Origin: Candidatus Saccharicenans sp.
GTDB taxonomy: Bacteria; Acidobacteriota; Aminicenantia; Aminicenantales; Saccharicenantaceae
Direction: 5' to 3'
Length of the DNA stretch: 64,000 bases
NCBI GenBank assembly: GCA_030017715.1
Contig: JASEIU010000004.1
Coordinates: forward strand, 139,456-203,455
The stretch's first letter is position 1; every line of letters starts with the position of its first letter. The notes under the pieces were generated by a model, which saw only the letters and a program-made list of their open reading frames with translations, ran no database searches and was not told the DNA's origin. Positions 1 through 64,000 of this stretch are shown in pieces. Position numbers and translations under genes: made by a program.

Positions 1-886
1 TATACCACCGCTCCCGGGGATTGAACGGGAAGGAATCTTTACCGTTCGGACGCTGGATGATGTCCTGGAGTTGCTGGATTTTGTCAGTTCCAGACCCGAA
101 ATTGTGGTCCTGGGCGGAGGTCTTCTCGGCCTGGAAATTGCCAGGGCCCTGAACCACAGAGGCCTGGAAAAGGTGTCGGTGGTTGAGGTTTTCAGCCGCC
201 TGCTGCCCAGGCAGCTGGATGAGACCGGGTCCGGGTTGCTGAAGTCTCGCCTGGAAGGTATGGGCCTCAGATTTTTCATTGGACGGGAAGCCTCAGAAAT
301 TCTCGGCGACGGCCGGGTAAACGGGATCCGCTTTAAGGACGGGGAGATAGTCAAGGCTGGAACGGTCATTGTCGCTTCGGGCGTTAAGCCGAGACTGGAC
401 CTGGCCCGGGAGGCCGGGCTGGCTTGCGGGCGCGGGGTGATAGTCGACGATTACTTAAAAACCAGCCGCGATCGGGTATATGCTGCCGGCGACGTGGCCG
501 AGCACCGGGGCAAAATCTATGGACTGATTCCGGCCGCTTTTGACCAGGCTCGTACCCTGGCCTTTAACCTCTGCGGCCAGCCGAAGATATACGAAGGCAC
601 CATCCCGTCCAGCACCCTCAAAGTGGCCGGTCTTTACCTGACCTCCATCGGGCTGGTTAACCCGGAGCCTGCAGATTATGAGATTCTGACCATGAATAAA
701 CCCGAAGCCGGTGTTTATAAGAAACTGGTGCTGAAAGAAAATACGGTCGTTGGAGCCATCTGGTTCGGCACCAGGAAGGGAACTCAGGAAATCAGCCGGC
801 TGATCCAGTCGGGGAAAGGAATCGGGGAGTTCAAGAACGAGATTCTGGCAGAGGATTTTGATTTTTCCAGGATTTTTCGGGATTGA
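1..886 (+). CDS. FAD/NAD(P)-dependent pyridine nucleotide-disulfide oxidoreductase, 5'-truncated by the window edge (C-terminal ~290 aa)
   Basis: The reading frame is open from nt 2 (..IPPLPGIEREGIFTVRTLDDVLE..) into ORF 71..886. It contains the Rossmann motif VVLGGGLLGLEIARAL and the AAGDVAE motif typical of NADH oxidase, rubredoxin reductase and nitrite reductase-type flavoproteins. Confidence 0.7.
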   Translation, partial: IPPLPGIEREGIFTVRTLDDVLELLDFVSSRPEIVVLGGGLLGLEIARALNHRGLEKVSVVEVFSRLLPRQLDETGSGLLKSRLEGMGLRFFIGREASEILGDGRVNGIRFKDGEIVKAGTVIVASGVKPRLDLAREAGLACGRGVIVDDYLKTSRDRVYAAGDVAEHRGKIYGLIPAAFDQARTLAFNLCGQPKIYEGTIPSSTLKVAGLYLTSIGLVNPEPADYEILTMNKPEAGVYKKLVLKENTVVGAIWFGTRKGTQEISRLIQSGKGIGEFKNEILAEDFDFSRIFRD

Positions 887-926
887 TTGTCAAGAACTTT
901 TGTGACCGGATAAAAAGGAGCGCATC

Positions 927-1940
927 ATGTCCAGACCGAAAATGCTGTTTTTGCTGTTTTGCGTCTTCTGGCTGTCAGCCAGCCTGGCTGCTCAGGTTAA
1001 AGCCGGCGGCTATTTTTCTTTTGAATACCTGAAGAGCCAGCCTGAAGGCTTGTACTCCAGGGGGACTTTTTCCAATTTCTACGGTGGCCTGTTCGTTTCG
1101 GGGCTCATCTACGGCAGCTTGAGCTTTTCGGTTGAGGGCCGGCTGGACTCACATCAGAATTTCAACCTGGCCCAGGCCTATATCAACTTCCAGGGCAGCC
1201 AGCTGATAGGTCTGAAGATGGGCCTGTTTGAAATTCCGTTTGGCCGTTTCAACAGCTCGGCCCGGCCTCATGAAAATCCCACGGTTTTCAGGCCTCTGGC
1301 TTTTCACTTTTTCCCTTACCGCTGGCATGACCTGGGAATCTGTCTCCAGGGCAATTATGCTATTTTTTATTATTCGGCCTATATAATAAACGGGCTGTCG
1401 GCCGACAGCCGGGGCTACCTGGAAACAGGATTCGCCGACCCCAACAAGGATAAAGGGATGGGCGGCCGCCTGGGTTTGCGCTTCGGCGAGGGCGTTGAGT
1501 TTGGCGGCTCCATTTACAACGGAAAATACGACCCGGACGGGACCAAAGATGTTCAGTTTCGCGGCCTGGACCTGCTCTGGCTGACTCCGGAGTGGGAAGT
1601 CAGGGGCGAATACCTTCAGGTGGTTTATGACCATCCCACCCTTAACCAGAAGATTAATTTTGAGGGCTATTACCTGACCGTCAGCATGCTTTTTAAGAAT
1701 TTCCGGCTTTATTACAGTTACCAGCGATCCGACCTGCCGCAGAATGTCATCGATGACTACCAGGCCCCGCCGCTTAATATTTTCCTGGAGACCATGGTCA
1801 AGAAAACCCGATCGGCCGCTGGACTGAAATGGGATGCGGCCGGAAATTTTTACGTCAAGCTGGAATATGACTGGAATAAAGAAAAAGAATTAAAGCTAAA
1901 AGACAACATTCTTTCGGTTCAGGTCGGTTTTGCCTTCTGA
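927..1940 (+). CDS. putative outer-membrane beta-barrel (porin-like) protein
   Basis: An RBS (aaaggag) precedes the ATG. The N-terminal signal peptide is MSRPKMLFLLFCVFWLSASLAAQVKA. The sequence shows amphipathic alternating beta-strand character, and the C-terminus is aromatic (..VQVGFAF) as in outer-membrane proteins. Confidence 0.5.
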   Translation: MSRPKMLFLLFCVFWLSASLAAQVKAGGYFSFEYLKSQPEGLYSRGTFSNFYGGLFVSGLIYGSLSFSVEGRLDSHQNFNLAQAYINFQGSQLIGLKMGLFEIPFGRFNSSARPHENPTVFRPLAFHFFPYRWHDLGICLQGNYAIFYYSAYIINGLSADSRGYLETGFADPNKDKGMGGRLGLRFGEGVEFGGSIYNGKYDPDGTKDVQFRGLDLLWLTPEWEVRGEYLQVVYDHPTLNQKINFEGYYLTVSMLFKNFRLYYSYQRSDLPQNVIDDYQAPPLNIFLETMVKKTRSAAGLKWDAAGNFYVKLEYDWNKEKELKLKDNILSVQVGFAF

Positions 1941-2029
1941 AGGCTTTATGACGGTTCTGAAATCTGATAGAATAGCTCGGGTTTTTTCCGCTGACATAAT
2001 TTAAGAGATTGCTTGTTAAGGATAACACC

Positions 2030-3352
2030 ATGGCCAATCTTCTGGTTCTCGGCACCCAGTGGGGAGATGAAGGCAAAGGCAAAGTGGTCGATTTTCTGGC
2101 CCCGGCTTTTGAGATTATTGCCAGATATCAGGGCGGACATAATGCCGGCCATACCGTATATCTTCAAGGGAAAAAGATTGTCCTTCATCTGATTCCATCC
2201 GGCATCCTTCACCCGGATAAAGTCTGTATCATCGGCAACGGACTGGTGGTCAGCCCCCAGGCCTTTTTCAAAGAGCTGGAAGACCTGAAGGCGCTGGGAG
2301 TGGAGGTCGGACCCGAGCGGCTGCTGGTCAGCCGGGCGGCTCAGGTCATAATGCCCTATCATCCGCTGCTGGAAAAGATAGCCGAGACCAGCCGCGGCCA
2401 GAAAATGATCGGGACCACCTGCCGGGGCATCGGTCCCTGCTATGAAGACAAAGCCGCCCGCTGGGGGATCAGAGTGGCCGACCTGCTGGAGCCGGATGTC
2501 CTGAGAGAAAAGATTGTGGACAGCCTGGCCCTGAAGAACAGAATTTTCGAGGCCTTCGGTTATCCGCCGCTGGCCGCGGAGTCGATTCTGGCTGAATACC
2601 TGTCTCTGGGTGAAAGGTTGGCGCCTTACGTGGCCGATGTTTCATTGTTCCTGTCCGAACAAATCAGGGCTGGGAAATCGGTCCTGTTTGAAGGAGCTCA
2701 GGGCGCACTGCTGGACCTCGACCACGGGACCTATCCTTTCGTCACTTCCTCCAGTTGCACCGCCGGCGGAGTCTGCACCGGACTCGGTCTGAGTCCCAGG
2801 GAAGTAAACGGCGTTCTGGGAATAACCAAAGCCTATACCACCCGGGTGGGCAGCGGCCCGTTTCCCACCGAGCTCAAGGATGAGGTCGGGGCCAGGATCG
2901 CCCGTAAGGGCGATGAGTTTGGAGCCACTACCGGCCGCCCCCGAAGATGCGGCTGGTTTGATGCCGTGGCCGTGCGTTATGCCTGCCGGATTAACGGGGT
3001 GGACCTTATTGCCCTGACCAAGCCCGATGTCCTGGAAGAATTGACCGAGGTCAAGGCCTGTTATGCTTATCGTTACAAGCGAACGGTCCTCAAGGATTTT
3101 CCTTCCGAACCGTGGATTCTGGAGAAGGTTGAACCGCAATACCGCAGTTTTCCCGTCTGGACCCGTTCGATTCACCGGGCCCGGGATTTTTCCGGTCTGT
3201 CGGCCGGGTTCCTGGATTATCTGAAGTGGCTGGAAGATAACCTGGAGACAAGAGTCGGGTTGATTTCGACCGGCGTTGACCGCGAGGACATCATCTGCCG
3301 GCGGGATGAGTTAGAGAAGGTCCTGGGAGAGAAAGCCCGGCTTCTGGGCTGA
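2030..3352 (+). CDS. purA: adenylosuccinate synthetase
   Basis: The P-loop GTQWGDEGKGKVVD and GHTV, TTGRPRRCGW motifs are present. The start is taken at the internal ATG (MANLLVLGTQWGDEGKGK); ORF 2009 begins with an upstream TTG. Confidence 0.92.
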   Translation: MANLLVLGTQWGDEGKGKVVDFLAPAFEIIARYQGGHNAGHTVYLQGKKIVLHLIPSGILHPDKVCIIGNGLVVSPQAFFKELEDLKALGVEVGPERLLVSRAAQVIMPYHPLLEKIAETSRGQKMIGTTCRGIGPCYEDKAARWGIRVADLLEPDVLREKIVDSLALKNRIFEAFGYPPLAAESILAEYLSLGERLAPYVADVSLFLSEQIRAGKSVLFEGAQGALLDLDHGTYPFVTSSSCTAGGVCTGLGLSPREVNGVLGITKAYTTRVGSGPFPTELKDEVGARIARKGDEFGATTGRPRRCGWFDAVAVRYACRINGVDLIALTKPDVLEELTEVKACYAYRYKRTVLKDFPSEPWILEKVEPQYRSFPVWTRSIHRARDFSGLSAGFLDYLKWLEDNLETRVGLISTGVDREDIICRRDELEKVLGEKARLLG

Positions 3353-3372
3353 GCTTTGAGGAGAGGATAAAA

Positions 3373-4530
3373 GTGGCCAGGAGCAAAGTCCATCAATTTC
3401 CGGTTCAGTGGGTGGAAATCAGCCGCCAGGCCTTCTTAAATAACGTTCAGGAATTCAAGAACAGGCTTGGCCAGACCGGGCTGCTGGCCGTGGTCAAGGC
3501 CAATGCTTACGGGCACGGCCTGGCGGAAATTGCCGGGCTGGCTGCCGGGGCCGGAATCGAATGGTTTGGAGTGCACAGTCTGGAAGAGGGGTTGAGCCTG
3601 CGTCAGAAGGGTTTTTACCAGAAAATTCTCATCCTGGGATATCTGCCGCTGGTGGGCGCCGAGGAAGCCGTCCGGGCAGAGCTCAGGTCAACCGTTTACA
3701 ATCTGGAAACTTTAAAGGCTCTGGCCGCGGCCAGTCGAAAGCTGAAAAAGCGGGCCCTGGTTCATCTAAAAATTGAGACAGGCACCAACCGTCAGGGAAT
3801 TGGCCTGAACAAACTGGGGAGTTTTATAAAGCTGCTGAAAAAGACCCCGGAAGTGGTGCTGGAAGGCATCTCTTCCCATTTTGCCAATATCGAAGATACC
3901 ACCGACGATTACTATCCCCGCTACCAGCTCGAAAATTTTCTCCAGGCCGTAAAATATCTGGAAAACAACGGAATCAAGGTTCCGGTGCGGCACATGTCCT
4001 GCTCGGCCGCAGCTATTCTTTTTCCGGAAACGTACTTTAACCTGGCCAGGGTGGGCATCGGTCTTTACGGTCTCTGGCCGTCCAGAGAGACTATGGTTTC
4101 CTGCCGGCTTCGAGGTCAGTCGCCGCTCAGGCTGAAGCCGGTTTTGAGCTGGAGAGCCCGGGTAGCTCAGATCAAGAATGTTCCCCGGGGAGCATACATC
4201 GGTTACGGATGCACTTATCGGACGACCAGACCAACCCGGCTGGCAGTTATCCCGGTGGGTTACTATGATGGTTACGACCGGGGATTATCCAACTCGGCTT
4301 ACGTCCTGGTGAAAGGGAAAAGGGCCCAGGTCAGAGGCCGGGTCTGTATGGATTTCATCATGGTAGATATCACCGATATTCCCGGCGTCCGACTGGAAGA
4401 CCCGGTGACGCTCGTTGGAACCGAAGGCCGGGAAAAAATCACTGCCGATCAGCTGGCTGCCCTGGCCGGCACCATCAGCTATGAAATGGTAACCAGAATT
4501 AACCCGCTCATTCCCAGATTTATCGTCTAG
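3373..4530 (+). CDS. alr: alanine racemase
   Basis: The PLP-binding signature AVVKANAYGHG is near the N-terminus. Length (~385 aa) and C-terminal domain are typical. A GTG start is preceded by ggagaggataaaa. Confidence 0.9.
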   Translation: MARSKVHQFPVQWVEISRQAFLNNVQEFKNRLGQTGLLAVVKANAYGHGLAEIAGLAAGAGIEWFGVHSLEEGLSLRQKGFYQKILILGYLPLVGAEEAVRAELRSTVYNLETLKALAAASRKLKKRALVHLKIETGTNRQGIGLNKLGSFIKLLKKTPEVVLEGISSHFANIEDTTDDYYPRYQLENFLQAVKYLENNGIKVPVRHMSCSAAAILFPETYFNLARVGIGLYGLWPSRETMVSCRLRGQSPLRLKPVLSWRARVAQIKNVPRGAYIGYGCTYRTTRPTRLAVIPVGYYDGYDRGLSNSAYVLVKGKRAQVRGRVCMDFIMVDITDIPGVRLEDPVTLVGTEGREKITADQLAALAGTISYEMVTRINPLIPRFIV

Positions 4531-4990
4531 TCCGGTCCGGAAAATTAACATATACGGTTCGGCACCCTATTAACTGATGGCAAGAAAAATTTTCGCCTGA
4601 ATTTCTTCATAATTTTATGATATTTAGAGACCAGTTTGAAAGCCTGGCCGGGAAGTCAGGCCAAAAAATATCTTCCGGCTGTTTTGAATAACCCCGACCC
4701 GGACCCGAGGTGAAGCCGTATGTCGCTTCAAACTGCGGAGGATGGTTCGGCCTTTATCCTGCCGTCTAAAGCTTGAGGGCTGCGCAGCCTGTCAGCCGGC
4801 TGGCCCGGTTCTTCCGGCTGCGAGCCGGCCGGAATTTAAGAATTACGAATCACCGAGAAGACCCGGGAACAGGCTGCCGGGCCAAGGATTCCAAAACCGG
4901 GCGGATCGGACCTGAAAACCTGAACTCAAATCCCCGCCTGTCGGTAATCATTCAAGTTGAATCCGCTTATGGTCTCCGCTTATAATTCGG

Positions 4991-7900
4991 GTGATGAAAA
5001 AAGATGATAACACCCCAAAGAGGAAAAAGAGAAAATTTATAAGAACGGCTGTCCGGATCCTGCTCGGACTGGTCTTAATTCTGATTTTTTCCGGTTTGTT
5101 TCTGCAGACTCCCTGGGGCGGGAAACTGGTTCTGAGGAAAGCCGGAAACATTCTGAGAGAGAAGATGGGTCTGAGCCTGCAGGCCGACAGCTTGAAACTG
5201 AATATCTTCAGGCTAAAAGCAGCTCTGTCCGGTCTGAAGATAAGCCCGGCCGGGAAAAGTATACTGCCGGTGGAATTTATCAGCGCCGACCGGATTATTT
5301 TTCAGACCGGCTGGTCAACCATCACCGGCGGCCAGCTCAGAATTAAAGACCTGGAAATAATAAATCCGATTGTCAAATTGAAATCTGGCCAGCCCGGGCC
5401 TGAAGACCGCCAGCCAACCCCGGCCCCTCCGACACCGGAAACCGGAGCGGCTGGCATTTCTTTTCGCATCGATCATTTCCGGCTGGAGCGGGGGGCTTTT
5501 TCCTTTGAAAAACCGGCCACCCCGTTATCCATGAAACTTATCGGTCTGGAGGCCTCAGTCCAATTTGATGAGGACAGCCATTTTCATCTGGCTTCCCTGG
5601 AGGGAAAATCGGGCTCTTTGCTTTTTGGCCGGGGCCAAGCTGAAATCACCGGACTGGAAGTCAAAGCTGCCTTCAACCCGGATACAATCAGGCTGGACAG
5701 AATTTCTCTGGCCGCTGATAATGCCGCCCTCAATATTCATGGAACGGTGGAAAATTATCTTGAAAATCCAGAGCTCAACCTGAAAACCGACGGCCGCCTT
5801 GCCCTGTCGGAACTGGCGGCGATGATATGGCCGGGCCAAAAACTCGGCGGCCAGTTGAGCTGGGAACTTGGCCTGACGGGAACTGCAGCCCGGCCTGAAA
5901 TCACCGGCGGCCTTAAAATTCCCGACCTTGAAATTTATGACCTCAAGCCGGTTGACCTTAGCCTCGATATTTCTCCCTCGAGAGAAGCCGCCCACCTGGT
6001 GAAGGCGGATGTAAGTTATAAGTGGGGGCGGATGCATCTGGCGGGCACCCTGCCGCCCGGACTGAAGGGTAACCTGGAGGCTTCCTTAAGTCTGCAACGG
6101 CTTGACCTCAGGGCGCTTCAGGCGCTTTTGCCCGATTTTCCGGTTGAGCTGGCCTCGGAAATAAGCGGTCGGCTGGAATTTGAAGCCCGGGAGCTATCTG
6201 CCGACGCAATTTCGGGCCTGGCCGAGCTGAAGCTTGAGCCAACCGTTCGGTCCGGGGAGGCGGAGAGCCGACCTGCCGTTCCTGTTTCCGGCGACCTGAG
6301 TCTTTCTTATTCTGACGAAACGCTAAAGGTAAATAAACTCAACCTGGCTCTGCTGAATTCCCGGCTGGAGGTCCGCGGAAAGCTCGAATCGCTGGAAATA
6401 ATATCCGGACAGTTGACCTGGAGATTAGATGACCTGAAAGCTATAATTCAGGCCATAAAATCAAGCGGTCTTCCAAAAATGGCCGTAGGGCTGGAACAGC
6501 AGCTGTCTACCCTGGACGGGCTGAGCGGTTCGGTTCTCCTGGAGGCGCGCTTTTCGGGACAGCTCAACCGGCCGCAATTCAGCCTGGCCCTTGACGGCCA
6601 GAACCTGGGGTACGGCCAGGTTGGCCTGCCGTATCTAGAAATAAAGGCAGACGGGAACCCTGAGAAGATAAATCTCCGTCAGCTTCTCGTCACACTTGAC
6701 CATGGCCGGATAACAGCGGCCGGCGTTTTCCAGGAATTGAAGGCATCTCAAGGGACTGTTTTCAGGCTGGACGGCCGGCTGGATATATCAGACCTTGATT
6801 TATCTCAGTTTTCAGGACTTCTGGCTGAAGAAAACCGGCAGTACTTAAACGGCCTGCTTTCAGGTAAGGTGAACCTGGCCGGAACCACTGCCCGTCCCGG
6901 GGCCGATTTTCAACTGCAGGTCGCCGGGACCGAGGCCGGCACCCTGAAGCTGGAAAGCCTGGAAATTTCGGGAGAGTACAGCCCGGATGAATTGAGTTTC
7001 AATAAAATTGACCTCCGCCTCGGCCAGGAAAGCCAGCTTCAGGGCAGGATAAGTTTCCGGCCGCGATCAGGAGATGTAAGGGTCGAGCTGGAGGGTCGAA
7101 AATTAAAAGCGACTCTGTTTCAGTCGTGGCTGCCGGCACTGACATCGGGATTACTGGACCTGAAGCTCAGCGCCGTCGGACCCTGGAAAAACGCGGTGGC
7201 TGACCTGACAATAACCGGTCAGGGCTTTATGATTGACAGGATCTGGTTTCCGTACTTTGAACTGAAGGCTGACTCAGATGGCCATCTGGCCAGGGCCAGG
7301 CTTAATGTCCCCAGATTTAATCTGAGTCTGGAAACCGGGATGGAATTAAAAGAGCCCCATCTTCTTTCAGGGCTTATTCAGGTCAGGGACCTGCCACTCT
7401 CGGCCCTGGCCGGGTTGCTGCCGGAGGTGGAGGAAACCAGCCCGCTGGTTGCCCTGAGCGCTGTCACCAGGTTTTCATTGCCGCTGAGCAGCCCGGAGAA
7501 GCTGGAGGCCGAGTTTAAGTTCGAGAATTTCGATTTTGCCGGACTGGCTGTGCTGATGCCCTCTCTGGAGAGCCTCAAGCCAGGAGGCCGGGCTGACGGT
7601 CGGCTGGAATTAAAAGGATTTTCATCGGACCTGAAAGGGACGGAACTTGACCTGGAAATTCCTTCCCTTAACCTGCGGCTCGGCGGCAATGAAATCAGGA
7701 ATGAGGGGCCGCTTGCTATCCAGCTGAGGGAAGGAAAACTTCGGGTGGGCAGCTTTATCCTGAACTCCGGCCGGTCAAGATTCAGCCTCGGAGGCGGAGC
7801 CGAATTAAAAGACCCGAAAAATCCTGCCCTGGATTTTACTTTGAAGGGAGACCTGGACCTGTCTGACTTTGGCTCCTGGCTGTCCGGAATGCAGGTCGGA

Positions 7901-10900
7901 GGAAAATTGCAGCTTCAGACTGTGGTCAGGGGCGACCTCGAGGAGCCACTGATTGAAGGCTCAGGGACGATGGAAGAAGTGTTTTTGAGAATGCAGGACC
8001 TGCCCCTTATTCTGAGCAGCGCCAGCGCCAGGTTCAGGGTTGATAATTCACAGCTGGTGCTGGACAGCCTGACCGGGCTGGCCAACTCAGGCAGTTTTTC
8101 CGGCTCCGGCCGGGCTGTATTCGGACAGAATTTCTCGCTGACCTCGGCCAGAATTGATTTCAATCTCCGTGATTTTGATTTCAATTATCCGCCGGGCTTA
8201 AGCAGCCTGTCCGAAGCCAGCCTGGTTCTGAGCAAAGACCGGCGGGGCTGGGCTCTTGCCGGCGACCTTTCCATCCTTAACGCCAGCTACCGACAGGATT
8301 TTTATCCGAGCACTCAGGGCCTGAAGATGGCGTTGAGCAAAGTCTCTCCGGTCGGAACAGAATACCCGGCTTTTCTTTATGACCTACCGCTTGATATCAA
8401 TATCAGGACCATCGAGAACATAATAATCAAAAATAACCTGGCCGACCTGGAACTAAAGGCCAATCTGAACCTCAAGGGGACGATTCCCGCGCCCATTCTT
8501 TCTGGACGGGCTGAAAACGCCTACAGCGGCGAACTGATTATTGGCGAGCGAAAGTATGCCGTGGAGAGGCTCCGGGTGGACTTTCTCGGCCGGGAAAATC
8601 TCGAACCCAACCTGGACATCTTTCTTAAGAGCACGGTCTATGACCTGGAGGAAGAAGTTGAAGTCAGCCTGGTGATGTCGGGAACTCCGTCCGACTTAAA
8701 ATTCTCGCTGACCTCAGTTCCGTCCAGGTCGCAGGAAGACCTGGCCTCGCTTCTCCTGACCGGGAAAAGCCTGCGCCAGGTTCAGGGTTCTGCCCTGAAT
8801 ACCATCAGCGGACAGCTGGTCCAGCATTTTTCCAGCCCCCTGACTTCGCCCGTGACCAGGACCCTGAAAAAATGGCTGAAAGCGGAGGATGTGATCCTGG
8901 AGCCCCTGAATATCGCCACCCTTCAGGACCCCGGGGCCAGACTGACTGTCAGGAAAAGGATGACCAGAGACTTTGCCGTGACTTATTCCATCGACCTGAC
9001 CAACAGCCAGTACCAGACCTGGATTCTCGATTACCGCTTGAAACGGAATTTTTCGACCCGGGCCTTCCGCCGCGACGACGGAGTGGTCGGCTTGAACCTC
9101 AGGCACAGGCTCAATTTTGGACAGACGGCAAAAAGCGGTGGTCAGGCGAAAATCATAACCAAACAGTTGAGCCGGATTGAAATCAGCGGAGAAACTATTT
9201 TCTCCGAAGAACAGCTGACCGGGGTTGTGAAATTGAAGCCGGGGCGCAGGTACCGGACCTCCGCCATCCGGCAGGCCCGGAACCGCCTGGAAGCTTTTTA
9301 CCGGAAACAGGGCTATCTGAATGCCAGGATAGAGGATGAGGTAATCGAACAGGATGAAAACAATCTTGACTTGAAATTTTACATCCAGGCCGGTCAGCCA
9401 GCCGGATTCAAGTTCACTGGAGATAAGCTCCCGGCCAGAGTCAGAAAAAAAGCCATTAATTCCTGGGTCGGACGACTGCCAGAAGAAGCCAACCTTTATC
9501 AGCTGAAAGCTGTTCTGCTCAACGAACTTAACCGGCGGGGTTATTATAAGGCAGAGGTCAACCTGGTCAGAAAGCCCGAAAAAGGTCAAGTCCTGTACGA
9601 AGTTTCAACCAGACTTAACGGCCGCTGGAAGGTCGGAAGTTTCAAGCTGTCCGGGGACCCGGTTTTCAGGGAACCGGTTATCAGAAAAATCGTTTCTGAC
9701 TATTTTGGGGCCAGGGCCAGAGGGCTATGGAACCTGGTCTATGACCGCAAAATAGCCCTGGAGCTTATAGAATACTTTTATCAGGAAAACGGCTACCTCT
9801 CACCGAAAATTGAAGCCCCGGTGATAGAAGAGAATGACCGGAAACGCCTCCTGGACCTGACCTTGAAGATTGAAGCCGGGCCCAGAAGCCAGGTCGATTC
9901 TCTGGAAATAACCGGAAACTCCAGCTTCCAGACGGCCGAGCTGACTCGGATTTTGAACCTTCAGCCCGGCAGCGTTTTTAGCTGGCCGGCACTAAATGAG
10001 GATCGAACCGTTCTTCAGAACCGCTACCGCAGCGCCGGCTATAAGGATGTCAGGGTGGAGATAGAAGCCAGGCCGGCGGGCGAAAAGGCTGATTATGAAG
10101 TTAAAATCAATATAGAGGAAGGGCCTGTTTACACCATTTCCGGCATCGACGTTGAGGGAGCCAGGCGCACCCGGAAATCTTTTGTCCTGAAGGAAAGCGG
10201 CCTCAAGCCGGGCGAGCCGGTTAGCCTGGAAAAGCTGGCCCAGGCCCAGAAAAATCTCTATGATGCCACCAGCTTCCAGGCGGTAAATGTTTCCTCTGAA
10301 GCCGAGAGCAGCCCCGGGCACCAGGAGAAAGTCCGGGTCAGGGTCCTGGAAATGCCCTGGCTAAGCCTGACCTACGGTCTTCAGTATAACACCGATACCA
10401 GATTCGAGGGTTTTACCCAGTTTGATTTTAACAACCTCTTCGGTCGGGGATGGCATAGCTTGCTGTATTTCAGGGCCAACCAGAGACAGCAGGACGCCCG
10501 GGCCTCGCTCAAGATACCTTACCTTTTCGGCCGCAAGCTGGACTCGCTGCTGTCGCTTTTTTATCTGAAGGATATTAGAGACCTTTACATTACCGAGGAA
10601 ATAGGGGCCAGTTTTCAGCAGAAAATCATGATTGTCCGGGGATTTGACCTGAGCTGGGTATACCGTCTGAGCCGGATCCATGATTATGAACAGGAGCCTT
10701 CCTGGCCTTTTCCTTATGATATCAGGGTCACCAGCTCCGAGCTCTCCCTGCTGCTCAGTCGGGACACCCGCGACGACCGATTCGACCCCCGACATGGCAG
10801 CCTGCTGACTGGAAGCTTGAGCTATGCCCCGCGCTATCTCGGCTCCGACCTGAATTATGTCCGTTCTTTTACCCAGTTCACCATGTACAGGTCGGTTCTG

Positions 10901-11326
10901 CCCGGGGTGGTCTGGGCTTCCTGCTATCGGCTGGGGCTGGCCAGCGCTTTCGGGGAAGTCCTGATTCCCGGCAAGCGCTTCTACGCCGGCGGCGGCACCA
11001 GCATCCGCGGTTTCAGACTCGACGCCGTCGGCCCGGTCGATATCTGGACCGGCTTGCCTGAGGGCGGTGAGGCCATGCTGGTCACCAATCAGGAGTTGAG
11101 ATTTCCAATCTATAAAATTTTCAGGGGCGTGATTTTCCTTGACGCCGGCAACGTCTATTCCCGGCTATCTGATTTCAACCCGGGACGCTTGAGGACCGGG
11201 GCCGGGTTCGGCTTGAGGATTGACAGTCCGCTCGGCCTGGTCAGAATCGACTACGGCTTCAATCTCAAGCCGCGCTTGGACGAACCAAAAAGCACTCTTT
11301 TTATCAGTATCGGCCAGGCGTTTTAG
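4991..11326 (+). CDS. giant outer-membrane biogenesis protein: TamB-like (AsmA/DUF490) N-terminal ~1370 aa fused to a POTRA + Omp85 (TamA/BamA-like) C-terminal barrel
   Basis: This is a single 2111-aa ORF. It has an N-terminal signal-anchor helix (ILLGLVLILIFSGLFL). Long beta-rich repeats end in the TamB C-terminal DUF490-type signature (..SGTPSDLKFSLTSVPSRSQEDLASLLLTGKSL.. at about nt 8670-8760). POTRA-like repeats follow (..FYRKQGYLNARIEDEV.., ..YFYQENGYLSPKIE..). The C-terminus carries an Omp85 barrel (RFYAGGGTSIRGF, GVIFLDAGNV, GAGFGLRIDSPLGLVRIDYGFNL) with a terminal aromatic (..SIGQAF). Confidence 0.8.
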   Translation: MMKKDDNTPKRKKRKFIRTAVRILLGLVLILIFSGLFLQTPWGGKLVLRKAGNILREKMGLSLQADSLKLNIFRLKAALSGLKISPAGKSILPVEFISADRIIFQTGWSTITGGQLRIKDLEIINPIVKLKSGQPGPEDRQPTPAPPTPETGAAGISFRIDHFRLERGAFSFEKPATPLSMKLIGLEASVQFDEDSHFHLASLEGKSGSLLFGRGQAEITGLEVKAAFNPDTIRLDRISLAADNAALNIHGTVENYLENPELNLKTDGRLALSELAAMIWPGQKLGGQLSWELGLTGTAARPEITGGLKIPDLEIYDLKPVDLSLDISPSREAAHLVKADVSYKWGRMHLAGTLPPGLKGNLEASLSLQRLDLRALQALLPDFPVELASEISGRLEFEARELSADAISGLAELKLEPTVRSGEAESRPAVPVSGDLSLSYSDETLKVNKLNLALLNSRLEVRGKLESLEIISGQLTWRLDDLKAIIQAIKSSGLPKMAVGLEQQLSTLDGLSGSVLLEARFSGQLNRPQFSLALDGQNLGYGQVGLPYLEIKADGNPEKINLRQLLVTLDHGRITAAGVFQELKASQGTVFRLDGRLDISDLDLSQFSGLLAEENRQYLNGLLSGKVNLAGTTARPGADFQLQVAGTEAGTLKLESLEISGEYSPDELSFNKIDLRLGQESQLQGRISFRPRSGDVRVELEGRKLKATLFQSWLPALTSGLLDLKLSAVGPWKNAVADLTITGQGFMIDRIWFPYFELKADSDGHLARARLNVPRFNLSLETGMELKEPHLLSGLIQVRDLPLSALAGLLPEVEETSPLVALSAVTRFSLPLSSPEKLEAEFKFENFDFAGLAVLMPSLESLKPGGRADGRLELKGFSSDLKGTELDLEIPSLNLRLGGNEIRNEGPLAIQLREGKLRVGSFILNSGRSRFSLGGGAELKDPKNPALDFTLKGDLDLSDFGSWLSGMQVGGKLQLQTVVRGDLEEPLIEGSGTMEEVFLRMQDLPLILSSASARFRVDNSQLVLDSLTGLANSGSFSGSGRAVFGQNFSLTSARIDFNLRDFDFNYPPGLSSLSEASLVLSKDRRGWALAGDLSILNASYRQDFYPSTQGLKMALSKVSPVGTEYPAFLYDLPLDINIRTIENIIIKNNLADLELKANLNLKGTIPAPILSGRAENAYSGELIIGERKYAVERLRVDFLGRENLEPNLDIFLKSTVYDLEEEVEVSLVMSGTPSDLKFSLTSVPSRSQEDLASLLLTGKSLRQVQGSALNTISGQLVQHFSSPLTSPVTRTLKKWLKAEDVILEPLNIATLQDPGARLTVRKRMTRDFAVTYSIDLTNSQYQTWILDYRLKRNFSTRAFRRDDGVVGLNLRHRLNFGQTAKSGGQAKIITKQLSRIEISGETIFSEEQLTGVVKLKPGRRYRTSAIRQARNRLEAFYRKQGYLNARIEDEVIEQDENNLDLKFYIQAGQPAGFKFTGDKLPARVRKKAINSWVGRLPEEANLYQLKAVLLNELNRRGYYKAEVNLVRKPEKGQVLYEVSTRLNGRWKVGSFKLSGDPVFREPVIRKIVSDYFGARARGLWNLVYDRKIALELIEYFYQENGYLSPKIEAPVIEENDRKRLLDLTLKIEAGPRSQVDSLEITGNSSFQTAELTRILNLQPGSVFSWPALNEDRTVLQNRYRSAGYKDVRVEIEARPAGEKADYEVKINIEEGPVYTISGIDVEGARRTRKSFVLKESGLKPGEPVSLEKLAQAQKNLYDATSFQAVNVSSEAESSPGHQEKVRVRVLEMPWLSLTYGLQYNTDTRFEGFTQFDFNNLFGRGWHSLLYFRANQRQQDARASLKIPYLFGRKLDSLLSLFYLKDIRDLYITEEIGASFQQKIMIVRGFDLSWVYRLSRIHDYEQEPSWPFPYDIRVTSSELSLLLSRDTRDDRFDPRHGSLLTGSLSYAPRYLGSDLNYVRSFTQFTMYRSVLPGVVWASCYRLGLASAFGEVLIPGKRFYAGGGTSIRGFRLDAVGPVDIWTGLPEGGEAMLVTNQELRFPIYKIFRGVIFLDAGNVYSRLSDFNPGRLRTGAGFGLRIDSPLGLVRIDYGFNLKPRLDEPKSTLFISIGQAF

Positions 11327-11333
11327 ACGCCGG

Positions 11334-11975
11334 TTATATTCTGCTCAGCAGCGATCTGACCTGGGCCGCCTCTGGAGCTTCCGGAGCCAGGTAAAGGAAT
11401 TTCTGGAAGTGGGTGATGGTCAGGTCCTTGCGGCCTTTCTGATAATAAGCCAGCCCGATATTATAATGGGCGTAGGCATGATTGCCCTTTAACTGCAGGC
11501 ATTTCTGAAGGTCGGCGATCGACAGGTCAATTTTCTTCTGATAGCCGCGGAGCAAGCCCCGGTAGTAGTAAGCTTCGGCGCAATTGGGGTCTTTCTGGAC
11601 GGCGGTGTTGAGCTGGGTTTCAGCGCTGGTGTATTGGGCTTTGGCAATGTCATACTGAGCTTTGCCTATGTAGCCGTAGGGAGAATTGGGGGCGGACTGA
11701 AGGATCTTGTTGAAATAGGTCAGAGCGGCCTCGGGGTTTTTCTGCTTGATCAGAGCTGAACCAAGATAATAATATAGGTCGTTGTTGACAAAGTTTTCGG
11801 CCACCAGCTGGTCGAAAATGGCTTTGGCCTCGGCTGTCTTGCCGGCCTCAAAATAAGCGATGCCCGTCTGCAGCCTTTCCTGCTGGGTCTGGGCGGCCAG
11901 GGGCAGATTCAGGCTGAAGGCGAAGGCCAGCAGCAGAGTGAGGGTAATCCAGAGCCGGTTGGTTCTGATTTTCAT
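11334..11975 (-). CDS. tetratricopeptide-repeat protein with signal peptide
   Basis: The signal peptide is MKIRTNRLWITLTLLLAFAFSLNLPLAAQ. TPR-like repeats follow (AEAYYYRGLL.., AYAHYNIGLAYYQKG..). Confidence 0.65.
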   Translation of the reverse strand: MKIRTNRLWITLTLLLAFAFSLNLPLAAQTQQERLQTGIAYFEAGKTAEAKAIFDQLVAENFVNNDLYYYLGSALIKQKNPEAALTYFNKILQSAPNSPYGYIGKAQYDIAKAQYTSAETQLNTAVQKDPNCAEAYYYRGLLRGYQKKIDLSIADLQKCLQLKGNHAYAHYNIGLAYYQKGRKDLTITHFQKFLYLAPEAPEAAQVRSLLSRI

Positions 11976-12048
11976 CTTGTCCTCCTTGAAAAACCTTTAT
12001 ACCACAGAAGCGACGAATTAGACAAATCTTTTCGTTCGCGCATGGTTT

Positions 12049-12078
12049 TTGACAAAAAGCAGACAAAGTGCTTAAAAT
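12049..12078 (+). promoter_or_regulatory. sigma70-like promoter candidate (TTGACA-18 nt-TAAAAT) for the small basic/Cys-rich protein gene
   Basis: TTGACA is at 12049-12054 and TAAAAT at 12073-12078. It lies about 60 nt upstream of the ATG at 12139, which has a strong RBS (aaaaggaggg). Confidence 0.35.
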
Positions 12079-12138
12079 TAATCCAGCCCGAGAAAGGGCG
12101 GAGGGAAAAATTTTAAGGACAATTAAAAGGAGGGCAGA

Positions 12139-12378
12139 ATGGTCAAAAAGAAAAAAGCAAAACCGGCAGCCAGGAAGCCGGTGAAGAAAGCAATGAAGAA
12201 AAAAGCGGTAAAAAGGACAGTCAAGAAAGTGGCCGCCCCGACCCCCAAACCGGTGACGGCTCTGGAATGCCGGATTTGCGGCTACCGATTGATCATTGAC
12301 CGCCAGTGCGGCTGTGCCGAAGGGCATGTGATGGTTTGTTGCGGCCAGCCCATGGAAAAAACAGAGACTACGGTCTGA
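12139..12378 (+). CDS. small protein with a Lys/Ala/Pro-rich (histone H1-like) N-terminus and a Cys-rich C-terminus (putative metal-binding)
   Basis: A strong RBS precedes it. The N-terminus is MVKKKKAKPAARKPVKKAMKKKAVKRTVKKVAAPTPKP and the C-terminus is CRICGYRLIIDRQCGCAEGHVMVCCGQPM. It sits immediately upstream of a CDF metal transporter gene. Confidence 0.5.
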   Translation: MVKKKKAKPAARKPVKKAMKKKAVKRTVKKVAAPTPKPVTALECRICGYRLIIDRQCGCAEGHVMVCCGQPMEKTETTV

Positions 12379-12466
12379 TTCCCGGCCCGGTTTCGGCTGA
12401 GTTAAAGCCTGAGGTTCAGGCTCATCGAGAGGAGGAGGATTTTTTTATGAAGAGGCTGGTCGCCAG

Positions 12467-13357
12467 ATGGCAGTAACTTTCGCTCAGAAAAAGAAGCTGG
12501 CCTATTATGAGGGCTACCTCTCAATTTTTATCAATCTTGGTCTCTTCCTGCTCAAGTTCCTGGTCGGGCGAAAAGTTCAGTCGGTGGCCATGGTGGCCGA
12601 CGCCTGGCACACTCTGTCCGATTGCCTGACTTCTATAATCGTCGTGGTCGGTTTCTGGATGGCTTCCAGGCCGGCCGACAGCCGTCATGCCTTCGGCCAT
12701 GGCCGTTCCGAGTCGATAGCTTCCGTCGTCATCGGCACCCTGCTGGCCGTGGTTGGCTTCAGTTTTCTCTATGAATCGGGAGTCAGACTTATTCACCGCC
12801 AGGGGATGGGTTTCAGCCGGCTGGCAGTAATCGTATTCGCTGTTTCAGCCGTCCTGAAAGAGGGGCTGGCTCAATTTGCTTTCTGGACCTCCAGAAAAAC
12901 CGGCGCCGGTTCGCTGCGGGCCGATGCCTGGCACCACCGTAGCGATGCCGTAGCTTCGGTGCTGATCGTGGCCGGAGTACTTTTCAGCCGGCAGTTCTGG
13001 TGGCTGGACGGCGTGCTGGGAGCCGGGGTCTCGCTATTAATTCTTCACGCCAGTTATGACATCGTCAGAAGCTCGGCCAGCTACCTGATGGGAGAGGTGC
13101 CGTCCGAGGAAAAGGTGAGTCGGGTTCACTCCCTGGTGAAAAAAGAGTTTCCGCAGCTGGACGGCATTCATCATGTCCATGTGCATCAGTACGGCGACCA
13201 TCATGAGGTAACAGCCCACCTGACCGTTCCGGGAACCATGTCGGTGGACGAAGCCCATACCATTGCCAGCCGGATTGAAGAGATCGTGGAGCAGGAATTT
13301 AACGGGGATGCTACCGTCCATGTGGAACCAGAAAAATCGGACAAAGACGAAAACTGA
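12467..13357 (+). CDS. cation diffusion facilitator (CDF) family divalent-metal efflux transporter
   Basis: Six predicted TM helices carry the paired HxxxD motifs (AWHTLSDCLTS, DAWHHRSDAVAS). A His-rich cytoplasmic C-terminal domain is present (HHVHVHQYGDHHE). Confidence 0.85.
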   Translation: MAVTFAQKKKLAYYEGYLSIFINLGLFLLKFLVGRKVQSVAMVADAWHTLSDCLTSIIVVVGFWMASRPADSRHAFGHGRSESIASVVIGTLLAVVGFSFLYESGVRLIHRQGMGFSRLAVIVFAVSAVLKEGLAQFAFWTSRKTGAGSLRADAWHHRSDAVASVLIVAGVLFSRQFWWLDGVLGAGVSLLILHASYDIVRSSASYLMGEVPSEEKVSRVHSLVKKEFPQLDGIHHVHVHQYGDHHEVTAHLTVPGTMSVDEAHTIASRIEEIVEQEFNGDATVHVEPEKSDKDEN

Positions 13358-14156
13358 GACTGCCGGCCGAGCTGTCAATTATTTCAAATTTCTGGGGACG
13401 GCCGGAGCCAGGTTTGTCATGGCCCGCCAGCTGCGGGCTTCAGGCGGGATTTACCTGGAGTTGCTCGGGCAGAAAATCGCCTTCGACCCGGGACCGGGAG
13501 CGCTGGTCAGGATGACCCACAGCCGCCCGCCGATCGACCCGACCGGTCTTCAGGCCGTCATCCTGAGCCATAGGCATATCGACCATTCCAACGACGTCAA
13601 CATTCTGCTGGATGCCATGACTGCCGGCGGACTGAAAAAGCGGGGCGTACTGATGGCCCCGGAGGAATGTCTGGAAGGGCCCGGGGCTGTCGTTCTGAGA
13701 TACTTAAAGGATTATCTCGAAAGAATAGAAGTCCTGGGGCCGGAAAAAACTTACCGCCTCGGACCGCTTACCCTCAGGACCAGCTGCCGCCATGAACATG
13801 AAGCCGAAACCTACGGCCTGAAGTTCTATCTCCCAGGGCTGGTGCTGGGTTTTATGGTTGATACCAGATACTTCCCCGGATTGCTTCCGAGCTACCGGGA
13901 GGCAGATGTTCTGGTGATGAGCGTCCTGAGGGCCAGGGCAGCCGAGGATGATAATATCAAGCACCTGACAGTAGACGAGGCCACTCAGATCATAAAGGAA
14001 TTAAAACCCCGAAGGGTTTATCTCACCCATTATGGAATGACCATGCTGCAGGCCGACCCCCGGAAGGTGGCCGAGAAAATTACCGCCGAGACCGGGGTGG
14101 AAGTCCTGGCCGCCCATGACGGTCTGACCGTGACTCTGGATGAAAAGCTGTTCTGA
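13263..14156 (+). CDS. MBL-fold metallo-hydrolase
   Basis: The HxHxDH motif is present (ILSHRHIDHSNDVN), with a conserved downstream His/Asp. The true start is uncertain; the ORF's first ATGs overlap the CDF gene, and the first conserved region is ..KFLGTAGARF. Confidence 0.7.
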   Translation: MPAGLKRSWSRNLTGMLPSMWNQKNRTKTKTETAGRAVNYFKFLGTAGARFVMARQLRASGGIYLELLGQKIAFDPGPGALVRMTHSRPPIDPTGLQAVILSHRHIDHSNDVNILLDAMTAGGLKKRGVLMAPEECLEGPGAVVLRYLKDYLERIEVLGPEKTYRLGPLTLRTSCRHEHEAETYGLKFYLPGLVLGFMVDTRYFPGLLPSYREADVLVMSVLRARAAEDDNIKHLTVDEATQIIKELKPRRVYLTHYGMTMLQADPRKVAEKITAETGVEVLAAHDGLTVTLDEKLF

Positions 14157-14225
14157 CCGGGAGCCGGCTTCAAGTCGGAATTCCGGACTCCGGCAAGTTA
14201 ACCGGGGAGGGGCGGTGACCTGAAA

Positions 14226-14250
14226 TATTCCTACTAAATTAGTAGGAATA
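14226..14250. promoter_or_regulatory. perfect 25-bp AT-rich palindrome (TATTCCTACTAAATTAGTAGGAATA), candidate operator upstream of the nfu-nifS-iscU operon
   Basis: Read directly from the sequence: 12-bp arms around a central A, 85 nt upstream of the ATG at 14336. It stands out as AT-rich in a GC-rich intergenic region. Confidence 0.45.
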
Positions 14251-14335
14251 ATATTGAAATTGCCGCCGGAAAAGAATAAAATGCCAGTGTGAGCAACTTC
14301 AGGCTTACGAAAGTTATGGTCTCAGGAGTTATTCA

Positions 14336-14554
14336 ATGAAAGAAAAAGTGGAAGAAGTTCTTAACCGCATAAGACCGGCTCTGCAGGCTGACGGCGGAGA
14401 CGTCGAGCTGGTGGACGTGGTCGACGGTGTGGTCTCGGTCAGGTTGAAAGGAGCCTGCGGCGGCTGTCCCATGTCCCAGATGACCCTTAAAATGGGCATC
14501 GAGCGCCTGCTGAAAAAAGAAATACCGGAAATCAAGAGCGTCATTTCGGTCTGA
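14336..14554 (+). CDS. NifU-like (Nfu-type) Fe-S cluster carrier domain protein
   Basis: The motif ..[18 protein letters not shown].. matches the C-terminal NifU domain CxxC motif. The protein is 72 aa. Confidence 0.8.
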
Positions 14555-14586
14555 ATTTTTTCCTGGGTATCGGGAAGGAGGGTTCG

Positions 14587-15777
14587 GTGACAGGCTTCTA
14601 TGCCGACAGACAGGCGGCGGCTCCGGTCAGGCCGGAAGTGCTGGAGGCCATGCTGCCCTTTTTCTCGGAAAATTTTGGCAATCCCCAGAGTCTGCATTCA
14701 ACCGGGCAGAAGGCAGCCAAAGCTCTGCAGCAGGCCAGAGAGCAGGTGGCCAGGCTTATCAACTGCCAGCCGGAAGAAATCATCTTCGTTTCCTCCGGGT
14801 CAGAAGCTAACAACCTGGCCTTGAAAGGTCTGGCTCTGGCCAACCAGGCCCGGGGAAAAAAGGTCATTGTTTCCGCCATCGAACATATTTCGGTGTTGAG
14901 AGCGGCTAAATTTTTAGAAAAGCTGGGCTTCAGCACGGTGCAGGTCGCGGTTGACGGCCAGGGACTGGTTGACCCGGCGAAAGTGGCTGAAGCTATCAGC
15001 CCGGACACCGTTCTGGTATCGGTGATGATGGCCAACAACGAAGTGGGCACGATTGAACCGGTGGCTGAAATCGCCAGTCTCTGCCGATCGAAAGGAATCC
15101 TGTTCCACACCGATGCCGTGGCTGCGGCAGGAAATATTCCGGTGGATGTCAGGGCCAGCGGGTTCGATGCTTTGAGCCTGGCCGCCGACCAATTCGGCGG
15201 GCCGAAGGGAGCGGCGGCCCTTTATTTAAGGAAAGGAATAAAGCTGACCCCGCTGATCGACGGCGGAGTTCAGGAAAACAACCGCCGGGCCGGAACCGAA
15301 AACCTACCGGCCATTATCGGCCTGGGCAGGGCAGCCGAGCTGGCCCGGCTGGAGATGGAGGAAAAAGGCCGCCGGCTGACTGCCCTGAGAGACAGGCTTA
15401 TAAACGGAGTACTGAGCAGCCTGGATGAAATCCTCCTGACCGGTCATCCTGTCAGGAGGCTTCCCCATCAGGCCAGCTTCTGTGTCAGGTTCGTTGAGGG
15501 CGAGGCTCTGCTGCTGGGCCTGGACATGAATGGCATTCAGGTGGCCAGCGGTTCAGCCTGCACTTCCAGGTCTCTCCGGACCTCGCATGTTCTCACGGCT
15601 ATGGGACTCGACTCAGCTGTGGCCCAGGGCAGCCTGGTGCTCACCCTGCTGGACGGGACCCGAGAGGAACAGATAGAATATTTTCTGGAAAAATTTCCGC
15701 CGGTGGTCGGACGGCTGCGGGAAATGTCCCCGCTTTACACCAGGTATCTTCAGGAGAAGAAAGATGTACACCGATAA
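14587..15777 (+). CDS. cysteine desulfurase (NifS/IscS family)
   Basis: The active-site loop SGSACTS and the PLP-binding region are present. A GTG start is preceded by gggaaggagg. The 3' end overlaps the iscU-like gene. Confidence 0.9.
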   Translation: MTGFYADRQAAAPVRPEVLEAMLPFFSENFGNPQSLHSTGQKAAKALQQAREQVARLINCQPEEIIFVSSGSEANNLALKGLALANQARGKKVIVSAIEHISVLRAAKFLEKLGFSTVQVAVDGQGLVDPAKVAEAISPDTVLVSVMMANNEVGTIEPVAEIASLCRSKGILFHTDAVAAAGNIPVDVRASGFDALSLAADQFGGPKGAAALYLRKGIKLTPLIDGGVQENNRRAGTENLPAIIGLGRAAELARLEMEEKGRRLTALRDRLINGVLSSLDEILLTGHPVRRLPHQASFCVRFVEGEALLLGLDMNGIQVASGSACTSRSLRTSHVLTAMGLDSAVAQGSLVLTLLDGTREEQIEYFLEKFPPVVGRLREMSPLYTRYLQEKKDVHR

Positions 15778-16336
15778 AGTAATGGAACATTTTCTTCACC
15801 CGCGAAACGTCGGGACCATTGCTGACCCCGACGGCGTTGGGGAAGTGGGCAACCCGGTTTGCGGCGATATGATGACTTTTTACATAAAGGTGAAAGACGG
15901 CCGGCTGGAAGACGTTAAGTTTCAGACTTTCGGCTGCGGCGCGGCCATTGCTGTCAGCAGCCTGGTCAGCGAAATGGCCAGGGGCAGGACGCTGGAAGAG
16001 GCTATGAAGATAACCAATCAGCAGGTGGCCGAGGAACTGGGCGGTCTGCCGCCTCACAAAATGCACTGTTCCAATCTGGGAGCGGATGCCCTGCATAAGG
16101 CGATAGAAAATTATCTCCAGAAGCAGACCGGCCGGCAGGCTGAAGCCAATGAAGGAGGGAAACAGGCTGCCGCCCGGGAAGAACATCTGCACTGTCCGTT
16201 CTGCGACCTGGACCTGCCGGAGAATGTCCAGCTCTGTGCCCGCTGTCAGGTCAAACTGATCAGATGCGAGCATTGCGGCCAGTATAACCGTCAGGACGAA
16301 GACACCTGCCGCCACTGCGGGGCCGGGCTGGTTTGA
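15764..16336 (+). CDS. Fe-S cluster assembly scaffold (IscU/NifU N-terminal domain) with Cys-rich C-terminal extension
   Basis: The N-terminal scaffold motifs are GNPVCGDMM, FQTFGCGAAIA and HCSNLGADAL. The C-terminal extension carries CPFCD..CARCQ..CEHCG..CRHCG. Confidence 0.85.
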   Translation: MYTDKVMEHFLHPRNVGTIADPDGVGEVGNPVCGDMMTFYIKVKDGRLEDVKFQTFGCGAAIAVSSLVSEMARGRTLEEAMKITNQQVAEELGGLPPHKMHCSNLGADALHKAIENYLQKQTGRQAEANEGGKQAAAREEHLHCPFCDLDLPENVQLCARCQVKLIRCEHCGQYNRQDEDTCRHCGAGLV

Positions 16337-16412
16337 GAACGGTCGGTTACAGATCTTTCAGCGGAAAACCGGGCGGATTGCGGCCAGAATCAGGACTCAA
16401 GAAGGTTCAGAA

Positions 16413-17321
16413 ATGAAAAAAGAATGGCTGGTAGAAGAAATCGGCAGGCTGAAAAAAGAAAAACGGGCCGTCATTCTGGCTCATAATTATCAACCGGAGG
16501 AAGTCCAGGACCTGGCCGATTTTGTCGGCGATTCTCTGGAACTCAGTCGGAAAGCGGCCGAAGTTGAAGCCGAAATCATAGTTTTCTGCGGGGTTCATTT
16601 TATGGCCGAAACGGCCAAGATTCTGGCCCCGGGCAAAAAAGTCTTGTTGCCCGACCTCCGGGCCCGCTGTCCGATGGCCGACATGGTCAGCGGAGATGAC
16701 CTGCGCTGGATGAAAGAACAGCATCCGGGGAAAAAGGTCGTGGCTTACGTCAACACCACCGCCGAAGTCAAAGCCGAGACCGATGTTTGCTGCACTTCGT
16801 CCAATGCGGTTAAGGTGGTCAGCAGCCTGCCGGAGGCGGAAATAATATTTGTGCCCGACCGCAACCTGGCCGATTATGTCAGCCAGAAGACCGGAAAGAA
16901 ACTTTACATCTGGGATGGTTTTTGTCCGATTCATGAAGACTTCAGGGCCAGGCACATTGAGAAGATGAAAAAGAGTCATCCTGGGGCTGAAGTCTGGGCT
17001 CATCCCGAGTGCCCGGCGGAGGTGCGGCTGCTGGCCGACCGGATTCTGTCCACCGGTCAGATGATCAGGGAAGCTCCAAAATCTGAAGCCAGAGAAATCA
17101 TAGTGGCCACGGAGGTGGGCATTCTGCACCGGTTGAGGAAGGAAAATCCAGGAAAGAAATTTTATCCGGCCAGCGAAAAAGCTGTCTGCCCGAACATGAA
17201 GCGTATAAATCTTAAGAAAATTTATAAAACCCTGCTGCTGGAAAAACCGGAAGTAACAGTCGAGGCTTCCGTCGCCGACCGGGCCAGGGAGGCCATCAAC
17301 CAGATGGTGCGTTTTATTTAA
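16413..17321 (+). CDS. nadA: quinolinate synthase
   Basis: The N-terminus (ILAHNYQ..VQDLADFVGDSLELSRKA) and length are typical of NadA. Confidence 0.9.
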   Translation: MKKEWLVEEIGRLKKEKRAVILAHNYQPEEVQDLADFVGDSLELSRKAAEVEAEIIVFCGVHFMAETAKILAPGKKVLLPDLRARCPMADMVSGDDLRWMKEQHPGKKVVAYVNTTAEVKAETDVCCTSSNAVKVVSSLPEAEIIFVPDRNLADYVSQKTGKKLYIWDGFCPIHEDFRARHIEKMKKSHPGAEVWAHPECPAEVRLLADRILSTGQMIREAPKSEAREIIVATEVGILHRLRKENPGKKFYPASEKAVCPNMKRINLKKIYKTLLLEKPEVTVEASVADRAREAINQMVRFI

Positions 17322-17392
17322 GAAGATGGAATAAACGGGAACCCGCCGTTAGCATAATTAATTTTCAGGAATTAAAGCTCAAAGGAGGCCTG

Positions 17393-17896
17393 ATGAAAAA
17401 AATAACCCAATCCACGGTTAAAGAAGCTCTGGCGGGAGAAAGCCAGGCCCATCTCCGTTACAAGTTCTATGCTCTGAAAGCCAGACAGGAAAACCTGCCG
17501 AATGTTGCCCGGCTTTTCGAGGCCGCTTCTTTTTCGGAACAGATTCATGCCCTGAACCATCTTAACGTTCTGGAAGGTGAGGGCGGAACGGCCGACAATC
17601 TCGGTAAAGCTCACGACGGAGAAAATTTCGAGATAGAGGAAATGTATCCCGCTTATATTGCCGTGGCCAGAGAACAGGGCGAAAAGAGGGCGGCCACCTA
17701 TCACCAGTTTGCCCTGGCGGCCGAAAAAGTCCACGCCGCCCTGTATGCCCGGGCCAAACAGGCGGTCGGCCGGGGTCAGGACCTGGAACTGACGGCTCTG
17801 CACATTTGCTCCGTCTGCGGTTTTACCTTGGAAGGCGAAGCCCCTGACCGCTGCCCGGTGTGCGGCGCCTCCAGCGACCGGTTTGTTAAATTCTAA
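17393..17896 (+). CDS. rubrerythrin
   Basis: Diiron ferritin-like motifs (ESQAHLRYKFYA, EQIHALNHL) are followed by a C-terminal rubredoxin-like CSVCG..CPVCG. A good RBS (aaaggagg) precedes it. Confidence 0.9.
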   Translation: MKKITQSTVKEALAGESQAHLRYKFYALKARQENLPNVARLFEAASFSEQIHALNHLNVLEGEGGTADNLGKAHDGENFEIEEMYPAYIAVAREQGEKRAATYHQFALAAEKVHAALYARAKQAVGRGQDLELTALHICSVCGFTLEGEAPDRCPVCGASSDRFVKF

Positions 17897-18355
17897 TGCC
17901 TGAAGCCACAGGCGGATTATTTCTGGCAGCCTGAAGGCTCCGGCTAAATCTTTTGTTCACAGACAACTGGGCGCAGAGGTACCGGACTGAATTTCTTTTT
18001 GACCCCAGCCATTAAATAATTGAAATTATTTTTTCCGTTATCGCCAGGGCGGGGCTTGTGCTTTGTTGAAACGTTCTTCTCAGTAACAACTCAGGTTTTC
18101 TATCGGTCAGTGTCTGGTTACTCTATTTTTTTGTCCGGCTTCTATCCGGCCCGCAGGACGGGATGGCCTTCAAGCCGGAAGGCTAAAAATCAAAAAAAGC
18201 ACCGTGCTCACTCCGGTTCGGATAGCTTAAGTTATAATTTATGAGGAAATCCTGAAATCAGCCCGGTCATTTTCTCACCGGCCGGAGCAGTCTATTGTTA
18301 TTGGTATCAAAATAAAAAGCTGGTAGAATATAAACGCAGAGAGGAAGGAGGAGTC

Positions 18356-19471
18356 GTGAAACATTCCTGGAAAGTGACCCGCATTTCCGGCATCGATATC
18401 AAGGTTGATTCCAGCTGGCTGGTGATTTTTCTGCTGTTCACCTTTTCGCTGTCGGCTTTTTATTTTCCCCAGTCGTTCCAGGTGGCCAACCGGGCATATT
18501 ATTGGCTGCTGGGTATTTTGACCAGCCTGCTGGTCTTTGCCTCGGTGGTGTTTCATGAACTGGCCCATTCTCTGACCGCCAGGAAGCAGGGAGAAGAAGT
18601 TGAGGACATCACCCTGTTTATCCTGGGCGGAGTGGCCCGGATTACCGATGAACCGGGCACTCCTCAGAAAGAATTTACGATGGCCCTGATCGGTCCGGTT
18701 TCCAGCTTCTTCCTGGCTCTGGTGTTCATGCTGATTTCTTTTCTTGCGGCTCCCTATTCCAAACCCTTTCAGGTGGCGGCGGCCTATCTCGGTTATATCA
18801 ACGCCATTCTCGGCGGCTTCAACCTTCTTCCCGGTTTTCCCATGGACGGAGGGCGGGTGCTTCGGGCCATTGTCTGGAAAGCTACCGGCGATTTGAGAAA
18901 AGCCACCCGGGTGGCTTCTCTGACCGGCCAGGGGCTGGCCTTCCTGCTGATCTTTTTTGGTCTTCTTCAGTTTTTCCGCGGAAACCTCGGCGGCTTATGG
19001 CTGGTTCTCATCGGCTGGTTCCTGCATAACGCCTCGGTCCAGGGCTACAGCCAGGTCTTGCTTAAATCTTCGCTGGAGGGCCTGAAGGCCAGCGACCTGA
19101 TGAGCCGGGATTTTCAGCAGGTCAGCCCCGACCTTCCGGTTGAAGTGCTGGTGCAGGATTACATTCTCAGGCACCGGGAGCGAAATTTTCTGGTGCTGGA
19201 CGGAGAAAATCTGGCCGGTATAGTCTGTCTGGAAGACGTGAAGAAATTCCCCCGGGAACGCTGGCCCGAACTTCGGGTAAGAGACATTATGACTCCGGCT
19301 GATAAGCTGGTTTACGTAACGCCGGGCACCACCGGCGACCGGATTCTGCAACGGCTGGCGACGGCCAACGTCAACCAGGTGCCGGTGCTGGAGGAAGGTC
19401 GGGTGGTGGGCATTGTCTGCCGGAACAATCTGCTTCAGGTGCTGCAGCTGAGGACCGAACTGGGACTTTGA
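18356..19471 (+). CDS. site-2 protease (M50) family metalloprotease with tandem CBS domains
   Basis: HELAHSL (HExxH) and [26 protein letters not shown] motifs sit in a polytopic membrane N-terminal half. A C-terminal CBS pair is present. A GTG start follows gaaggagg. Confidence 0.85.
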
Positions 19472-19485
19472 TTCGGGAGGCCGGT

Positions 19486-20235
19486 ATGGCGGAAAAGGAA
19501 AAAGACAAAGGCACAAGGGTTCTAACACCTGCCGGAAAGCCAGCCCCGGCAAGCGGCTCCGCAGCCCGGGATCTTGAAGAGAAAAAAGCCAGGATTAAAA
19601 AAATAATAAAAATACTGAGAAAGGAATATCCCCGGCCCAGGACTGCCCTTAATTACAGAACACCGTTTGAGCTGCTGGTAGCTACCATCCTGGCCGCCCA
19701 GTGCACCGATGAGAGGGTTAACAAGGTTACCCCGGGCCTGTTTCAGAAGTACCCGACCGTTGAATCATTTGCCCGGGCCCGGCAGGAGGAGCTGGAAAAC
19801 GATATCCGGTCAACCGGCTTTTTCCGGAACAAGGCCAGAAGTATCATCGGTCTGTCTCAAATGCTGATGGCTGAACTCGGGGGCCGGGTTCCAGATTCCA
19901 TGGACCAGCTGGTCAGGCTCCCCGGGGTGGCCCGAAAGACGGCCAACATTGTCCTCGCGTCGGCCTTCCGCAAAGCCGAAGGCATCGCCGTCGATACTCA
20001 TGTCAGGAGACTATCCGAGCGGCTTGGCCTGAGCCGCCAGGCCGACCCCGATAAGATCGAGCGTGACCTGATGGAGATAGTGCCCCGCAGCGACTGGCTC
20101 GATTTTAATTTTCTGCTGGTAGACCATGGCCGTAAAGTCTGTCAGGCCAGAAAACCGCTCTGTCCGCAGTGCGCCGTCAGGCAGCTCTGTCCGTCATCTG
20201 AAAAATTTTCCAGGCTGTTCTCCGGGAGGAAATAA
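19486..20235 (+). CDS. nth: endonuclease III (DNA glycosylase/AP lyase)
   Basis: The HhH-GPD motif is LPGVARKTANIVL and the C-terminal 4Fe-4S loop is CQARKPLCPQCAVRQLC. The start is taken at the ATG preceded by gggagg; ORF 19468 starts 18 nt upstream. Confidence 0.9.
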   Translation: MAEKEKDKGTRVLTPAGKPAPASGSAARDLEEKKARIKKIIKILRKEYPRPRTALNYRTPFELLVATILAAQCTDERVNKVTPGLFQKYPTVESFARARQEELENDIRSTGFFRNKARSIIGLSQMLMAELGGRVPDSMDQLVRLPGVARKTANIVLASAFRKAEGIAVDTHVRRLSERLGLSRQADPDKIERDLMEIVPRSDWLDFNFLLVDHGRKVCQARKPLCPQCAVRQLCPSSEKFSRLFSGRK

Positions 20236-21255
20236 ATGCCCCGGCGAGAAGCCAGTCTCTATGTCCGGCAGGAAGACGGGAAGGTGGCCTGCAGGCTGTG
20301 CGCCCACCGCTGCCAGCTGGAAGACGGTCAGTTCGGAATCTGCGGCGTCAGGCAGAACATAGGTGGAGTTCTTTACACGCACGTTTTTGAGGAGGCCATA
20401 GCCGCCCACATCGACCCCATTGAAAAAAAGCCGCTTTTCCACTTTTTGCCCGGCAGCAGATCTTTATCCATAGCCACCATCGGTTGCAATTTCCGCTGCC
20501 CGTTCTGTCAGAACTGGGAGATTTCCCAGAACAGGCTGTCGGGCGGCAAGAGCGGAGTCAGGAGCACTCATCTGCCGGTCAAGGAAGTGGTGCGGCAGGC
20601 GTTGCTCAACGACTGCCAGAGCATTTCATACACCTACACCGAGCCGACCATTTTTTTTGAATATGCCTATGAGACTGCCCGACTGGCCAGAGAATCAGAC
20701 CTGAAAAACAATTTCGTCACCAACGGCTATATGACCGGCGAGGCTCTGGAGGAAATCAAGCCTTATCTGGATGCGGCTAACGTCGACCTTAAATTTTTCA
20801 AGGATGAAAGCTACCGGAAGGTCTGCCAGGCCAGGTTGCAGCCGGTCCTGGACAGCATCGGGAAAATGCGGGAGCTGGGCATCTGGGTGGAGGTGACCAC
20901 CCTGGTCATACCGGGATTGAATGACTCCGAGGAGGAGCTGCGGGGAATAGCCAGGTTTCTGGCGGGTGTCGACCCCGATATTCCCTGGCATTTGAGCCGT
21001 TTCCACCCCGATTATAAATATCTGAAAGCTTCCGATACCCCTGTCTCCACCCTGAGGAAGGCCCGGGAGATAGGGCAGGCCGAGGGGCTGCGCTATGTCT
21101 ACCTGGGGAATGTCTGGGGGGAGGGGGAGGATACTCACTGTCCGCAATGCGGAACCGCGGTTATCCGCCGGGAGGGTCTCTGGGTGAAGACCAACCTTCT
21201 CCTGGCCGGCCATTGCCCGAAGTGCGGTCGGCAGATAGCCGGCATTTTCGACTGA
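20236..21255 (+). CDS. AmmeMemoRadiSam-system-type radical SAM enzyme (PFL-activase-like)
   Basis: The N-terminus is CRLCAHRCQLEDGQFGICGVRQN, followed by the radical-SAM Cx3Cx2C (GCNFRCPFCQN). A C-terminal Cys pair is present (CPQCG..CPKCG). Confidence 0.8.
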   Translation: MPRREASLYVRQEDGKVACRLCAHRCQLEDGQFGICGVRQNIGGVLYTHVFEEAIAAHIDPIEKKPLFHFLPGSRSLSIATIGCNFRCPFCQNWEISQNRLSGGKSGVRSTHLPVKEVVRQALLNDCQSISYTYTEPTIFFEYAYETARLARESDLKNNFVTNGYMTGEALEEIKPYLDAANVDLKFFKDESYRKVCQARLQPVLDSIGKMRELGIWVEVTTLVIPGLNDSEEELRGIARFLAGVDPDIPWHLSRFHPDYKYLKASDTPVSTLRKAREIGQAEGLRYVYLGNVWGEGEDTHCPQCGTAVIRREGLWVKTNLLLAGHCPKCGRQIAGIFD

Positions 21256-21265
21256 AGACTGCTCT

Positions 21266-21306
21266 CCGGCGCCTCAGCCGGGCCATTCGGCCAGGCGGAT
21301 TTTTTG
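21266..21306 (+). terminator. candidate intrinsic terminator after the radical SAM gene
   Basis: A GC-rich imperfect hairpin (CGCCT..GGCCattcGGCC..AGGCG) is followed by ATTTTTTG. The stem is irregular, so confidence is low. Confidence 0.3.
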
Positions 21307-21553
21307 CTAAAATATTAGGGGCCGCTACCTTCCGGCCGGCCTGATTGGATTTGACGGCTGGCGGCCGGTTAATTCGAAAGCCAGAGCGGTAGCCGTTTTC
21401 GGCTGAAAAAGCGGGCAGGTTCACTTCCCGGCCGGGGTCAGGAGAAGTGAAAAGAATCCTGTTTGAAAAGGCCTCCCAACCCCGGGATTTGAAAACGGGC
21501 GGAGGTAAGAAGGCCTTGATGAATAAATCATCCGGGAAAGGCGGTCCGGACCG

Positions 21554-22015
21554 ATGAGCGAACCGATGAGATTCGAATTTTTGTCACACACGGCTGATGC
21601 CAAGTTCCGGGCTTATGGCCGCAATCTGGAGGAAGCTGTGGCCAACGCCGCCCTGGCCATGGTCTCTCTGATGTGGGATTATGAAAAGATAGAATCGCGA
21701 GGGAAGGAGACAATCGAACTCAGGAGCCGTAGCCTGGAAGGGCTTCTGGTAAAGTTTCTGACTGAAATACTCTATCTTCTGGAAGTTAAGGGTTTTCTGC
21801 TGGGAAGGGTGGAAGCGATCGAGATAATTCAACCGATTTCAGTTCAATCTGAAGAAACCGGCGCCGGGGAATATGTTCTTAAAGCTCTGCTGGTCGGGGA
21901 TAACCACCCGGAAAGATATGAGATGATCAGCGAAGTCAAGGCTGCCACCTATAATGAATTCAGGCTGGAAATCGGGCCGGAAGGAGTGGAACTGGAGATG
22001 GTGGTGGATATGTAA
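21554..22015 (+). CDS. archease (RtcB activator)
   Basis: The N-terminus FEFLSHTADAKFRAYGRNLEEA matches the archease family. It lies immediately upstream of rtcB. Confidence 0.85.
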   Translation: MSEPMRFEFLSHTADAKFRAYGRNLEEAVANAALAMVSLMWDYEKIESRGKETIELRSRSLEGLLVKFLTEILYLLEVKGFLLGRVEAIEIIQPISVQSEETGAGEYVLKALLVGDNHPERYEMISEVKAATYNEFRLEIGPEGVELEMVVDM

Positions 22016-22072
22016 AAGCTTTCCGGAAACTGAAGAGACATATGAAAAATTATTCATATATTGAGGTGAAAG

Positions 22073-23494
22073 ATGGACCTGAAAAAAATTAACGATTTTG
22101 TCTGGGAAATTCCAAAGTCGGGAGAGATGAAAGTCCCGGCCAGAATATATGCCTCGGAAAAACTCATAGAACTGGCCCGACGCGACCAGACTCTGCAGCA
22201 GGCCCGAAATGTGGCCTGTCTGCCGGGGATTCAGCGAATGTCCTATGTCATGCCCGATGCTCACCAGGGATACGGGTTTCCCATAGGGGGAGTGGCTGCT
22301 TTTGACCTGGAGGAAGGAATCATTTCTCCGGGCGGAGTCGGTTATGATATCAACTGCGGAGTCAGGCTGCTGAGAACAGATTATAAGGAGAGCGATATAA
22401 CGGCCAAAAGGAAAGAGCTTCTGGCCGAGATTTTCAAAGAGGTCCCGGCTGGAGTGGGCAAAGGCGGAGTCACCAAACTCAGCCGCAATGTACTGAAAGA
22501 AATACTCGTAAAGGGAGCAGAATGGGCGGTGGAGCAGGGTTATGGCTCGGCTGAAGACCTTGACCGCACCGAAGAACGGGGCCGGATGAAGGATGCTTCC
22601 TGGGAATTTATTTCTGACCGGGCGCTGGAAAGAGGGATTCCCCAGCTGGGGACCCTGGGAGCGGGCAACCATTTTCTGGAGATTCAGAAGGTTGATGAAA
22701 TCTATGATGCTGAAGTGGCCAGGGTGTTTGGCCTTGAGGAAAAGGGTCAGGTTCTGGTTATGATTCATTGCGGCAGCCGCGGTCTGGGACATCAGATTGC
22801 CACAGATTACATAGAGCTGATGGAGCATAAATTCGGCTTCAGGAATCTGCCCGACCGGGAATTGATCAACGCCCCGTTCAAATCGGACATGGGACAGCGT
22901 TATTACAGGTCGATGTGCGCCGCGGTGAATTACGCCTTTGCCAACCGACAGATGATTGCCCACTGGGTGAGAGATGTTTTTAAAAGGGTGATGGGTTCTG
23001 CTAAGGGAATGAGGCAGATCTATGACGTCTGTCACAATGTAGCCAAGGTGGAAAAGCACACGGTTAACGGCAAGGAAAAGCTGCTCTGCGTTCACCGGAA
23101 AGGCGCTACCAGAAGTTTCGGTCCCGGGCGTCAGGAGGTCCCGGAAGTTTACCGGGGAGCGGGCCAGCCGGTGCTGATTCCCGGAAGCATGGGCACGGCT
23201 TCATATATTCTGGTGGGAACAAAGGAAGCTGAAGAACTCAGCTTCAGCTCGACCGCTCACGGGGCCGGTCGGGTGATGAGCCGCAATGAGGCCCTGCGCC
23301 GTTTCCGCGGGGAGCAGATCAGGGACGAACTCGCCCGGAAGGGGGTGGAGCTTAAGGCGACCAGCTGGAAGGGGGTGGCCGAAGAAGCTTCAGCCGCTTA
23401 TAAAGACGTTGATGAGGTGGTCCGGGTGTCGCACGAGACCAGACTGGGCAAGCTGGTCGCCCGGGTGGTTCCGATCGGAGTGATGAAGGGTTGA
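22073..23494 (+). CDS. rtcB: RNA-splicing ligase RtcB
   Basis: Motifs GVGYDINCGVRLL, GAGNHFLEIQ, HCGSRGLGHQ, HNVAKVEKH and PGSMGTASYIL are present. Confidence 0.95.
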   Translation: MDLKKINDFVWEIPKSGEMKVPARIYASEKLIELARRDQTLQQARNVACLPGIQRMSYVMPDAHQGYGFPIGGVAAFDLEEGIISPGGVGYDINCGVRLLRTDYKESDITAKRKELLAEIFKEVPAGVGKGGVTKLSRNVLKEILVKGAEWAVEQGYGSAEDLDRTEERGRMKDASWEFISDRALERGIPQLGTLGAGNHFLEIQKVDEIYDAEVARVFGLEEKGQVLVMIHCGSRGLGHQIATDYIELMEHKFGFRNLPDRELINAPFKSDMGQRYYRSMCAAVNYAFANRQMIAHWVRDVFKRVMGSAKGMRQIYDVCHNVAKVEKHTVNGKEKLLCVHRKGATRSFGPGRQEVPEVYRGAGQPVLIPGSMGTASYILVGTKEAEELSFSSTAHGAGRVMSRNEALRRFRGEQIRDELARKGVELKATSWKGVAEEASAAYKDVDEVVRVSHETRLGKLVARVVPIGVMKG

Positions 23495-23917
23495 ACCCGG
23501 TTATTCCCGGGCCGGCGCTGCTCAATAAAAATGTAATCGGAGTCTGAATCGAAAGATTTTTGTGGGCTGTTCCGGCCTGTATGCATTAGAACACCAGTAA
23601 ATTTGCCTGTCACCACCCGCGCCGCTCAGGCGTTTAAAACTGTTAGCAATACTGCAGCCATTAAGACAAAAATAATATTGGCCCTGAGTTTCCGTGCCCT
23701 CATGATGCTGGAAACAGAGATTGATCTCATTGCCCGTATCCTGTGGTTACCACTGACCAGGATTTAAGTTATAACCGGTGGAACTGTCAACCATCGACCT
23801 CTTTGTTCTGAAAAGAGAGGCCAGACCGGTTTGAATTGGAAACGGTATTATCGAGGCAGCTGCTGATAAACCGACAAAAGGAGAATCTGCTTAAATTTGA
23901 GTATTGAGACCTGTGAT

Positions 23918-25633
23918 TTACTTTCTTATTATCTTCAGCAGCCTGTCAACGGTCAGAGTGTTAATCACATCTTTTCTGGTCAGCCAGGCCCGGCGGGCGA
24001 TTCCCAGCCCGAAGCGCATCATGGCGAACCCGTGGGCATAGTGGGTATCGGTGCCGATGGCGATCGGGACTCCTTTCTCCCGGGCCTTTTTCAGATTGTG
24101 TTCGTCAAGGTCCAGGCGGTCGTAATAGGCGTTCAGCTCAAGGAATTTTCCATATTGGGCCGCGGCCGCGATTACTTTATCGATATCCACTTCATAACCC
24201 TCACGGCCAGAGATAAGCCGACCGGTCGGATGCCCGATAACCTGCACCAGGGGGTTTTTAATTGCTGAAATGATTCGCTCGGTGACGTTTTTCTTAAAGC
24301 CGGAATGGATGGAAGCCACCACCAGGTCAAGCTTCCTGAGTAAACTTTCCGGAAAATCTATTGAGCCGTCAGCCAGGATGTCCGCTTCCGTTCCCTTGAG
24401 CAGGCGGAAGCCTTTCAATCTGGCATTGATTTTATCAATTTCTTTGATTTGCTCGGCCAGCCGCTCGGGAGTCAGGCCATGAGCGTATTTTGCCGACTGG
24501 GAATGGTCGCAGACGGCTATATAACTATAACCCATCTTTTTCCCATGTTCGACGATTTCTTCCAGAGTCAGCACTCCGTCGCTCCAGTTAGAATGCACGT
24601 GCAGGTCGCCCCTGATGTCTTTGAGCTCAATAATTTCCGGAAGCTTTCCCTCCAGAGCCAGCTCGATTTCGCCGCGGTCTTCACGCATCTCAGGTGGAAT
24701 AACCGGCAGGCCAAATACCTTATAAACTTCCTCCTCGGTTCGGCCGGCAATTTTTTTCTCGCCCTTAAAAACTCCGTATTCGGATATTTTTAAGCCTCTG
24801 TCTTTGGCCAGTCCGCGCAGTTTAATGTTATGAGCCTTTGAGCCGGTAAAATACTGCAGGGCCGCGCCGTAAGCATCCTCTTCTACGATTCTCAGGTCAA
24901 CCTGACGTTCTCCCATTTCTGTTTCTATTAGAATCGAGCCCTTGGTGTCGCCTTCGGCCAGAATATTGATGGTCCGGGGATGCTTGACGAAGTGCTTGAT
25001 GATTGCAGGCCCGTCTTTTCCCGTCGCCAGGATATCAATGTCCCCGACGGTCTCCTTCATCCGCCTCAGGGAACCGGCCGGGGAAATATGATTGATCCCC
25101 GGGGCTTCCTTCAGGTAGTCCATAACCTCTTCTGCTATAATCAGAGCGTCACATATGGACATTCTTTCATGGGCCTGTTCGGTCAGTTCTATTCCCTTTT
25201 TTATGTTTTCCACTTTCTTTTTGCCCATTCCATAAAGCTTTTCCAGGCTGCCGTCTTTGATAACCCGCTTCAGGTCATCCAGGTTTTTGACCTTCAATTC
25301 TTTGTTCATCAGGTGGATGGTCCGTCCACCCAGACCCGGAATTTCCAGGAGCTGCAGGAGACTCTCGGGCACATCCCTCATAACTTCTTCGTAGCGCTTG
25401 ATTCGGCCTGTTTTAAGATATTCTTCAATTTTTTCGGCCATGCCCTTACCGATACCGGGGATATCAGCCAGCTTGCCGGAAGCTACCAGCTCGGCCACAT
25501 CCTGAGTGAGATCTTCCAGAATCCGGGCCGCTCTTTGATAGGCTACAACCTTGAATCCGGTTTCACCTTTGATTTCCAGAGCGTCGGCGATACGATAGAA
25601 AAGGCTGGCTATTTCTTTATTTCTGTTTTCCAT
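23918..25633 (-). CDS. DNA polymerase X family protein with C-terminal PHP phosphoesterase domain
   Basis: The N-terminal Pol beta-like HhH region is FKVVAYQRAARILE..ADIPGIGKGMAEKI. The nucleotidyltransferase motif is GSLRRMKETVGDIDIL. The C-terminal PHP domain contains DLHVHSNWSDG. Confidence 0.9.
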   Translation of the reverse strand: MENRNKEIASLFYRIADALEIKGETGFKVVAYQRAARILEDLTQDVAELVASGKLADIPGIGKGMAEKIEEYLKTGRIKRYEEVMRDVPESLLQLLEIPGLGGRTIHLMNKELKVKNLDDLKRVIKDGSLEKLYGMGKKKVENIKKGIELTEQAHERMSICDALIIAEEVMDYLKEAPGINHISPAGSLRRMKETVGDIDILATGKDGPAIIKHFVKHPRTINILAEGDTKGSILIETEMGERQVDLRIVEEDAYGAALQYFTGSKAHNIKLRGLAKDRGLKISEYGVFKGEKKIAGRTEEEVYKVFGLPVIPPEMREDRGEIELALEGKLPEIIELKDIRGDLHVHSNWSDGVLTLEEIVEHGKKMGYSYIAVCDHSQSAKYAHGLTPERLAEQIKEIDKINARLKGFRLLKGTEADILADGSIDFPESLLRKLDLVVASIHSGFKKNVTERIISAIKNPLVQVIGHPTGRLISGREGYEVDIDKVIAAAAQYGKFLELNAYYDRLDLDEHNLKKAREKGVPIAIGTDTHYAHGFAMMRFGLGIARRAWLTRKDVINTLTVDRLLKIIRK

Positions 25634-25750
25634 TTTTGCCCCTCGTCTAAATTCTATACCAGAGAGTTGATATTAACAAATTGACCTGGTCATATATTAT
25701 GTCCCCCGTTTATCATTGACAATTGGGATGGCTCCTTTTATCTTAAAGGC

Positions 25751-27256
25751 ATGAAAATCATACTGGCCGGATATAATTTTGACGCTGAGGTAATAGAGGA
25801 ACTGAAGAGACATTGTCCTGAGCGCCAGGATGTTACTCCGGAGACGCTTTCGGCGGCCTACGCCCGTATCTCCCGCGACCCACGCCCGGTGGATGAGCTC
25901 AGAGCCGTGGCCCGGGCTGAAGTGGAAAGGGCCCGCCGTTCCAACCAGAATATAATTTTCAAGATGGGCCATCACTCGGTGGCCGAGCATGCCGTCTTCA
26001 ACTTCGACCTGATCGGCCTGAGCCGCCTGGCCATCGAGGAAGTCGAGCATTTCAGATTATGCTCTTACACTGAAAAGTCGCAGCGCTATATCACTCTGGA
26101 CGGGGACTATGTTCTTCCCGAGGAGATAAAGCAGGCCGGGCTGCAAGGAGTTTTTGCCGAAACCATAGAGATTCAGAACCAGGCCTATCGCTATTTTTAT
26201 GAGCGGCTGCGAGAGCACATTTTCGAGAAATACAAGGAGCAGGCCGCCAACCCTAAAAATCATCCCATCCTTGACGGCTGGGCCAAGGAAGATGCCCGCT
26301 ACGTGGTCAGCTTAGCCACCAGGGGTCAGCTCGGAATGACCGTTAACGCCCGTAACCTGGAGCTGATGATCAGGCGTTTTTCAGCCCGAAGGAACGCCGA
26401 AATCAGAGAGCTGGTCCGCCAGCTCCATGATCAGGCTAAAAAAGTAGCTCCCTCAATCATCCTGTTTACCGACCCCTCTTCTTATGAGGCAGAAATGATG
26501 GACAATGTGCGGGAGGAGGCTCTGCGGCTTCTGGCCGGCCGCAGGAAAGCAGCGGGCGGTCGCAAACAGCTGCACAAAATCCGGCTGGTGGAATTTTCCG
26601 AAAGAGGAGACGACCTTATAATTGCCGGCCTGCTGTTTTCCACCAGCGGACTTTCCTTCAAAAAAGCTTTGGAGGAAGTAGGCCGCTGGTCCGAAAAAAA
26701 GAAGCTCGACCTGGTGAAGAAAGTGTTTGAATACCTGGAGTTTTATGATTCGCCGCCGCGGGAGTTTGAAATGGCTTTTCTGACTTTTGACCTGGTGGTA
26801 TCGGCTTCCTGCTTTGCCCAGCTCAAAAGGCACCGGATGATGACCCTTCTGGTTCAGCCATACGACCCGGCCCTCGGGGTCACCGTTCCGCCCTCCATCA
26901 GAGAAATCAAAGAACAGAAGAAATTCAAAGAAATTATCAAACAGACTGAAAAGACCTGGCGGATTCTAAAAAAGAAAGCCGGCCCGGCGGCCGATTACAT
27001 TCTCACCAATGCTCACCGCCGGAGGGCGCTGGTGAAAGCCAATGTGCGGGAGCTGTATCATCTGTCGCGGTTGAGGGAAGATGCCACCGCCCAGTGGGAA
27101 ATAAGACAGGTAAGCGCAGCTATGTCAGCCCTGGCTCGTCGGGTTTTTCCTCTTACCGCCTGCCTTCTCGGCGGTAAGGACAGCTATCCGCAGCTTTATA
27201 AAAAACTTTTCGGACATCCGCCGAAGATGATGCCGCCTTCCCTCTTCTTTGATTGA
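25751..27256 (+). CDS. ThyX-like (flavin-dependent thymidylate synthase family) protein with two tandem ThyX-fold halves
   Basis: The first half has ..HSVAEHAVFNF..EVEHFRLCSYTEKSQRY... The second half has ..FDLVVSASCFAQLKRHRMM.. and ..NVRELYHLSRLREDATAQWEIRQV... Both resemble the ThyX RHR..S..SQRY region and helper helices. Confidence 0.6.
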   Translation: MKIILAGYNFDAEVIEELKRHCPERQDVTPETLSAAYARISRDPRPVDELRAVARAEVERARRSNQNIIFKMGHHSVAEHAVFNFDLIGLSRLAIEEVEHFRLCSYTEKSQRYITLDGDYVLPEEIKQAGLQGVFAETIEIQNQAYRYFYERLREHIFEKYKEQAANPKNHPILDGWAKEDARYVVSLATRGQLGMTVNARNLELMIRRFSARRNAEIRELVRQLHDQAKKVAPSIILFTDPSSYEAEMMDNVREEALRLLAGRRKAAGGRKQLHKIRLVEFSERGDDLIIAGLLFSTSGLSFKKALEEVGRWSEKKKLDLVKKVFEYLEFYDSPPREFEMAFLTFDLVVSASCFAQLKRHRMMTLLVQPYDPALGVTVPPSIREIKEQKKFKEIIKQTEKTWRILKKKAGPAADYILTNAHRRRALVKANVRELYHLSRLREDATAQWEIRQVSAAMSALARRVFPLTACLLGGKDSYPQLYKKLFGHPPKMMPPSLFFD

Positions 27257-27282
27257 CCGTTTCTCAGAAGCTTCCGGAAATT

Positions 27283-27927
27283 TCAGGCCGAAACACCCTT
27301 TCTCTTACGGGCAAAGCCGATAATCGCCAGAATAACAGCTACGGCCAGGACTGCGTACAGAATGTTAATGGTCTTTTTCTTTCTGGCAATTTCGCTCTCC
27401 ATCTTCTGAGCCAGGTCGGCCATATCCTTATTCAGAGAAGCAATTTTAGCCTGGCTGGCTTCGTTCTCCCTTCGCAGACTCTCTTCACTGGCTTTAAGGG
27501 CCGAAATTTCATTGTTCCTGGCTTCGATCTCTGCTTCCTTTTGCTTGACTTCGGCCCGCAGGCGGGAAATCAGGTTGTTAAGAGCCCTGACTTTTTTAGA
27601 GGAATCAGCCTCGGTTTTCTGAGCGGCAGCGATCAAATCATTTTTCTCTTTTTCCAGGTCAACAATTTTGGCCTTCAGCGAATCCAGATCTCCTTTGAGC
27701 TGATTGTTTACGGCCCGGGCTTCTTCCAGAGCTTTCTTGGTTTCGGCCAGTGATTGTTCCAGCTGGGCTTTTTCGGACTCAAGGGTTGAAACTCTTGCCT
27801 GGACCTGTGAAAGCTCGTCTTCTACCGTCACCAGTCGCTTCTTGGCGGCGGTGGAACATCCCGCTGCAAGGAAGACTATCAATAAGCTTGTTGTAAATAG
27901 CACTCGGGAAAAAGAATTTCTTTTCAT
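27283..27927 (-). CDS. coiled-coil lipoprotein with C-terminal membrane anchor
   Basis: The lipobox is LAAGCS after a signal peptide. A long heptad-like coiled coil is rich in E/K/A/L. The C-terminal TM helix is ILYAVLAVAVILAIIGF. Confidence 0.55.
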   Translation of the reverse strand: MKRNSFSRVLFTTSLLIVFLAAGCSTAAKKRLVTVEDELSQVQARVSTLESEKAQLEQSLAETKKALEEARAVNNQLKGDLDSLKAKIVDLEKEKNDLIAAAQKTEADSSKKVRALNNLISRLRAEVKQKEAEIEARNNEISALKASEESLRRENEASQAKIASLNKDMADLAQKMESEIARKKKTINILYAVLAVAVILAIIGFARKRKGVSA

Positions 27928-28114
27928 TTCTCCTCCTCATTTATCTAATTTTATTTATCGGCTCGGTTAACCTTGGTAAGCAGTTGCTAATAAACCAGGA
28001 TTATTCTAAAACGCTAAACGGCGGCCTGTCAAAATAAATTATAAGCCTGGGATAAGATATTTTTTGTTGCTTAGGTGCTGCCCGCACATAGGAGTGTAAC
28101 CATAATTAACCCCC

Positions 28115-28143
28115 TTGATTTTTGTTGGTAAAAGAAGTTAAAT
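28115..28143 (+). promoter_or_regulatory. candidate promoter (TTGATT-17 nt-TTAAAT) for the controller/R-M operon
   Basis: The hexamers were read from the sequence, 46 nt upstream of ORF 28190. Confidence 0.3.
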
Positions 28144-28191
28144 TCGGTAATATGAAAATGGTGTCAGCCATTGGCGTTTAGGATAAACTTT

Positions 28192-28203
28192 GTATTGTAA
28201 TAC
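28192..28203. promoter_or_regulatory. imperfect inverted repeat GTATT-gt-AATAC abutting the controller gene start (candidate C-box/operator)
   Basis: 5-bp arms with a 2-bp spacer, 5 nt upstream of the ATG at 28208. No SD is visible before this ATG. TATAAT overlaps the start codon. Confidence 0.35.
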
Positions 28204-28207
28204 TATA

Positions 28208-28429
28208 ATGTCAAACGAAAAAACAAAAATAGCCAAAAACACCAAGAAGCTGCGGAAGCAACGGGATTTGTCGCACGAAAAGTTATCCAAACTTGCCGAT
28301 ATTTCACATAATATGATAATCAAAATTGAGTCCGGGGCGATTCAAAGCCCGACAATAGAAACAGCCCAAAAAATCGCCAGGGCGTTAGGGGTTACTTTGG
28401 ACGATTTAATGAAAGAAAATCATGACTAA
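28208..28429 (+). CDS. XRE-family helix-turn-helix transcriptional regulator (putative R-M controller, C-protein-like)
   Basis: The 73-aa product has a classic HTH (LRKQRDLSHEKLSKLADISHNMIIKIESGAIQSPTIETAQKIARALGV). Its stop overlaps the methyltransferase ATG by 8 nt. ORF 28190 begins at an upstream TTG; ATG 28208 is preferred. Confidence 0.8.
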   Translation: MSNEKTKIAKNTKKLRKQRDLSHEKLSKLADISHNMIIKIESGAIQSPTIETAQKIARALGVTLDDLMKENHD

Positions 28430-30905
28430 AGAACAAAAGTTTTACAAGGCATTACAGGATGTATTCATCGGCGCCAGGATTGAAGGCGAAGGCGGTTTTG
28501 TCAATTTGATGAGGATTAAATCAAGTTACTACCGTCAAATTGAAGATATTCTTAAAAAAGATATTGAAACCGCACTAAGTAGCTACCCGGCATTCAGGGA
28601 CGAACTTTTTGACAAGCTCTATTCATTTTTCAGCCGTTACTTTACGGAAAGCGGATCAATATATTTCAACCAAACGCCTTTTCATAATAATATTTATGAA
28701 AAAATTTATACCGATGAAAAGGATGTTATTCTCTTTTGGAAAACGCAGATGCTCTACTATGTCAAAACCGACCGGATTTTTAAGAGTTTGCCGGTTGAGT
28801 TTGACGGTTTCAAAATTTACTTTGACGCTTCAAAAATAGAAAACAAAAAAGCCAATGAAAAACGCTCGCTTGTTTTTGAGCTGAATGATGTCAAGGAAGA
28901 CGGCACGATTGTTTTCGGTGTTTTATATTCTGAAAAAGGGACAAAAACAAACCAAGACGAGATATTAAAAGCAATAAAGAGAAAAGGCATTGCCATTACC
29001 GAAGACCAATTGGAGCGTGCCTTTAGGGTTTTTGAAAAGCAAAGCGAGGTTGATTTCTTTATTAACAAAAATGCTAAAGCATTTTTGCAGGAACAGTTTA
29101 AGCTCTGGAGTTATCAGTATTTCTGGGAAGGGGCCAAAGAATGGAGTGCAGATAGAGTTAATCAACTGCAAAATCTCAAAAACATTGCTTTTAAGATTAT
29201 TGATTTTATCTCGCAATTTGAAGACGAACTGGTAAAAATCTGGAACAAGCCGAAGTTTGTAAAAAACTCAAATTATGTGATTACGCTGGATAGAATAATA
29301 AGTCAAATCTCAGAAGGCAAAAATCAACACTTGGAATTGATTGAGAAAATTTTTAACCATCCTAATATAAATGAGCAAATAAGGGAATGGGAAGAACTTG
29401 GGATAATAGAAGAAAAGTCAATAGTTAAAAATAAATTTTCAAAATTCAGAGGGAAAGAATTAAAGTTGATAGATGAGATATTTGAAAACACACTGGAAGG
29501 CAAGAGACTTAAAAAAGAATACGTACACCTGCCAATTGATACTAAGTATTTCAAGGATTTGGAGTTTCAGATACTGAGCCAGTTTAATGATTTGGATAAG
29601 TCATTAGACGGCTGGCTGATAAAAAGCGAAAACTACCAAGCGCTAAATACAATCCTTCCAAAATTCAAAGAAAAAGTGCAGACAATTTATATTGATCCGC
29701 CATTTAATTTAGATTCTTCTGACCAGTTTTTATATCGCACAAATTACAAAGACGCTAACTGGGCAACTTTGCTTGAAAACAGATTAAGAATTGCGAAAGA
29801 TTGGCTGAATGAAAAAGGAAGCATTTTTGTAAGGTGCGATTCAAACGGAAATTGGATAGTAAGGTTTTTAATGAACGATGTTTTTGATAACAATTTAAAG
29901 AATGAAATTGCTGTTAAAAGAACCCGCACATTGAAAGGGGAGAGAGGGCGTTTTCATACAGCGTGGGAATCTCTTTATTTCTACGCAAAATCAGAAAACG
30001 CAATTTTTAATGGTTTTAGGAAATTGAAACCAGAAAGCGAATGGCAATGGGTAGAAATGCACTTACCTGGGACTAGAAAAGACGAAGATTTACTTTATAG
30101 AAACTTTTTTGGAAAAAGACTAAAAGCACCGGAAGGACGAAGATGGGCATTAAGTCAGGATGCCTTGGATGATGCTATTTCAAAGGGATTGGTTAAAATG
30201 GATGAACAAACTGGAATGCCCAAATTCCTTACAAAATGGGAAACGCTCGGTTCTAACTGGACAGATATTTCTGGATATTCCCCAGCGCATGGTTTTACAA
30301 CAGAAAATTCAGAAGAATTATTACAGAGGGCAATAGAATCTACTTCTAATAAAAATAGTTTGGTTCTTGACTTCTTCCTTGGCTCTGGCACAACAACAGC
30401 CGTAGCTCATAAACTTGGTAGAAAATGGATTGGCGTTGAGATGGGAGAGCATTTCTATAGTGTAGTTTTGACGAGAATGAAAAAGGTCTTGGCTTATGAT
30501 AAAAGCGGGATTTCAAAAGAAGTCAAAGAATATCAAGGCGGCGGGTTTTTCAAGTATTATGAGCTGGAGCAATACGAGGAGGCGCTGGCAAATTGTAAAT
30601 ATGAAGATGGTGATTTATTCAATGCGCCCGGCAGAAGTCCGTACCAGGAATATGTCTTTATGAAAGATGAAAAAATGCTCAAGGCGTTGGAGATTGATTA
30701 TAAAAAAGGGAAAGTCAAAATTGATTTATCAAAACTCTATCCGAACATAGACATTGCCGAAACATTGTCTAACCTGACAGGAAAATGGATTAGACAAATC
30801 AAAAGTCAAAACTTAAAAATCAAAAGTGTGGTGTTTGAGGATGGCAACGAAATTGATATTGAAAACCTTGATTATAGACTAATTAAGCCATTGATTTGGT
30901 GGTAG
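28422..30905 (+). CDS. beta-class N6-adenine/N4-cytosine DNA methyltransferase (Type III Mod-like) with ~420-aa uncharacterised N-terminal extension
   Basis: Motif IV TIYIDPPFN (aa ~425) precedes motif I LVLDFFLGSGTTTAVAHKLGRKWIGVEM (aa ~650). A ~220-aa putative TRD lies between them. This order (IV before I) is diagnostic of beta-class amino-MTases such as Type III Mod. Confidence 0.85.
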   Translation: MTKEQKFYKALQDVFIGARIEGEGGFVNLMRIKSSYYRQIEDILKKDIETALSSYPAFRDELFDKLYSFFSRYFTESGSIYFNQTPFHNNIYEKIYTDEKDVILFWKTQMLYYVKTDRIFKSLPVEFDGFKIYFDASKIENKKANEKRSLVFELNDVKEDGTIVFGVLYSEKGTKTNQDEILKAIKRKGIAITEDQLERAFRVFEKQSEVDFFINKNAKAFLQEQFKLWSYQYFWEGAKEWSADRVNQLQNLKNIAFKIIDFISQFEDELVKIWNKPKFVKNSNYVITLDRIISQISEGKNQHLELIEKIFNHPNINEQIREWEELGIIEEKSIVKNKFSKFRGKELKLIDEIFENTLEGKRLKKEYVHLPIDTKYFKDLEFQILSQFNDLDKSLDGWLIKSENYQALNTILPKFKEKVQTIYIDPPFNLDSSDQFLYRTNYKDANWATLLENRLRIAKDWLNEKGSIFVRCDSNGNWIVRFLMNDVFDNNLKNEIAVKRTRTLKGERGRFHTAWESLYFYAKSENAIFNGFRKLKPESEWQWVEMHLPGTRKDEDLLYRNFFGKRLKAPEGRRWALSQDALDDAISKGLVKMDEQTGMPKFLTKWETLGSNWTDISGYSPAHGFTTENSEELLQRAIESTSNKNSLVLDFFLGSGTTTAVAHKLGRKWIGVEMGEHFYSVVLTRMKKVLAYDKSGISKEVKEYQGGGFFKYYELEQYEEALANCKYEDGDLFNAPGRSPYQEYVFMKDEKMLKALEIDYKKGKVKIDLSKLYPNIDIAETLSNLTGKWIRQIKSQNLKIKSVVFEDGNEIDIENLDYRLIKPLIWW

Positions 30906-32404
30906 GTATGGTAAAATTTAATCTATATAAAATTTATCCCGGTCAGCGAGAAAAACTTATAGAGAAGCTTAATTCTGTGGGGCTTACTAAGATAGGCAGT
31001 AAGAATATAGACGGTTTTTCTCTAGATTTTTATTTTTCAGACGAACCCGACTCCATTGATATTTGGTGGACTGATATTTATAAGGAATTTTTCGGAGAAG
31101 TAGAGAAGCCAAAAAACAAAATTTACTTCGCAACCCTACTTGTATATAATACCCAAATTGTTTATGCGGTTAGTCTTGGCAAGTCACATTTTTATTTAAA
31201 ACACTTTTGCGATGGTGATTTCGGGCTTAATTTAGCGGAAAGAATCGCCGACGAGATAAATCCAAAAATGAAAAATTCAAAGTTTTACAAAAGCCGTAAA
31301 AACAAGATTATTACAACCTATCAGGAAGGTAGCGGAATTGATTTTGATAGCGGAGAATCACTCCATTATTTGCGAGCTAAAACGATCGATAAAGACAATT
31401 GGGGTAAAACTGCAAGTTTTGGACATTCAGCTCAATTTAGTATTGAGATTAAACCCGAAGATCTACCAGATTTTATAAAAAAGATTGAAGAAACTCTAAA
31501 ACAAAAATCACGAATAAAATTGCCAAAGGTAATAGTTGCGCGGGATGAAGAAACGAAAAATAAACTTGATAATTTACTCGCCAGGGTTTTAATGGGATCG
31601 TCCCAATCATTTACGGTGCAAGAAAGTGATATTACCCTATCGGGTGTAGATTTTATATTTTCTGACCAATATGAATATAGCTTTTATTTGAGGGGAGATC
31701 GCGATTCTCAGACTGATAAGGGAGAACTTACATTAGATCGGCTGAGGCGGTTTATTTCAGAAAAAAATATCAATCTAGAAACACAACTTAACGATGTGAA
31801 AGTAAAAGTCCACAATGAGTTTGGCAGAGATTTTTCTGTTTCGCTTAAGGAGACGTTGGACTTTATAGACGAAAAAGAACGATATTGTCTTATTGACGGT
31901 AAGTGGTATCAATTTAACCAATCATATTTGGATTTCTTAAAAGAGGAAGTTGATAGTATTGATTTTAAGGAGCAGGAGGAAATCGGCGATAAGACAGAGC
32001 AGGAATTCAACCAAAGAAAAGGCCGAGAAGGATTTGTTAATTGTGATAGATTAAATGAATCTTTGTGCAAAAAGTATAAGGTGGAAAAGGTAGATTTGTA
32101 TAAAGAAAAGATACTCCACTTTGTTAAATTTGGATCTCCGAAAAATATGAACTATGCTGTGGATCAAGCAATCAACACAGTTAAGCTATTGCAAAATAAC
32201 CAAAGCAAGATTCAAATCAATGACGAAGAACAAGGCGTTGAAACGATTTGTTTGTGGCTTGTTTTTGACAGAAAACAGAAACTTAACAAACTTTCAGAAT
32301 TAAACTCATTGATATTTCATATGAAATTAGCCGATTGGAAACGAATAGTGCAAAATGCCAGATATAAACCAATGATTTATGTAAGTTATAGAAAAAATGT
32401 CTAA
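30896..32404 (+). CDS. uncharacterised 502-aa protein embedded between mod-like and res-like genes (no recognisable catalytic motif)
   Basis: The start overlaps the mod stop (TTG at 30896 or ATG at 30908 after ggtggtagg). The stop overlaps the res-like ATG (32397) by 8 nt. Composition is AT-rich like its neighbours. No P-loop, HxH or clear nuclease motif was seen; LWLVFDRK near the C-terminus is only weakly (D/E)xK-like. Confidence 0.7.
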   Translation: MVVGMVKFNLYKIYPGQREKLIEKLNSVGLTKIGSKNIDGFSLDFYFSDEPDSIDIWWTDIYKEFFGEVEKPKNKIYFATLLVYNTQIVYAVSLGKSHFYLKHFCDGDFGLNLAERIADEINPKMKNSKFYKSRKNKIITTYQEGSGIDFDSGESLHYLRAKTIDKDNWGKTASFGHSAQFSIEIKPEDLPDFIKKIEETLKQKSRIKLPKVIVARDEETKNKLDNLLARVLMGSSQSFTVQESDITLSGVDFIFSDQYEYSFYLRGDRDSQTDKGELTLDRLRRFISEKNINLETQLNDVKVKVHNEFGRDFSVSLKETLDFIDEKERYCLIDGKWYQFNQSYLDFLKEEVDSIDFKEQEEIGDKTEQEFNQRKGREGFVNCDRLNESLCKKYKVEKVDLYKEKILHFVKFGSPKNMNYAVDQAINTVKLLQNNQSKIQINDEEQGVETICLWLVFDRKQKLNKLSELNSLIFHMKLADWKRIVQNARYKPMIYVSYRKNV

Positions 32405-35342
32405 ACTTTATTTACAAAACATCATAGATGATATTTCCTTTGAAAACTTGCCGGTCAAGTGGCAGGGGTTTGATTTTAGCCGATTTTCAAAAGACAAGAC
32501 ACTTTTTGATTTTCAAAAGAAAGGTTTGCAAAACGCGTTGAAAACATTGCATCTGTATTTTAAGGATAAAAACGGAGATAAAAAAGCATTATTTGATCAC
32601 TACAAATTTAATGGCCTGGAAGAAGATTTTGATTATGATTTAAAGAAAAAACAAGATAGCAAGATTGCAAAATATCTGTTGGAATACGATAAAGATTACC
32701 CAGTCATCGATAAAAAAATTTCCTTTGTTCATTTTATTAACCGGATGAGTTTTTGGATGGCCACTGGTTCGGGTAAAACGCTGATTATAGTTAAGCTGAT
32801 TGAGCTTTTGGGTAAGCTGATTGCCGAAAAAGAGTTGCCGGCGCGCGATATTCTCTTTTTAGCCCACCGCGATGATCTTTTGGACCAGTTCAAAAACCAT
32901 GTTGAAGAATTTAATAGCTTTAACTTTGACAGAAAGATAAACCTTAAAAGTCTGCGGGATTACGAAAACGTTAAGCGCGATAATCCTTTGCCGTTTACCA
33001 AAAATGGGATTAATGTTTTTTATTACCGTTCCGACTTGATTTCCGATGAACAGAAAGAAAAAATCGTTAACTTTCAAAACTATGACAACAGCGGGCGGTG
33101 GTATATCCTTTTAGACGAAGCCCATAAGGGCGATAAAGAAGACAGCAAACGACAAATTTTATACTCCATACTTTCAAGAAACGGATTTTTGTTTAATTTT
33201 TCTGCGACATTTACCGACCCAAGGGATTTTGCGACCTGCGCTTTTAACTTCAATCTTTCAAGGTTTGTAGAAGAAGGTTACGGCAAGCATATTTATGTGT
33301 CTTCGGCCGAGATCAGCGGATTTCGCGGCCGAGGCGCTTTTTCTTCCATTGAAAAACAGAAAATCGTTTTAAAAACACTTTTGCTTTTGACCTACATCAA
33401 TAAATATTTTGAAGAAATCAGAAAGCTTAATAATTCCCTATATCACCGCCCGCTTCTTTTAACTCTCGTTAATTCCGTGGATGTGGAAGAATCCGACCTG
33501 GAGTTATTTTTTAGGGAATTAGAAAAGGTAGCGAGAAATGAAATTAGAGCGGATTCGCTTAAAATAGCAAAAGACGAACTTATCCAAGAATTTCGCCATA
33601 ACCCCAAATTCGTATTTGAAGAGTTGGAGTGCCCCATAGACGGTAATTTGGTTTCAAAATTAGATTATCAGGATATTTTGAAATATATTTTAAATGCAAA
33701 CAGGCCTGGTAAGATTGAAGTTTTGAAAATCCCCGGGAATAGGCAAGAATTGATTTTCAGGTTAATGACGTCTCATAGACCGTTTGCGTTAATTAAGATT
33801 GGCGATATTTCCAGCTGGTTGAAGAACAAACTTGAAGGATATGAGATAAATGAAAGTTTTGAGAACGAAAGCTATTTTAAGGCCATCAATTGCGATGATT
33901 CCGACCTAAATATTTTAATGGGCTCTCGCTCCTTTTACGAGGGTTGGGATTCTAACCGACCAAACCTGCTTTTGTTTGTGAATATCGGAGTTGGAAGCGA
34001 CGCAAAGAAATTCGTTCTGCAATCGGTGGGCAGAGGTGTGAGAATAGAGCCGCAAAAAAACATGAGGAAACGGTTACAAAATTTGTACAATGCTGGGATT
34101 ATAAAGGATCAGTTATTTGAGAAAGTGAAAGATTTGATTTTGCCGATTGAGAGCTTGTTTGTTTTTGGCACAAATGCTGAAAACCTGAAGGAAATAATTG
34201 CAACGCTGAAAGCAGAGAAGCAAGATGAAAATTTAGGCGACGCCTTTATTTTGAATCCGGAAGCGCAAAGACATATTCTTTTGGTGCCAGTTTATAAAAC
34301 GGCCGAGAGAATATTTGCCGAAGAACAAGTCCCGCAAAAATACGCTATCAGCCTCGAAGATTTTGAGTTGACTTCTAGATTTTATGAATTTTTAGGAGAC
34401 AAAATAATTTTGGCTAAATATGATTGTGAAGTAAATGTTTTGAAGAAGGCAAAAGATAGTTTTGAAGAAAAAGGAAGATATTATGATTTCAGCGAAAAGA
34501 ACTCTCTTTTTGATCCCGAGCTGATTCTTGGACGCATTTTTGATTATCTTGGAGTTAAAAGCAGGGAATTTGAGAAGTTTAAGAAGTTGGAAAACGAGAT
34601 CGTGCATTTCAGAAAGATTAGATTCAGCGCCATCGAAAAATACGAGGAAATAAAAAAGAAAATAGAAGTAATGAAAGAGTATCCTGAAAAGAAAAAGGAA
34701 TTAAAAGCTAAATATGGAAAGATTCCAGAAGAAGAATATAACAAGCAGTTAAAACTGTTTGAAGAAGCAGGAAAGTACGAAGTAAAAAATCAAAAAATAA
34801 AAATCAAGTATTTGGCTAATCATTACTATCTTCCGGTGATAATTTCAGAGACAGAAAAAATTGACTATCTTAATCATATTATCAATGTTGAGAGCGAAAT
34901 AAAATTTATTGAGGAGCTGGAAGAATATCTTGCCAGGTCCAAAAATGTATTTACGCAATTTGACTGGTGGATGTTTTCAAAACTTGACCAAACGCTGGAT
35001 GAAGTTTTTATTCCTTATTACAATCCGAAAGAAAACAAGATGGCCAATTTCAAGCCGGACTTCATTTTTTGGATGCAAAAAGACAATCGCTATTTAATTT
35101 TATTTGTTGATCCCAAAGGAACCGAACACGCGGATGGATATAGAAAGATTGACGGCTATTCAAGGATATTTGAAATTGAAAAAAATGGACAAAGGCAAAA
35201 TAGAGATTTTTCATACGGTAGATTTACAATAAATGCAAAATTATTGCTCAAGCCCGCGAAAGGTGGTATTGACAGGGTTCCAGAACCTCAAAGGAAATAC
35301 TGGTTTGACAACTTTGATGATTTTGCGGGCAAAATCAGTTAA
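32397..35342 (+). CDS. SF2 helicase-nuclease (Type III Res-like restriction subunit)
   Basis: Helicase motifs are I (FWMATGSGKT, aa ~120), II (ILLDEAHKG, aa ~250), III (FSATF) and VI (LQSVGRGVRIEP, aa ~545). The C-terminal PD-(D/E)xK-like endonuclease motif is FKPDFIFW..LILFVDPKGTEH (aa ~885-908). The domain order (helicase N, nuclease C) matches Type III Res. Confidence 0.85.
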   Translation: MSKLYLQNIIDDISFENLPVKWQGFDFSRFSKDKTLFDFQKKGLQNALKTLHLYFKDKNGDKKALFDHYKFNGLEEDFDYDLKKKQDSKIAKYLLEYDKDYPVIDKKISFVHFINRMSFWMATGSGKTLIIVKLIELLGKLIAEKELPARDILFLAHRDDLLDQFKNHVEEFNSFNFDRKINLKSLRDYENVKRDNPLPFTKNGINVFYYRSDLISDEQKEKIVNFQNYDNSGRWYILLDEAHKGDKEDSKRQILYSILSRNGFLFNFSATFTDPRDFATCAFNFNLSRFVEEGYGKHIYVSSAEISGFRGRGAFSSIEKQKIVLKTLLLLTYINKYFEEIRKLNNSLYHRPLLLTLVNSVDVEESDLELFFRELEKVARNEIRADSLKIAKDELIQEFRHNPKFVFEELECPIDGNLVSKLDYQDILKYILNANRPGKIEVLKIPGNRQELIFRLMTSHRPFALIKIGDISSWLKNKLEGYEINESFENESYFKAINCDDSDLNILMGSRSFYEGWDSNRPNLLLFVNIGVGSDAKKFVLQSVGRGVRIEPQKNMRKRLQNLYNAGIIKDQLFEKVKDLILPIESLFVFGTNAENLKEIIATLKAEKQDENLGDAFILNPEAQRHILLVPVYKTAERIFAEEQVPQKYAISLEDFELTSRFYEFLGDKIILAKYDCEVNVLKKAKDSFEEKGRYYDFSEKNSLFDPELILGRIFDYLGVKSREFEKFKKLENEIVHFRKIRFSAIEKYEEIKKKIEVMKEYPEKKKELKAKYGKIPEEEYNKQLKLFEEAGKYEVKNQKIKIKYLANHYYLPVIISETEKIDYLNHIINVESEIKFIEELEEYLARSKNVFTQFDWWMFSKLDQTLDEVFIPYYNPKENKMANFKPDFIFWMQKDNRYLILFVDPKGTEHADGYRKIDGYSRIFEIEKNGQRQNRDFSYGRFTINAKLLLKPAKGGIDRVPEPQRKYWFDNFDDFAGKIS

Positions 35343-35510
35343 TTTACAAAGGACGGAGTATTTGGCAAATCTAAATACGAAAAAATATGGGTGCGAGCCG
35401 GGTGCGGCTCTCTACCCGTCGGGGCCGAAATGCTTGCACAAAAAAAGTCCCCATTGGGTTCAGTAATCGCGGGCTTTATAATTTAGGAGCCGTATCGAGC
35501 TTAAGAAGGT

Positions 35511-35852
35511 ATGATTATAGAAAATTATTCGTTTGGTCGGATGGTTATAGGCGGGAAGTCCTATACTGCTGACCTGATTATAATCGGAGACGAAATCTTC
35601 CCCAACTGGTGGCGCCGGGAAGGTCACTCTTTGTGTCTGGAAGACCTGGGCCCGGTTTTGGCGGCCAGACCTGAGGTTCTGGTTATCGGGACCGGTGCTT
35701 ATGGAGCGATGGACGTTCCTTACGAAACGGAGAGATTTCTGGAGGAGCGAGGAATAGAAGTTATCTGGAAACCGACCGCCGAAGCAGTAGAAATATTTAA
35801 CAGGCTGACCGGGAGGAAAAAAGCCGCCGCTGCCTTTCATTTGACCTGTTGA
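35511..35852 (+). CDS. Mth938-like (DUF498) domain protein
   Basis: The 113-aa product contains ..GGKSYTADLIIIGDEIFPNWW..VLVIGTGAYG... GC-rich codon usage resumes here. TATAAT and an RBS lie upstream. Confidence 0.6.
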   Translation: MIIENYSFGRMVIGGKSYTADLIIIGDEIFPNWWRREGHSLCLEDLGPVLAARPEVLVIGTGAYGAMDVPYETERFLEERGIEVIWKPTAEAVEIFNRLTGRKKAAAAFHLTC

Positions 35853-36021
35853 ATCTTAAAGACCGTTGAAGTCGACTTCTCAGAACCGGGGATTTTTCTG
35901 TTTTGATTGCCGGGGCAACCAATCAACCAGGGAAATGTATCCGATTCCGCAGTCGGCGGGCTTCATGGGTTGAGGCAGGCCCTCGGTGGTTTCCTTACGC
36001 TCACGGCCTGTTAACCGGGGC

Positions 36022-37485
36022 TCACTTCACTGATTTAATCTTCGGGTGATAATTGCTATGACGCACCATCCTGACGACTCTGCCCGATTGATCACGTTCG
36101 AAGACCACTTCTTCCCCGAGGGTATCGTCATCGCGGAGGCGTCTGAAAGTGTCGGCTTCAATGTGCCGAAGCAGCGTCAGCCCCTTCGCCGGATTGTCGG
36201 ACGGCAGACTGACCAGAGCCAGTTTACCCTGCCAGGGAAGGACTACGGTTTCACCCCACCAGGGTTGAGCATCATAATAACCGGCATAGTCTTCAAGATT
36301 AACAGCCGGGTCTTCAGCCCCTTCTTTTTTTGGGGCGGCTTTTTTGAGGATCTCCCGGAGGCCCCTGGCGTATTTTTCCGGTTCCGTTCCAGAGGCATTA
36401 ATCATCACGACAAAGGCCTGTTTCTGGCCGGGGTCAATCATCAGGGTGCTTCTGTATCCGGGGCAGGAACCTCCATGTCCAACCACTGTCCTGCCGTCCA
36501 TCTCATAAACGGAAAATCCCAGGCCCCAGGAAGTTTTCCAGTCCGGATCCATCCAGTGAACCCGGTGCATTTCGCACAGGGTTGGGGCTTTAAGAACCTC
36601 TTCCCCGCCTCTGGACAGAAGGCGGAATTGCCAGGAAGCAAATCTGGCCAGGTCCAGGACGGTGGAGGAAAATCCGGCTGCCGGTTTGATCCCTTCGGCC
36701 TGGAAAAGCGGCAACCTTTCCCGGGTGCCATTTCTGGTGAGAAAGCTGTACCCGGTGGCCAGCCTGTTTCTCCACAGTTCTTTGGGGAGATAGGGGCGAG
36801 TGTCTTGCAGGCCGAGCGGTTTAAGGATTTTTTCCTGGATGTAATCATCGTAGGATTGTCCTGACAATTCAACCACAATCTCGCCCAGGAGGCTCATTCC
36901 AAGGTTGCTGTACTGAAAATAAGTCGATGGCGGGTAGAGGGTTTTTTGACTTCCGAGTTTTTCTCTGAGCTGCTCTCGGCCGGGAAAAATAAAATCCGGT
37001 TTGCTCCAGTATGGATAATCAGACTCGCGGGGCAAACCTGAGGAATGGGTTAAAAGCGAACGGATGGTAATGGGTCCGCTGTCCGGGTACTGCTGTTTGA
37101 TGTCAAACCAGGGCAGATGATCGCTCACCAGGTCGTCCAGCCTGAGCCGGCCTGCGTCGCGAAGCTGCATGATGGCCACCGAGGTAAACAGCTTGGAGAT
37201 CGAACAGATGCTGTAGATTGTATCCGTTGAAGCCTTAACTTTTTTCTCCAGGTCAGCCAGACCGTAAGCTCTGGCAAAAATTATATCCTGATCTTCCACC
37301 ACAGCTACTGACATACCGGGCAGACGTTCATAATCGCGCTGAGCCTCCAGCCAGATGTCAATCAGCCTTAAGGCTTCGGTATAAACAGCCTGGCTGCTGG
37401 TTTTATTCTGGGCACTAATTCCGTCAGGGAAGCTTAAAATAATGAGTAAGAATAGAAAAAAGCCCCATAAACACTTTCTTTCCAT
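36022..37485 (-). CDS. secreted serine hydrolase of the beta-lactamase/PBP4 (class C-like) family
   Basis: The S-x-x-K motif (SICSISKLFTS) and a YSN motif are present. The signal peptide is MERKCLWGFFLFLLIILSF. The start is taken at the ATG preceded by GGAGG; ORF 37530 is a longer in-frame alternative. Confidence 0.8.
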   Translation of the reverse strand: MERKCLWGFFLFLLIILSFPDGISAQNKTSSQAVYTEALRLIDIWLEAQRDYERLPGMSVAVVEDQDIIFARAYGLADLEKKVKASTDTIYSICSISKLFTSVAIMQLRDAGRLRLDDLVSDHLPWFDIKQQYPDSGPITIRSLLTHSSGLPRESDYPYWSKPDFIFPGREQLREKLGSQKTLYPPSTYFQYSNLGMSLLGEIVVELSGQSYDDYIQEKILKPLGLQDTRPYLPKELWRNRLATGYSFLTRNGTRERLPLFQAEGIKPAAGFSSTVLDLARFASWQFRLLSRGGEEVLKAPTLCEMHRVHWMDPDWKTSWGLGFSVYEMDGRTVVGHGGSCPGYRSTLMIDPGQKQAFVVMINASGTEPEKYARGLREILKKAAPKKEGAEDPAVNLEDYAGYYDAQPWWGETVVLPWQGKLALVSLPSDNPAKGLTLLRHIEADTFRRLRDDDTLGEEVVFERDQSGRVVRMVRHSNYHPKIKSVK

Positions 37486-37878
37486 CCGTTCCTCCGGCGC
37501 CATAAAATTTAGACAGACTTTATTAGACAACAGCTAAAGACTTTTTTTAAGCGGGAAATTTCTCCAGCCTGGCTCCGGAAAAGCTTAAATTAAGAAATAT
37601 CCGAAAGTATTCACCAAGATCCATTCGCTGTCTGAGAAAATGGTTTCGCCAGCTTCGGGCTGGCGAGGACAGAAAAAGATTCTGATTAAGGTCAATAAGA
37701 GAAGGCAAATTCTTGTCACACTTGATATTTTAGCCAGCCAAAAAGAGAATTTTATTTTTAACACCCATCATCGACAGAGCAATCTTATCCTTGACCGAAA
37801 GCAAGAAAAGGATTCCTTAAGGGACGCCAGCCTAAAAATTAATTTGCCGGACGCCGGCCAGAATGGTAAATTTTTCCC

Positions 37879-39054
37879 ATGGAAAAAAGCAGTTTTCTTG
37901 CCAATTTAGAATGCGGCTGGTGCCGGAGGGAGTATGAACCCGACCGGCTGTGGAATCTCTGTCCGGACTGCGGCAAACCGCTCCTGGCCCGCTATGACCT
38001 CCGGGCCGTGGCCCGGGCGGTTAGCCCGAGGGACCTGCCGGGGCGGGAGCCGTCGCTCTGGCGCTACCGGGAGCTGCTTCCTCTGCGCAGCGACCGTTTC
38101 AAGCTTTCTCTGGGCGAGGGCTATACACCTTTAATGAGGGCTTACCGGCTGGAAAAGGAAATCGGACACGGCCCTCTTTTCATCAAGGACGAGGGACTTA
38201 ACCCGACCGGGTCTTTCAAGGCGAGAGGACTCAGCCTGGCCGTCTCCCGGGCTCTGGAGCTCGGGATTAAGTCTCTTTCCATTCCTTCCGCCGGCAATGC
38301 CGCCTGTGCCCTCAGTGCCTATGCAGCTGCAGCCGGGCTGGAAGCCCACGTTTACCTGCCGGCCGACGTTCCCCGGCCTTTCATCACTGAATGCCGGGTG
38401 CTTGGAGCTCAGGTGCATTTAATCGACGGCTTGATCACCGACTGCGCCCGGGCTGCCAGAGAAGACCTGGAGAAATACGGTCGTTTTGATGTTTCCACGC
38501 TCAAGGAGCCTTACAGACTCGAAGGCAAAAAAACTATGGGCTATGAACTGGCCGAGCAGATGGACTGGGCTCTTCCGGAAGTGATCGTTTATCCGACGGG
38601 CGGAGGCACCGGGCTGGTCGGGATGTGGAAAGCCTTTGAGGAGCTGGAAAAACTCGGCTGGATCGGTTCCAAACGTCCGAGGCTGGTCACGGTTCAAGCC
38701 GAAGGCTGCGCCCCGATGGTCAAAGCCTTCCATGAGGGGAAGGAATTTGCCGAACCCTGGTCTGAAGCCAGCACCATAGCCGACGGTCTGCGGGTGCCGG
38801 CGGCCGTCGGGGATTTCCTGATTCTGCGGGCTTTGCGGGAAAGCCGGGGAACGGCGGTGGCGGTTTCCGACCGAGAAATTCTGGAGGCAACTTACCTGCT
38901 GGGAAGAACGACCGGCATCTGGCCGGCTCCCGAGGGGGGAGCGACGCTGGCCGCTCTTCGGCGTTTGCAGCAAGAGGAATGGATAAAAGATGGCCAATCA
39001 GTCGTGCTGTTCAACACCGGAAACGGCGCCAGGTATTCTCGACTCTGGGACTGA
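37879..39054 (+). CDS. thrC: threonine synthase-like PLP enzyme with N-terminal zinc ribbon
   Basis: The PLP lysine motif is GSFKARG. The N-terminus is CGWCRREY..CPDCG. The glycine-rich loop PTGGGTG is present. Confidence 0.85.
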   Translation: MEKSSFLANLECGWCRREYEPDRLWNLCPDCGKPLLARYDLRAVARAVSPRDLPGREPSLWRYRELLPLRSDRFKLSLGEGYTPLMRAYRLEKEIGHGPLFIKDEGLNPTGSFKARGLSLAVSRALELGIKSLSIPSAGNAACALSAYAAAAGLEAHVYLPADVPRPFITECRVLGAQVHLIDGLITDCARAAREDLEKYGRFDVSTLKEPYRLEGKKTMGYELAEQMDWALPEVIVYPTGGGTGLVGMWKAFEELEKLGWIGSKRPRLVTVQAEGCAPMVKAFHEGKEFAEPWSEASTIADGLRVPAAVGDFLILRALRESRGTAVAVSDREILEATYLLGRTTGIWPAPEGGATLAALRRLQQEEWIKDGQSVVLFNTGNGARYSRLWD

Positions 39055-39291
39055 ACTGAGCTCCAGGCGCAGCTTGCGGCCTGAAAAAGTGTTCCCGGTT
39101 GTCCTTTCCGGGCCAATCGGGGAGAGCCTGAGTTTTTGCTTTCGTCCGTCTGTCGGTTGACCTGTTTCCGAAGACATGTATAATCATCGTGATTGATTGG
39201 TTAAAAATCAAAATATTTTTGATTTACGGACATAATTATTATCAAGAAATTTTGCTTCCGGGCAAGCTAAAGCCTGATCGGGAGGGTGAGG

Positions 39292-39747
39292 ATGGATAAA
39301 GCGGTGCTTTATGAGAGAATAATTCAACAGCTTCAAGAATTGTTCCGAAAGTCAGAAGACCCGATTGCCAGAATGGCGACAGTCAGCGCCCTGCTTTATC
39401 ATAAATTCGATTATTATTTCTGGTGTGGGTTTTACCTGCTAAAAGATAATGAGCTCATCGTCGGTCCTTACCAGGGACCGCTGGCCTGCCTTAAGCTGGC
39501 CCATAATAAAGGCGTTTGCTGGGCCGGGGTGCGAGAGAGAAAACCGGTTATCGTCCCTGACGTTCATAAGTTCCCGGACCATATTGCCTGCGATGAGCGT
39601 TCGCAATCGGAAATCGTCGTTCCGGTTTTTACCCCTGAAGGACAGGTTTACGGAGTAATCGATGTCGATTCCGACAGGCTGGACAGTTTCGACCAGGTGG
39701 ATGCCCGGCACCTGCAGCAGATAGCCGGGATGATTTTTGCGGGATAA
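39292..39747 (+). CDS. GAF-domain protein (free methionine-(R)-sulfoxide reductase, fRMsr/MsrC-like)
   Basis: Motifs YYFWCGFYLL, GPLACLKLAHNKGVCWAGV and IACDERSQSEIVVPV are present. The start is taken at the ATG 6 nt after GGGAGG; ORF 39286 uses a GTG. Confidence 0.8.
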   Translation: MDKAVLYERIIQQLQELFRKSEDPIARMATVSALLYHKFDYYFWCGFYLLKDNELIVGPYQGPLACLKLAHNKGVCWAGVRERKPVIVPDVHKFPDHIACDERSQSEIVVPVFTPEGQVYGVIDVDSDRLDSFDQVDARHLQQIAGMIFAG

Positions 39748-39829
39748 TCGCTCTGGCAGATAAAAGTCTGCCTCTTAGTCCTCAGAAAAATATTCTTCCG
39801 GGTTACCAGAAAATACAGGGAATCGGCGG

Positions 39830-41062
39830 CTACTTCCGGTGCAGCTTCAGACGATAGAATTTTCTCTTGCCGATCTTGAGGATCTGTTCCGTCCTGGCGC
39901 TGTCAAGTTTGTGTTCCAGGTCTTCGACCCTCTGGCTGTTGATATATACTCCGCCCTGGCGGATGAGCCGTTTGGCCTCGCCGCGGGAGGAGACTATTCC
40001 CAGATTAACCATCAACTCGACCAGCTCCGGAAGGTTCTCCGCCCCTCCGACTTCGACAATTTTTTCTTCCATTTCGCTGGGCAGGTCTTTATGTTTGAAA
40101 ATCCGGTCGAACTCTTCGGCCGCTCTTTTTCCTTCTTCCTCTCCCCAGAAATCAGCCACTATCATCCGGGCCAGTTGAGCCTTCAAGTCGCGGGGGTTGA
40201 CTTTGCCCTCTCTGGCCTGCTGTTTCCAGCTTTCAATCTGTTCGCTCGGGACATCGGTCAGCAGCTCATAGTAGCGATACATAAGCTGGTCGGAAATTGA
40301 CATCAGCTTGCCGAAAATTTCTTCCGGGGGTTCGTTGATACCGACGTAATTGCCGAGCGACTTGGACATTTTTTCCACTCCGTCCAGTCCTTCAAGCAGG
40401 GGCATGGTCAGAATCACCTGGGGCTCCTGACCGTACTCGCGCTGGATTTCCCGGCCGACCAGCAGGTTGAATTTCTGGTCGGTGCCTCCCAGCTCCACGT
40501 CAGCCTTGAGAGCCACTGAATCGTAGGCCTGCATCAGAGGGTAGAGGAGCTCGTGGACTGAAATTGGCAGCCCGGCTCTAAACCTTTTGGTGAAATCGTC
40601 ACGCTCCAGAATCCTGGCCACCGTGTATCTGGAGGTGAGTCTGATGATGTCAAAACTGGACAGCGCCCCCAGCCAGTGCGAGTTGAAATCTATAATTGTT
40701 TTCTGGGGGTCGAGAATTTTGAAAACCTGCTGTTTATAGGTCTCGGCGTTGCGATTGATTTCCTCCCTGGTCATGGCCGGCCTGGTGGCCGAGCGGCCGC
40801 TGGGGTCGCCGATCAGGCCGGTAAAGTCACCGATCAGAAAAATAACCTCATGACCCAGCTCCTGGAAGTGCTTCATCTTTCTTAGGAGGACAGTATGTCC
40901 CAGATGAATATCCGGGGCCGTCGGGTCAAACCCGGCTTTAACCCGGAGCGGACGGTTCTCTTGCCTGGACCTTTCCAGTTTTCTGACCAGGTCTTCTTCC
41001 TGGATGATTTCCACCGCTCCTTTTTTAAGCAGCTTCATTTGTTCTTCGACCGGCTTGAACAT
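39830..41062 (-). CDS. tyrS: tyrosine--tRNA ligase
   Basis: The HIGH motif (PDIHLGHTV), KMSKS (KMSKSLGN) and a C-terminal S4-like domain are present. Confidence 0.95.
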
Positions 41063-41212
41063 GGCTCTAACCTCGGTTGAACTTTAAGCTATAAATATGA
41101 CCTAATATGAATTTAATTTCAAGGGAAGGAAACAGGATTTTTTGAGGCCGAAGCGCAGGTCCCGGGACATCTGCCGGCCGCTCATAATATCTAAGGTTTA
41201 GTTGAAACGCTA

Positions 41213-41857
41213 TCAGTCGAGAATATAGACCTTGCGGCCCCGCACTTCCAGCCGGCCTTCAAAGTAAAGTCGCACCGCTTCGGGATATATTTTGTGTTCC
41301 CATTCTAAAATTCTGTTGGCCAGAGTCTCCTCGGTATCATCCTGGTGGACAGGGACCACGGCCTGCAGAATAATCGGTCCGGCATCAACTTCTTCCCAGA
41401 CGAAATGCACGGTGGCCCCTGAATAACGAACTCCGTAATCCACTGCCTGTTTCTGGGCATGAAGTCCGGGAAATGAGGGCAGGAGCGCGGGGTGGATATT
41501 CATGATGCGGTTTCTAAAAGCCTGGCAGAACGGTGGCGTGATTATTTTCATGTAGCCGGCCAGGCAGACCAGGTCGGCCTCGCGTTTTTTCAATTCTTCC
41601 ACAATGGCCGCATCATAGGCTTCCTTGCCGGGAAAGGTTTTAGGGTCCAGATGAAGAGTCTCCAGGCCTCTTTCTCTGGCGGTTTGCAGCCCCGGGGCAT
41701 CGGCTTTGTTGCTGACAACCAGCACAATGTCGGCGTTGATAACGCCGGCCAGGATGGCATCATGAATGGCTCTAAAATTAGAACCTCTTCCGGAGAGCAA
41801 AATCGCCACCCGGCCTCTTTTATTTGGGCTCCTGAAGATTGGCTCTTCCATGTTCAC
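41213..41857 (-). CDS. purN: phosphoribosylglycinamide formyltransferase
   Basis: Motifs VAILLSGRGSNFRAI and VCLAGYMKII are present. It is the last gene of the minus-strand pur cluster. Confidence 0.9.
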   Translation of the reverse strand: MNMEEPIFRSPNKRGRVAILLSGRGSNFRAIHDAILAGVINADIVLVVSNKADAPGLQTARERGLETLHLDPKTFPGKEAYDAAIVEELKKREADLVCLAGYMKIITPPFCQAFRNRIMNIHPALLPSFPGLHAQKQAVDYGVRYSGATVHFVWEEVDAGPIILQAVVPVHQDDTEETLANRILEWEHKIYPEAVRLYFEGRLEVRGRKVYILD

Positions 41858-41873
41858 TCACCTTTTATTTTTT

Positions 41874-44111
41874 CTAATTTTTTTTAATCTTAAAATAGTC
41901 CGGGATGGCGTTCTTCCAGGCTCTGAAGCCCAGGTCTAAGGGCTGGTCGATGACTTTCTTCTTCCTGTGCCAGATGACCATCTTCCGGCCTCCGGTCTGA
42001 CCTATAATCCTGGCCGGAACTTTCATTTTTCTGGCCAGGGCCAGAATTTTTCTGACATTTTTCTGCCTGGCTACCAGAATTATTCTCGACTGGCTTTCGC
42101 CGAACAGAAGGGCATCAGTCCTGATAGCGTCGTTGAGCTTGACCTGAAAACCGATCCGGCGCTGACCCTTAAATGAACACTCAGCCAGGGCCAGAGCCAG
42201 TCCGCCTTCGGACAGGTCATGGGCGGTTCTAACCAGCCCGGCCATAATGGCCTGTCGGCAACATTCCTGGACCCGTTTTTCTTTCTCGAAATTGAGAGTC
42301 GGCGGCTCGCCCTTTTCCTCCGAAAATACCAGGCGCAGGTATTCGGAACCGCCCAGCTCAGCTTTGTTTTCTCCGAGCAGGATAATGGTTTCGCCTGCGG
42401 CCCTGAATCCGGCTGCCGGCACCAGAGAGGTGTTTTCAACCAGCCCTATAATCCCCAGCACCGGGGTTGGGTAGACCGCTTTACCTTCAGTTTCGTTATA
42501 GAAGCTGACGTTTCCGCCTGTGACCGGAATTTCAAACTGGCGGCAGGCTTCGGCGATTCCTTCCACTGCCTGTTTGAACTGCCACATGACTTCCGGTTTT
42601 TCAGGATTGCCGAAATTGAGGCAATTGGTAACGCCGATGGGAGCGGCCCCGGCACAGGCCAGGTTACGGCAGGCCTCGGCCACCGCTATTTGCCCGCCTT
42701 TTCTGGGATTCAGATAAGTGTAAAGGGAGTTTCCGTCGAGCGTTATAGCCAGGCCTTTTTTAAGGCCCTTCAGCCTGAGGACGGCGGCATCGGCTCCCGG
42801 AAGCACCATGGTGTTAACCTGGACCATATGGTCATACTGTCGGAAGACCCATTCTTTATCGGCGATATTTGGTGAGGCCAGCAGCTGGAGGAAAACCTGG
42901 TTGAGGTCCGAGGGCATCTCCGGAAGGCGCAATCTGGTCGCTTTTTTAAGAAAAGCGGGTGTCGCGGCCGGCCGCCGGTAAGCCGGACAGAGGTCGACCA
43001 CCGCTTCGACCGGAATATCTATCACGAGCTGGCCCTGAAAATAAGCCTTGAGCTGACCGTCTCCTGTGACTTTTCCGATGACCACGGCATCAAGGTCCCA
43101 TTTGTTGAAAATTCTCTGCAGCTCTTCCACCTTATCCGGCTCGGCTACAATCAGCATCCGCTCCTGCGATTCGGACAGCATTATTTCGTAAGGATTCATC
43201 CCGGCTTCTCGCTGGGGCACCAGGTCCAGGTTTATTTCCATTCCAGTCCCGGCTTTAGCGGCCATTTCGGTGGTGGAACAGGTCAGTCCGGCCGCGCCCA
43301 TATCCTGGATACCGATGATCAGATTCCTGGACATGGCTTCGAGGCAGGCTTCCAGGAGAAGTTTTTCTTTGAAGGGGTCGCCCACCTGAACATTCGGTCT
43401 CTTGTGTTCGGTTTCTTCGCCGAATTCGGCCGAGGCCATGGTGGCTCCATGTATGCCGTCGCGCCCGGTTTTGGCCCCGACATAAATCACCGCATTGCCA
43501 GGGCCATGGGCTCTGGCCAGGAAAAGTTTATCTTTACGGGCCAGACCGAGGCAACAGACATTGACCAGCGGATTCTGGGCGTAACAGTCGTTAAAATAAA
43601 CTTCGCCCCCGACGGTGGGTACGCCGAAGGAATTTCCATAACCGGAGATGCCGCTGACCACCCCGTCCATGATGGAACGGTTCCGGGGCTCGTCGATCGG
43701 TCCGAAGCGGAGGGAATCCAGAACTGCCACCGGCCTGGCTCCCATGGTAAAGATATCTCTCAGGATGCCCCCGACTCCGGTCGCGGCTCCCTGGTAGGGT
43801 TCGATATAAGAAGGATGGTTATGGGATTCTATCTTAAAAACAACAGCCAGCCCGTCTCCGATGTCCATAACTCCGGCATTCTCTCCTGGCCCCTGGATCA
43901 GGTGCTTACCCCGGGTCGGGAATTTTTTCAGGTGGACCCTGGAACTCTTGTAGCCACAGTGTTCCGACCACATTACAGAAAAGATGCCCAGTTCGGTCAG
44001 GTTTGGTTCGCGGCCGATGAGCTTGACGATCAGGTCGTATTCTTCCCGGGTCAGGTTATGGTCAGCCAGCGTTTTTGCGTCAATCATGGTCATATCCTCA
44101 GAAAGTTCCAA
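41874..44111 (-). CDS. purL: phosphoribosylformylglycinamidine synthase subunit PurL
   Basis: The 745-aa product has duplicated AIR-synthase-like domains. The N-terminus is typical (..[25 protein letters not shown]). Confidence 0.95.
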
Positions 44112-44874
44112 TGAGGGGCGGAAGGGGAGAAACCGCGGGCCTGACAGCCCGGACTGTTTTTTTCTTCCCGGTTCCCTTCTTTTTTTCTAAGTAATCAATC
44201 AGCGACCGGAAGATAACCTTCCCGTCCTCACTGCCCAGAATATTTTCCGAGGCTCTTTCGGGGTGAGGCATCATTCCCAGAACATTTCCCTGGCGGTTGA
44301 TCAGGCCGGCGATGCTGTTAACCGAACCGTTGACGTTGGCCTCTTCGGTCAGCTGTCCCTTCCGGTCGCAATAGCGAAAAACGATCTGGTTGTTTTTTTC
44401 CAGCTCGGACAGGAGTTCGGGCGGGGCATAATAATTGCCGTCAAAATGGGCAATCGGAATTCTCAGCACCTGTCCTTTTTTCCCGGCGCCACTGAAAGCG
44501 GTCCGGTTATTTTCGATCCTGATGTTGACCTGCTGGCAGAGGAATTTGAGGTTCTTGTTTCTGAGCATGGCTCCGGGCAGTAAACCTGCCTCCAGCAGAA
44601 TTTGAAAACCGTTACAGATACCGAGAATCAGCCCTCCCGAATCGGCGAATTTTTTAATTTCCCTCATGATGGGGGAAAAGCGGGCGATAGCTCCGGACCG
44701 CAGGTAATCTCCGTAGGAAAACCCCCCCGGCAGAACCACACAGTCGACTCCCTGCAGGTCATGGTCCTTATGCCAGAGAAAAACAGTTTCTTGACCCATG
44801 ACATTCTGCAGAACGTGAAAGGTATCGTAATCGCAATTGGAACCAGGGAAAACGACCACTCCAAACTTCATCAT
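44098..44874 (-). CDS. purQ: phosphoribosylformylglycinamidine synthase subunit PurQ (glutaminase)
   Basis: The N-terminus is [16 protein letters not shown]. The catalytic Cys is in GICNGFQ and the His in MMPHPER. It overlaps the purL start. Confidence 0.9.
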
Positions 44875-44897
44875 TCGATCCTTTCTCCACCGGGCCT

Positions 44898-45143
44898 TCA
44901 GGCTTCCATGATTTCCCAGCTGAATTTTTCGATGATAGGGTTGGCCAGCACCCGGTCGGAAATTTCTGGAATTATCTTTTCTGCATCCTGGCGGTTCAGC
45001 CCTTCCAGTTCAAGTTCAAAAACTTTGCCCTGGCGGACATCTTTAACCTGGTGATAGCCCAGGGTGTGCAGCGCATTTCTAACTGTCTGTCCCTGAGGGT
45101 CGAGAACGCTTTCCTTTAACGAGACCAGAATTCTTACCTTCAT
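44898..45143 (-). CDS. purS: phosphoribosylformylglycinamidine synthase subunit PurS
   Basis: The 81-aa product has [21 protein letters not shown]. The gene overlaps the purB stop. Confidence 0.9.
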
Positions 45144-46432
45144 TGGAGAACCCTTTCAAATATAAAATCTATCTTCTGTAAATAAGGTTCGAGGAAGAAA
45201 CAGGATTTGATTTCAGCAGCCGACAGGTGGCGGGTAATTTCCGGGTCGGCCGAAACCAGCTCTCGGAAATCGAGATTTTCCTGCCAGGCCTTCAAACTGC
45301 AGCTCTGCACCAGACGGTAGGCTTCTTCTCGGCTCAACCCCTTCCGGGTCAGGGCCAGCATTACTGCCTGGGAAAAAATCAAGCCTCTGGTAGCCTGGAT
45401 ATTCTTCATCATTCTATCCGGATAGACATGCCAGTTGGCGATAATGTCGGTCATTTCTTTCAATAAATAGTCTGTGAGAATAAATGAATCGGGGAAAATA
45501 ATTCTTTCCGCCGAGGAGTGCGAGATGTCTCGTTCATGCCAGAGAGGAATATTTTCCAGGGCTACCTGCAGGTAGCCGCGGACAATCCTGGCCAGGCCGG
45601 CCACTCGTTCGCAGCGCACCGGATTTCTCTTGTGGGGCATGGCCGAGGAACCTTTCTGGCCGCGGGTGAACGGCTCCTCCACTTCCAGGACTTCAGATTT
45701 CTGGAGATGCCTGATTTCAAGGGCAAATTTTTCAAGGGAGGTTACAATCAAAGCCAGGCAGCTCATGACCTCGGCGTGACGGTCGCGCTGCAGGACCTGG
45801 GTGGAGACCGGGGCCGGCTTCAGTTTCAGGGACTTAAGCGCGTGCTTTTCAACCCTTGGGTCCAGGTGAATATAGGTTCCGACTGAGCCGGCAATACGGC
45901 CGACGCTGATTATTTCTCGGGCTGCCCGAAGCCTTTTCAGGTGACGATTTGTTTCTTCGTACCAGACCAGGATCTTAAAACCGAAGGTTATGGGTTCGGC
46001 ATGAACGCCATGAGTTCGTCCGATACACGGAGTTTTCTTGTACTTGAGGGCCATCTTCCTGAGTATTTTCTTGAGTTCCAGCAGTCTCTTTTCCACCCGG
46101 TCCAGTGATTCCACTATCAACAGTGATAAAGCGGTGTCGACCACATCATAGGAGGTAAGACCCATATGGACAAAGCGAGAATCTTGTCCGATATGCTCGG
46201 CTACCGAATTCAAGAAAGCGATCACATCATGCTTGACCACTTTCTCTATTTCTTCGATGCGCTCGACGGAAAATGCGGCTTTTTTCTTGATATTGTTGAG
46301 GGAAGTCCTCGGAATTTTTCCCAGCCGGGCCCAGGCCTCGCAGACGGCCAGCTCCACTGCCAGCCATTTTTGGTATTTGTTTTTTTCGGACCAGATGGCC
46401 CCCATTTCAGGCAGGGTATATCTTTCGATCAT
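45140..46432 (-). CDS. purB: adenylosuccinate lyase
   Basis: The fumarase/ASL family signature region is ..GSSAMPHKRNP... The 430-aa product heads the purBSQLN cluster. Confidence 0.9.
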   Translation of the reverse strand: MIERYTLPEMGAIWSEKNKYQKWLAVELAVCEAWARLGKIPRTSLNNIKKKAAFSVERIEEIEKVVKHDVIAFLNSVAEHIGQDSRFVHMGLTSYDVVDTALSLLIVESLDRVEKRLLELKKILRKMALKYKKTPCIGRTHGVHAEPITFGFKILVWYEETNRHLKRLRAAREIISVGRIAGSVGTYIHLDPRVEKHALKSLKLKPAPVSTQVLQRDRHAEVMSCLALIVTSLEKFALEIRHLQKSEVLEVEEPFTRGQKGSSAMPHKRNPVRCERVAGLARIVRGYLQVALENIPLWHERDISHSSAERIIFPDSFILTDYLLKEMTDIIANWHVYPDRMMKNIQATRGLIFSQAVMLALTRKGLSREEAYRLVQSCSLKAWQENLDFRELVSADPEITRHLSAAEIKSCFFLEPYLQKIDFIFERVLQ

Positions 46433-46464
46433 CAGCAGTTCCTTGTTACCAGAATTGATAATTC

Positions 46465-46493
46465 ATATTACCAATTAGCCTTTTTTAAGTCAA
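46465..46493 (-). promoter_or_regulatory. sigma70-like promoter candidate for the purB operon (minus strand TTGACT-17 nt-TAATAT)
   Basis: The plus-strand complement ATATTA is at 46465-46470 and AGTCAA at 46488-46493, with a 17-nt spacer. It lies about 30 nt upstream of the purB ATG. Confidence 0.4.
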
Positions 46494-46879
46494 TTAAGAA
46501 GAAAGATTGCCTCTCCATTTCCTTGATGACAGAAACAGGGAAAAAGAGGGTCCTGTCAGGTCGGGCCACTATCCTGAAATCCATTCCTTGCCGCTTCATT
46601 ATCGGCCCGGATTGGAAGGAGGGACCTGTCACGGCGCGCCTCCTCCCGTCCTCGCTCCACCCATCCCCCGTGGGGAACCCCTGCGGCTCCGGGCGGTGGG
46701 AGATAGGCCGTGCCACCTTCCTTCAAATATGGTCATAAACCGCCAAAACTCTGGCGCCTGCGGATAAAAAAATGCCCGCGGCGGCCAATTTTTTGCCCGG
46801 GAATCTGTCTAAAGTAATTGAAAGGTTGAAGCTGTGTTGAATTGCGGGCCGTTCCCGGATTAAACTTAATTGAGTTTGG

Positions 46880-47461
46880 ATGATAGATAGAGAGCAGGAA
46901 CTGGGTCTGATCGATAGGGCCCGTAAGGGCGAGGTGGAAGCTTTTATGGCTTTGATTAAAGCTTACCAGGCACCGATTTTCAGACTGATCTATCGGTTGA
47001 CCCGGAACCGGGAAGATGCTGCCGACCTGACCCAGGAAACAATGCTCAAAGCTTACAGCGGCCTGAAAAGTTTCAAGGGCCGGTCCAGCTTTTACACATG
47101 GCTGCACAGAATTGCGGTCAACGAGTCCCTGAATTTTCTAAATAAAATGAACCGGGAAAAGGGAAAGATGGAGTACCTGGACGAAATAAAACCGACCGAC
47201 CCGGGGCTGGCGGCTATAGCTTCTCCCGAAGAGTCCTCGCTGCAGGAGGAGTTCAGGGCCGGTCTGGAACGGGCTCTGGCTGAACTCCCGCTGAATTATA
47301 AGCTGGCTTTTTTTCTGGTCGTGTTTCAGGGCCTGAGTCAGGCCGAAGCCGCGGCTGTGCTCGGTTGTTCGGAAGGAACGGTTTCCTGGAAAATACATGA
47401 GGCCAGGAAGATGATCAGAGAGAGAATGAAGCCCTATCTGAACCGGACCGGAGAGGCGTAA
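46880..47461 (+). CDS. ECF-family RNA polymerase sigma-70 factor
   Basis: Region 2 is RLIYRLTRNREDAADLTQETMLKAY. Region 4 is LPLNYKLAFFLVVFQGLSQAEAAAVLGCSEGTV. Confidence 0.85.
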   Translation: MIDREQELGLIDRARKGEVEAFMALIKAYQAPIFRLIYRLTRNREDAADLTQETMLKAYSGLKSFKGRSSFYTWLHRIAVNESLNFLNKMNREKGKMEYLDEIKPTDPGLAAIASPEESSLQEEFRAGLERALAELPLNYKLAFFLVVFQGLSQAEAAAVLGCSEGTVSWKIHEARKMIRERMKPYLNRTGEA

Positions 47462-47462
47462 A

Positions 47463-48062
47463 ATGAGATGCAAAGACTATCAAAAATTAATTTCTGACAG
47501 GCTGGACGGGTGTCTTTCTCCAGTTTACCGGGAGAGATTAGAAGCCCACCTGAAAACTTGCCCTGTCTGCGGTCAGTATGAGAAGGAACTAAAAACAATA
47601 GACCGGGAGATCAGAAATCTGCCGGTTGAAGAACTGGAAAACCTGGCCGGCCTGGAATCAGGTCTAAGAGAACGGCTCAGCCGGGTCGAAACTGAGAATG
47701 GAATAAAACAAAGAGGGGGCAGGTTCATAAAATGGACTCCGGCCTGGGCCTCCGGCCTGTTGCTGCTGATGGTAGCCGTCTATTTTGTTTTTTTCAGGCC
47801 GGCGGCCGTGGAACAGAACCAGGACCTGGCCACTTTGATGTCTTTTGAAGATTCCTATCTTACTCTGACCCAGACCCTTAACAATGATGAAAGTTTGAAA
47901 GAGAAATACAATGAAGAAATACTCAACAGCATTTTTGAAGAGGTAGAGGACCTGAGCGTAGAGAAGGAAGGCGGAGACAAATATTACAATGAGCAAATTA
48001 TCAATAATAATAACGATATAACCTTGCTGCCAGAAAACATGGGATTTTCGGAGGGAAAATGA
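47463..48062 (+). CDS. putative anti-sigma factor (zf-HC2 N-terminus, single TM)
   Basis: The start is 2 nt after the sigma factor stop. The HC2-type motif is H..C..C (EAHLKTCPVCG) after C at ..RLDGCLS. One TM helix follows (WASGLLLLMVAVYFVFF). Confidence 0.65.
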   Translation: MRCKDYQKLISDRLDGCLSPVYRERLEAHLKTCPVCGQYEKELKTIDREIRNLPVEELENLAGLESGLRERLSRVETENGIKQRGGRFIKWTPAWASGLLLLMVAVYFVFFRPAAVEQNQDLATLMSFEDSYLTLTQTLNNDESLKEKYNEEILNSIFEEVEDLSVEKEGGDKYYNEQIINNNNDITLLPENMGFSEGK

Positions 48063-48559
48063 ACCAGAAGAAATTGGCCATAAGTCTTTTAGGGCTGACT
48101 CTGATCTTGTTGTTGGCCCGGGCCGAGTTTGCGGCTCAATTGCCCGGTGCCCAGGCTCAACAGCATAATCTGAGACGGAATCTTGTGACCCTAAGAGCTT
48201 TAAGGATGACCCAGGTGCTGGAACTTACTGAAGAACAGACGGCGGTCATCTTTCCCGAGCTGAACAGGGCGGAAAAGGAGAAAGCAGAGCTGCAAAGGCA
48301 GCTGGCCGAGGAGATTAGAAATTTGAGGAAAATGATTGGCGCGGGAAAATATTCCGACGAAGAATTTGAATCCGGGGTGAGAAAAGTCAGGGAACTCAGA
48401 CAGAAAATTCAGGCCAGAGAACAGGCTTTTGAAGAGTTTTTAATGGCTCGGTTGACACCGCTCCAGAAAGCGCGATATATTATATTTAACCTGGATTTTA
48501 ACCGGGTTATTATGGAAAGAGCTCGCCAGCTCGGGCCGGCCGGTCAAAAAATTAAATAA
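48059..48559 (+). CDS. periplasmic LTXXQ-motif (Spy/CpxP-like) protein
   Basis: A signal peptide is followed by an LTEEQ motif and coiled-coil segments. The start overlaps the anti-sigma stop (ATGA). Confidence 0.5.
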   Translation: MNQKKLAISLLGLTLILLLARAEFAAQLPGAQAQQHNLRRNLVTLRALRMTQVLELTEEQTAVIFPELNRAEKEKAELQRQLAEEIRNLRKMIGAGKYSDEEFESGVRKVRELRQKIQAREQAFEEFLMARLTPLQKARYIIFNLDFNRVIMERARQLGPAGQKIK

Positions 48560-48573
48560 ATATCATCCCTATC

Positions 48574-48602
48574 TTGACAAAAAGATTAAATTAAGTTAGT
48601 AT
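48574..48602 (+). promoter_or_regulatory. sigma70-like promoter candidate (TTGACA-17 nt-TAGTAT) for the tRNA-tuf transcription unit, followed by an A/T-rich leader
   Basis: The hexamers were read from the sequence, about 105 nt upstream of the first tRNA. An additional AT-rich stretch extends to 48700. Confidence 0.35.
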
Positions 48603-48706
48603 TCAGGTTGTAAATTTATATCTCAATTTAACTTTTTTCAATAAAAAAAACAGTAATATAGAAATTTTTTGAAAAAATAAGGAAAATTTTTGATTTGCTC
48701 ATGATT

Positions 48707-48779
48707 GCCAGCGTAGCTCAGCCGGTAGAGCAGCTGATTTGTAATCAGCGGGTCGGGGGTTCGAATCCCTTCGCTGGCT
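48707..48779 (+). tRNA. tRNA-Thr (anticodon TGT)
   Basis: A 73-nt cloverleaf was folded by hand. The acceptor is GCCAGCG/CGCTGGC, the D-arm GCTCAGCCGGTAGAGC, the anticodon stem GCTGA/TCAGC with loop TTTGTAA, and the T-loop TTCGAAT. Confidence 0.85.
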
Positions 48780-48822
48780 CAGAAATAGAAAGCAGGCCTG
48801 GCCTGATAGGGAAGACCGGTAT

Positions 48823-48905
48823 GGGCAGGTACCAAAGTGGCCAAATGGGGCGGGCTGTAAACCCGCTGCGGAAACGCTTCGGAGGTTCGAATCCTTCCCT
48901 GCCCA
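48823..48905 (+). tRNA. tRNA-Tyr (anticodon GTA), class II with long variable arm
   Basis: An 83-nt fold. The acceptor is GGGCAGG/CCTGCCC, the anticodon stem GCGGG/CCCGC with loop CTGTAAA, the long variable arm CTGCGGAAACGCTTC, and the T-loop TTCGAAT. Confidence 0.85.
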
Positions 48906-48913
48906 TTTTTGAT

Positions 48914-48986
<73 letters not shown>

Positions 48987-49005
48987 TTCTAAGAACTGAA
49001 GTTAA

Positions 49006-49078
49006 GCCCAAGTAGCTCAGTTGGCAGAGCACGTCCTTGGTAAGGACGGGGTCACCAGTTCAAATCTGGTCTTGGGCT
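49006..49078 (+). tRNA. tRNA-Thr (anticodon GGT)
   Basis: A 73-nt fold. The acceptor is GCCCAAG/CTTGGGC, the anticodon stem CGTCC/GGACG with loop TTGGTAA, and the T-loop TTCAAAT. Confidence 0.85.
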
Positions 49079-49117
49079 TTTATAAAAAATTTGCCTGGCT
49101 CCTAGGAGGTAAAAGAG

Positions 49118-50320
49118 ATGGCCAAGGAAAAATTTGCGAGGACGAAGCCGCACGTTAACATAGGGACGATCGGGCACATTGATCACGGGAAGACGACGTT
49201 GACTGCGGCGATCACCAAGGTGTTATCGACGAAGGGGTTGGCGCAGTTCAAGCCCTACGATGAGGTGGCGAAGGCGGACGCCAAGATGTTTCGTCGGGAC
49301 GCGACGAAGATCCTGACGGTGGCTCTGTCGCACGTGGAGTACGAGTCGGAGAAGAGGCACTATGCGCACATAGACTGTCCGGGGCACGTGGATTACATCA
49401 AGAACATGATCAGCGGGGCGGCGCAGATGGACGGTTCGATTCTGGTGGTGGCGGCTGATGATGGGCCGATGCCGCAGACGAGGGAACACATCTTGCTGGC
49501 TCGTCAGGTGGATGTTCCGGCGATCGTGGTTTTTATCAACAAGGTGGACCTGGTAGATGATCCTGAGATACTGGACCTGGTGGAGTTAGAGGTCAGGGAG
49601 CTGTTGAGCAAGTATGAATTTCCTGGAGACAAGACGCCGGTGATACGGGGCAGCGCGACCAGGGCGATGGCCGATCCTGAGGGAGAGGGTGGCAAGCCGA
49701 TCTGGGAGTTGATGAAGGCGCTGGACGAGTTCATACCGGAGCCGGTGCGGGAGATAGACAAGCCGTTTTTGATGAGCATAGAGGATGTTTTTTCGATAAC
49801 TGGCCGTGGGACGGTGGTAACGGGCAGAGTGGAGCGGGGGATAGTCAAGGTAGGTGATGAGGTGGAGATAGTAGGCTTTGGGGAGACGAAGAAGACGGTG
49901 GTGACCGGGGTGGAGATGTTCCGGAAGATTCTGGACCAGGGGCAGGCGGGAGACAACGTAGGTTGTTTGCTGCGTGGCATAGGAAAGGACGAGGTGGAGA
50001 GGGGGCAGGTTCTGGCCAAGCCCGGTTCGATCACGCCGCACAAGAAGTTTCGGGCGCAGATATACGCTTTGACCAAGGATGAGGGCGGGCGGCACACGCC
50101 GTTTTTCACTGGTTACCGGCCGCAGTTTTATTTTCGGACGACCGACGTGACCGGGACGGTTAAGTTACCGGCGGGGGTGGAGATGGTGATGCCCGGGGAC
50201 AATGCCAACGTGGAGGTGGAGCTGATCACCACGGTGGCCATGGAGAAAGGCCTGAGGTTTGCCATCCGCGAGGGCGGCCGGACGGTGGGCGCCGGAACCG
50301 TCACCGAAATTTTGGAATAG
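49118..50320 (+). CDS. tuf: elongation factor Tu
   Basis: The N-terminus is [37 protein letters not shown] and NKVD motifs are present. The RBS is aggaggt. Confidence 0.98.
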
Positions 50321-50370
50321 AACTTCAGCCGCCGACTTCTGGTTGAATTCAGTGATAAGGAAATAGCGAG

Positions 50371-50520
50371 ATGCGGGAAATAATTACTCTCCAGTGCTCG
50401 GATTGCAAGCGTCGCAATTACAGCACCACCAGGAACAAGAAGAAGCAGACCGAACGGCTGGAAATAAAGAAATTTTGTCCGTTCTGCCGCAAGCATACAC
50501 TGCATAAAGAAGTTAAATAA
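50371..50520 (+). CDS. rpmG: 50S ribosomal protein L33
   Basis: This 49-aa ORF is below the ORF-track size cutoff. The product is [49 protein letters not shown] with the L33 zinc-ribbon CxxC..CxxC. It sits between tuf and tRNA-Trp, as in many bacteria. Confidence 0.85.
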
Positions 50521-50536
50521 TGACTGACCGGACTGA

Positions 50537-50613
50537 GGGTGAGTAGCTCAATTGGCTAGAGCAGCGGTCTCCAAAACCGCAGGCTGCGGGTTCGAGTCCT
50601 GCCTCACCCGCCA
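50537..50613 (+). tRNA. tRNA-Trp (anticodon CCA), CCA encoded
   Basis: A 77-nt fold. The acceptor is GGGTGAG/CTCACCC, the anticodon stem GCGGT/ACCGC with loop CTCCAAA, the T-loop TTCGAGT, and a 3' GCCA. Confidence 0.85.
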
Positions 50614-50643
50614 GTATCAGGATGAGATAAAGGCGTAGGTAAC

Positions 50644-50856
50644 ATGAACGACAAACTGCCCTGGCACAAACGATTTGTAAACTTTCTGAAGGACGTCAGG
50701 TCCGAACTGAAGAAAGTCACCTGGCCGGCCAAGCAGGAAGTCTACGGAACAACCATCATTGTCATCATTGCCGTGTTTTTCTTCGGCCTCTATCTGTTCT
50801 TTGTCGATGTCGTTTTTTCCTGGCTGATCGCTCAGGTCAAAACATTTTTTGGATAA
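50644..50856 (+). CDS. secE: preprotein translocase subunit SecE
   Basis: The 70-aa product has the conserved ..FLKDVRSELKKVTWP.. motif and a single C-terminal TM helix. Confidence 0.9.
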   Translation: MNDKLPWHKRFVNFLKDVRSELKKVTWPAKQEVYGTTIIVIIAVFFFGLYLFFVDVVFSWLIAQVKTFFG

Positions 50857-50869
50857 AGCAGGGATTTAA

Positions 50870-51400
50870 ATGGCCAAAAACTGGTACGTAATTCATACCT
50901 ATTCAGGCTTCGAGAATTTTGTAGCCGAATCGATCCGCCTGAAAGCCGCGGAGATGAAGCTGGAAGACAACATTGGCCAGATCGTCATCCCGACCGAGGA
51001 TGTGGTGGAGATCAGGGGCGGTAAAAAAGTCGTCACCACCAAAAAACCCTACCCGGGCTATATCCTGGTGGAAATGGAGATGAACGACGAAACCTGGTTG
51101 ATGATCCGGCAGATTCCCAAAGTCACCGGGTTTGTCGGTTCCGGCCGCAAGCCTACTCCTCTAAGTCCGGAAGAAGTCAACAAGATTATCCATCATATGG
51201 AAGTTACTTCCGAAAAGCCCAAGCCCAAGCATACTTTTGAAAAGGGCGAGGCGGTTCGCATCATCGACGGTCCTTTTTATAATTTTAACGGCATAGTCGA
51301 AGAGGTCAATCACGAACGCAATACTCTGAAGGTCATGGTGACAATCTTCGGCCGCTCCACTCCGGTGGAACTGGAGTTCCTGCAGGTGGAGAAAATCTAG
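50870..51400 (+). CDS. nusG: transcription termination/antitermination factor NusG
   Basis: The NGN domain is MAKNWYVIHTYSGFENFV. The C-terminal KOW region is VRIIDGPFYNFNGIVEEV. Confidence 0.95.
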   Translation: MAKNWYVIHTYSGFENFVAESIRLKAAEMKLEDNIGQIVIPTEDVVEIRGGKKVVTTKKPYPGYILVEMEMNDETWLMIRQIPKVTGFVGSGRKPTPLSPEEVNKIIHHMEVTSEKPKPKHTFEKGEAVRIIDGPFYNFNGIVEEVNHERNTLKVMVTIFGRSTPVELEFLQVEKI

Positions 51401-51409
51401 GAGGAACCA

Positions 51410-51841
51410 ATGTCAAAGGAAGTCGTGGCCAAAGTTAAACTGCAGATAGTGGCCGGACAGGCCAGTCCGGCGCCCCCGGTAGGCCCTGCGCTGGCTCCTC
51501 ACGGCGTCAACCTGATGGATTTTGTCCGGCAGTTTAACGACCGGACCAAGAACCTGGAAGAGGGCACCATCGTTCCGGTGGTGGTGACGGTTTTCAAAGA
51601 CCGCAGTTTTACCTTCGTCATCAAGACTCCTCCGGCCTCTTTTCTTCTGAAGAAAGCGGCCGGAATTGCCAAGGGGTCAAGTGCTCCCAACAAGGACAAG
51701 GTGGGCAGAGTGACCAGGAAGCAGATCGAAGACATCGCCCGGATCAAGCTGTCAGACCTTAATACCGACGACCTGGAAGCGGCCATCCGCTCCATAGAAG
51801 GAACTGCTAAAAATATGGGATTGGAGATCGTCAGTGAGTAA
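51410..51841 (+). CDS. rplK: 50S ribosomal protein L11
   Basis: The sequence [25 protein letters not shown] is canonical for L11. Confidence 0.95.
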
Positions 51842-52529
51842 ACGTGGAAAGAATTACTTAAAGGCCAGAGCTTTAAAGGAAGAGACAAAAGAATACACCA
51901 TCGAGGAAGCCGTTCATCTGCTCAAGGAAACTAAGTTTGCCAAGTTTGATGAGTCGGTGGACGTGGCCCTCCGCCTCGGGGTGAACCCCAAGTATTCGGA
52001 CCAGATGGTTCGGGGAACGGTTGTCCTGCCCCACGGAACCGGCAAGACGAAGAAGATCTGCGTGATCGCTTCCGGCGAAAAGATTAAGGAAGCGGAAGAG
52101 GCCGGGGCCGATTACGTGGGCGGCGACGATATCATCGAAAAAATTTCCGGAGGCTGGATTGACTTTGATGTGGTTATCGCCACCCCGGATATGATGAGAA
52201 GCGTGGGCAAACTGGGAAGAATCTTAGGAACCAAAGGCCTGATGCCCAACCCCAAGGCCGGAACCGTCACCTTCGATATCAAGAAGGCCATCGAGGAAAC
52301 CAAGGCCGGAAAGGTGGAATTCAGAGTTGATAAGACCGGAATCGTCCATGCCGCGGTGGGCAAGGTTTCCTTTCCAGAAGAGAAGCTGGCGGAAAACATA
52401 AGAGCGTTTATTCAGGCCGTGATCCAGGCCAAACCGCCGGCCGCCAAAGGCAAGTACATCAGGTCGATGTTCGTGTCTTCAACCATGGGACCGTCCTTCA
52501 AGCTTTCGGAAGAGATCTTAGAGAAATAG
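51834..52529 (+). CDS. rplA: 50S ribosomal protein L1
   Basis: Motifs ..[34 protein letters not shown].. are present. The start overlaps the rplK stop. Confidence 0.95.
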
Positions 52530-52539
52530 GAGTCCGACG

Positions 52540-53055
52540 GTGAAAAAAGAGACCAAATATAAGATCGTCCAAGAACTGGAAGAATCACTTCAGAAGAATC
52601 ACACCTGGTATCTGGTCGACTACAAGCAGATGCCGGTCTGGAAGATGGTGGCGCTCAGGAAGCTCCTGAAAAAGAACAACTTCCGGCTAAAAGTGGTTAA
52701 GAACCGGCTGGCCCTGAAGGCCATCGGCCAGCGTTTCCCGGAGCTCAAACCCTATTTCCAGAAAAATAATGCCCTGGCCTTTACCGACAGCGACCCCATC
52801 GCCCTGGCCAAGACCCTCCAGGAATTTTCCGATCGGGGCAAGGTGCTGGAGATTAAAGCCGGGGTGGTGGAGGGCCATTACCTGGCTCCCGATATGTTTG
52901 GCGAAATCATCAAGCTGAACTCCAGAATGGATTTAGTGGCCAGAATCGGGTATCTGATGTCATACCCGTTAAGTCAGTTCTTGAGAACCCTGCAAACTCC
53001 CCTGGTTAACATGGGTAGGTTGTTGAGTGTCCTCAAGGATAAAAAAGAGAGTTGA
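52540..53055 (+). CDS. rplJ: 50S ribosomal protein L10
   Basis: Position in the rplKAJL cluster, length, and ..[12 protein letters not shown].. support the call. Confidence 0.9.
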
Positions 53056-53101
53056 GGGAATATCCCTTGAACTAAGCTCATGTAAAGGAGAGGAGAGACC
53101 A

Positions 53102-53500
53102 ATGGAAAAACAAGAAAAACTCACCAAGGAACAGTTTTTCGCCCATCTTGACAACCTGACGGTTCTGGAACTCGTTGACTACATCAAAGAGTTTGAAACC
53201 CGCTACGGAATCAGCGCGGCCATGGCCGCCCCGGTCATGATGGCCGGCGGAGGCGCGGCTCAGGCTGAAGCCAAGCCGGCGGAAGAGAAGACTTCTTTCA
53301 ACGTCATCCTGAAAGACGTCGGCAGCCAGAAAATCCAGGTGATTAAAGTGGTGCGTGAAGTTACCAACCTGGGCCTGAAAGAAGCCAAGGATTTTGTGGA
53401 CGGCGTGCCCAAGACCCTGAAAGAGGGTGTCACCAAGGACGAAGCTGAGGCCATTAAAGCCAAATTTGTCGAGGTCGGAGCCACAGTCGAAATTCAGTGA
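53102..53500 (+). CDS. rplL: 50S ribosomal protein L7/L12
   Basis: The N-terminus [32 protein letters not shown] is followed by an Ala-rich hinge and a C-terminal domain (..[20 protein letters not shown]..). The start is at the internal ATG after aaaggagagg; ORF 53027 is longer in frame. Confidence 0.9.
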
Positions 53501-53506
53501 CCTTGG

Positions 53507-53526
53507 TCAAAAAATTAATTTTTTGA
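53507..53526. promoter_or_regulatory. perfect 20-bp A/T palindrome TCAAAAAATTAATTTTTTGA between rplL and rpoB (candidate attenuator/partial terminator hairpin)
   Basis: Read directly: the 10-nt arms are exact reverse complements. It starts 6 nt after the rplL stop. The rplL-rpoB junction is a classical attenuation site. Confidence 0.3.
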
Positions 53527-53571
53527 TGATAGAAAACAAAAACTATCAAACTCTTTTTTTAGAGAGCTACC

Positions 53572-56500
53572 ATGCTTGATCAAAACCATCATATTTATCG
53601 GGAAAGAGTCGACTTTTCTAAAATCAAGACGGTTTTTGAATTGCCCGACCTGCTCGAAATTCAACGCAAGTCCTACGATGAGTTCCTGCAGATGGACCTT
53701 CTGCCTGAGGAGAGGAAGGAAGTAGGTCTCCAGGCCGCCTTCAAGGATGTCTTTCCCATAACCGATTTCAAGGAAACGACCGAGCTTCAATTTCTCAGTT
53801 ACACCATCGGTGACTGGGAATGCAAGTGCGGCCGTTTGAAGGGCGTGGAGAACTCCCGGCCGCGCTGCCTGTCCTGCGGGGCTCTGCTCCCGTCCGAGGT
53901 AGCTCTTCAAGAAAAGAAAATCTGTCCCTATTGCGGAGAGCATAAGAAGATCGAGATGCCGCTCTGCGATTACTGCGGAGACCGGGTCAGGCTGAAAATC
54001 AAATACAGCCCCCTGGAGTGCATCCAGAAAGGTTATACTTACGAGGCTCCGCTCAAGCTCAAGGTTCAGCTGGTTTCCTGGGAGAAGGACCCGGCCACCA
54101 AGACCCGGCGGCTGAAACATATCAAACAACAGGAAGTCTATTTCGGCAATATCCCGCTGATGACCGACAAGGGCACCTTTATATTTAATGGAGTGGAAAG
54201 GGTGGTGGTCAGCCAGCTGCAGCGTTCGCCCGGAGTGTTTTTCAGGCCGGGTGAAATCAAAGGCCAGTTCGTCGGCAAGGTCATTCCTTACCGCGGGGCC
54301 TGGGTGGAATTCGAAAACGACACCAAGAATATTCTGTGGGTCAGACTCGACCGCAAGAAGAAATTCCTGGCAACTGTATTTCTGCGGGCCCTCGGTTACG
54401 GTTCAGATGAGGAAATTATCAAGCTGTTCTTTAAATCTTATGAGTTGATTCCGGAAGACGGAAAACTCTACTGGAAGGTTACCGATAGCCTGGTCGGCAA
54501 AGTTCTGAGAGAAGATGTTTACAGCCCGGAAAGCTCCAGAGTCCCGGTAGTCAGAGCCGGCGCCAGGCTGGACCAGGAATTAATCAACAAACTGCTGGAA
54601 AAGAATGTTACCAGGATCAAGGCCAGCCGTCAGGACCTGCAAGGGGCCTGTTCCCTGGTTAATGTCCGGGGAAAGATCAAGGCCGGGGAAGAGCTGACCG
54701 CGGAACAGCTGGAAAACCTTACCACCAGAGGAGAGCCATTCGAGGTTTTCTTCCCGGCTGAAGATGAAGCCGCCCAGATGATTCTTAACACCCTGAAGAA
54801 GGACCTGAAGAAAGACCAGCAGCAGGCCCTGAGCGAAATTTACAAGAAGCTCAGGCCGGGAGAGCCGCACACCGCGGAAAGCGCCAGAGCTCTTTTCGAC
54901 AATATGTTTTTCAACCCCCAGAAGTTTAACTTCTCCCGGATTGGCCGCCTGAAGTTCAATATCAAGCTGGGACTGGAGAGCGGACAGCGAGATGTTCTGC
55001 TGGAAACCGAGAGGAAGTCAGGTCCGGAGGACCCGAAAGACCGCCTGCTGTCCAAAGAAGACTATGTTCAGGTTATAAAGTACCTGCTGAAGCTCAAGAA
55101 CGGCGAGGGTTCGGTGGACGACATCGACCACCTGGGCAACCGTCGGGTGCGCCCGGTGGGCGAGTTGATGGAAAACGCTTTCCGGATAGGCCTGACCCGG
55201 ATGGAGAGAACCATCAAGGAAAAGATGACCATCAGCGCCGACCTGTCCTCAGCCATGCCGCAGGACCTGATAAATTCCAAGCCGGTCATTGCTGCCCTGA
55301 AAGAGTTCTTCGGCAGCTCTCAGCTCTCGCAGTTTATGGACCAGATCAACACCCTGGCCGAATTGACCCATAAAAGAAGATTAAGCGCCCTCGGGCCCGG
55401 CGGCTTGAGCCGCGAAAGGGCCGGCTTTGAAGTCAGAGACATTCAGACCTCTCATTACGGGCGAATCTGCCCGATCGAAACTCCGGAAGGTCCCAACATC
55501 GGTTTAATCGCTTCTCTCAGCAGCTATGCCAGAATAAATGAATACGGTTTCATTGAAACTCCGTACCGCAAAGTGGAAAAAGGCCGGGTGGTCGACTATG
55601 TCCGGGTCATTCATCCCGGCGCTACCTCCTACCGTCCGGGGCAGCTGGTCCGCAAAGATGAGGTCGAAAAAGCCGTCAACCAGTTGCAGGATCAGAAAGC
55701 CAAAAATCTCCCGCTCTATGAACCATACATTTTTTATCTGACTGCCTGGGAGGAAGAAAATTATAAGATTGCTCAGGCCAACGTCGAAATCGACTCTCGC
55801 GGCTATATCAAGCAGGAAATGGTCAGCGCCCGCGACCGTGGTAATTTCAGGATCCTGCCGCGGGAAGAAATTGATTTCATGGATGTTTCTCCCAAGCAGC
55901 TGGTCTCCCTGTCAGCAGCCTTGATTCCCTTTCTGGAGCACGACGACGCCAACCGGGCGCTGATGGGTTCCAACATGCAGCGCCAGGCCGTGCCGCTGCT
56001 CAAGCCCGAAGCTCCGCTGATCGGAACCGGACTCGAACATATCGTGGCCAAAGGTTCCGGGGATGTGGTGGTCTGCGAGCGGTCGGGAGTGGTGGAGTTT
56101 GTCGATGCCGAAAGAATCATAGTCAGGGTTGACGAAAAGGAAAACAGCCTGTATGACCTGGGCACCGACCTTTATCTTCTGACCAAGTTCCTCAGAACCA
56201 ACCAGAACACCTGCATCAACCAGCGCCCCATAGTGAGAAAAGGAGACCGGGTGGTGAAGGGACAGATTCTGGCCGACGGTTCCTGCACCGACCGCGGCGA
56301 GATGGCTCTGGGCCGGAATATCCTCTGCGCCTTCATGCCCTGGCGGGGTTACAATTTCGAGGACGCCATCATCGTCAGCGAGAAACTGATTAAAGAGGAC
56401 GTCTTCACTTCCGTTCATATCGTGGAAGAAATGATTGAAGCCCGGGACACCAAACTCGGTCCCGAGGAAATTACCCGCGACATCCCCAACGTTTCGGAGA

Positions 56501-57908
56501 ATTTGCTTCGCAACCTCGATGAAACCGGTATCGTCAGAATCGGGGCCTATGTGAAACCCGGCGATATCCTGGTGGGCAAGGTGGCTCCCAAGGGAGAGAC
56601 CCAGCTCTCGCCCGAAGAAAAGCTGCTCAAAGCCATCTTCGGCGAGAAAGCCCTGGACGTCAAAGACGCCTCTCTATACTGCCCTCCGGGAGTGGAAGGC
56701 ACGGTGATAGATGTCCGGATCTTCACCCGGCGCGGCCAGGAAAAGAACGAGCGCGCCAAGATCATCGAAAAAGAAGAAATCGCCAAGCTGAAGCGGAACC
56801 TGGAAGATGAGATTGAAATCCTGGAAAAGGAAAAATGGCGGCGTATCAAGAACCTGATCAAGGGTCAGGTGGTCGGCAAGAATGCCAAACTCGGCGGGCG
56901 GACGATAGATAAGGGCACCAGGCTCACCGAAAAATTGCTGGAAATACTGGAATTTGATGACCTGAAGGACCTGGAAGAATTGAAACTCCCGGCCGATGCT
57001 GAAAGAGACGAGAAGATAAGAGACCTCGACCGAAAAGTTAAACGTCAGATTGACGCCCTGAAGGCTGAATTCAAAGAGAAAGTCGATACCCTGAAGAAGG
57101 GCGATGAGCTTTCCCCGGGTGTCATTCAGGCTATAAAAGTCTTCATCGCCATGAAGAGAAGGCTGTCGGTGGGCGACAAGATGTCGGGACGGCACGGCAA
57201 CAAGGGTGTTATCGCCAAGATAGTGCCGGAAGAGGACATGCCCCGCCTGCCCGACGGGACGCCGGTTGACATCGTGCTCAACCCCCTGGGCGTTCCTTCC
57301 CGTATGAACCTGGGCCAAATTCTGGAAACTCACGCTGGCTGGGCCGCCCGCAAAATGAATCTGTGGCTGTCCTCGCCCGTTTTTGACGGGGCCAAAGAAG
57401 AAGAGATCAAAGAACTGCTCAGGAAGGCCGGCTTGCCGGAATCGGGTAAAATCCGGCTGTATGACGGTTTGACCGGGCAGCCTTTCGACCAGGAAGTTAC
57501 AGTCGGCTACATCTACATGATGAAACTCTATCATCTGGTGGATGACAAGATTCATGCCCGCTCCACCGGACCATACTCGCTGATCACCCAGCAGCCCCTG
57601 GGCGGAAAAGCCCAGTTCGGCGGCCAGAGGTTCGGAGAGATGGAGGTCTGGGCTCTGGAAGCTTACGGCGCCGCTCATACCCTTCAGGAAATCCTGACAG
57701 TCAAGTCGGATGATGTTGAGGGCAGGGCCAAGATTTATGAAGCTATAGTCAAGGGGGACCTGGATTTTCAGCCCGGATTGCCAGAATCGGTAAACGTCCT
57801 GATCCGGGAACTCCAGGGGTTGTCCCTTAATATTGAATTGCTTAAAGGCGAGACAGAGGAAGCGTTGCCCTGGGGTATTTCCATACCTCAGTCAACCAAA
57901 GGAGATTA

Positions 57909-57909
<1 letters not shown>
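53572..57909 (+). CDS. rpoB: DNA-directed RNA polymerase subunit beta (1445 aa, with lineage-specific insertions including a double CxxC zinc-ribbon-like module near the N-terminus)
   Basis: Conserved blocks include [46 protein letters not shown] and [24 protein letters not shown]. Confidence 0.98.
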
Positions 57910-62057
<4,148 letters not shown>

Positions 62058-62112
62058 TCTCGACCCCAGGCCAGCCTGGAAGTCCGCAGAACCCCTGCTA
62101 TCGGGTATCAGG

Positions 62113-62132
62113 GGAAGCCAGCCCTGGCTTCC
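62113..62132 (+). other. strong GC hairpin downstream of rpoC (GGAAGCCAG-ccc-CTGGCTTCC); possible terminator or processing element lacking a U-tract
   Basis: A perfect 9-bp stem read from the sequence. A second weaker GGAAG..CTTCC hairpin follows. No T-run follows, so intrinsic termination is doubtful. Confidence 0.25.
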
Positions 62133-62230
62133 ACCCGGCCCGGAAAAAGGGGAAGAATGGCCTGGCTTCCGGTCCTTGAGCTGGAGAGGGCCGGACGGTG
62201 TAAAAAAAAGCAAAATAGCCTGTTGTTTTC

Positions 62231-62259
62231 TTGACAAGACAGGCGGTTTTTGCTATTCT
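62231..62259 (+). promoter_or_regulatory. sigma70-like promoter candidate (TTGACA-17 nt-TATTCT) for rpsL-rpsG-fusA
   Basis: The hexamers were read from the sequence, about 76 nt upstream of the rpsL GTG start (RBS gaggag). Confidence 0.4.
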
Positions 62260-62335
62260 TCAAGCATATTTCTCGGGAAATTCATCCTGGGAAGAGAGTA
62301 TAAATATTTTTCTATTTTTTAGAGGAGATTTATAA

Positions 62336-62728
62336 GTGCCAACAGTCAACCAACTGGTGCGAATGGGCAGGATGCCCAAGAAGTATAAGAGTAAAGCTCC
62401 GGCTCTTGATGCCTGTCCACAGAAGAGAGGAGTCTGCGTTCGTGTGTTCACCACCACTCCCAAAAAGCCTAATTCGGCTTTAAGAAAAGTGGCCAGGGTC
62501 AGGTTGACCAATAATGTCGAGGTAACTGCCTACATTCCCGGAATCGGACACAACCTGCAGGAACATTCGATTGTTCTAATCAGGGGCGGAAGAGTTAAAG
62601 ACCTGCCCGGCGTCCGGTATCACATCATCCGTGGTACGCTCGATGCCGAGGGAGTTCAGAATAGATTCCAGGGCCGTTCCCGGTATGGAGCCAAGAAGCC
62701 CAAGGAGAAAAAGGTTCCAGGCAAGTAA
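62336..62728 (+). CDS. rpsL: 30S ribosomal protein S12
   Basis: The sequence (M)[28 protein letters not shown].. is canonical. It has a GTG start. Confidence 0.95.
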
Positions 62729-62748
62729 GCTGAGCGAGGAGAAAAGAT

Positions 62749-63219
62749 ATGCCGAGACGTGGAATTATCAGAAAGCGGAAGCCGCAACCGGACCCACTCT
62801 ATAATTCGACTCTGGTCGGGAGATTGATAAGCCTGGTTCTGAAAAAAGGCAAGAAGAGCGTGGCCGAGGATATTGTTTACGGCACCCTGGACCTTTTAAG
62901 ACAGCGGACCAAGGATGACCCGCTCAAAGTGCTGGAAAAGGCCATCGATAATGTCCGGCCTCTTCTGGAAACGAAATCCCGGAGGGTTGGCGGGGCCACT
63001 TATCAGGTTCCGGTGGAAGTTCCAGAACACAGGTCAATCTCTCTGGGAATGCGCTGGTTGGTGAAGTTTGCCAAAGAACGCGGCGGCAAGAGCATGGCCG
63101 AAAAGCTGGCGGCCGAAATTCTGGATGCACTGGCCAACAAAGGCGGAGCAGTAAAGAAGAGAGAAGATACCCATAAAATGGCTGAAGCCAACCGGGCTTT
63201 TGCGCATTATAAATGGTAA
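62749..63219 (+). CDS. rpsG: 30S ribosomal protein S7
   Basis: The sequence [20 protein letters not shown].. is canonical for S7. The product is 156 aa. Confidence 0.95.
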
Positions 63220-63281
63220 AAATTATAAATACAGCCAGGCTGATAAATTTATTTTTTTTATATATATATGGAGAAGAAATT

Positions 63282-64000
63282 TCATGCGGTCGTGCCCGAT
63301 CGAACGAGTCAGGAACATTGGCTTCATGGCTCATATCGATGCGGGGAAGACTACAACTACGGAGCGGATTCTGTACTTCACCGGCATCACGTACAAGATG
63401 GGTGAGGTCGATGAGGGCACTGCCGTCATGGACTGGATGGTTCAGGAGCAGGAACGCGGTATTACCATAACAGCTGCCGCCACAACCTGTTACTGGAAAG
63501 ACCACCGGATAAACATAATCGACACCCCGGGACACGTCGATTTTACCGCCGAAGTGGAGCGGTCTTTAAGGGTCCTTGACGGGGCAATTATTATTCTCTG
63601 TGCCGTCGGGGGTGTGGAGTCTCAGTCGGAAACAGTCTGGAGACAGGCCGATAAGTATCGGGTTCCCAGAATTATTTATGTGAATAAGATGGACAGATTA
63701 GGTGCTGACCCGCTAAGAACAGTGGACGAGGTGCGTACCCGTCTGGGGGCCAGACCTCTGCCCATTCAGATCCCCATAGGAACCGAAGACAGATTTGTCG
63801 GAGTGATCGACCTGGTGGAGAAGCAGGAAATAGTCTGGAAAAGCGACCTGCCGGGAACCGACTTTGAGAAGAGGTCGATATCCGAATCCTATCTGGAAGA
63901 GGTTGAAGCCCGCAGGAAGGAGCTTTTGGAGGTCCTGAGCGAAGTCGATGATGAGTTGATGAAGAAGTACCTTGAAGATGAGGAAATTACTCCCCTGGAA
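63282..64000 (+). CDS. fusA: elongation factor G, 3'-truncated by the window edge
   Basis: The sequence [43 protein letters not shown] is present. The reading frame remains open to the end of the window. Confidence 0.9.

Follow-up and report, generated by a model that had tools for sequence, protein, structure and literature searches.

The window, a 64,000-nucleotide stretch of DNA from Candidatus Saccharicenans, shares about 96% identity with a Candidatus Saccharicenans MAG and carries the gene row rplA-rplJ-rplL-rpoB-rpoC in its usual order. The gene for the RNA polymerase beta subunit, rpoB, sits between rplL and rpoC on the forward strand (53572 to 57909, stop codon included) and is an ORF of 1445 aa. 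Inspection of the rplL-rpoB spacer revealed no promoter-like or terminator-like sites. The protein is 55% identical to E. coli RpoB, and the presence of Pfam domains Rpb2_1, 2, 3, 45, 6 and 7 identifies it as a bacterial RpoB. A preliminary description of this locus had pointed out its length and further insertions in it. MAFFT alignment with the E. coli protein located these as a 43-aa insertion at residues 676-718, small additions within beta-i9 and a C-terminal tail of 19 aa; the E. coli beta-i11 is missing from the Saccharicenans protein.

Residues 81-146 (53812 to 54009, forward strand) form a lineage-specific insertion that contains eight cysteines and is without counterpart in E. coli beta or in solved beta chains. 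The two blocks on either side of it directly adjoin each other in all solved bacterial beta subunits. When the protein was compared with all PDB sequences using phmmer, each solved bacterial beta aligned as two pieces, to query residues 10-81 and 144-298, and residues ~79 and ~83 of the solved chains were adjacent at the point where the query has its insertion. MAFFT alignment with E. coli RpoB placed 61 additional residues at 82-147. The best Foldseek matches of a model of the N-terminal region were to the Thermus beta1 domain (3mlq and 4xax), in agreement with the earlier proposal of a lineage-specific beta1 insertion. The preliminary description had reported an in-frame insertion at 53815-54015 with eight cysteines in four CxxC pairs. 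The insertion is in frame, the peptide quoted for it is present in the ORF, and the position given was approximately right. All eight cysteines are likewise present (residues 84, 86, 99, 102, 118, 121, 132 and 135), but only three of the pairs are CxxC; the first, C-K-C (C84, C86), is CxC, and the overall spacing is CxC-x12-CxxC-x15-CxxC-x10-CxxC. The 66 residues of the insertion contain as many cysteines as the other 1379 residues of the protein (8 in each; binomial P = 5e-9).

The insertion can be divided into four segments, all on the forward strand. The first putative metal site, Zn1 (residues 82-103; 53815 to 53880), has the form W-E-C84-K-C86-G ... C99-L-S-C102-G, a beta-prime-like CxC-x12-CxxC arrangement with a basic loop, and was modeled by AF2 (residues 1-230) with a pLDDT of 83-88. 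Its loop is conserved and positively charged, G-[RK]-L-[KR]-G-[LV]-x-x-x-R; the net charge of Zn1 was approximately +3.7 across lineages and was positive in 105 of 116 sequences. The linker between the two sites (residues 104-117; 53881 to 53922) is variable, poorly conserved and mostly acidic, with a mean charge of -1.5 and the lowest pLDDT of the insert (65-73). The second putative metal site, Zn2 (residues 118-136; 53923 to 53979; pLDDT 75-87), reads C118-P-Y-C121-G ... C132-D-Y-C135-G and has the CxxC-x10-CxxC pattern of a generic zinc ribbon. A return segment (residues 137-146; 53980 to 54009), in which V139 and K144 are invariant, leads into the conserved beta1 block containing PLEC150; AF2 modeled residues 140-142 as a strand and residues 147-153 as a helix. 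A basic character of the insert as a whole was considered and rejected, since its net charge varies between -5 and +5 and a consistent positive charge is confined to Zn1.

The isolated insert gave Pfam matches to zinc-ribbon and double-zinc-ribbon families, and the two sites behaved differently in these searches. Zn2 alone scored 28.9 against Zn_ribbon_3 (PF13248; gathering score 27), although the score was only 20.6 when full RpoB was scanned, and the Terriglobia-type Zn2 segment scored 30.2 against DUF7577 (gathering score 28). Zn2 therefore reaches or exceeds the gathering scores of generic ribbons, the group that also includes Zn_Ribbon_1 (PF13240) and DZR (PF12773). In contrast, Zn1 scanned alone against Pfam matched no zinc-ribbon family, DZR included. 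The whole insert aligned with DZR over residues 8-58 of 73 with E = 3.2e-5, at 24.4 bits, below the gathering score of 27.3. Thus, of the double zinc ribbon suggested in the preliminary description, the second half stands as a ribbon and the insert as a whole retains a DZR match, whereas the first half does not match a ribbon family and the halves are not equivalent. Unlike generic zinc ribbons, Zn1 has a CxC first knuckle, and the module is embedded within RpoB instead of being free or terminal. An origin of Zn1 and Zn2 by internal duplication was rejected (hhalign probability 34% over 8 columns). Structural neighbours of the isolated insert were weak and were all zinc modules, Rpb12/RpoP and rubredoxins among them. 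From these data, residues 81-146 very probably form two Cys4 knuckles, with zinc as the most probable metal, in the beta1 turn between strand 70-79 and the helix/strand at 147-172. The proposed ligand sets are C84, C86, C99 and C102 for Zn1 and C118, C121, C132 and C135 for Zn2.

The insertion was found in at least 591 species-representative genomes and in 80 of 80 fetched loci; it has the same length in Aminicenantia and Vicinamibacteria at approximately 47% identity. It was seen in sampled Aminicenantia, Vicinamibacteria, Terriglobia, Thermoanaerobaculia and Blastocatellia with a length of 61-66 residues and essentially invariant cysteines, and also in fragments named Terriglobales, Bryobacteraceae, Acidiferrales, Sulfotelmatobacter, Thermoanaerobaculia and Pyrinomonadaceae. 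All eight cysteines were retained in 116 of 118 complete fragments; such fragment-based counts rest on N-terminal RpoB fragments of up to 300 aa that cover the insertion. Thus, the check on cysteine conservation among relatives, which had been proposed earlier, was passed in close and distant relatives alike. Beyond the presumed ligands, W82, K85, L89, G91, R96 and V139 are invariant or near-invariant across the five classes. The nearest relatives lacking the insertion are Myxococcales-like. In one Vicinamibacteria-like sub-lineage, it is replaced by a 24-residue stretch with one cysteine, and this loss of the cysteines indicates that the module is not indispensable. A few records labelled Planctomycetota, Eubacteriales, Acidimicrobiia or Desulfaltia also carry the insert; spread to other phyla was rejected in favour of mis-binning or placeholder names, because these sequences are nearly identical to Acidobacteriota ones. 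It is well supported that the insertion is ancient, selectively maintained and present in sampled members of five Acidobacteriota classes.

The rpoC gene of the same genome encodes the zinc-binding domain of beta-prime at residues 64-89 (C69, C71, C84, C87; 58098 to 58175, forward strand, located by BLASTP), which matches residues 67-91 of E. coli beta-prime. This segment lies outside the insertion and was used for comparison with Zn1. BLASTP aligned Zn1 with this organism's own beta-prime without gaps at 10 of 26 identical residues. RpoB 81-103 and beta-prime 66-88 share, also ungapped, the CxC-x12-CxxC spacing, a [DN]-[WY]-E lead-in and CG ends, a pattern that holds across both family alignments. 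In hhalign, Zn1 matched the beta-prime domain with a probability of 91-95% over 25-29 columns, as compared to 34% for Zn1 and Zn2. With the cysteine columns fixed and the rest shuffled, the hhalign score was 12.1 +/- 3.1 (maximum 23.2), while the real score was 34.3, which supports a likeness that goes beyond the cysteines. A search of 177,635 PDB sequences with a Zn1-only profile placed beta-prime/gamma zinc-binding domains on top (best E = 0.016), and most of the 60 matches listed were such domains, at E. coli residues 67-91. No beta-prime was present among the best 150 matches of a whole-insert profile searched against 1.84 billion proteins. The nucleotide comparison of Zn1 with the rpoC segment (43 of 78 identical in this genome) was not informative.

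One explanation of these results is true paralogy between Zn1 and the zinc-binding domain of beta-prime: a short segment of rpoC, or of an ancestral copy, would have been duplicated into rpoB beside a generic ribbon. The ungapped alignment with its identical cysteine spacing and common flanks, the fact that Zn2 is less similar to Zn1 than the beta-prime domain is, and the rank of beta-prime domains as the best PDB matches are consistent with this origin. So are the adjacency of rpoB and rpoC and the fact that the beta-prime domain, named beta'-bD1 in PMC11515920, is itself an inserted mini-domain of 27 residues. Against it, the likeness spans only ~26-29 aligned columns, its best database match (E = 0.016) is borderline, and convergence is easy for short zinc knuckles; the likeness could be such a convergence of Cys4 knuckles. 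The module may also descend from a double zinc ribbon whose first knuckle was modified, since Pfam DZR aligns across both halves (E = 3e-5). We consider paralogy a serious candidate that falls short of being the probable one. If it is true, the beta pincer would carry a zinc-binding domain as well, the second of the enzyme.

The comparison with the beta-prime N-terminal domain (E. coli C70/C72/C85/C88; beta'-bD1, CATH 3.90.820.30) also extends to the glycine after the knuckles and the basic loop. Each is a short insertion into one of the universal RNAP domains and lies exposed on a pincer. In contrast to the beta-prime domain, which belongs to the clamp at the RNA exit channel, Zn1 lies in the beta1 domain of beta, precedes an unrelated zinc ribbon and has a different loop sequence; homology between the two is only putative.

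It is also possible, if rather unlikely, that the insertion is a neutral or purely structural decoration, a 'dispensable region' that folds independently and stabilises the beta1 turn without a specific partner. Lineage-specific inserts are numerous in bacterial beta subunits (PMC11515920; PMC2939025), one Vicinamibacteria-like sub-lineage has exchanged the module for its short one-cysteine stretch, and the linker and much of Zn2 are free to vary. However, the six non-cysteine positions that are held across five classes, together with the conserved positive charge of Zn1, are more than maintenance of a fold usually needs. A role as a redox or iron sensor, in which the Cys4 sites would bind iron in a rubredoxin-like manner, or release zinc when oxidised, and so couple the polymerase to redox state, appears highly improbable. 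CxxCG knuckles are common to rubredoxins, which appeared among the weak structural neighbours, but the insert lacks the aromatic core motif of rubredoxins and did not match rubredoxins in Pfam. The arrangement of its cysteines is not that of a ferredoxin-type Fe-S cluster, and Fe-S clusters were rejected on spacing, length or conservation. Furthermore, the module is kept both in Aminicenantia, which are reported to be anaerobic, and in Terriglobia, which are aerobic soil bacteria. Finally, an artefact of one contig (frame error, mis-assembly, intein or mobile insertion) has nothing but the unusual composition in its favour and can be dismissed, because the same in-frame insertion of the same length occurs in hundreds of independent assemblies, some of them closed chromosomes, which excludes the frame error already thought unlikely in the preliminary description; intein motifs are absent, and the GC content is 0.57 as compared to 0.54 for the gene.

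The insertion was also compared with other known elements. Similar to beta-i4/SI1, beta-i9/SI2 and beta-i11 (BEAN/BBM2 domains), it is in frame, clade-specific, surface-exposed, follows phylogeny and can be lost. In contrast to these inserts, it lies in the N-terminal segment of beta-uD1, outside the five sites described in PMC11515920, and its fold consists of cysteine-rich putative metal knuckles and not of BEAN/BBM2 domains or a helical ladder; it thus differs from the BEAN inserts (CATH 3.90.105.10) in both site and fold. Opalka et al. cite the catalogue of Lane and Darst 2010 for Acidobacteria only at beta-i4, i9 and i11 (PMC2939025). We found no description of the insertion in the accessible literature, a scope that excludes the Lane and Darst 2010 insert catalogue itself, and neither searches for zinc in the RNA polymerase of Acidobacteria nor one on the nomenclature of beta inserts brought up a relevant paper. 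Beta-like subunits and accessories can bear Cys4 ribbons, as is the case for archaeal and eukaryotic second-largest subunits (Rpb2 / RpoB C-terminal Cys4), Rpb12/RpoP and Rpb9. The zinc site of Rpb2, however, is at the C-terminal clamp region, while the insertion is in a protrusion-like N-terminal domain, and no sequence relationship was detected.

Taken as a whole, the explanation that we favour, and regard as probable, is a conserved two-metal surface module of beta1 that adds an interaction surface to the polymerase. The metal ions would give rigidity to a small module that has little other structure, on the outer face of the beta pincer, and the positive loop of Zn1 would provide additional surface to which a nucleic-acid backbone or a transcription factor could bind. 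The parallel is the beta-prime zinc-binding domain, an RNA- and factor-binding module (PMC8632103) on the opposite pincer that contacts nascent RNA, NusA and put RNA. The module would lie outside the catalytic machinery, and it can be lost. The interaction-surface function itself, like the docking role for a regulator or nucleic acid put forward in the preliminary description, may be proposed only tentatively. The more specific reading, that Zn1 is a duplicated beta-prime domain which moved to beta1, was fused to a zinc ribbon and serves as a phylum-specific docking site for nucleic acids or factors on the pincer opposite that of beta-prime, is a less likely extension of it.

Among the solved chains searched in the PDB, there was no Acidobacteriota RNA polymerase. 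To our knowledge, transcription in this phylum has been little studied, and zinc in solved bacterial polymerases is bound through beta-prime only; a conserved metal-binding module in beta would therefore be unusual. If confirmed, it would give the phylum a clean sequence signature, predict four zinc ions per core enzyme instead of two, and indicate a specific surface on which nucleic-acid contacts or lineage-specific regulators could be sought. One polymerase subunit would also have borrowed a mini-domain that otherwise belongs to its partner, and the natural loss variant offers a ready comparison. Acidobacteriota are among the most abundant bacteria of soils and sediments, and if the docking reading is true, a major soil phylum would handle promoter DNA, nascent RNA or elongation factors in its own, distinct manner.

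The rpoB gene of the window (53572-57909, forward strand, a 1445-aa ORF) lies in the classical gene row rplA-rplJ-rplL-rpoB-rpoC, and the RpoB peptide quoted in the preliminary description was found in this ORF. When the protein was compared with all PDB chains by phmmer, every solved bacterial beta subunit aligned in two pieces (query residues 10-81 and 144-298), with chain residues ~79 and ~83 adjacent where query residues 81 and 144 part. In a MAFFT alignment, RpoB from an annotated E. coli chromosome was 55% identical, and the protein had 61 extra residues at 82-147. The insertion was placed at residues 81-146 (window 53812-54009, forward strand). This 66-residue segment holds 8 of the 16 cysteines of RpoB (binomial P = 5e-9, the expectation being the cysteine rate in the remainder of the protein), namely C84, C86, C99, C102, C118, C121, C132 and C135. 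Their pattern is CxC-x12-CxxC-x15-CxxC-x10-CxxC. The observation of an insertion with four CxxC pairs was thus confirmed with one correction: pairs 2-4 are as described, but the first is C-K-C.

Apart from this segment, the protein has a further 43-aa insertion compared with E. coli beta (residues 676-718, window 55597-55725), which follows E. coli residue 601 and sits between Pfam Rpb2_3 and Rpb2_45. It lacks E. coli beta-i11 (residues 1123-1176), has additions of 9 aa and 17 aa in beta-i9, and ends in a C-terminal tail of 19 aa. The rplL-rpoB spacer (53501-53571, 71 nt) is very AT-rich, and simple scans of it found no promoter-like or terminator-like sites. Upstream of the gene row, on the forward strand, lies a cluster of tRNA genes, Thr(TGT)-Tyr-Gly(TCC)-Thr(GGT), a 400-aa ORF and tRNA-Trp (48707-50613); the ORF (49118-50320, forward strand), between tRNA-Thr(GGT) and tRNA-Trp, occupies what we take to be the usual tuf position. 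Elsewhere the window encodes a 2111-aa TamB-like and TamA/BamA-like fusion (4991-11326, forward strand) with DUF748, TamB, POTRA repeats and a C-terminal Omp85 barrel, and a 571-aa family X DNA polymerase with a PHP domain (23918-25633, reverse strand; HHH_8, DNA_pol_B_thumb, PHP). Three consecutive forward-strand genes (28422-35342), for an 827-aa N6/N4 DNA methylase, a 502-aa DUF6119 protein and a 981-aa ResIII/SNF2-type helicase, look like a restriction-modification or defence cassette.

To locate the insertion in other genomes, patterns drawn from the insert and its flank were used to scan one genome per GTDB species. At least 600 stretches matched, 591 of which were confirmed, the best being a Candidatus Saccharicenans MAG (96%), which places the window in Aminicenantia. 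The insertion was present in all 80 retained loci (60 Aminicenantes-type and 20 Vicinamibacterales/Acidobacteriota). Between these two classes, identity was 45-47% over 130 aligned residues with insert length unchanged, and all eight cysteines, together with W82, K85, L89, G91 and R96, were invariant. A profile search of a 5.8-billion-protein collection gave 1331 matches; the best 120 were N-terminal RpoB fragments throughout, with Acidiferrales, Bryobacteraceae, Sulfotelmatobacter, Terriglobales and Vicinamibacteria among their names. Further look-ups found the insertion in Thermoanaerobaculia and in Pyrinomonadaceae, a member of Blastocatellia. All eight cysteines were kept in 116 of 118 insert-spanning fragments, so the conservation among relatives on which the preliminary description had staked its claim is borne out; in a Bryobacteraceae-type group the second knuckle is CxxxxC. 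When the insert alone was run exhaustively against 1.84 billion representatives with HMMER, 1223 matches had E <= 1e-3. The single-stretch matches inspected were RpoB N-termini in every case, while multi-stretch matches covered chiefly the second-ribbon portion of the profile, a hint that they are repetitive zinc-ribbon proteins. Some insert-bearing rpoB records (L004, L010, L041, L074; P0057) are titled 'uncultured Eubacteriales', 'Candidatus Desulfaltia', 'Acidimicrobiia' or 'Planctomycetota'. Because these sequences closely resemble those of Acidobacteriota, P0057 being nearly identical across the insert to Vicinamibacteria-labelled P0059, these titles suggest mis-binning or placeholder names.

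Forms without the module were sought using Acidobacteriota N-termini with the insert deleted as queries. The nearest insert-less relatives were labelled Myxococcales or Deltaproteobacteria. In a Vicinamibacteria-like sub-lineage (P0330, P0331, P0344, P0349, P0391, P0449, P0450), 24 residues with one cysteine (DPCGWGDEARGLVHEIGGQRMA) lie between IGNW and LKLKYD; its sources are several independent soil runs and a 58.9-kb contig. This stretch replaces the zinc module and is a natural loss variant, which shows that catalysis can do without the module. In several singleton read-level assemblies (P0319, P0324, P0337, P0338, P0345 and others), internal deletions bring a CxxCG knuckle together with another further downstream. 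These are probably assembly artefacts between repeated knuckle motifs; they may be real deletion variants. From its occurrence across classes, conserved cysteines and loss variant, we conclude that the insert is ancient, spread over the classes of the phylum, under purifying selection and occasionally lost.

The two halves of the insertion, the predicted four-cysteine sites Zn1 and Zn2, differ in their Pfam matches. The isolated insert matched Zn_ribbon_3 (E = 5e-6), DZR (3e-5) and DZR_2 (1e-4), all slightly below gathering scores. Zn2 alone (residues 112-146) passed for Zn_ribbon_3 (28.9 versus a gathering score of 27), as did its Terriglobia form for DUF7577 (30.2 versus 28), and this half is thus recognisable by sequence as a zinc ribbon. 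Zn1 alone (residues 77-109, four lineage versions) matched no zinc-ribbon family in Pfam. The proposed double zinc ribbon therefore held for the second half but not for the first, nor for the whole insert against DZR. The positive charge of Zn1 is conserved (mean +3.65; 105 of the 116 sequences have +3 or more); by the same count the linker is acidic (-1.5) and Zn2 is about +1.

Zn1 aligned without gaps to the organism's own beta-prime zinc-binding domain (10 of 26 residues identical), and its cysteines are spaced CxC-x12-CxxC, as are C70/C72/C85/C88 of E. coli beta-prime. Profile-profile probability against this domain was 91% for the whole insert, 95% for Zn1 alone and 52% for Zn2, as compared to 34% for Zn1 versus Zn2. 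In 200 rounds of shuffling, with the cysteine columns of the beta-prime alignment fixed and the others permuted, the score was 12.1 +/- 3.1 (maximum 23.2), versus 34.3 for the real alignment. When a 33-position Zn1 profile was run against 177,635 distinct PDB sequences, the zinc-binding domains of cyanobacterial gamma and bacterial beta-prime subunits ranked first (best E = 0.016). They made up the majority of the 60 matches listed, always at the place equivalent to E. coli residues 67-91; the only other families among those listed were ribosomal S27e, eL43 and PARP1. Zn1 thus matches the beta-prime domain in sequence pattern, as far as we can tell a new observation, with convergence rather than duplication as the rival explanation of the likeness.

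An AlphaFold2 model of RpoB residues 1-230 (alignment of 105 sequences) averaged a pLDDT of 77; successive ten-residue blocks of the insert scored 88, 83, 73, 65, 75, 87 and 86, with higher confidence in Zn1 and at the end of Zn2 than in the linker. The best Foldseek matches in the PDB were the Thermus beta1 domain in 3mlq (with the Mfd RNAP-interacting domain, RID) and 4xax (with CarD), which agrees with the proposed beta1 location; the insert, which has no equivalent in these structures, keeps the TM-scores at ~0.5. The modelled insert exits after strand 70-79 and returns before helix 147-153 and strand 158-172. The four strands of beta1 form an antiparallel sheet, and strand 4 at its edge (Taq G106-E110) pairs with the Mfd RID (PMC3001067). 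The equivalent of this strand here is residues ~182-186 (IKQ). Given these positions, the insert emerges from the opposite end of strand 3, probably tens of Angstroms away from where Mfd and CarD make contact. The structural interpretation was refined and largely supported.

Lineage-specific beta inserts are a well-known phenomenon (PMC2939025; PMC11515920). A 2024 survey gives five beta insertion sites, the N-terminal segment of beta-uD1 not among them, and it gives the lineage-specific inserts of beta a BEAN fold and mentions neither zinc nor cysteine (PMC11515920). The present insertion is likewise lineage-specific, but it differs in site and in its predicted, metal-dependent fold; we rate it as a case of the known phenomenon with these two new features. 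Keyword searches of the accessible literature turned up no account of a zinc module in the RpoB of Acidobacteriota. Acidobacteria were reportedly among the bacteria in the catalogue of Lane and Darst (2010), which may therefore list the insert by position.

A conserved Cys8 insertion is present in beta1 and absent from all solved enzymes. It would bind two zinc ions, one ligated by residues 84/86/99/102 and one by 118/121/132/135, with a redox or iron site as a rival reading of the same cysteines. We infer that the module is an autonomous element exposed on the surface, and that the basic Zn1 loop would add a binding surface; the rival explanation is that the module is a neutral decoration. 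In the domain scheme of PMC11515920, the zinc-binding domain of beta-prime is likewise an inserted mini-domain, specific to bacteria and 27 residues long (beta'-bD1). It binds RNA at the exit channel and is also a docking site for NusA S1 and put RNA (PMC8632103). By analogy, an element on beta1 that resembles a copy of it could plausibly work in a similar way on the opposite pincer.
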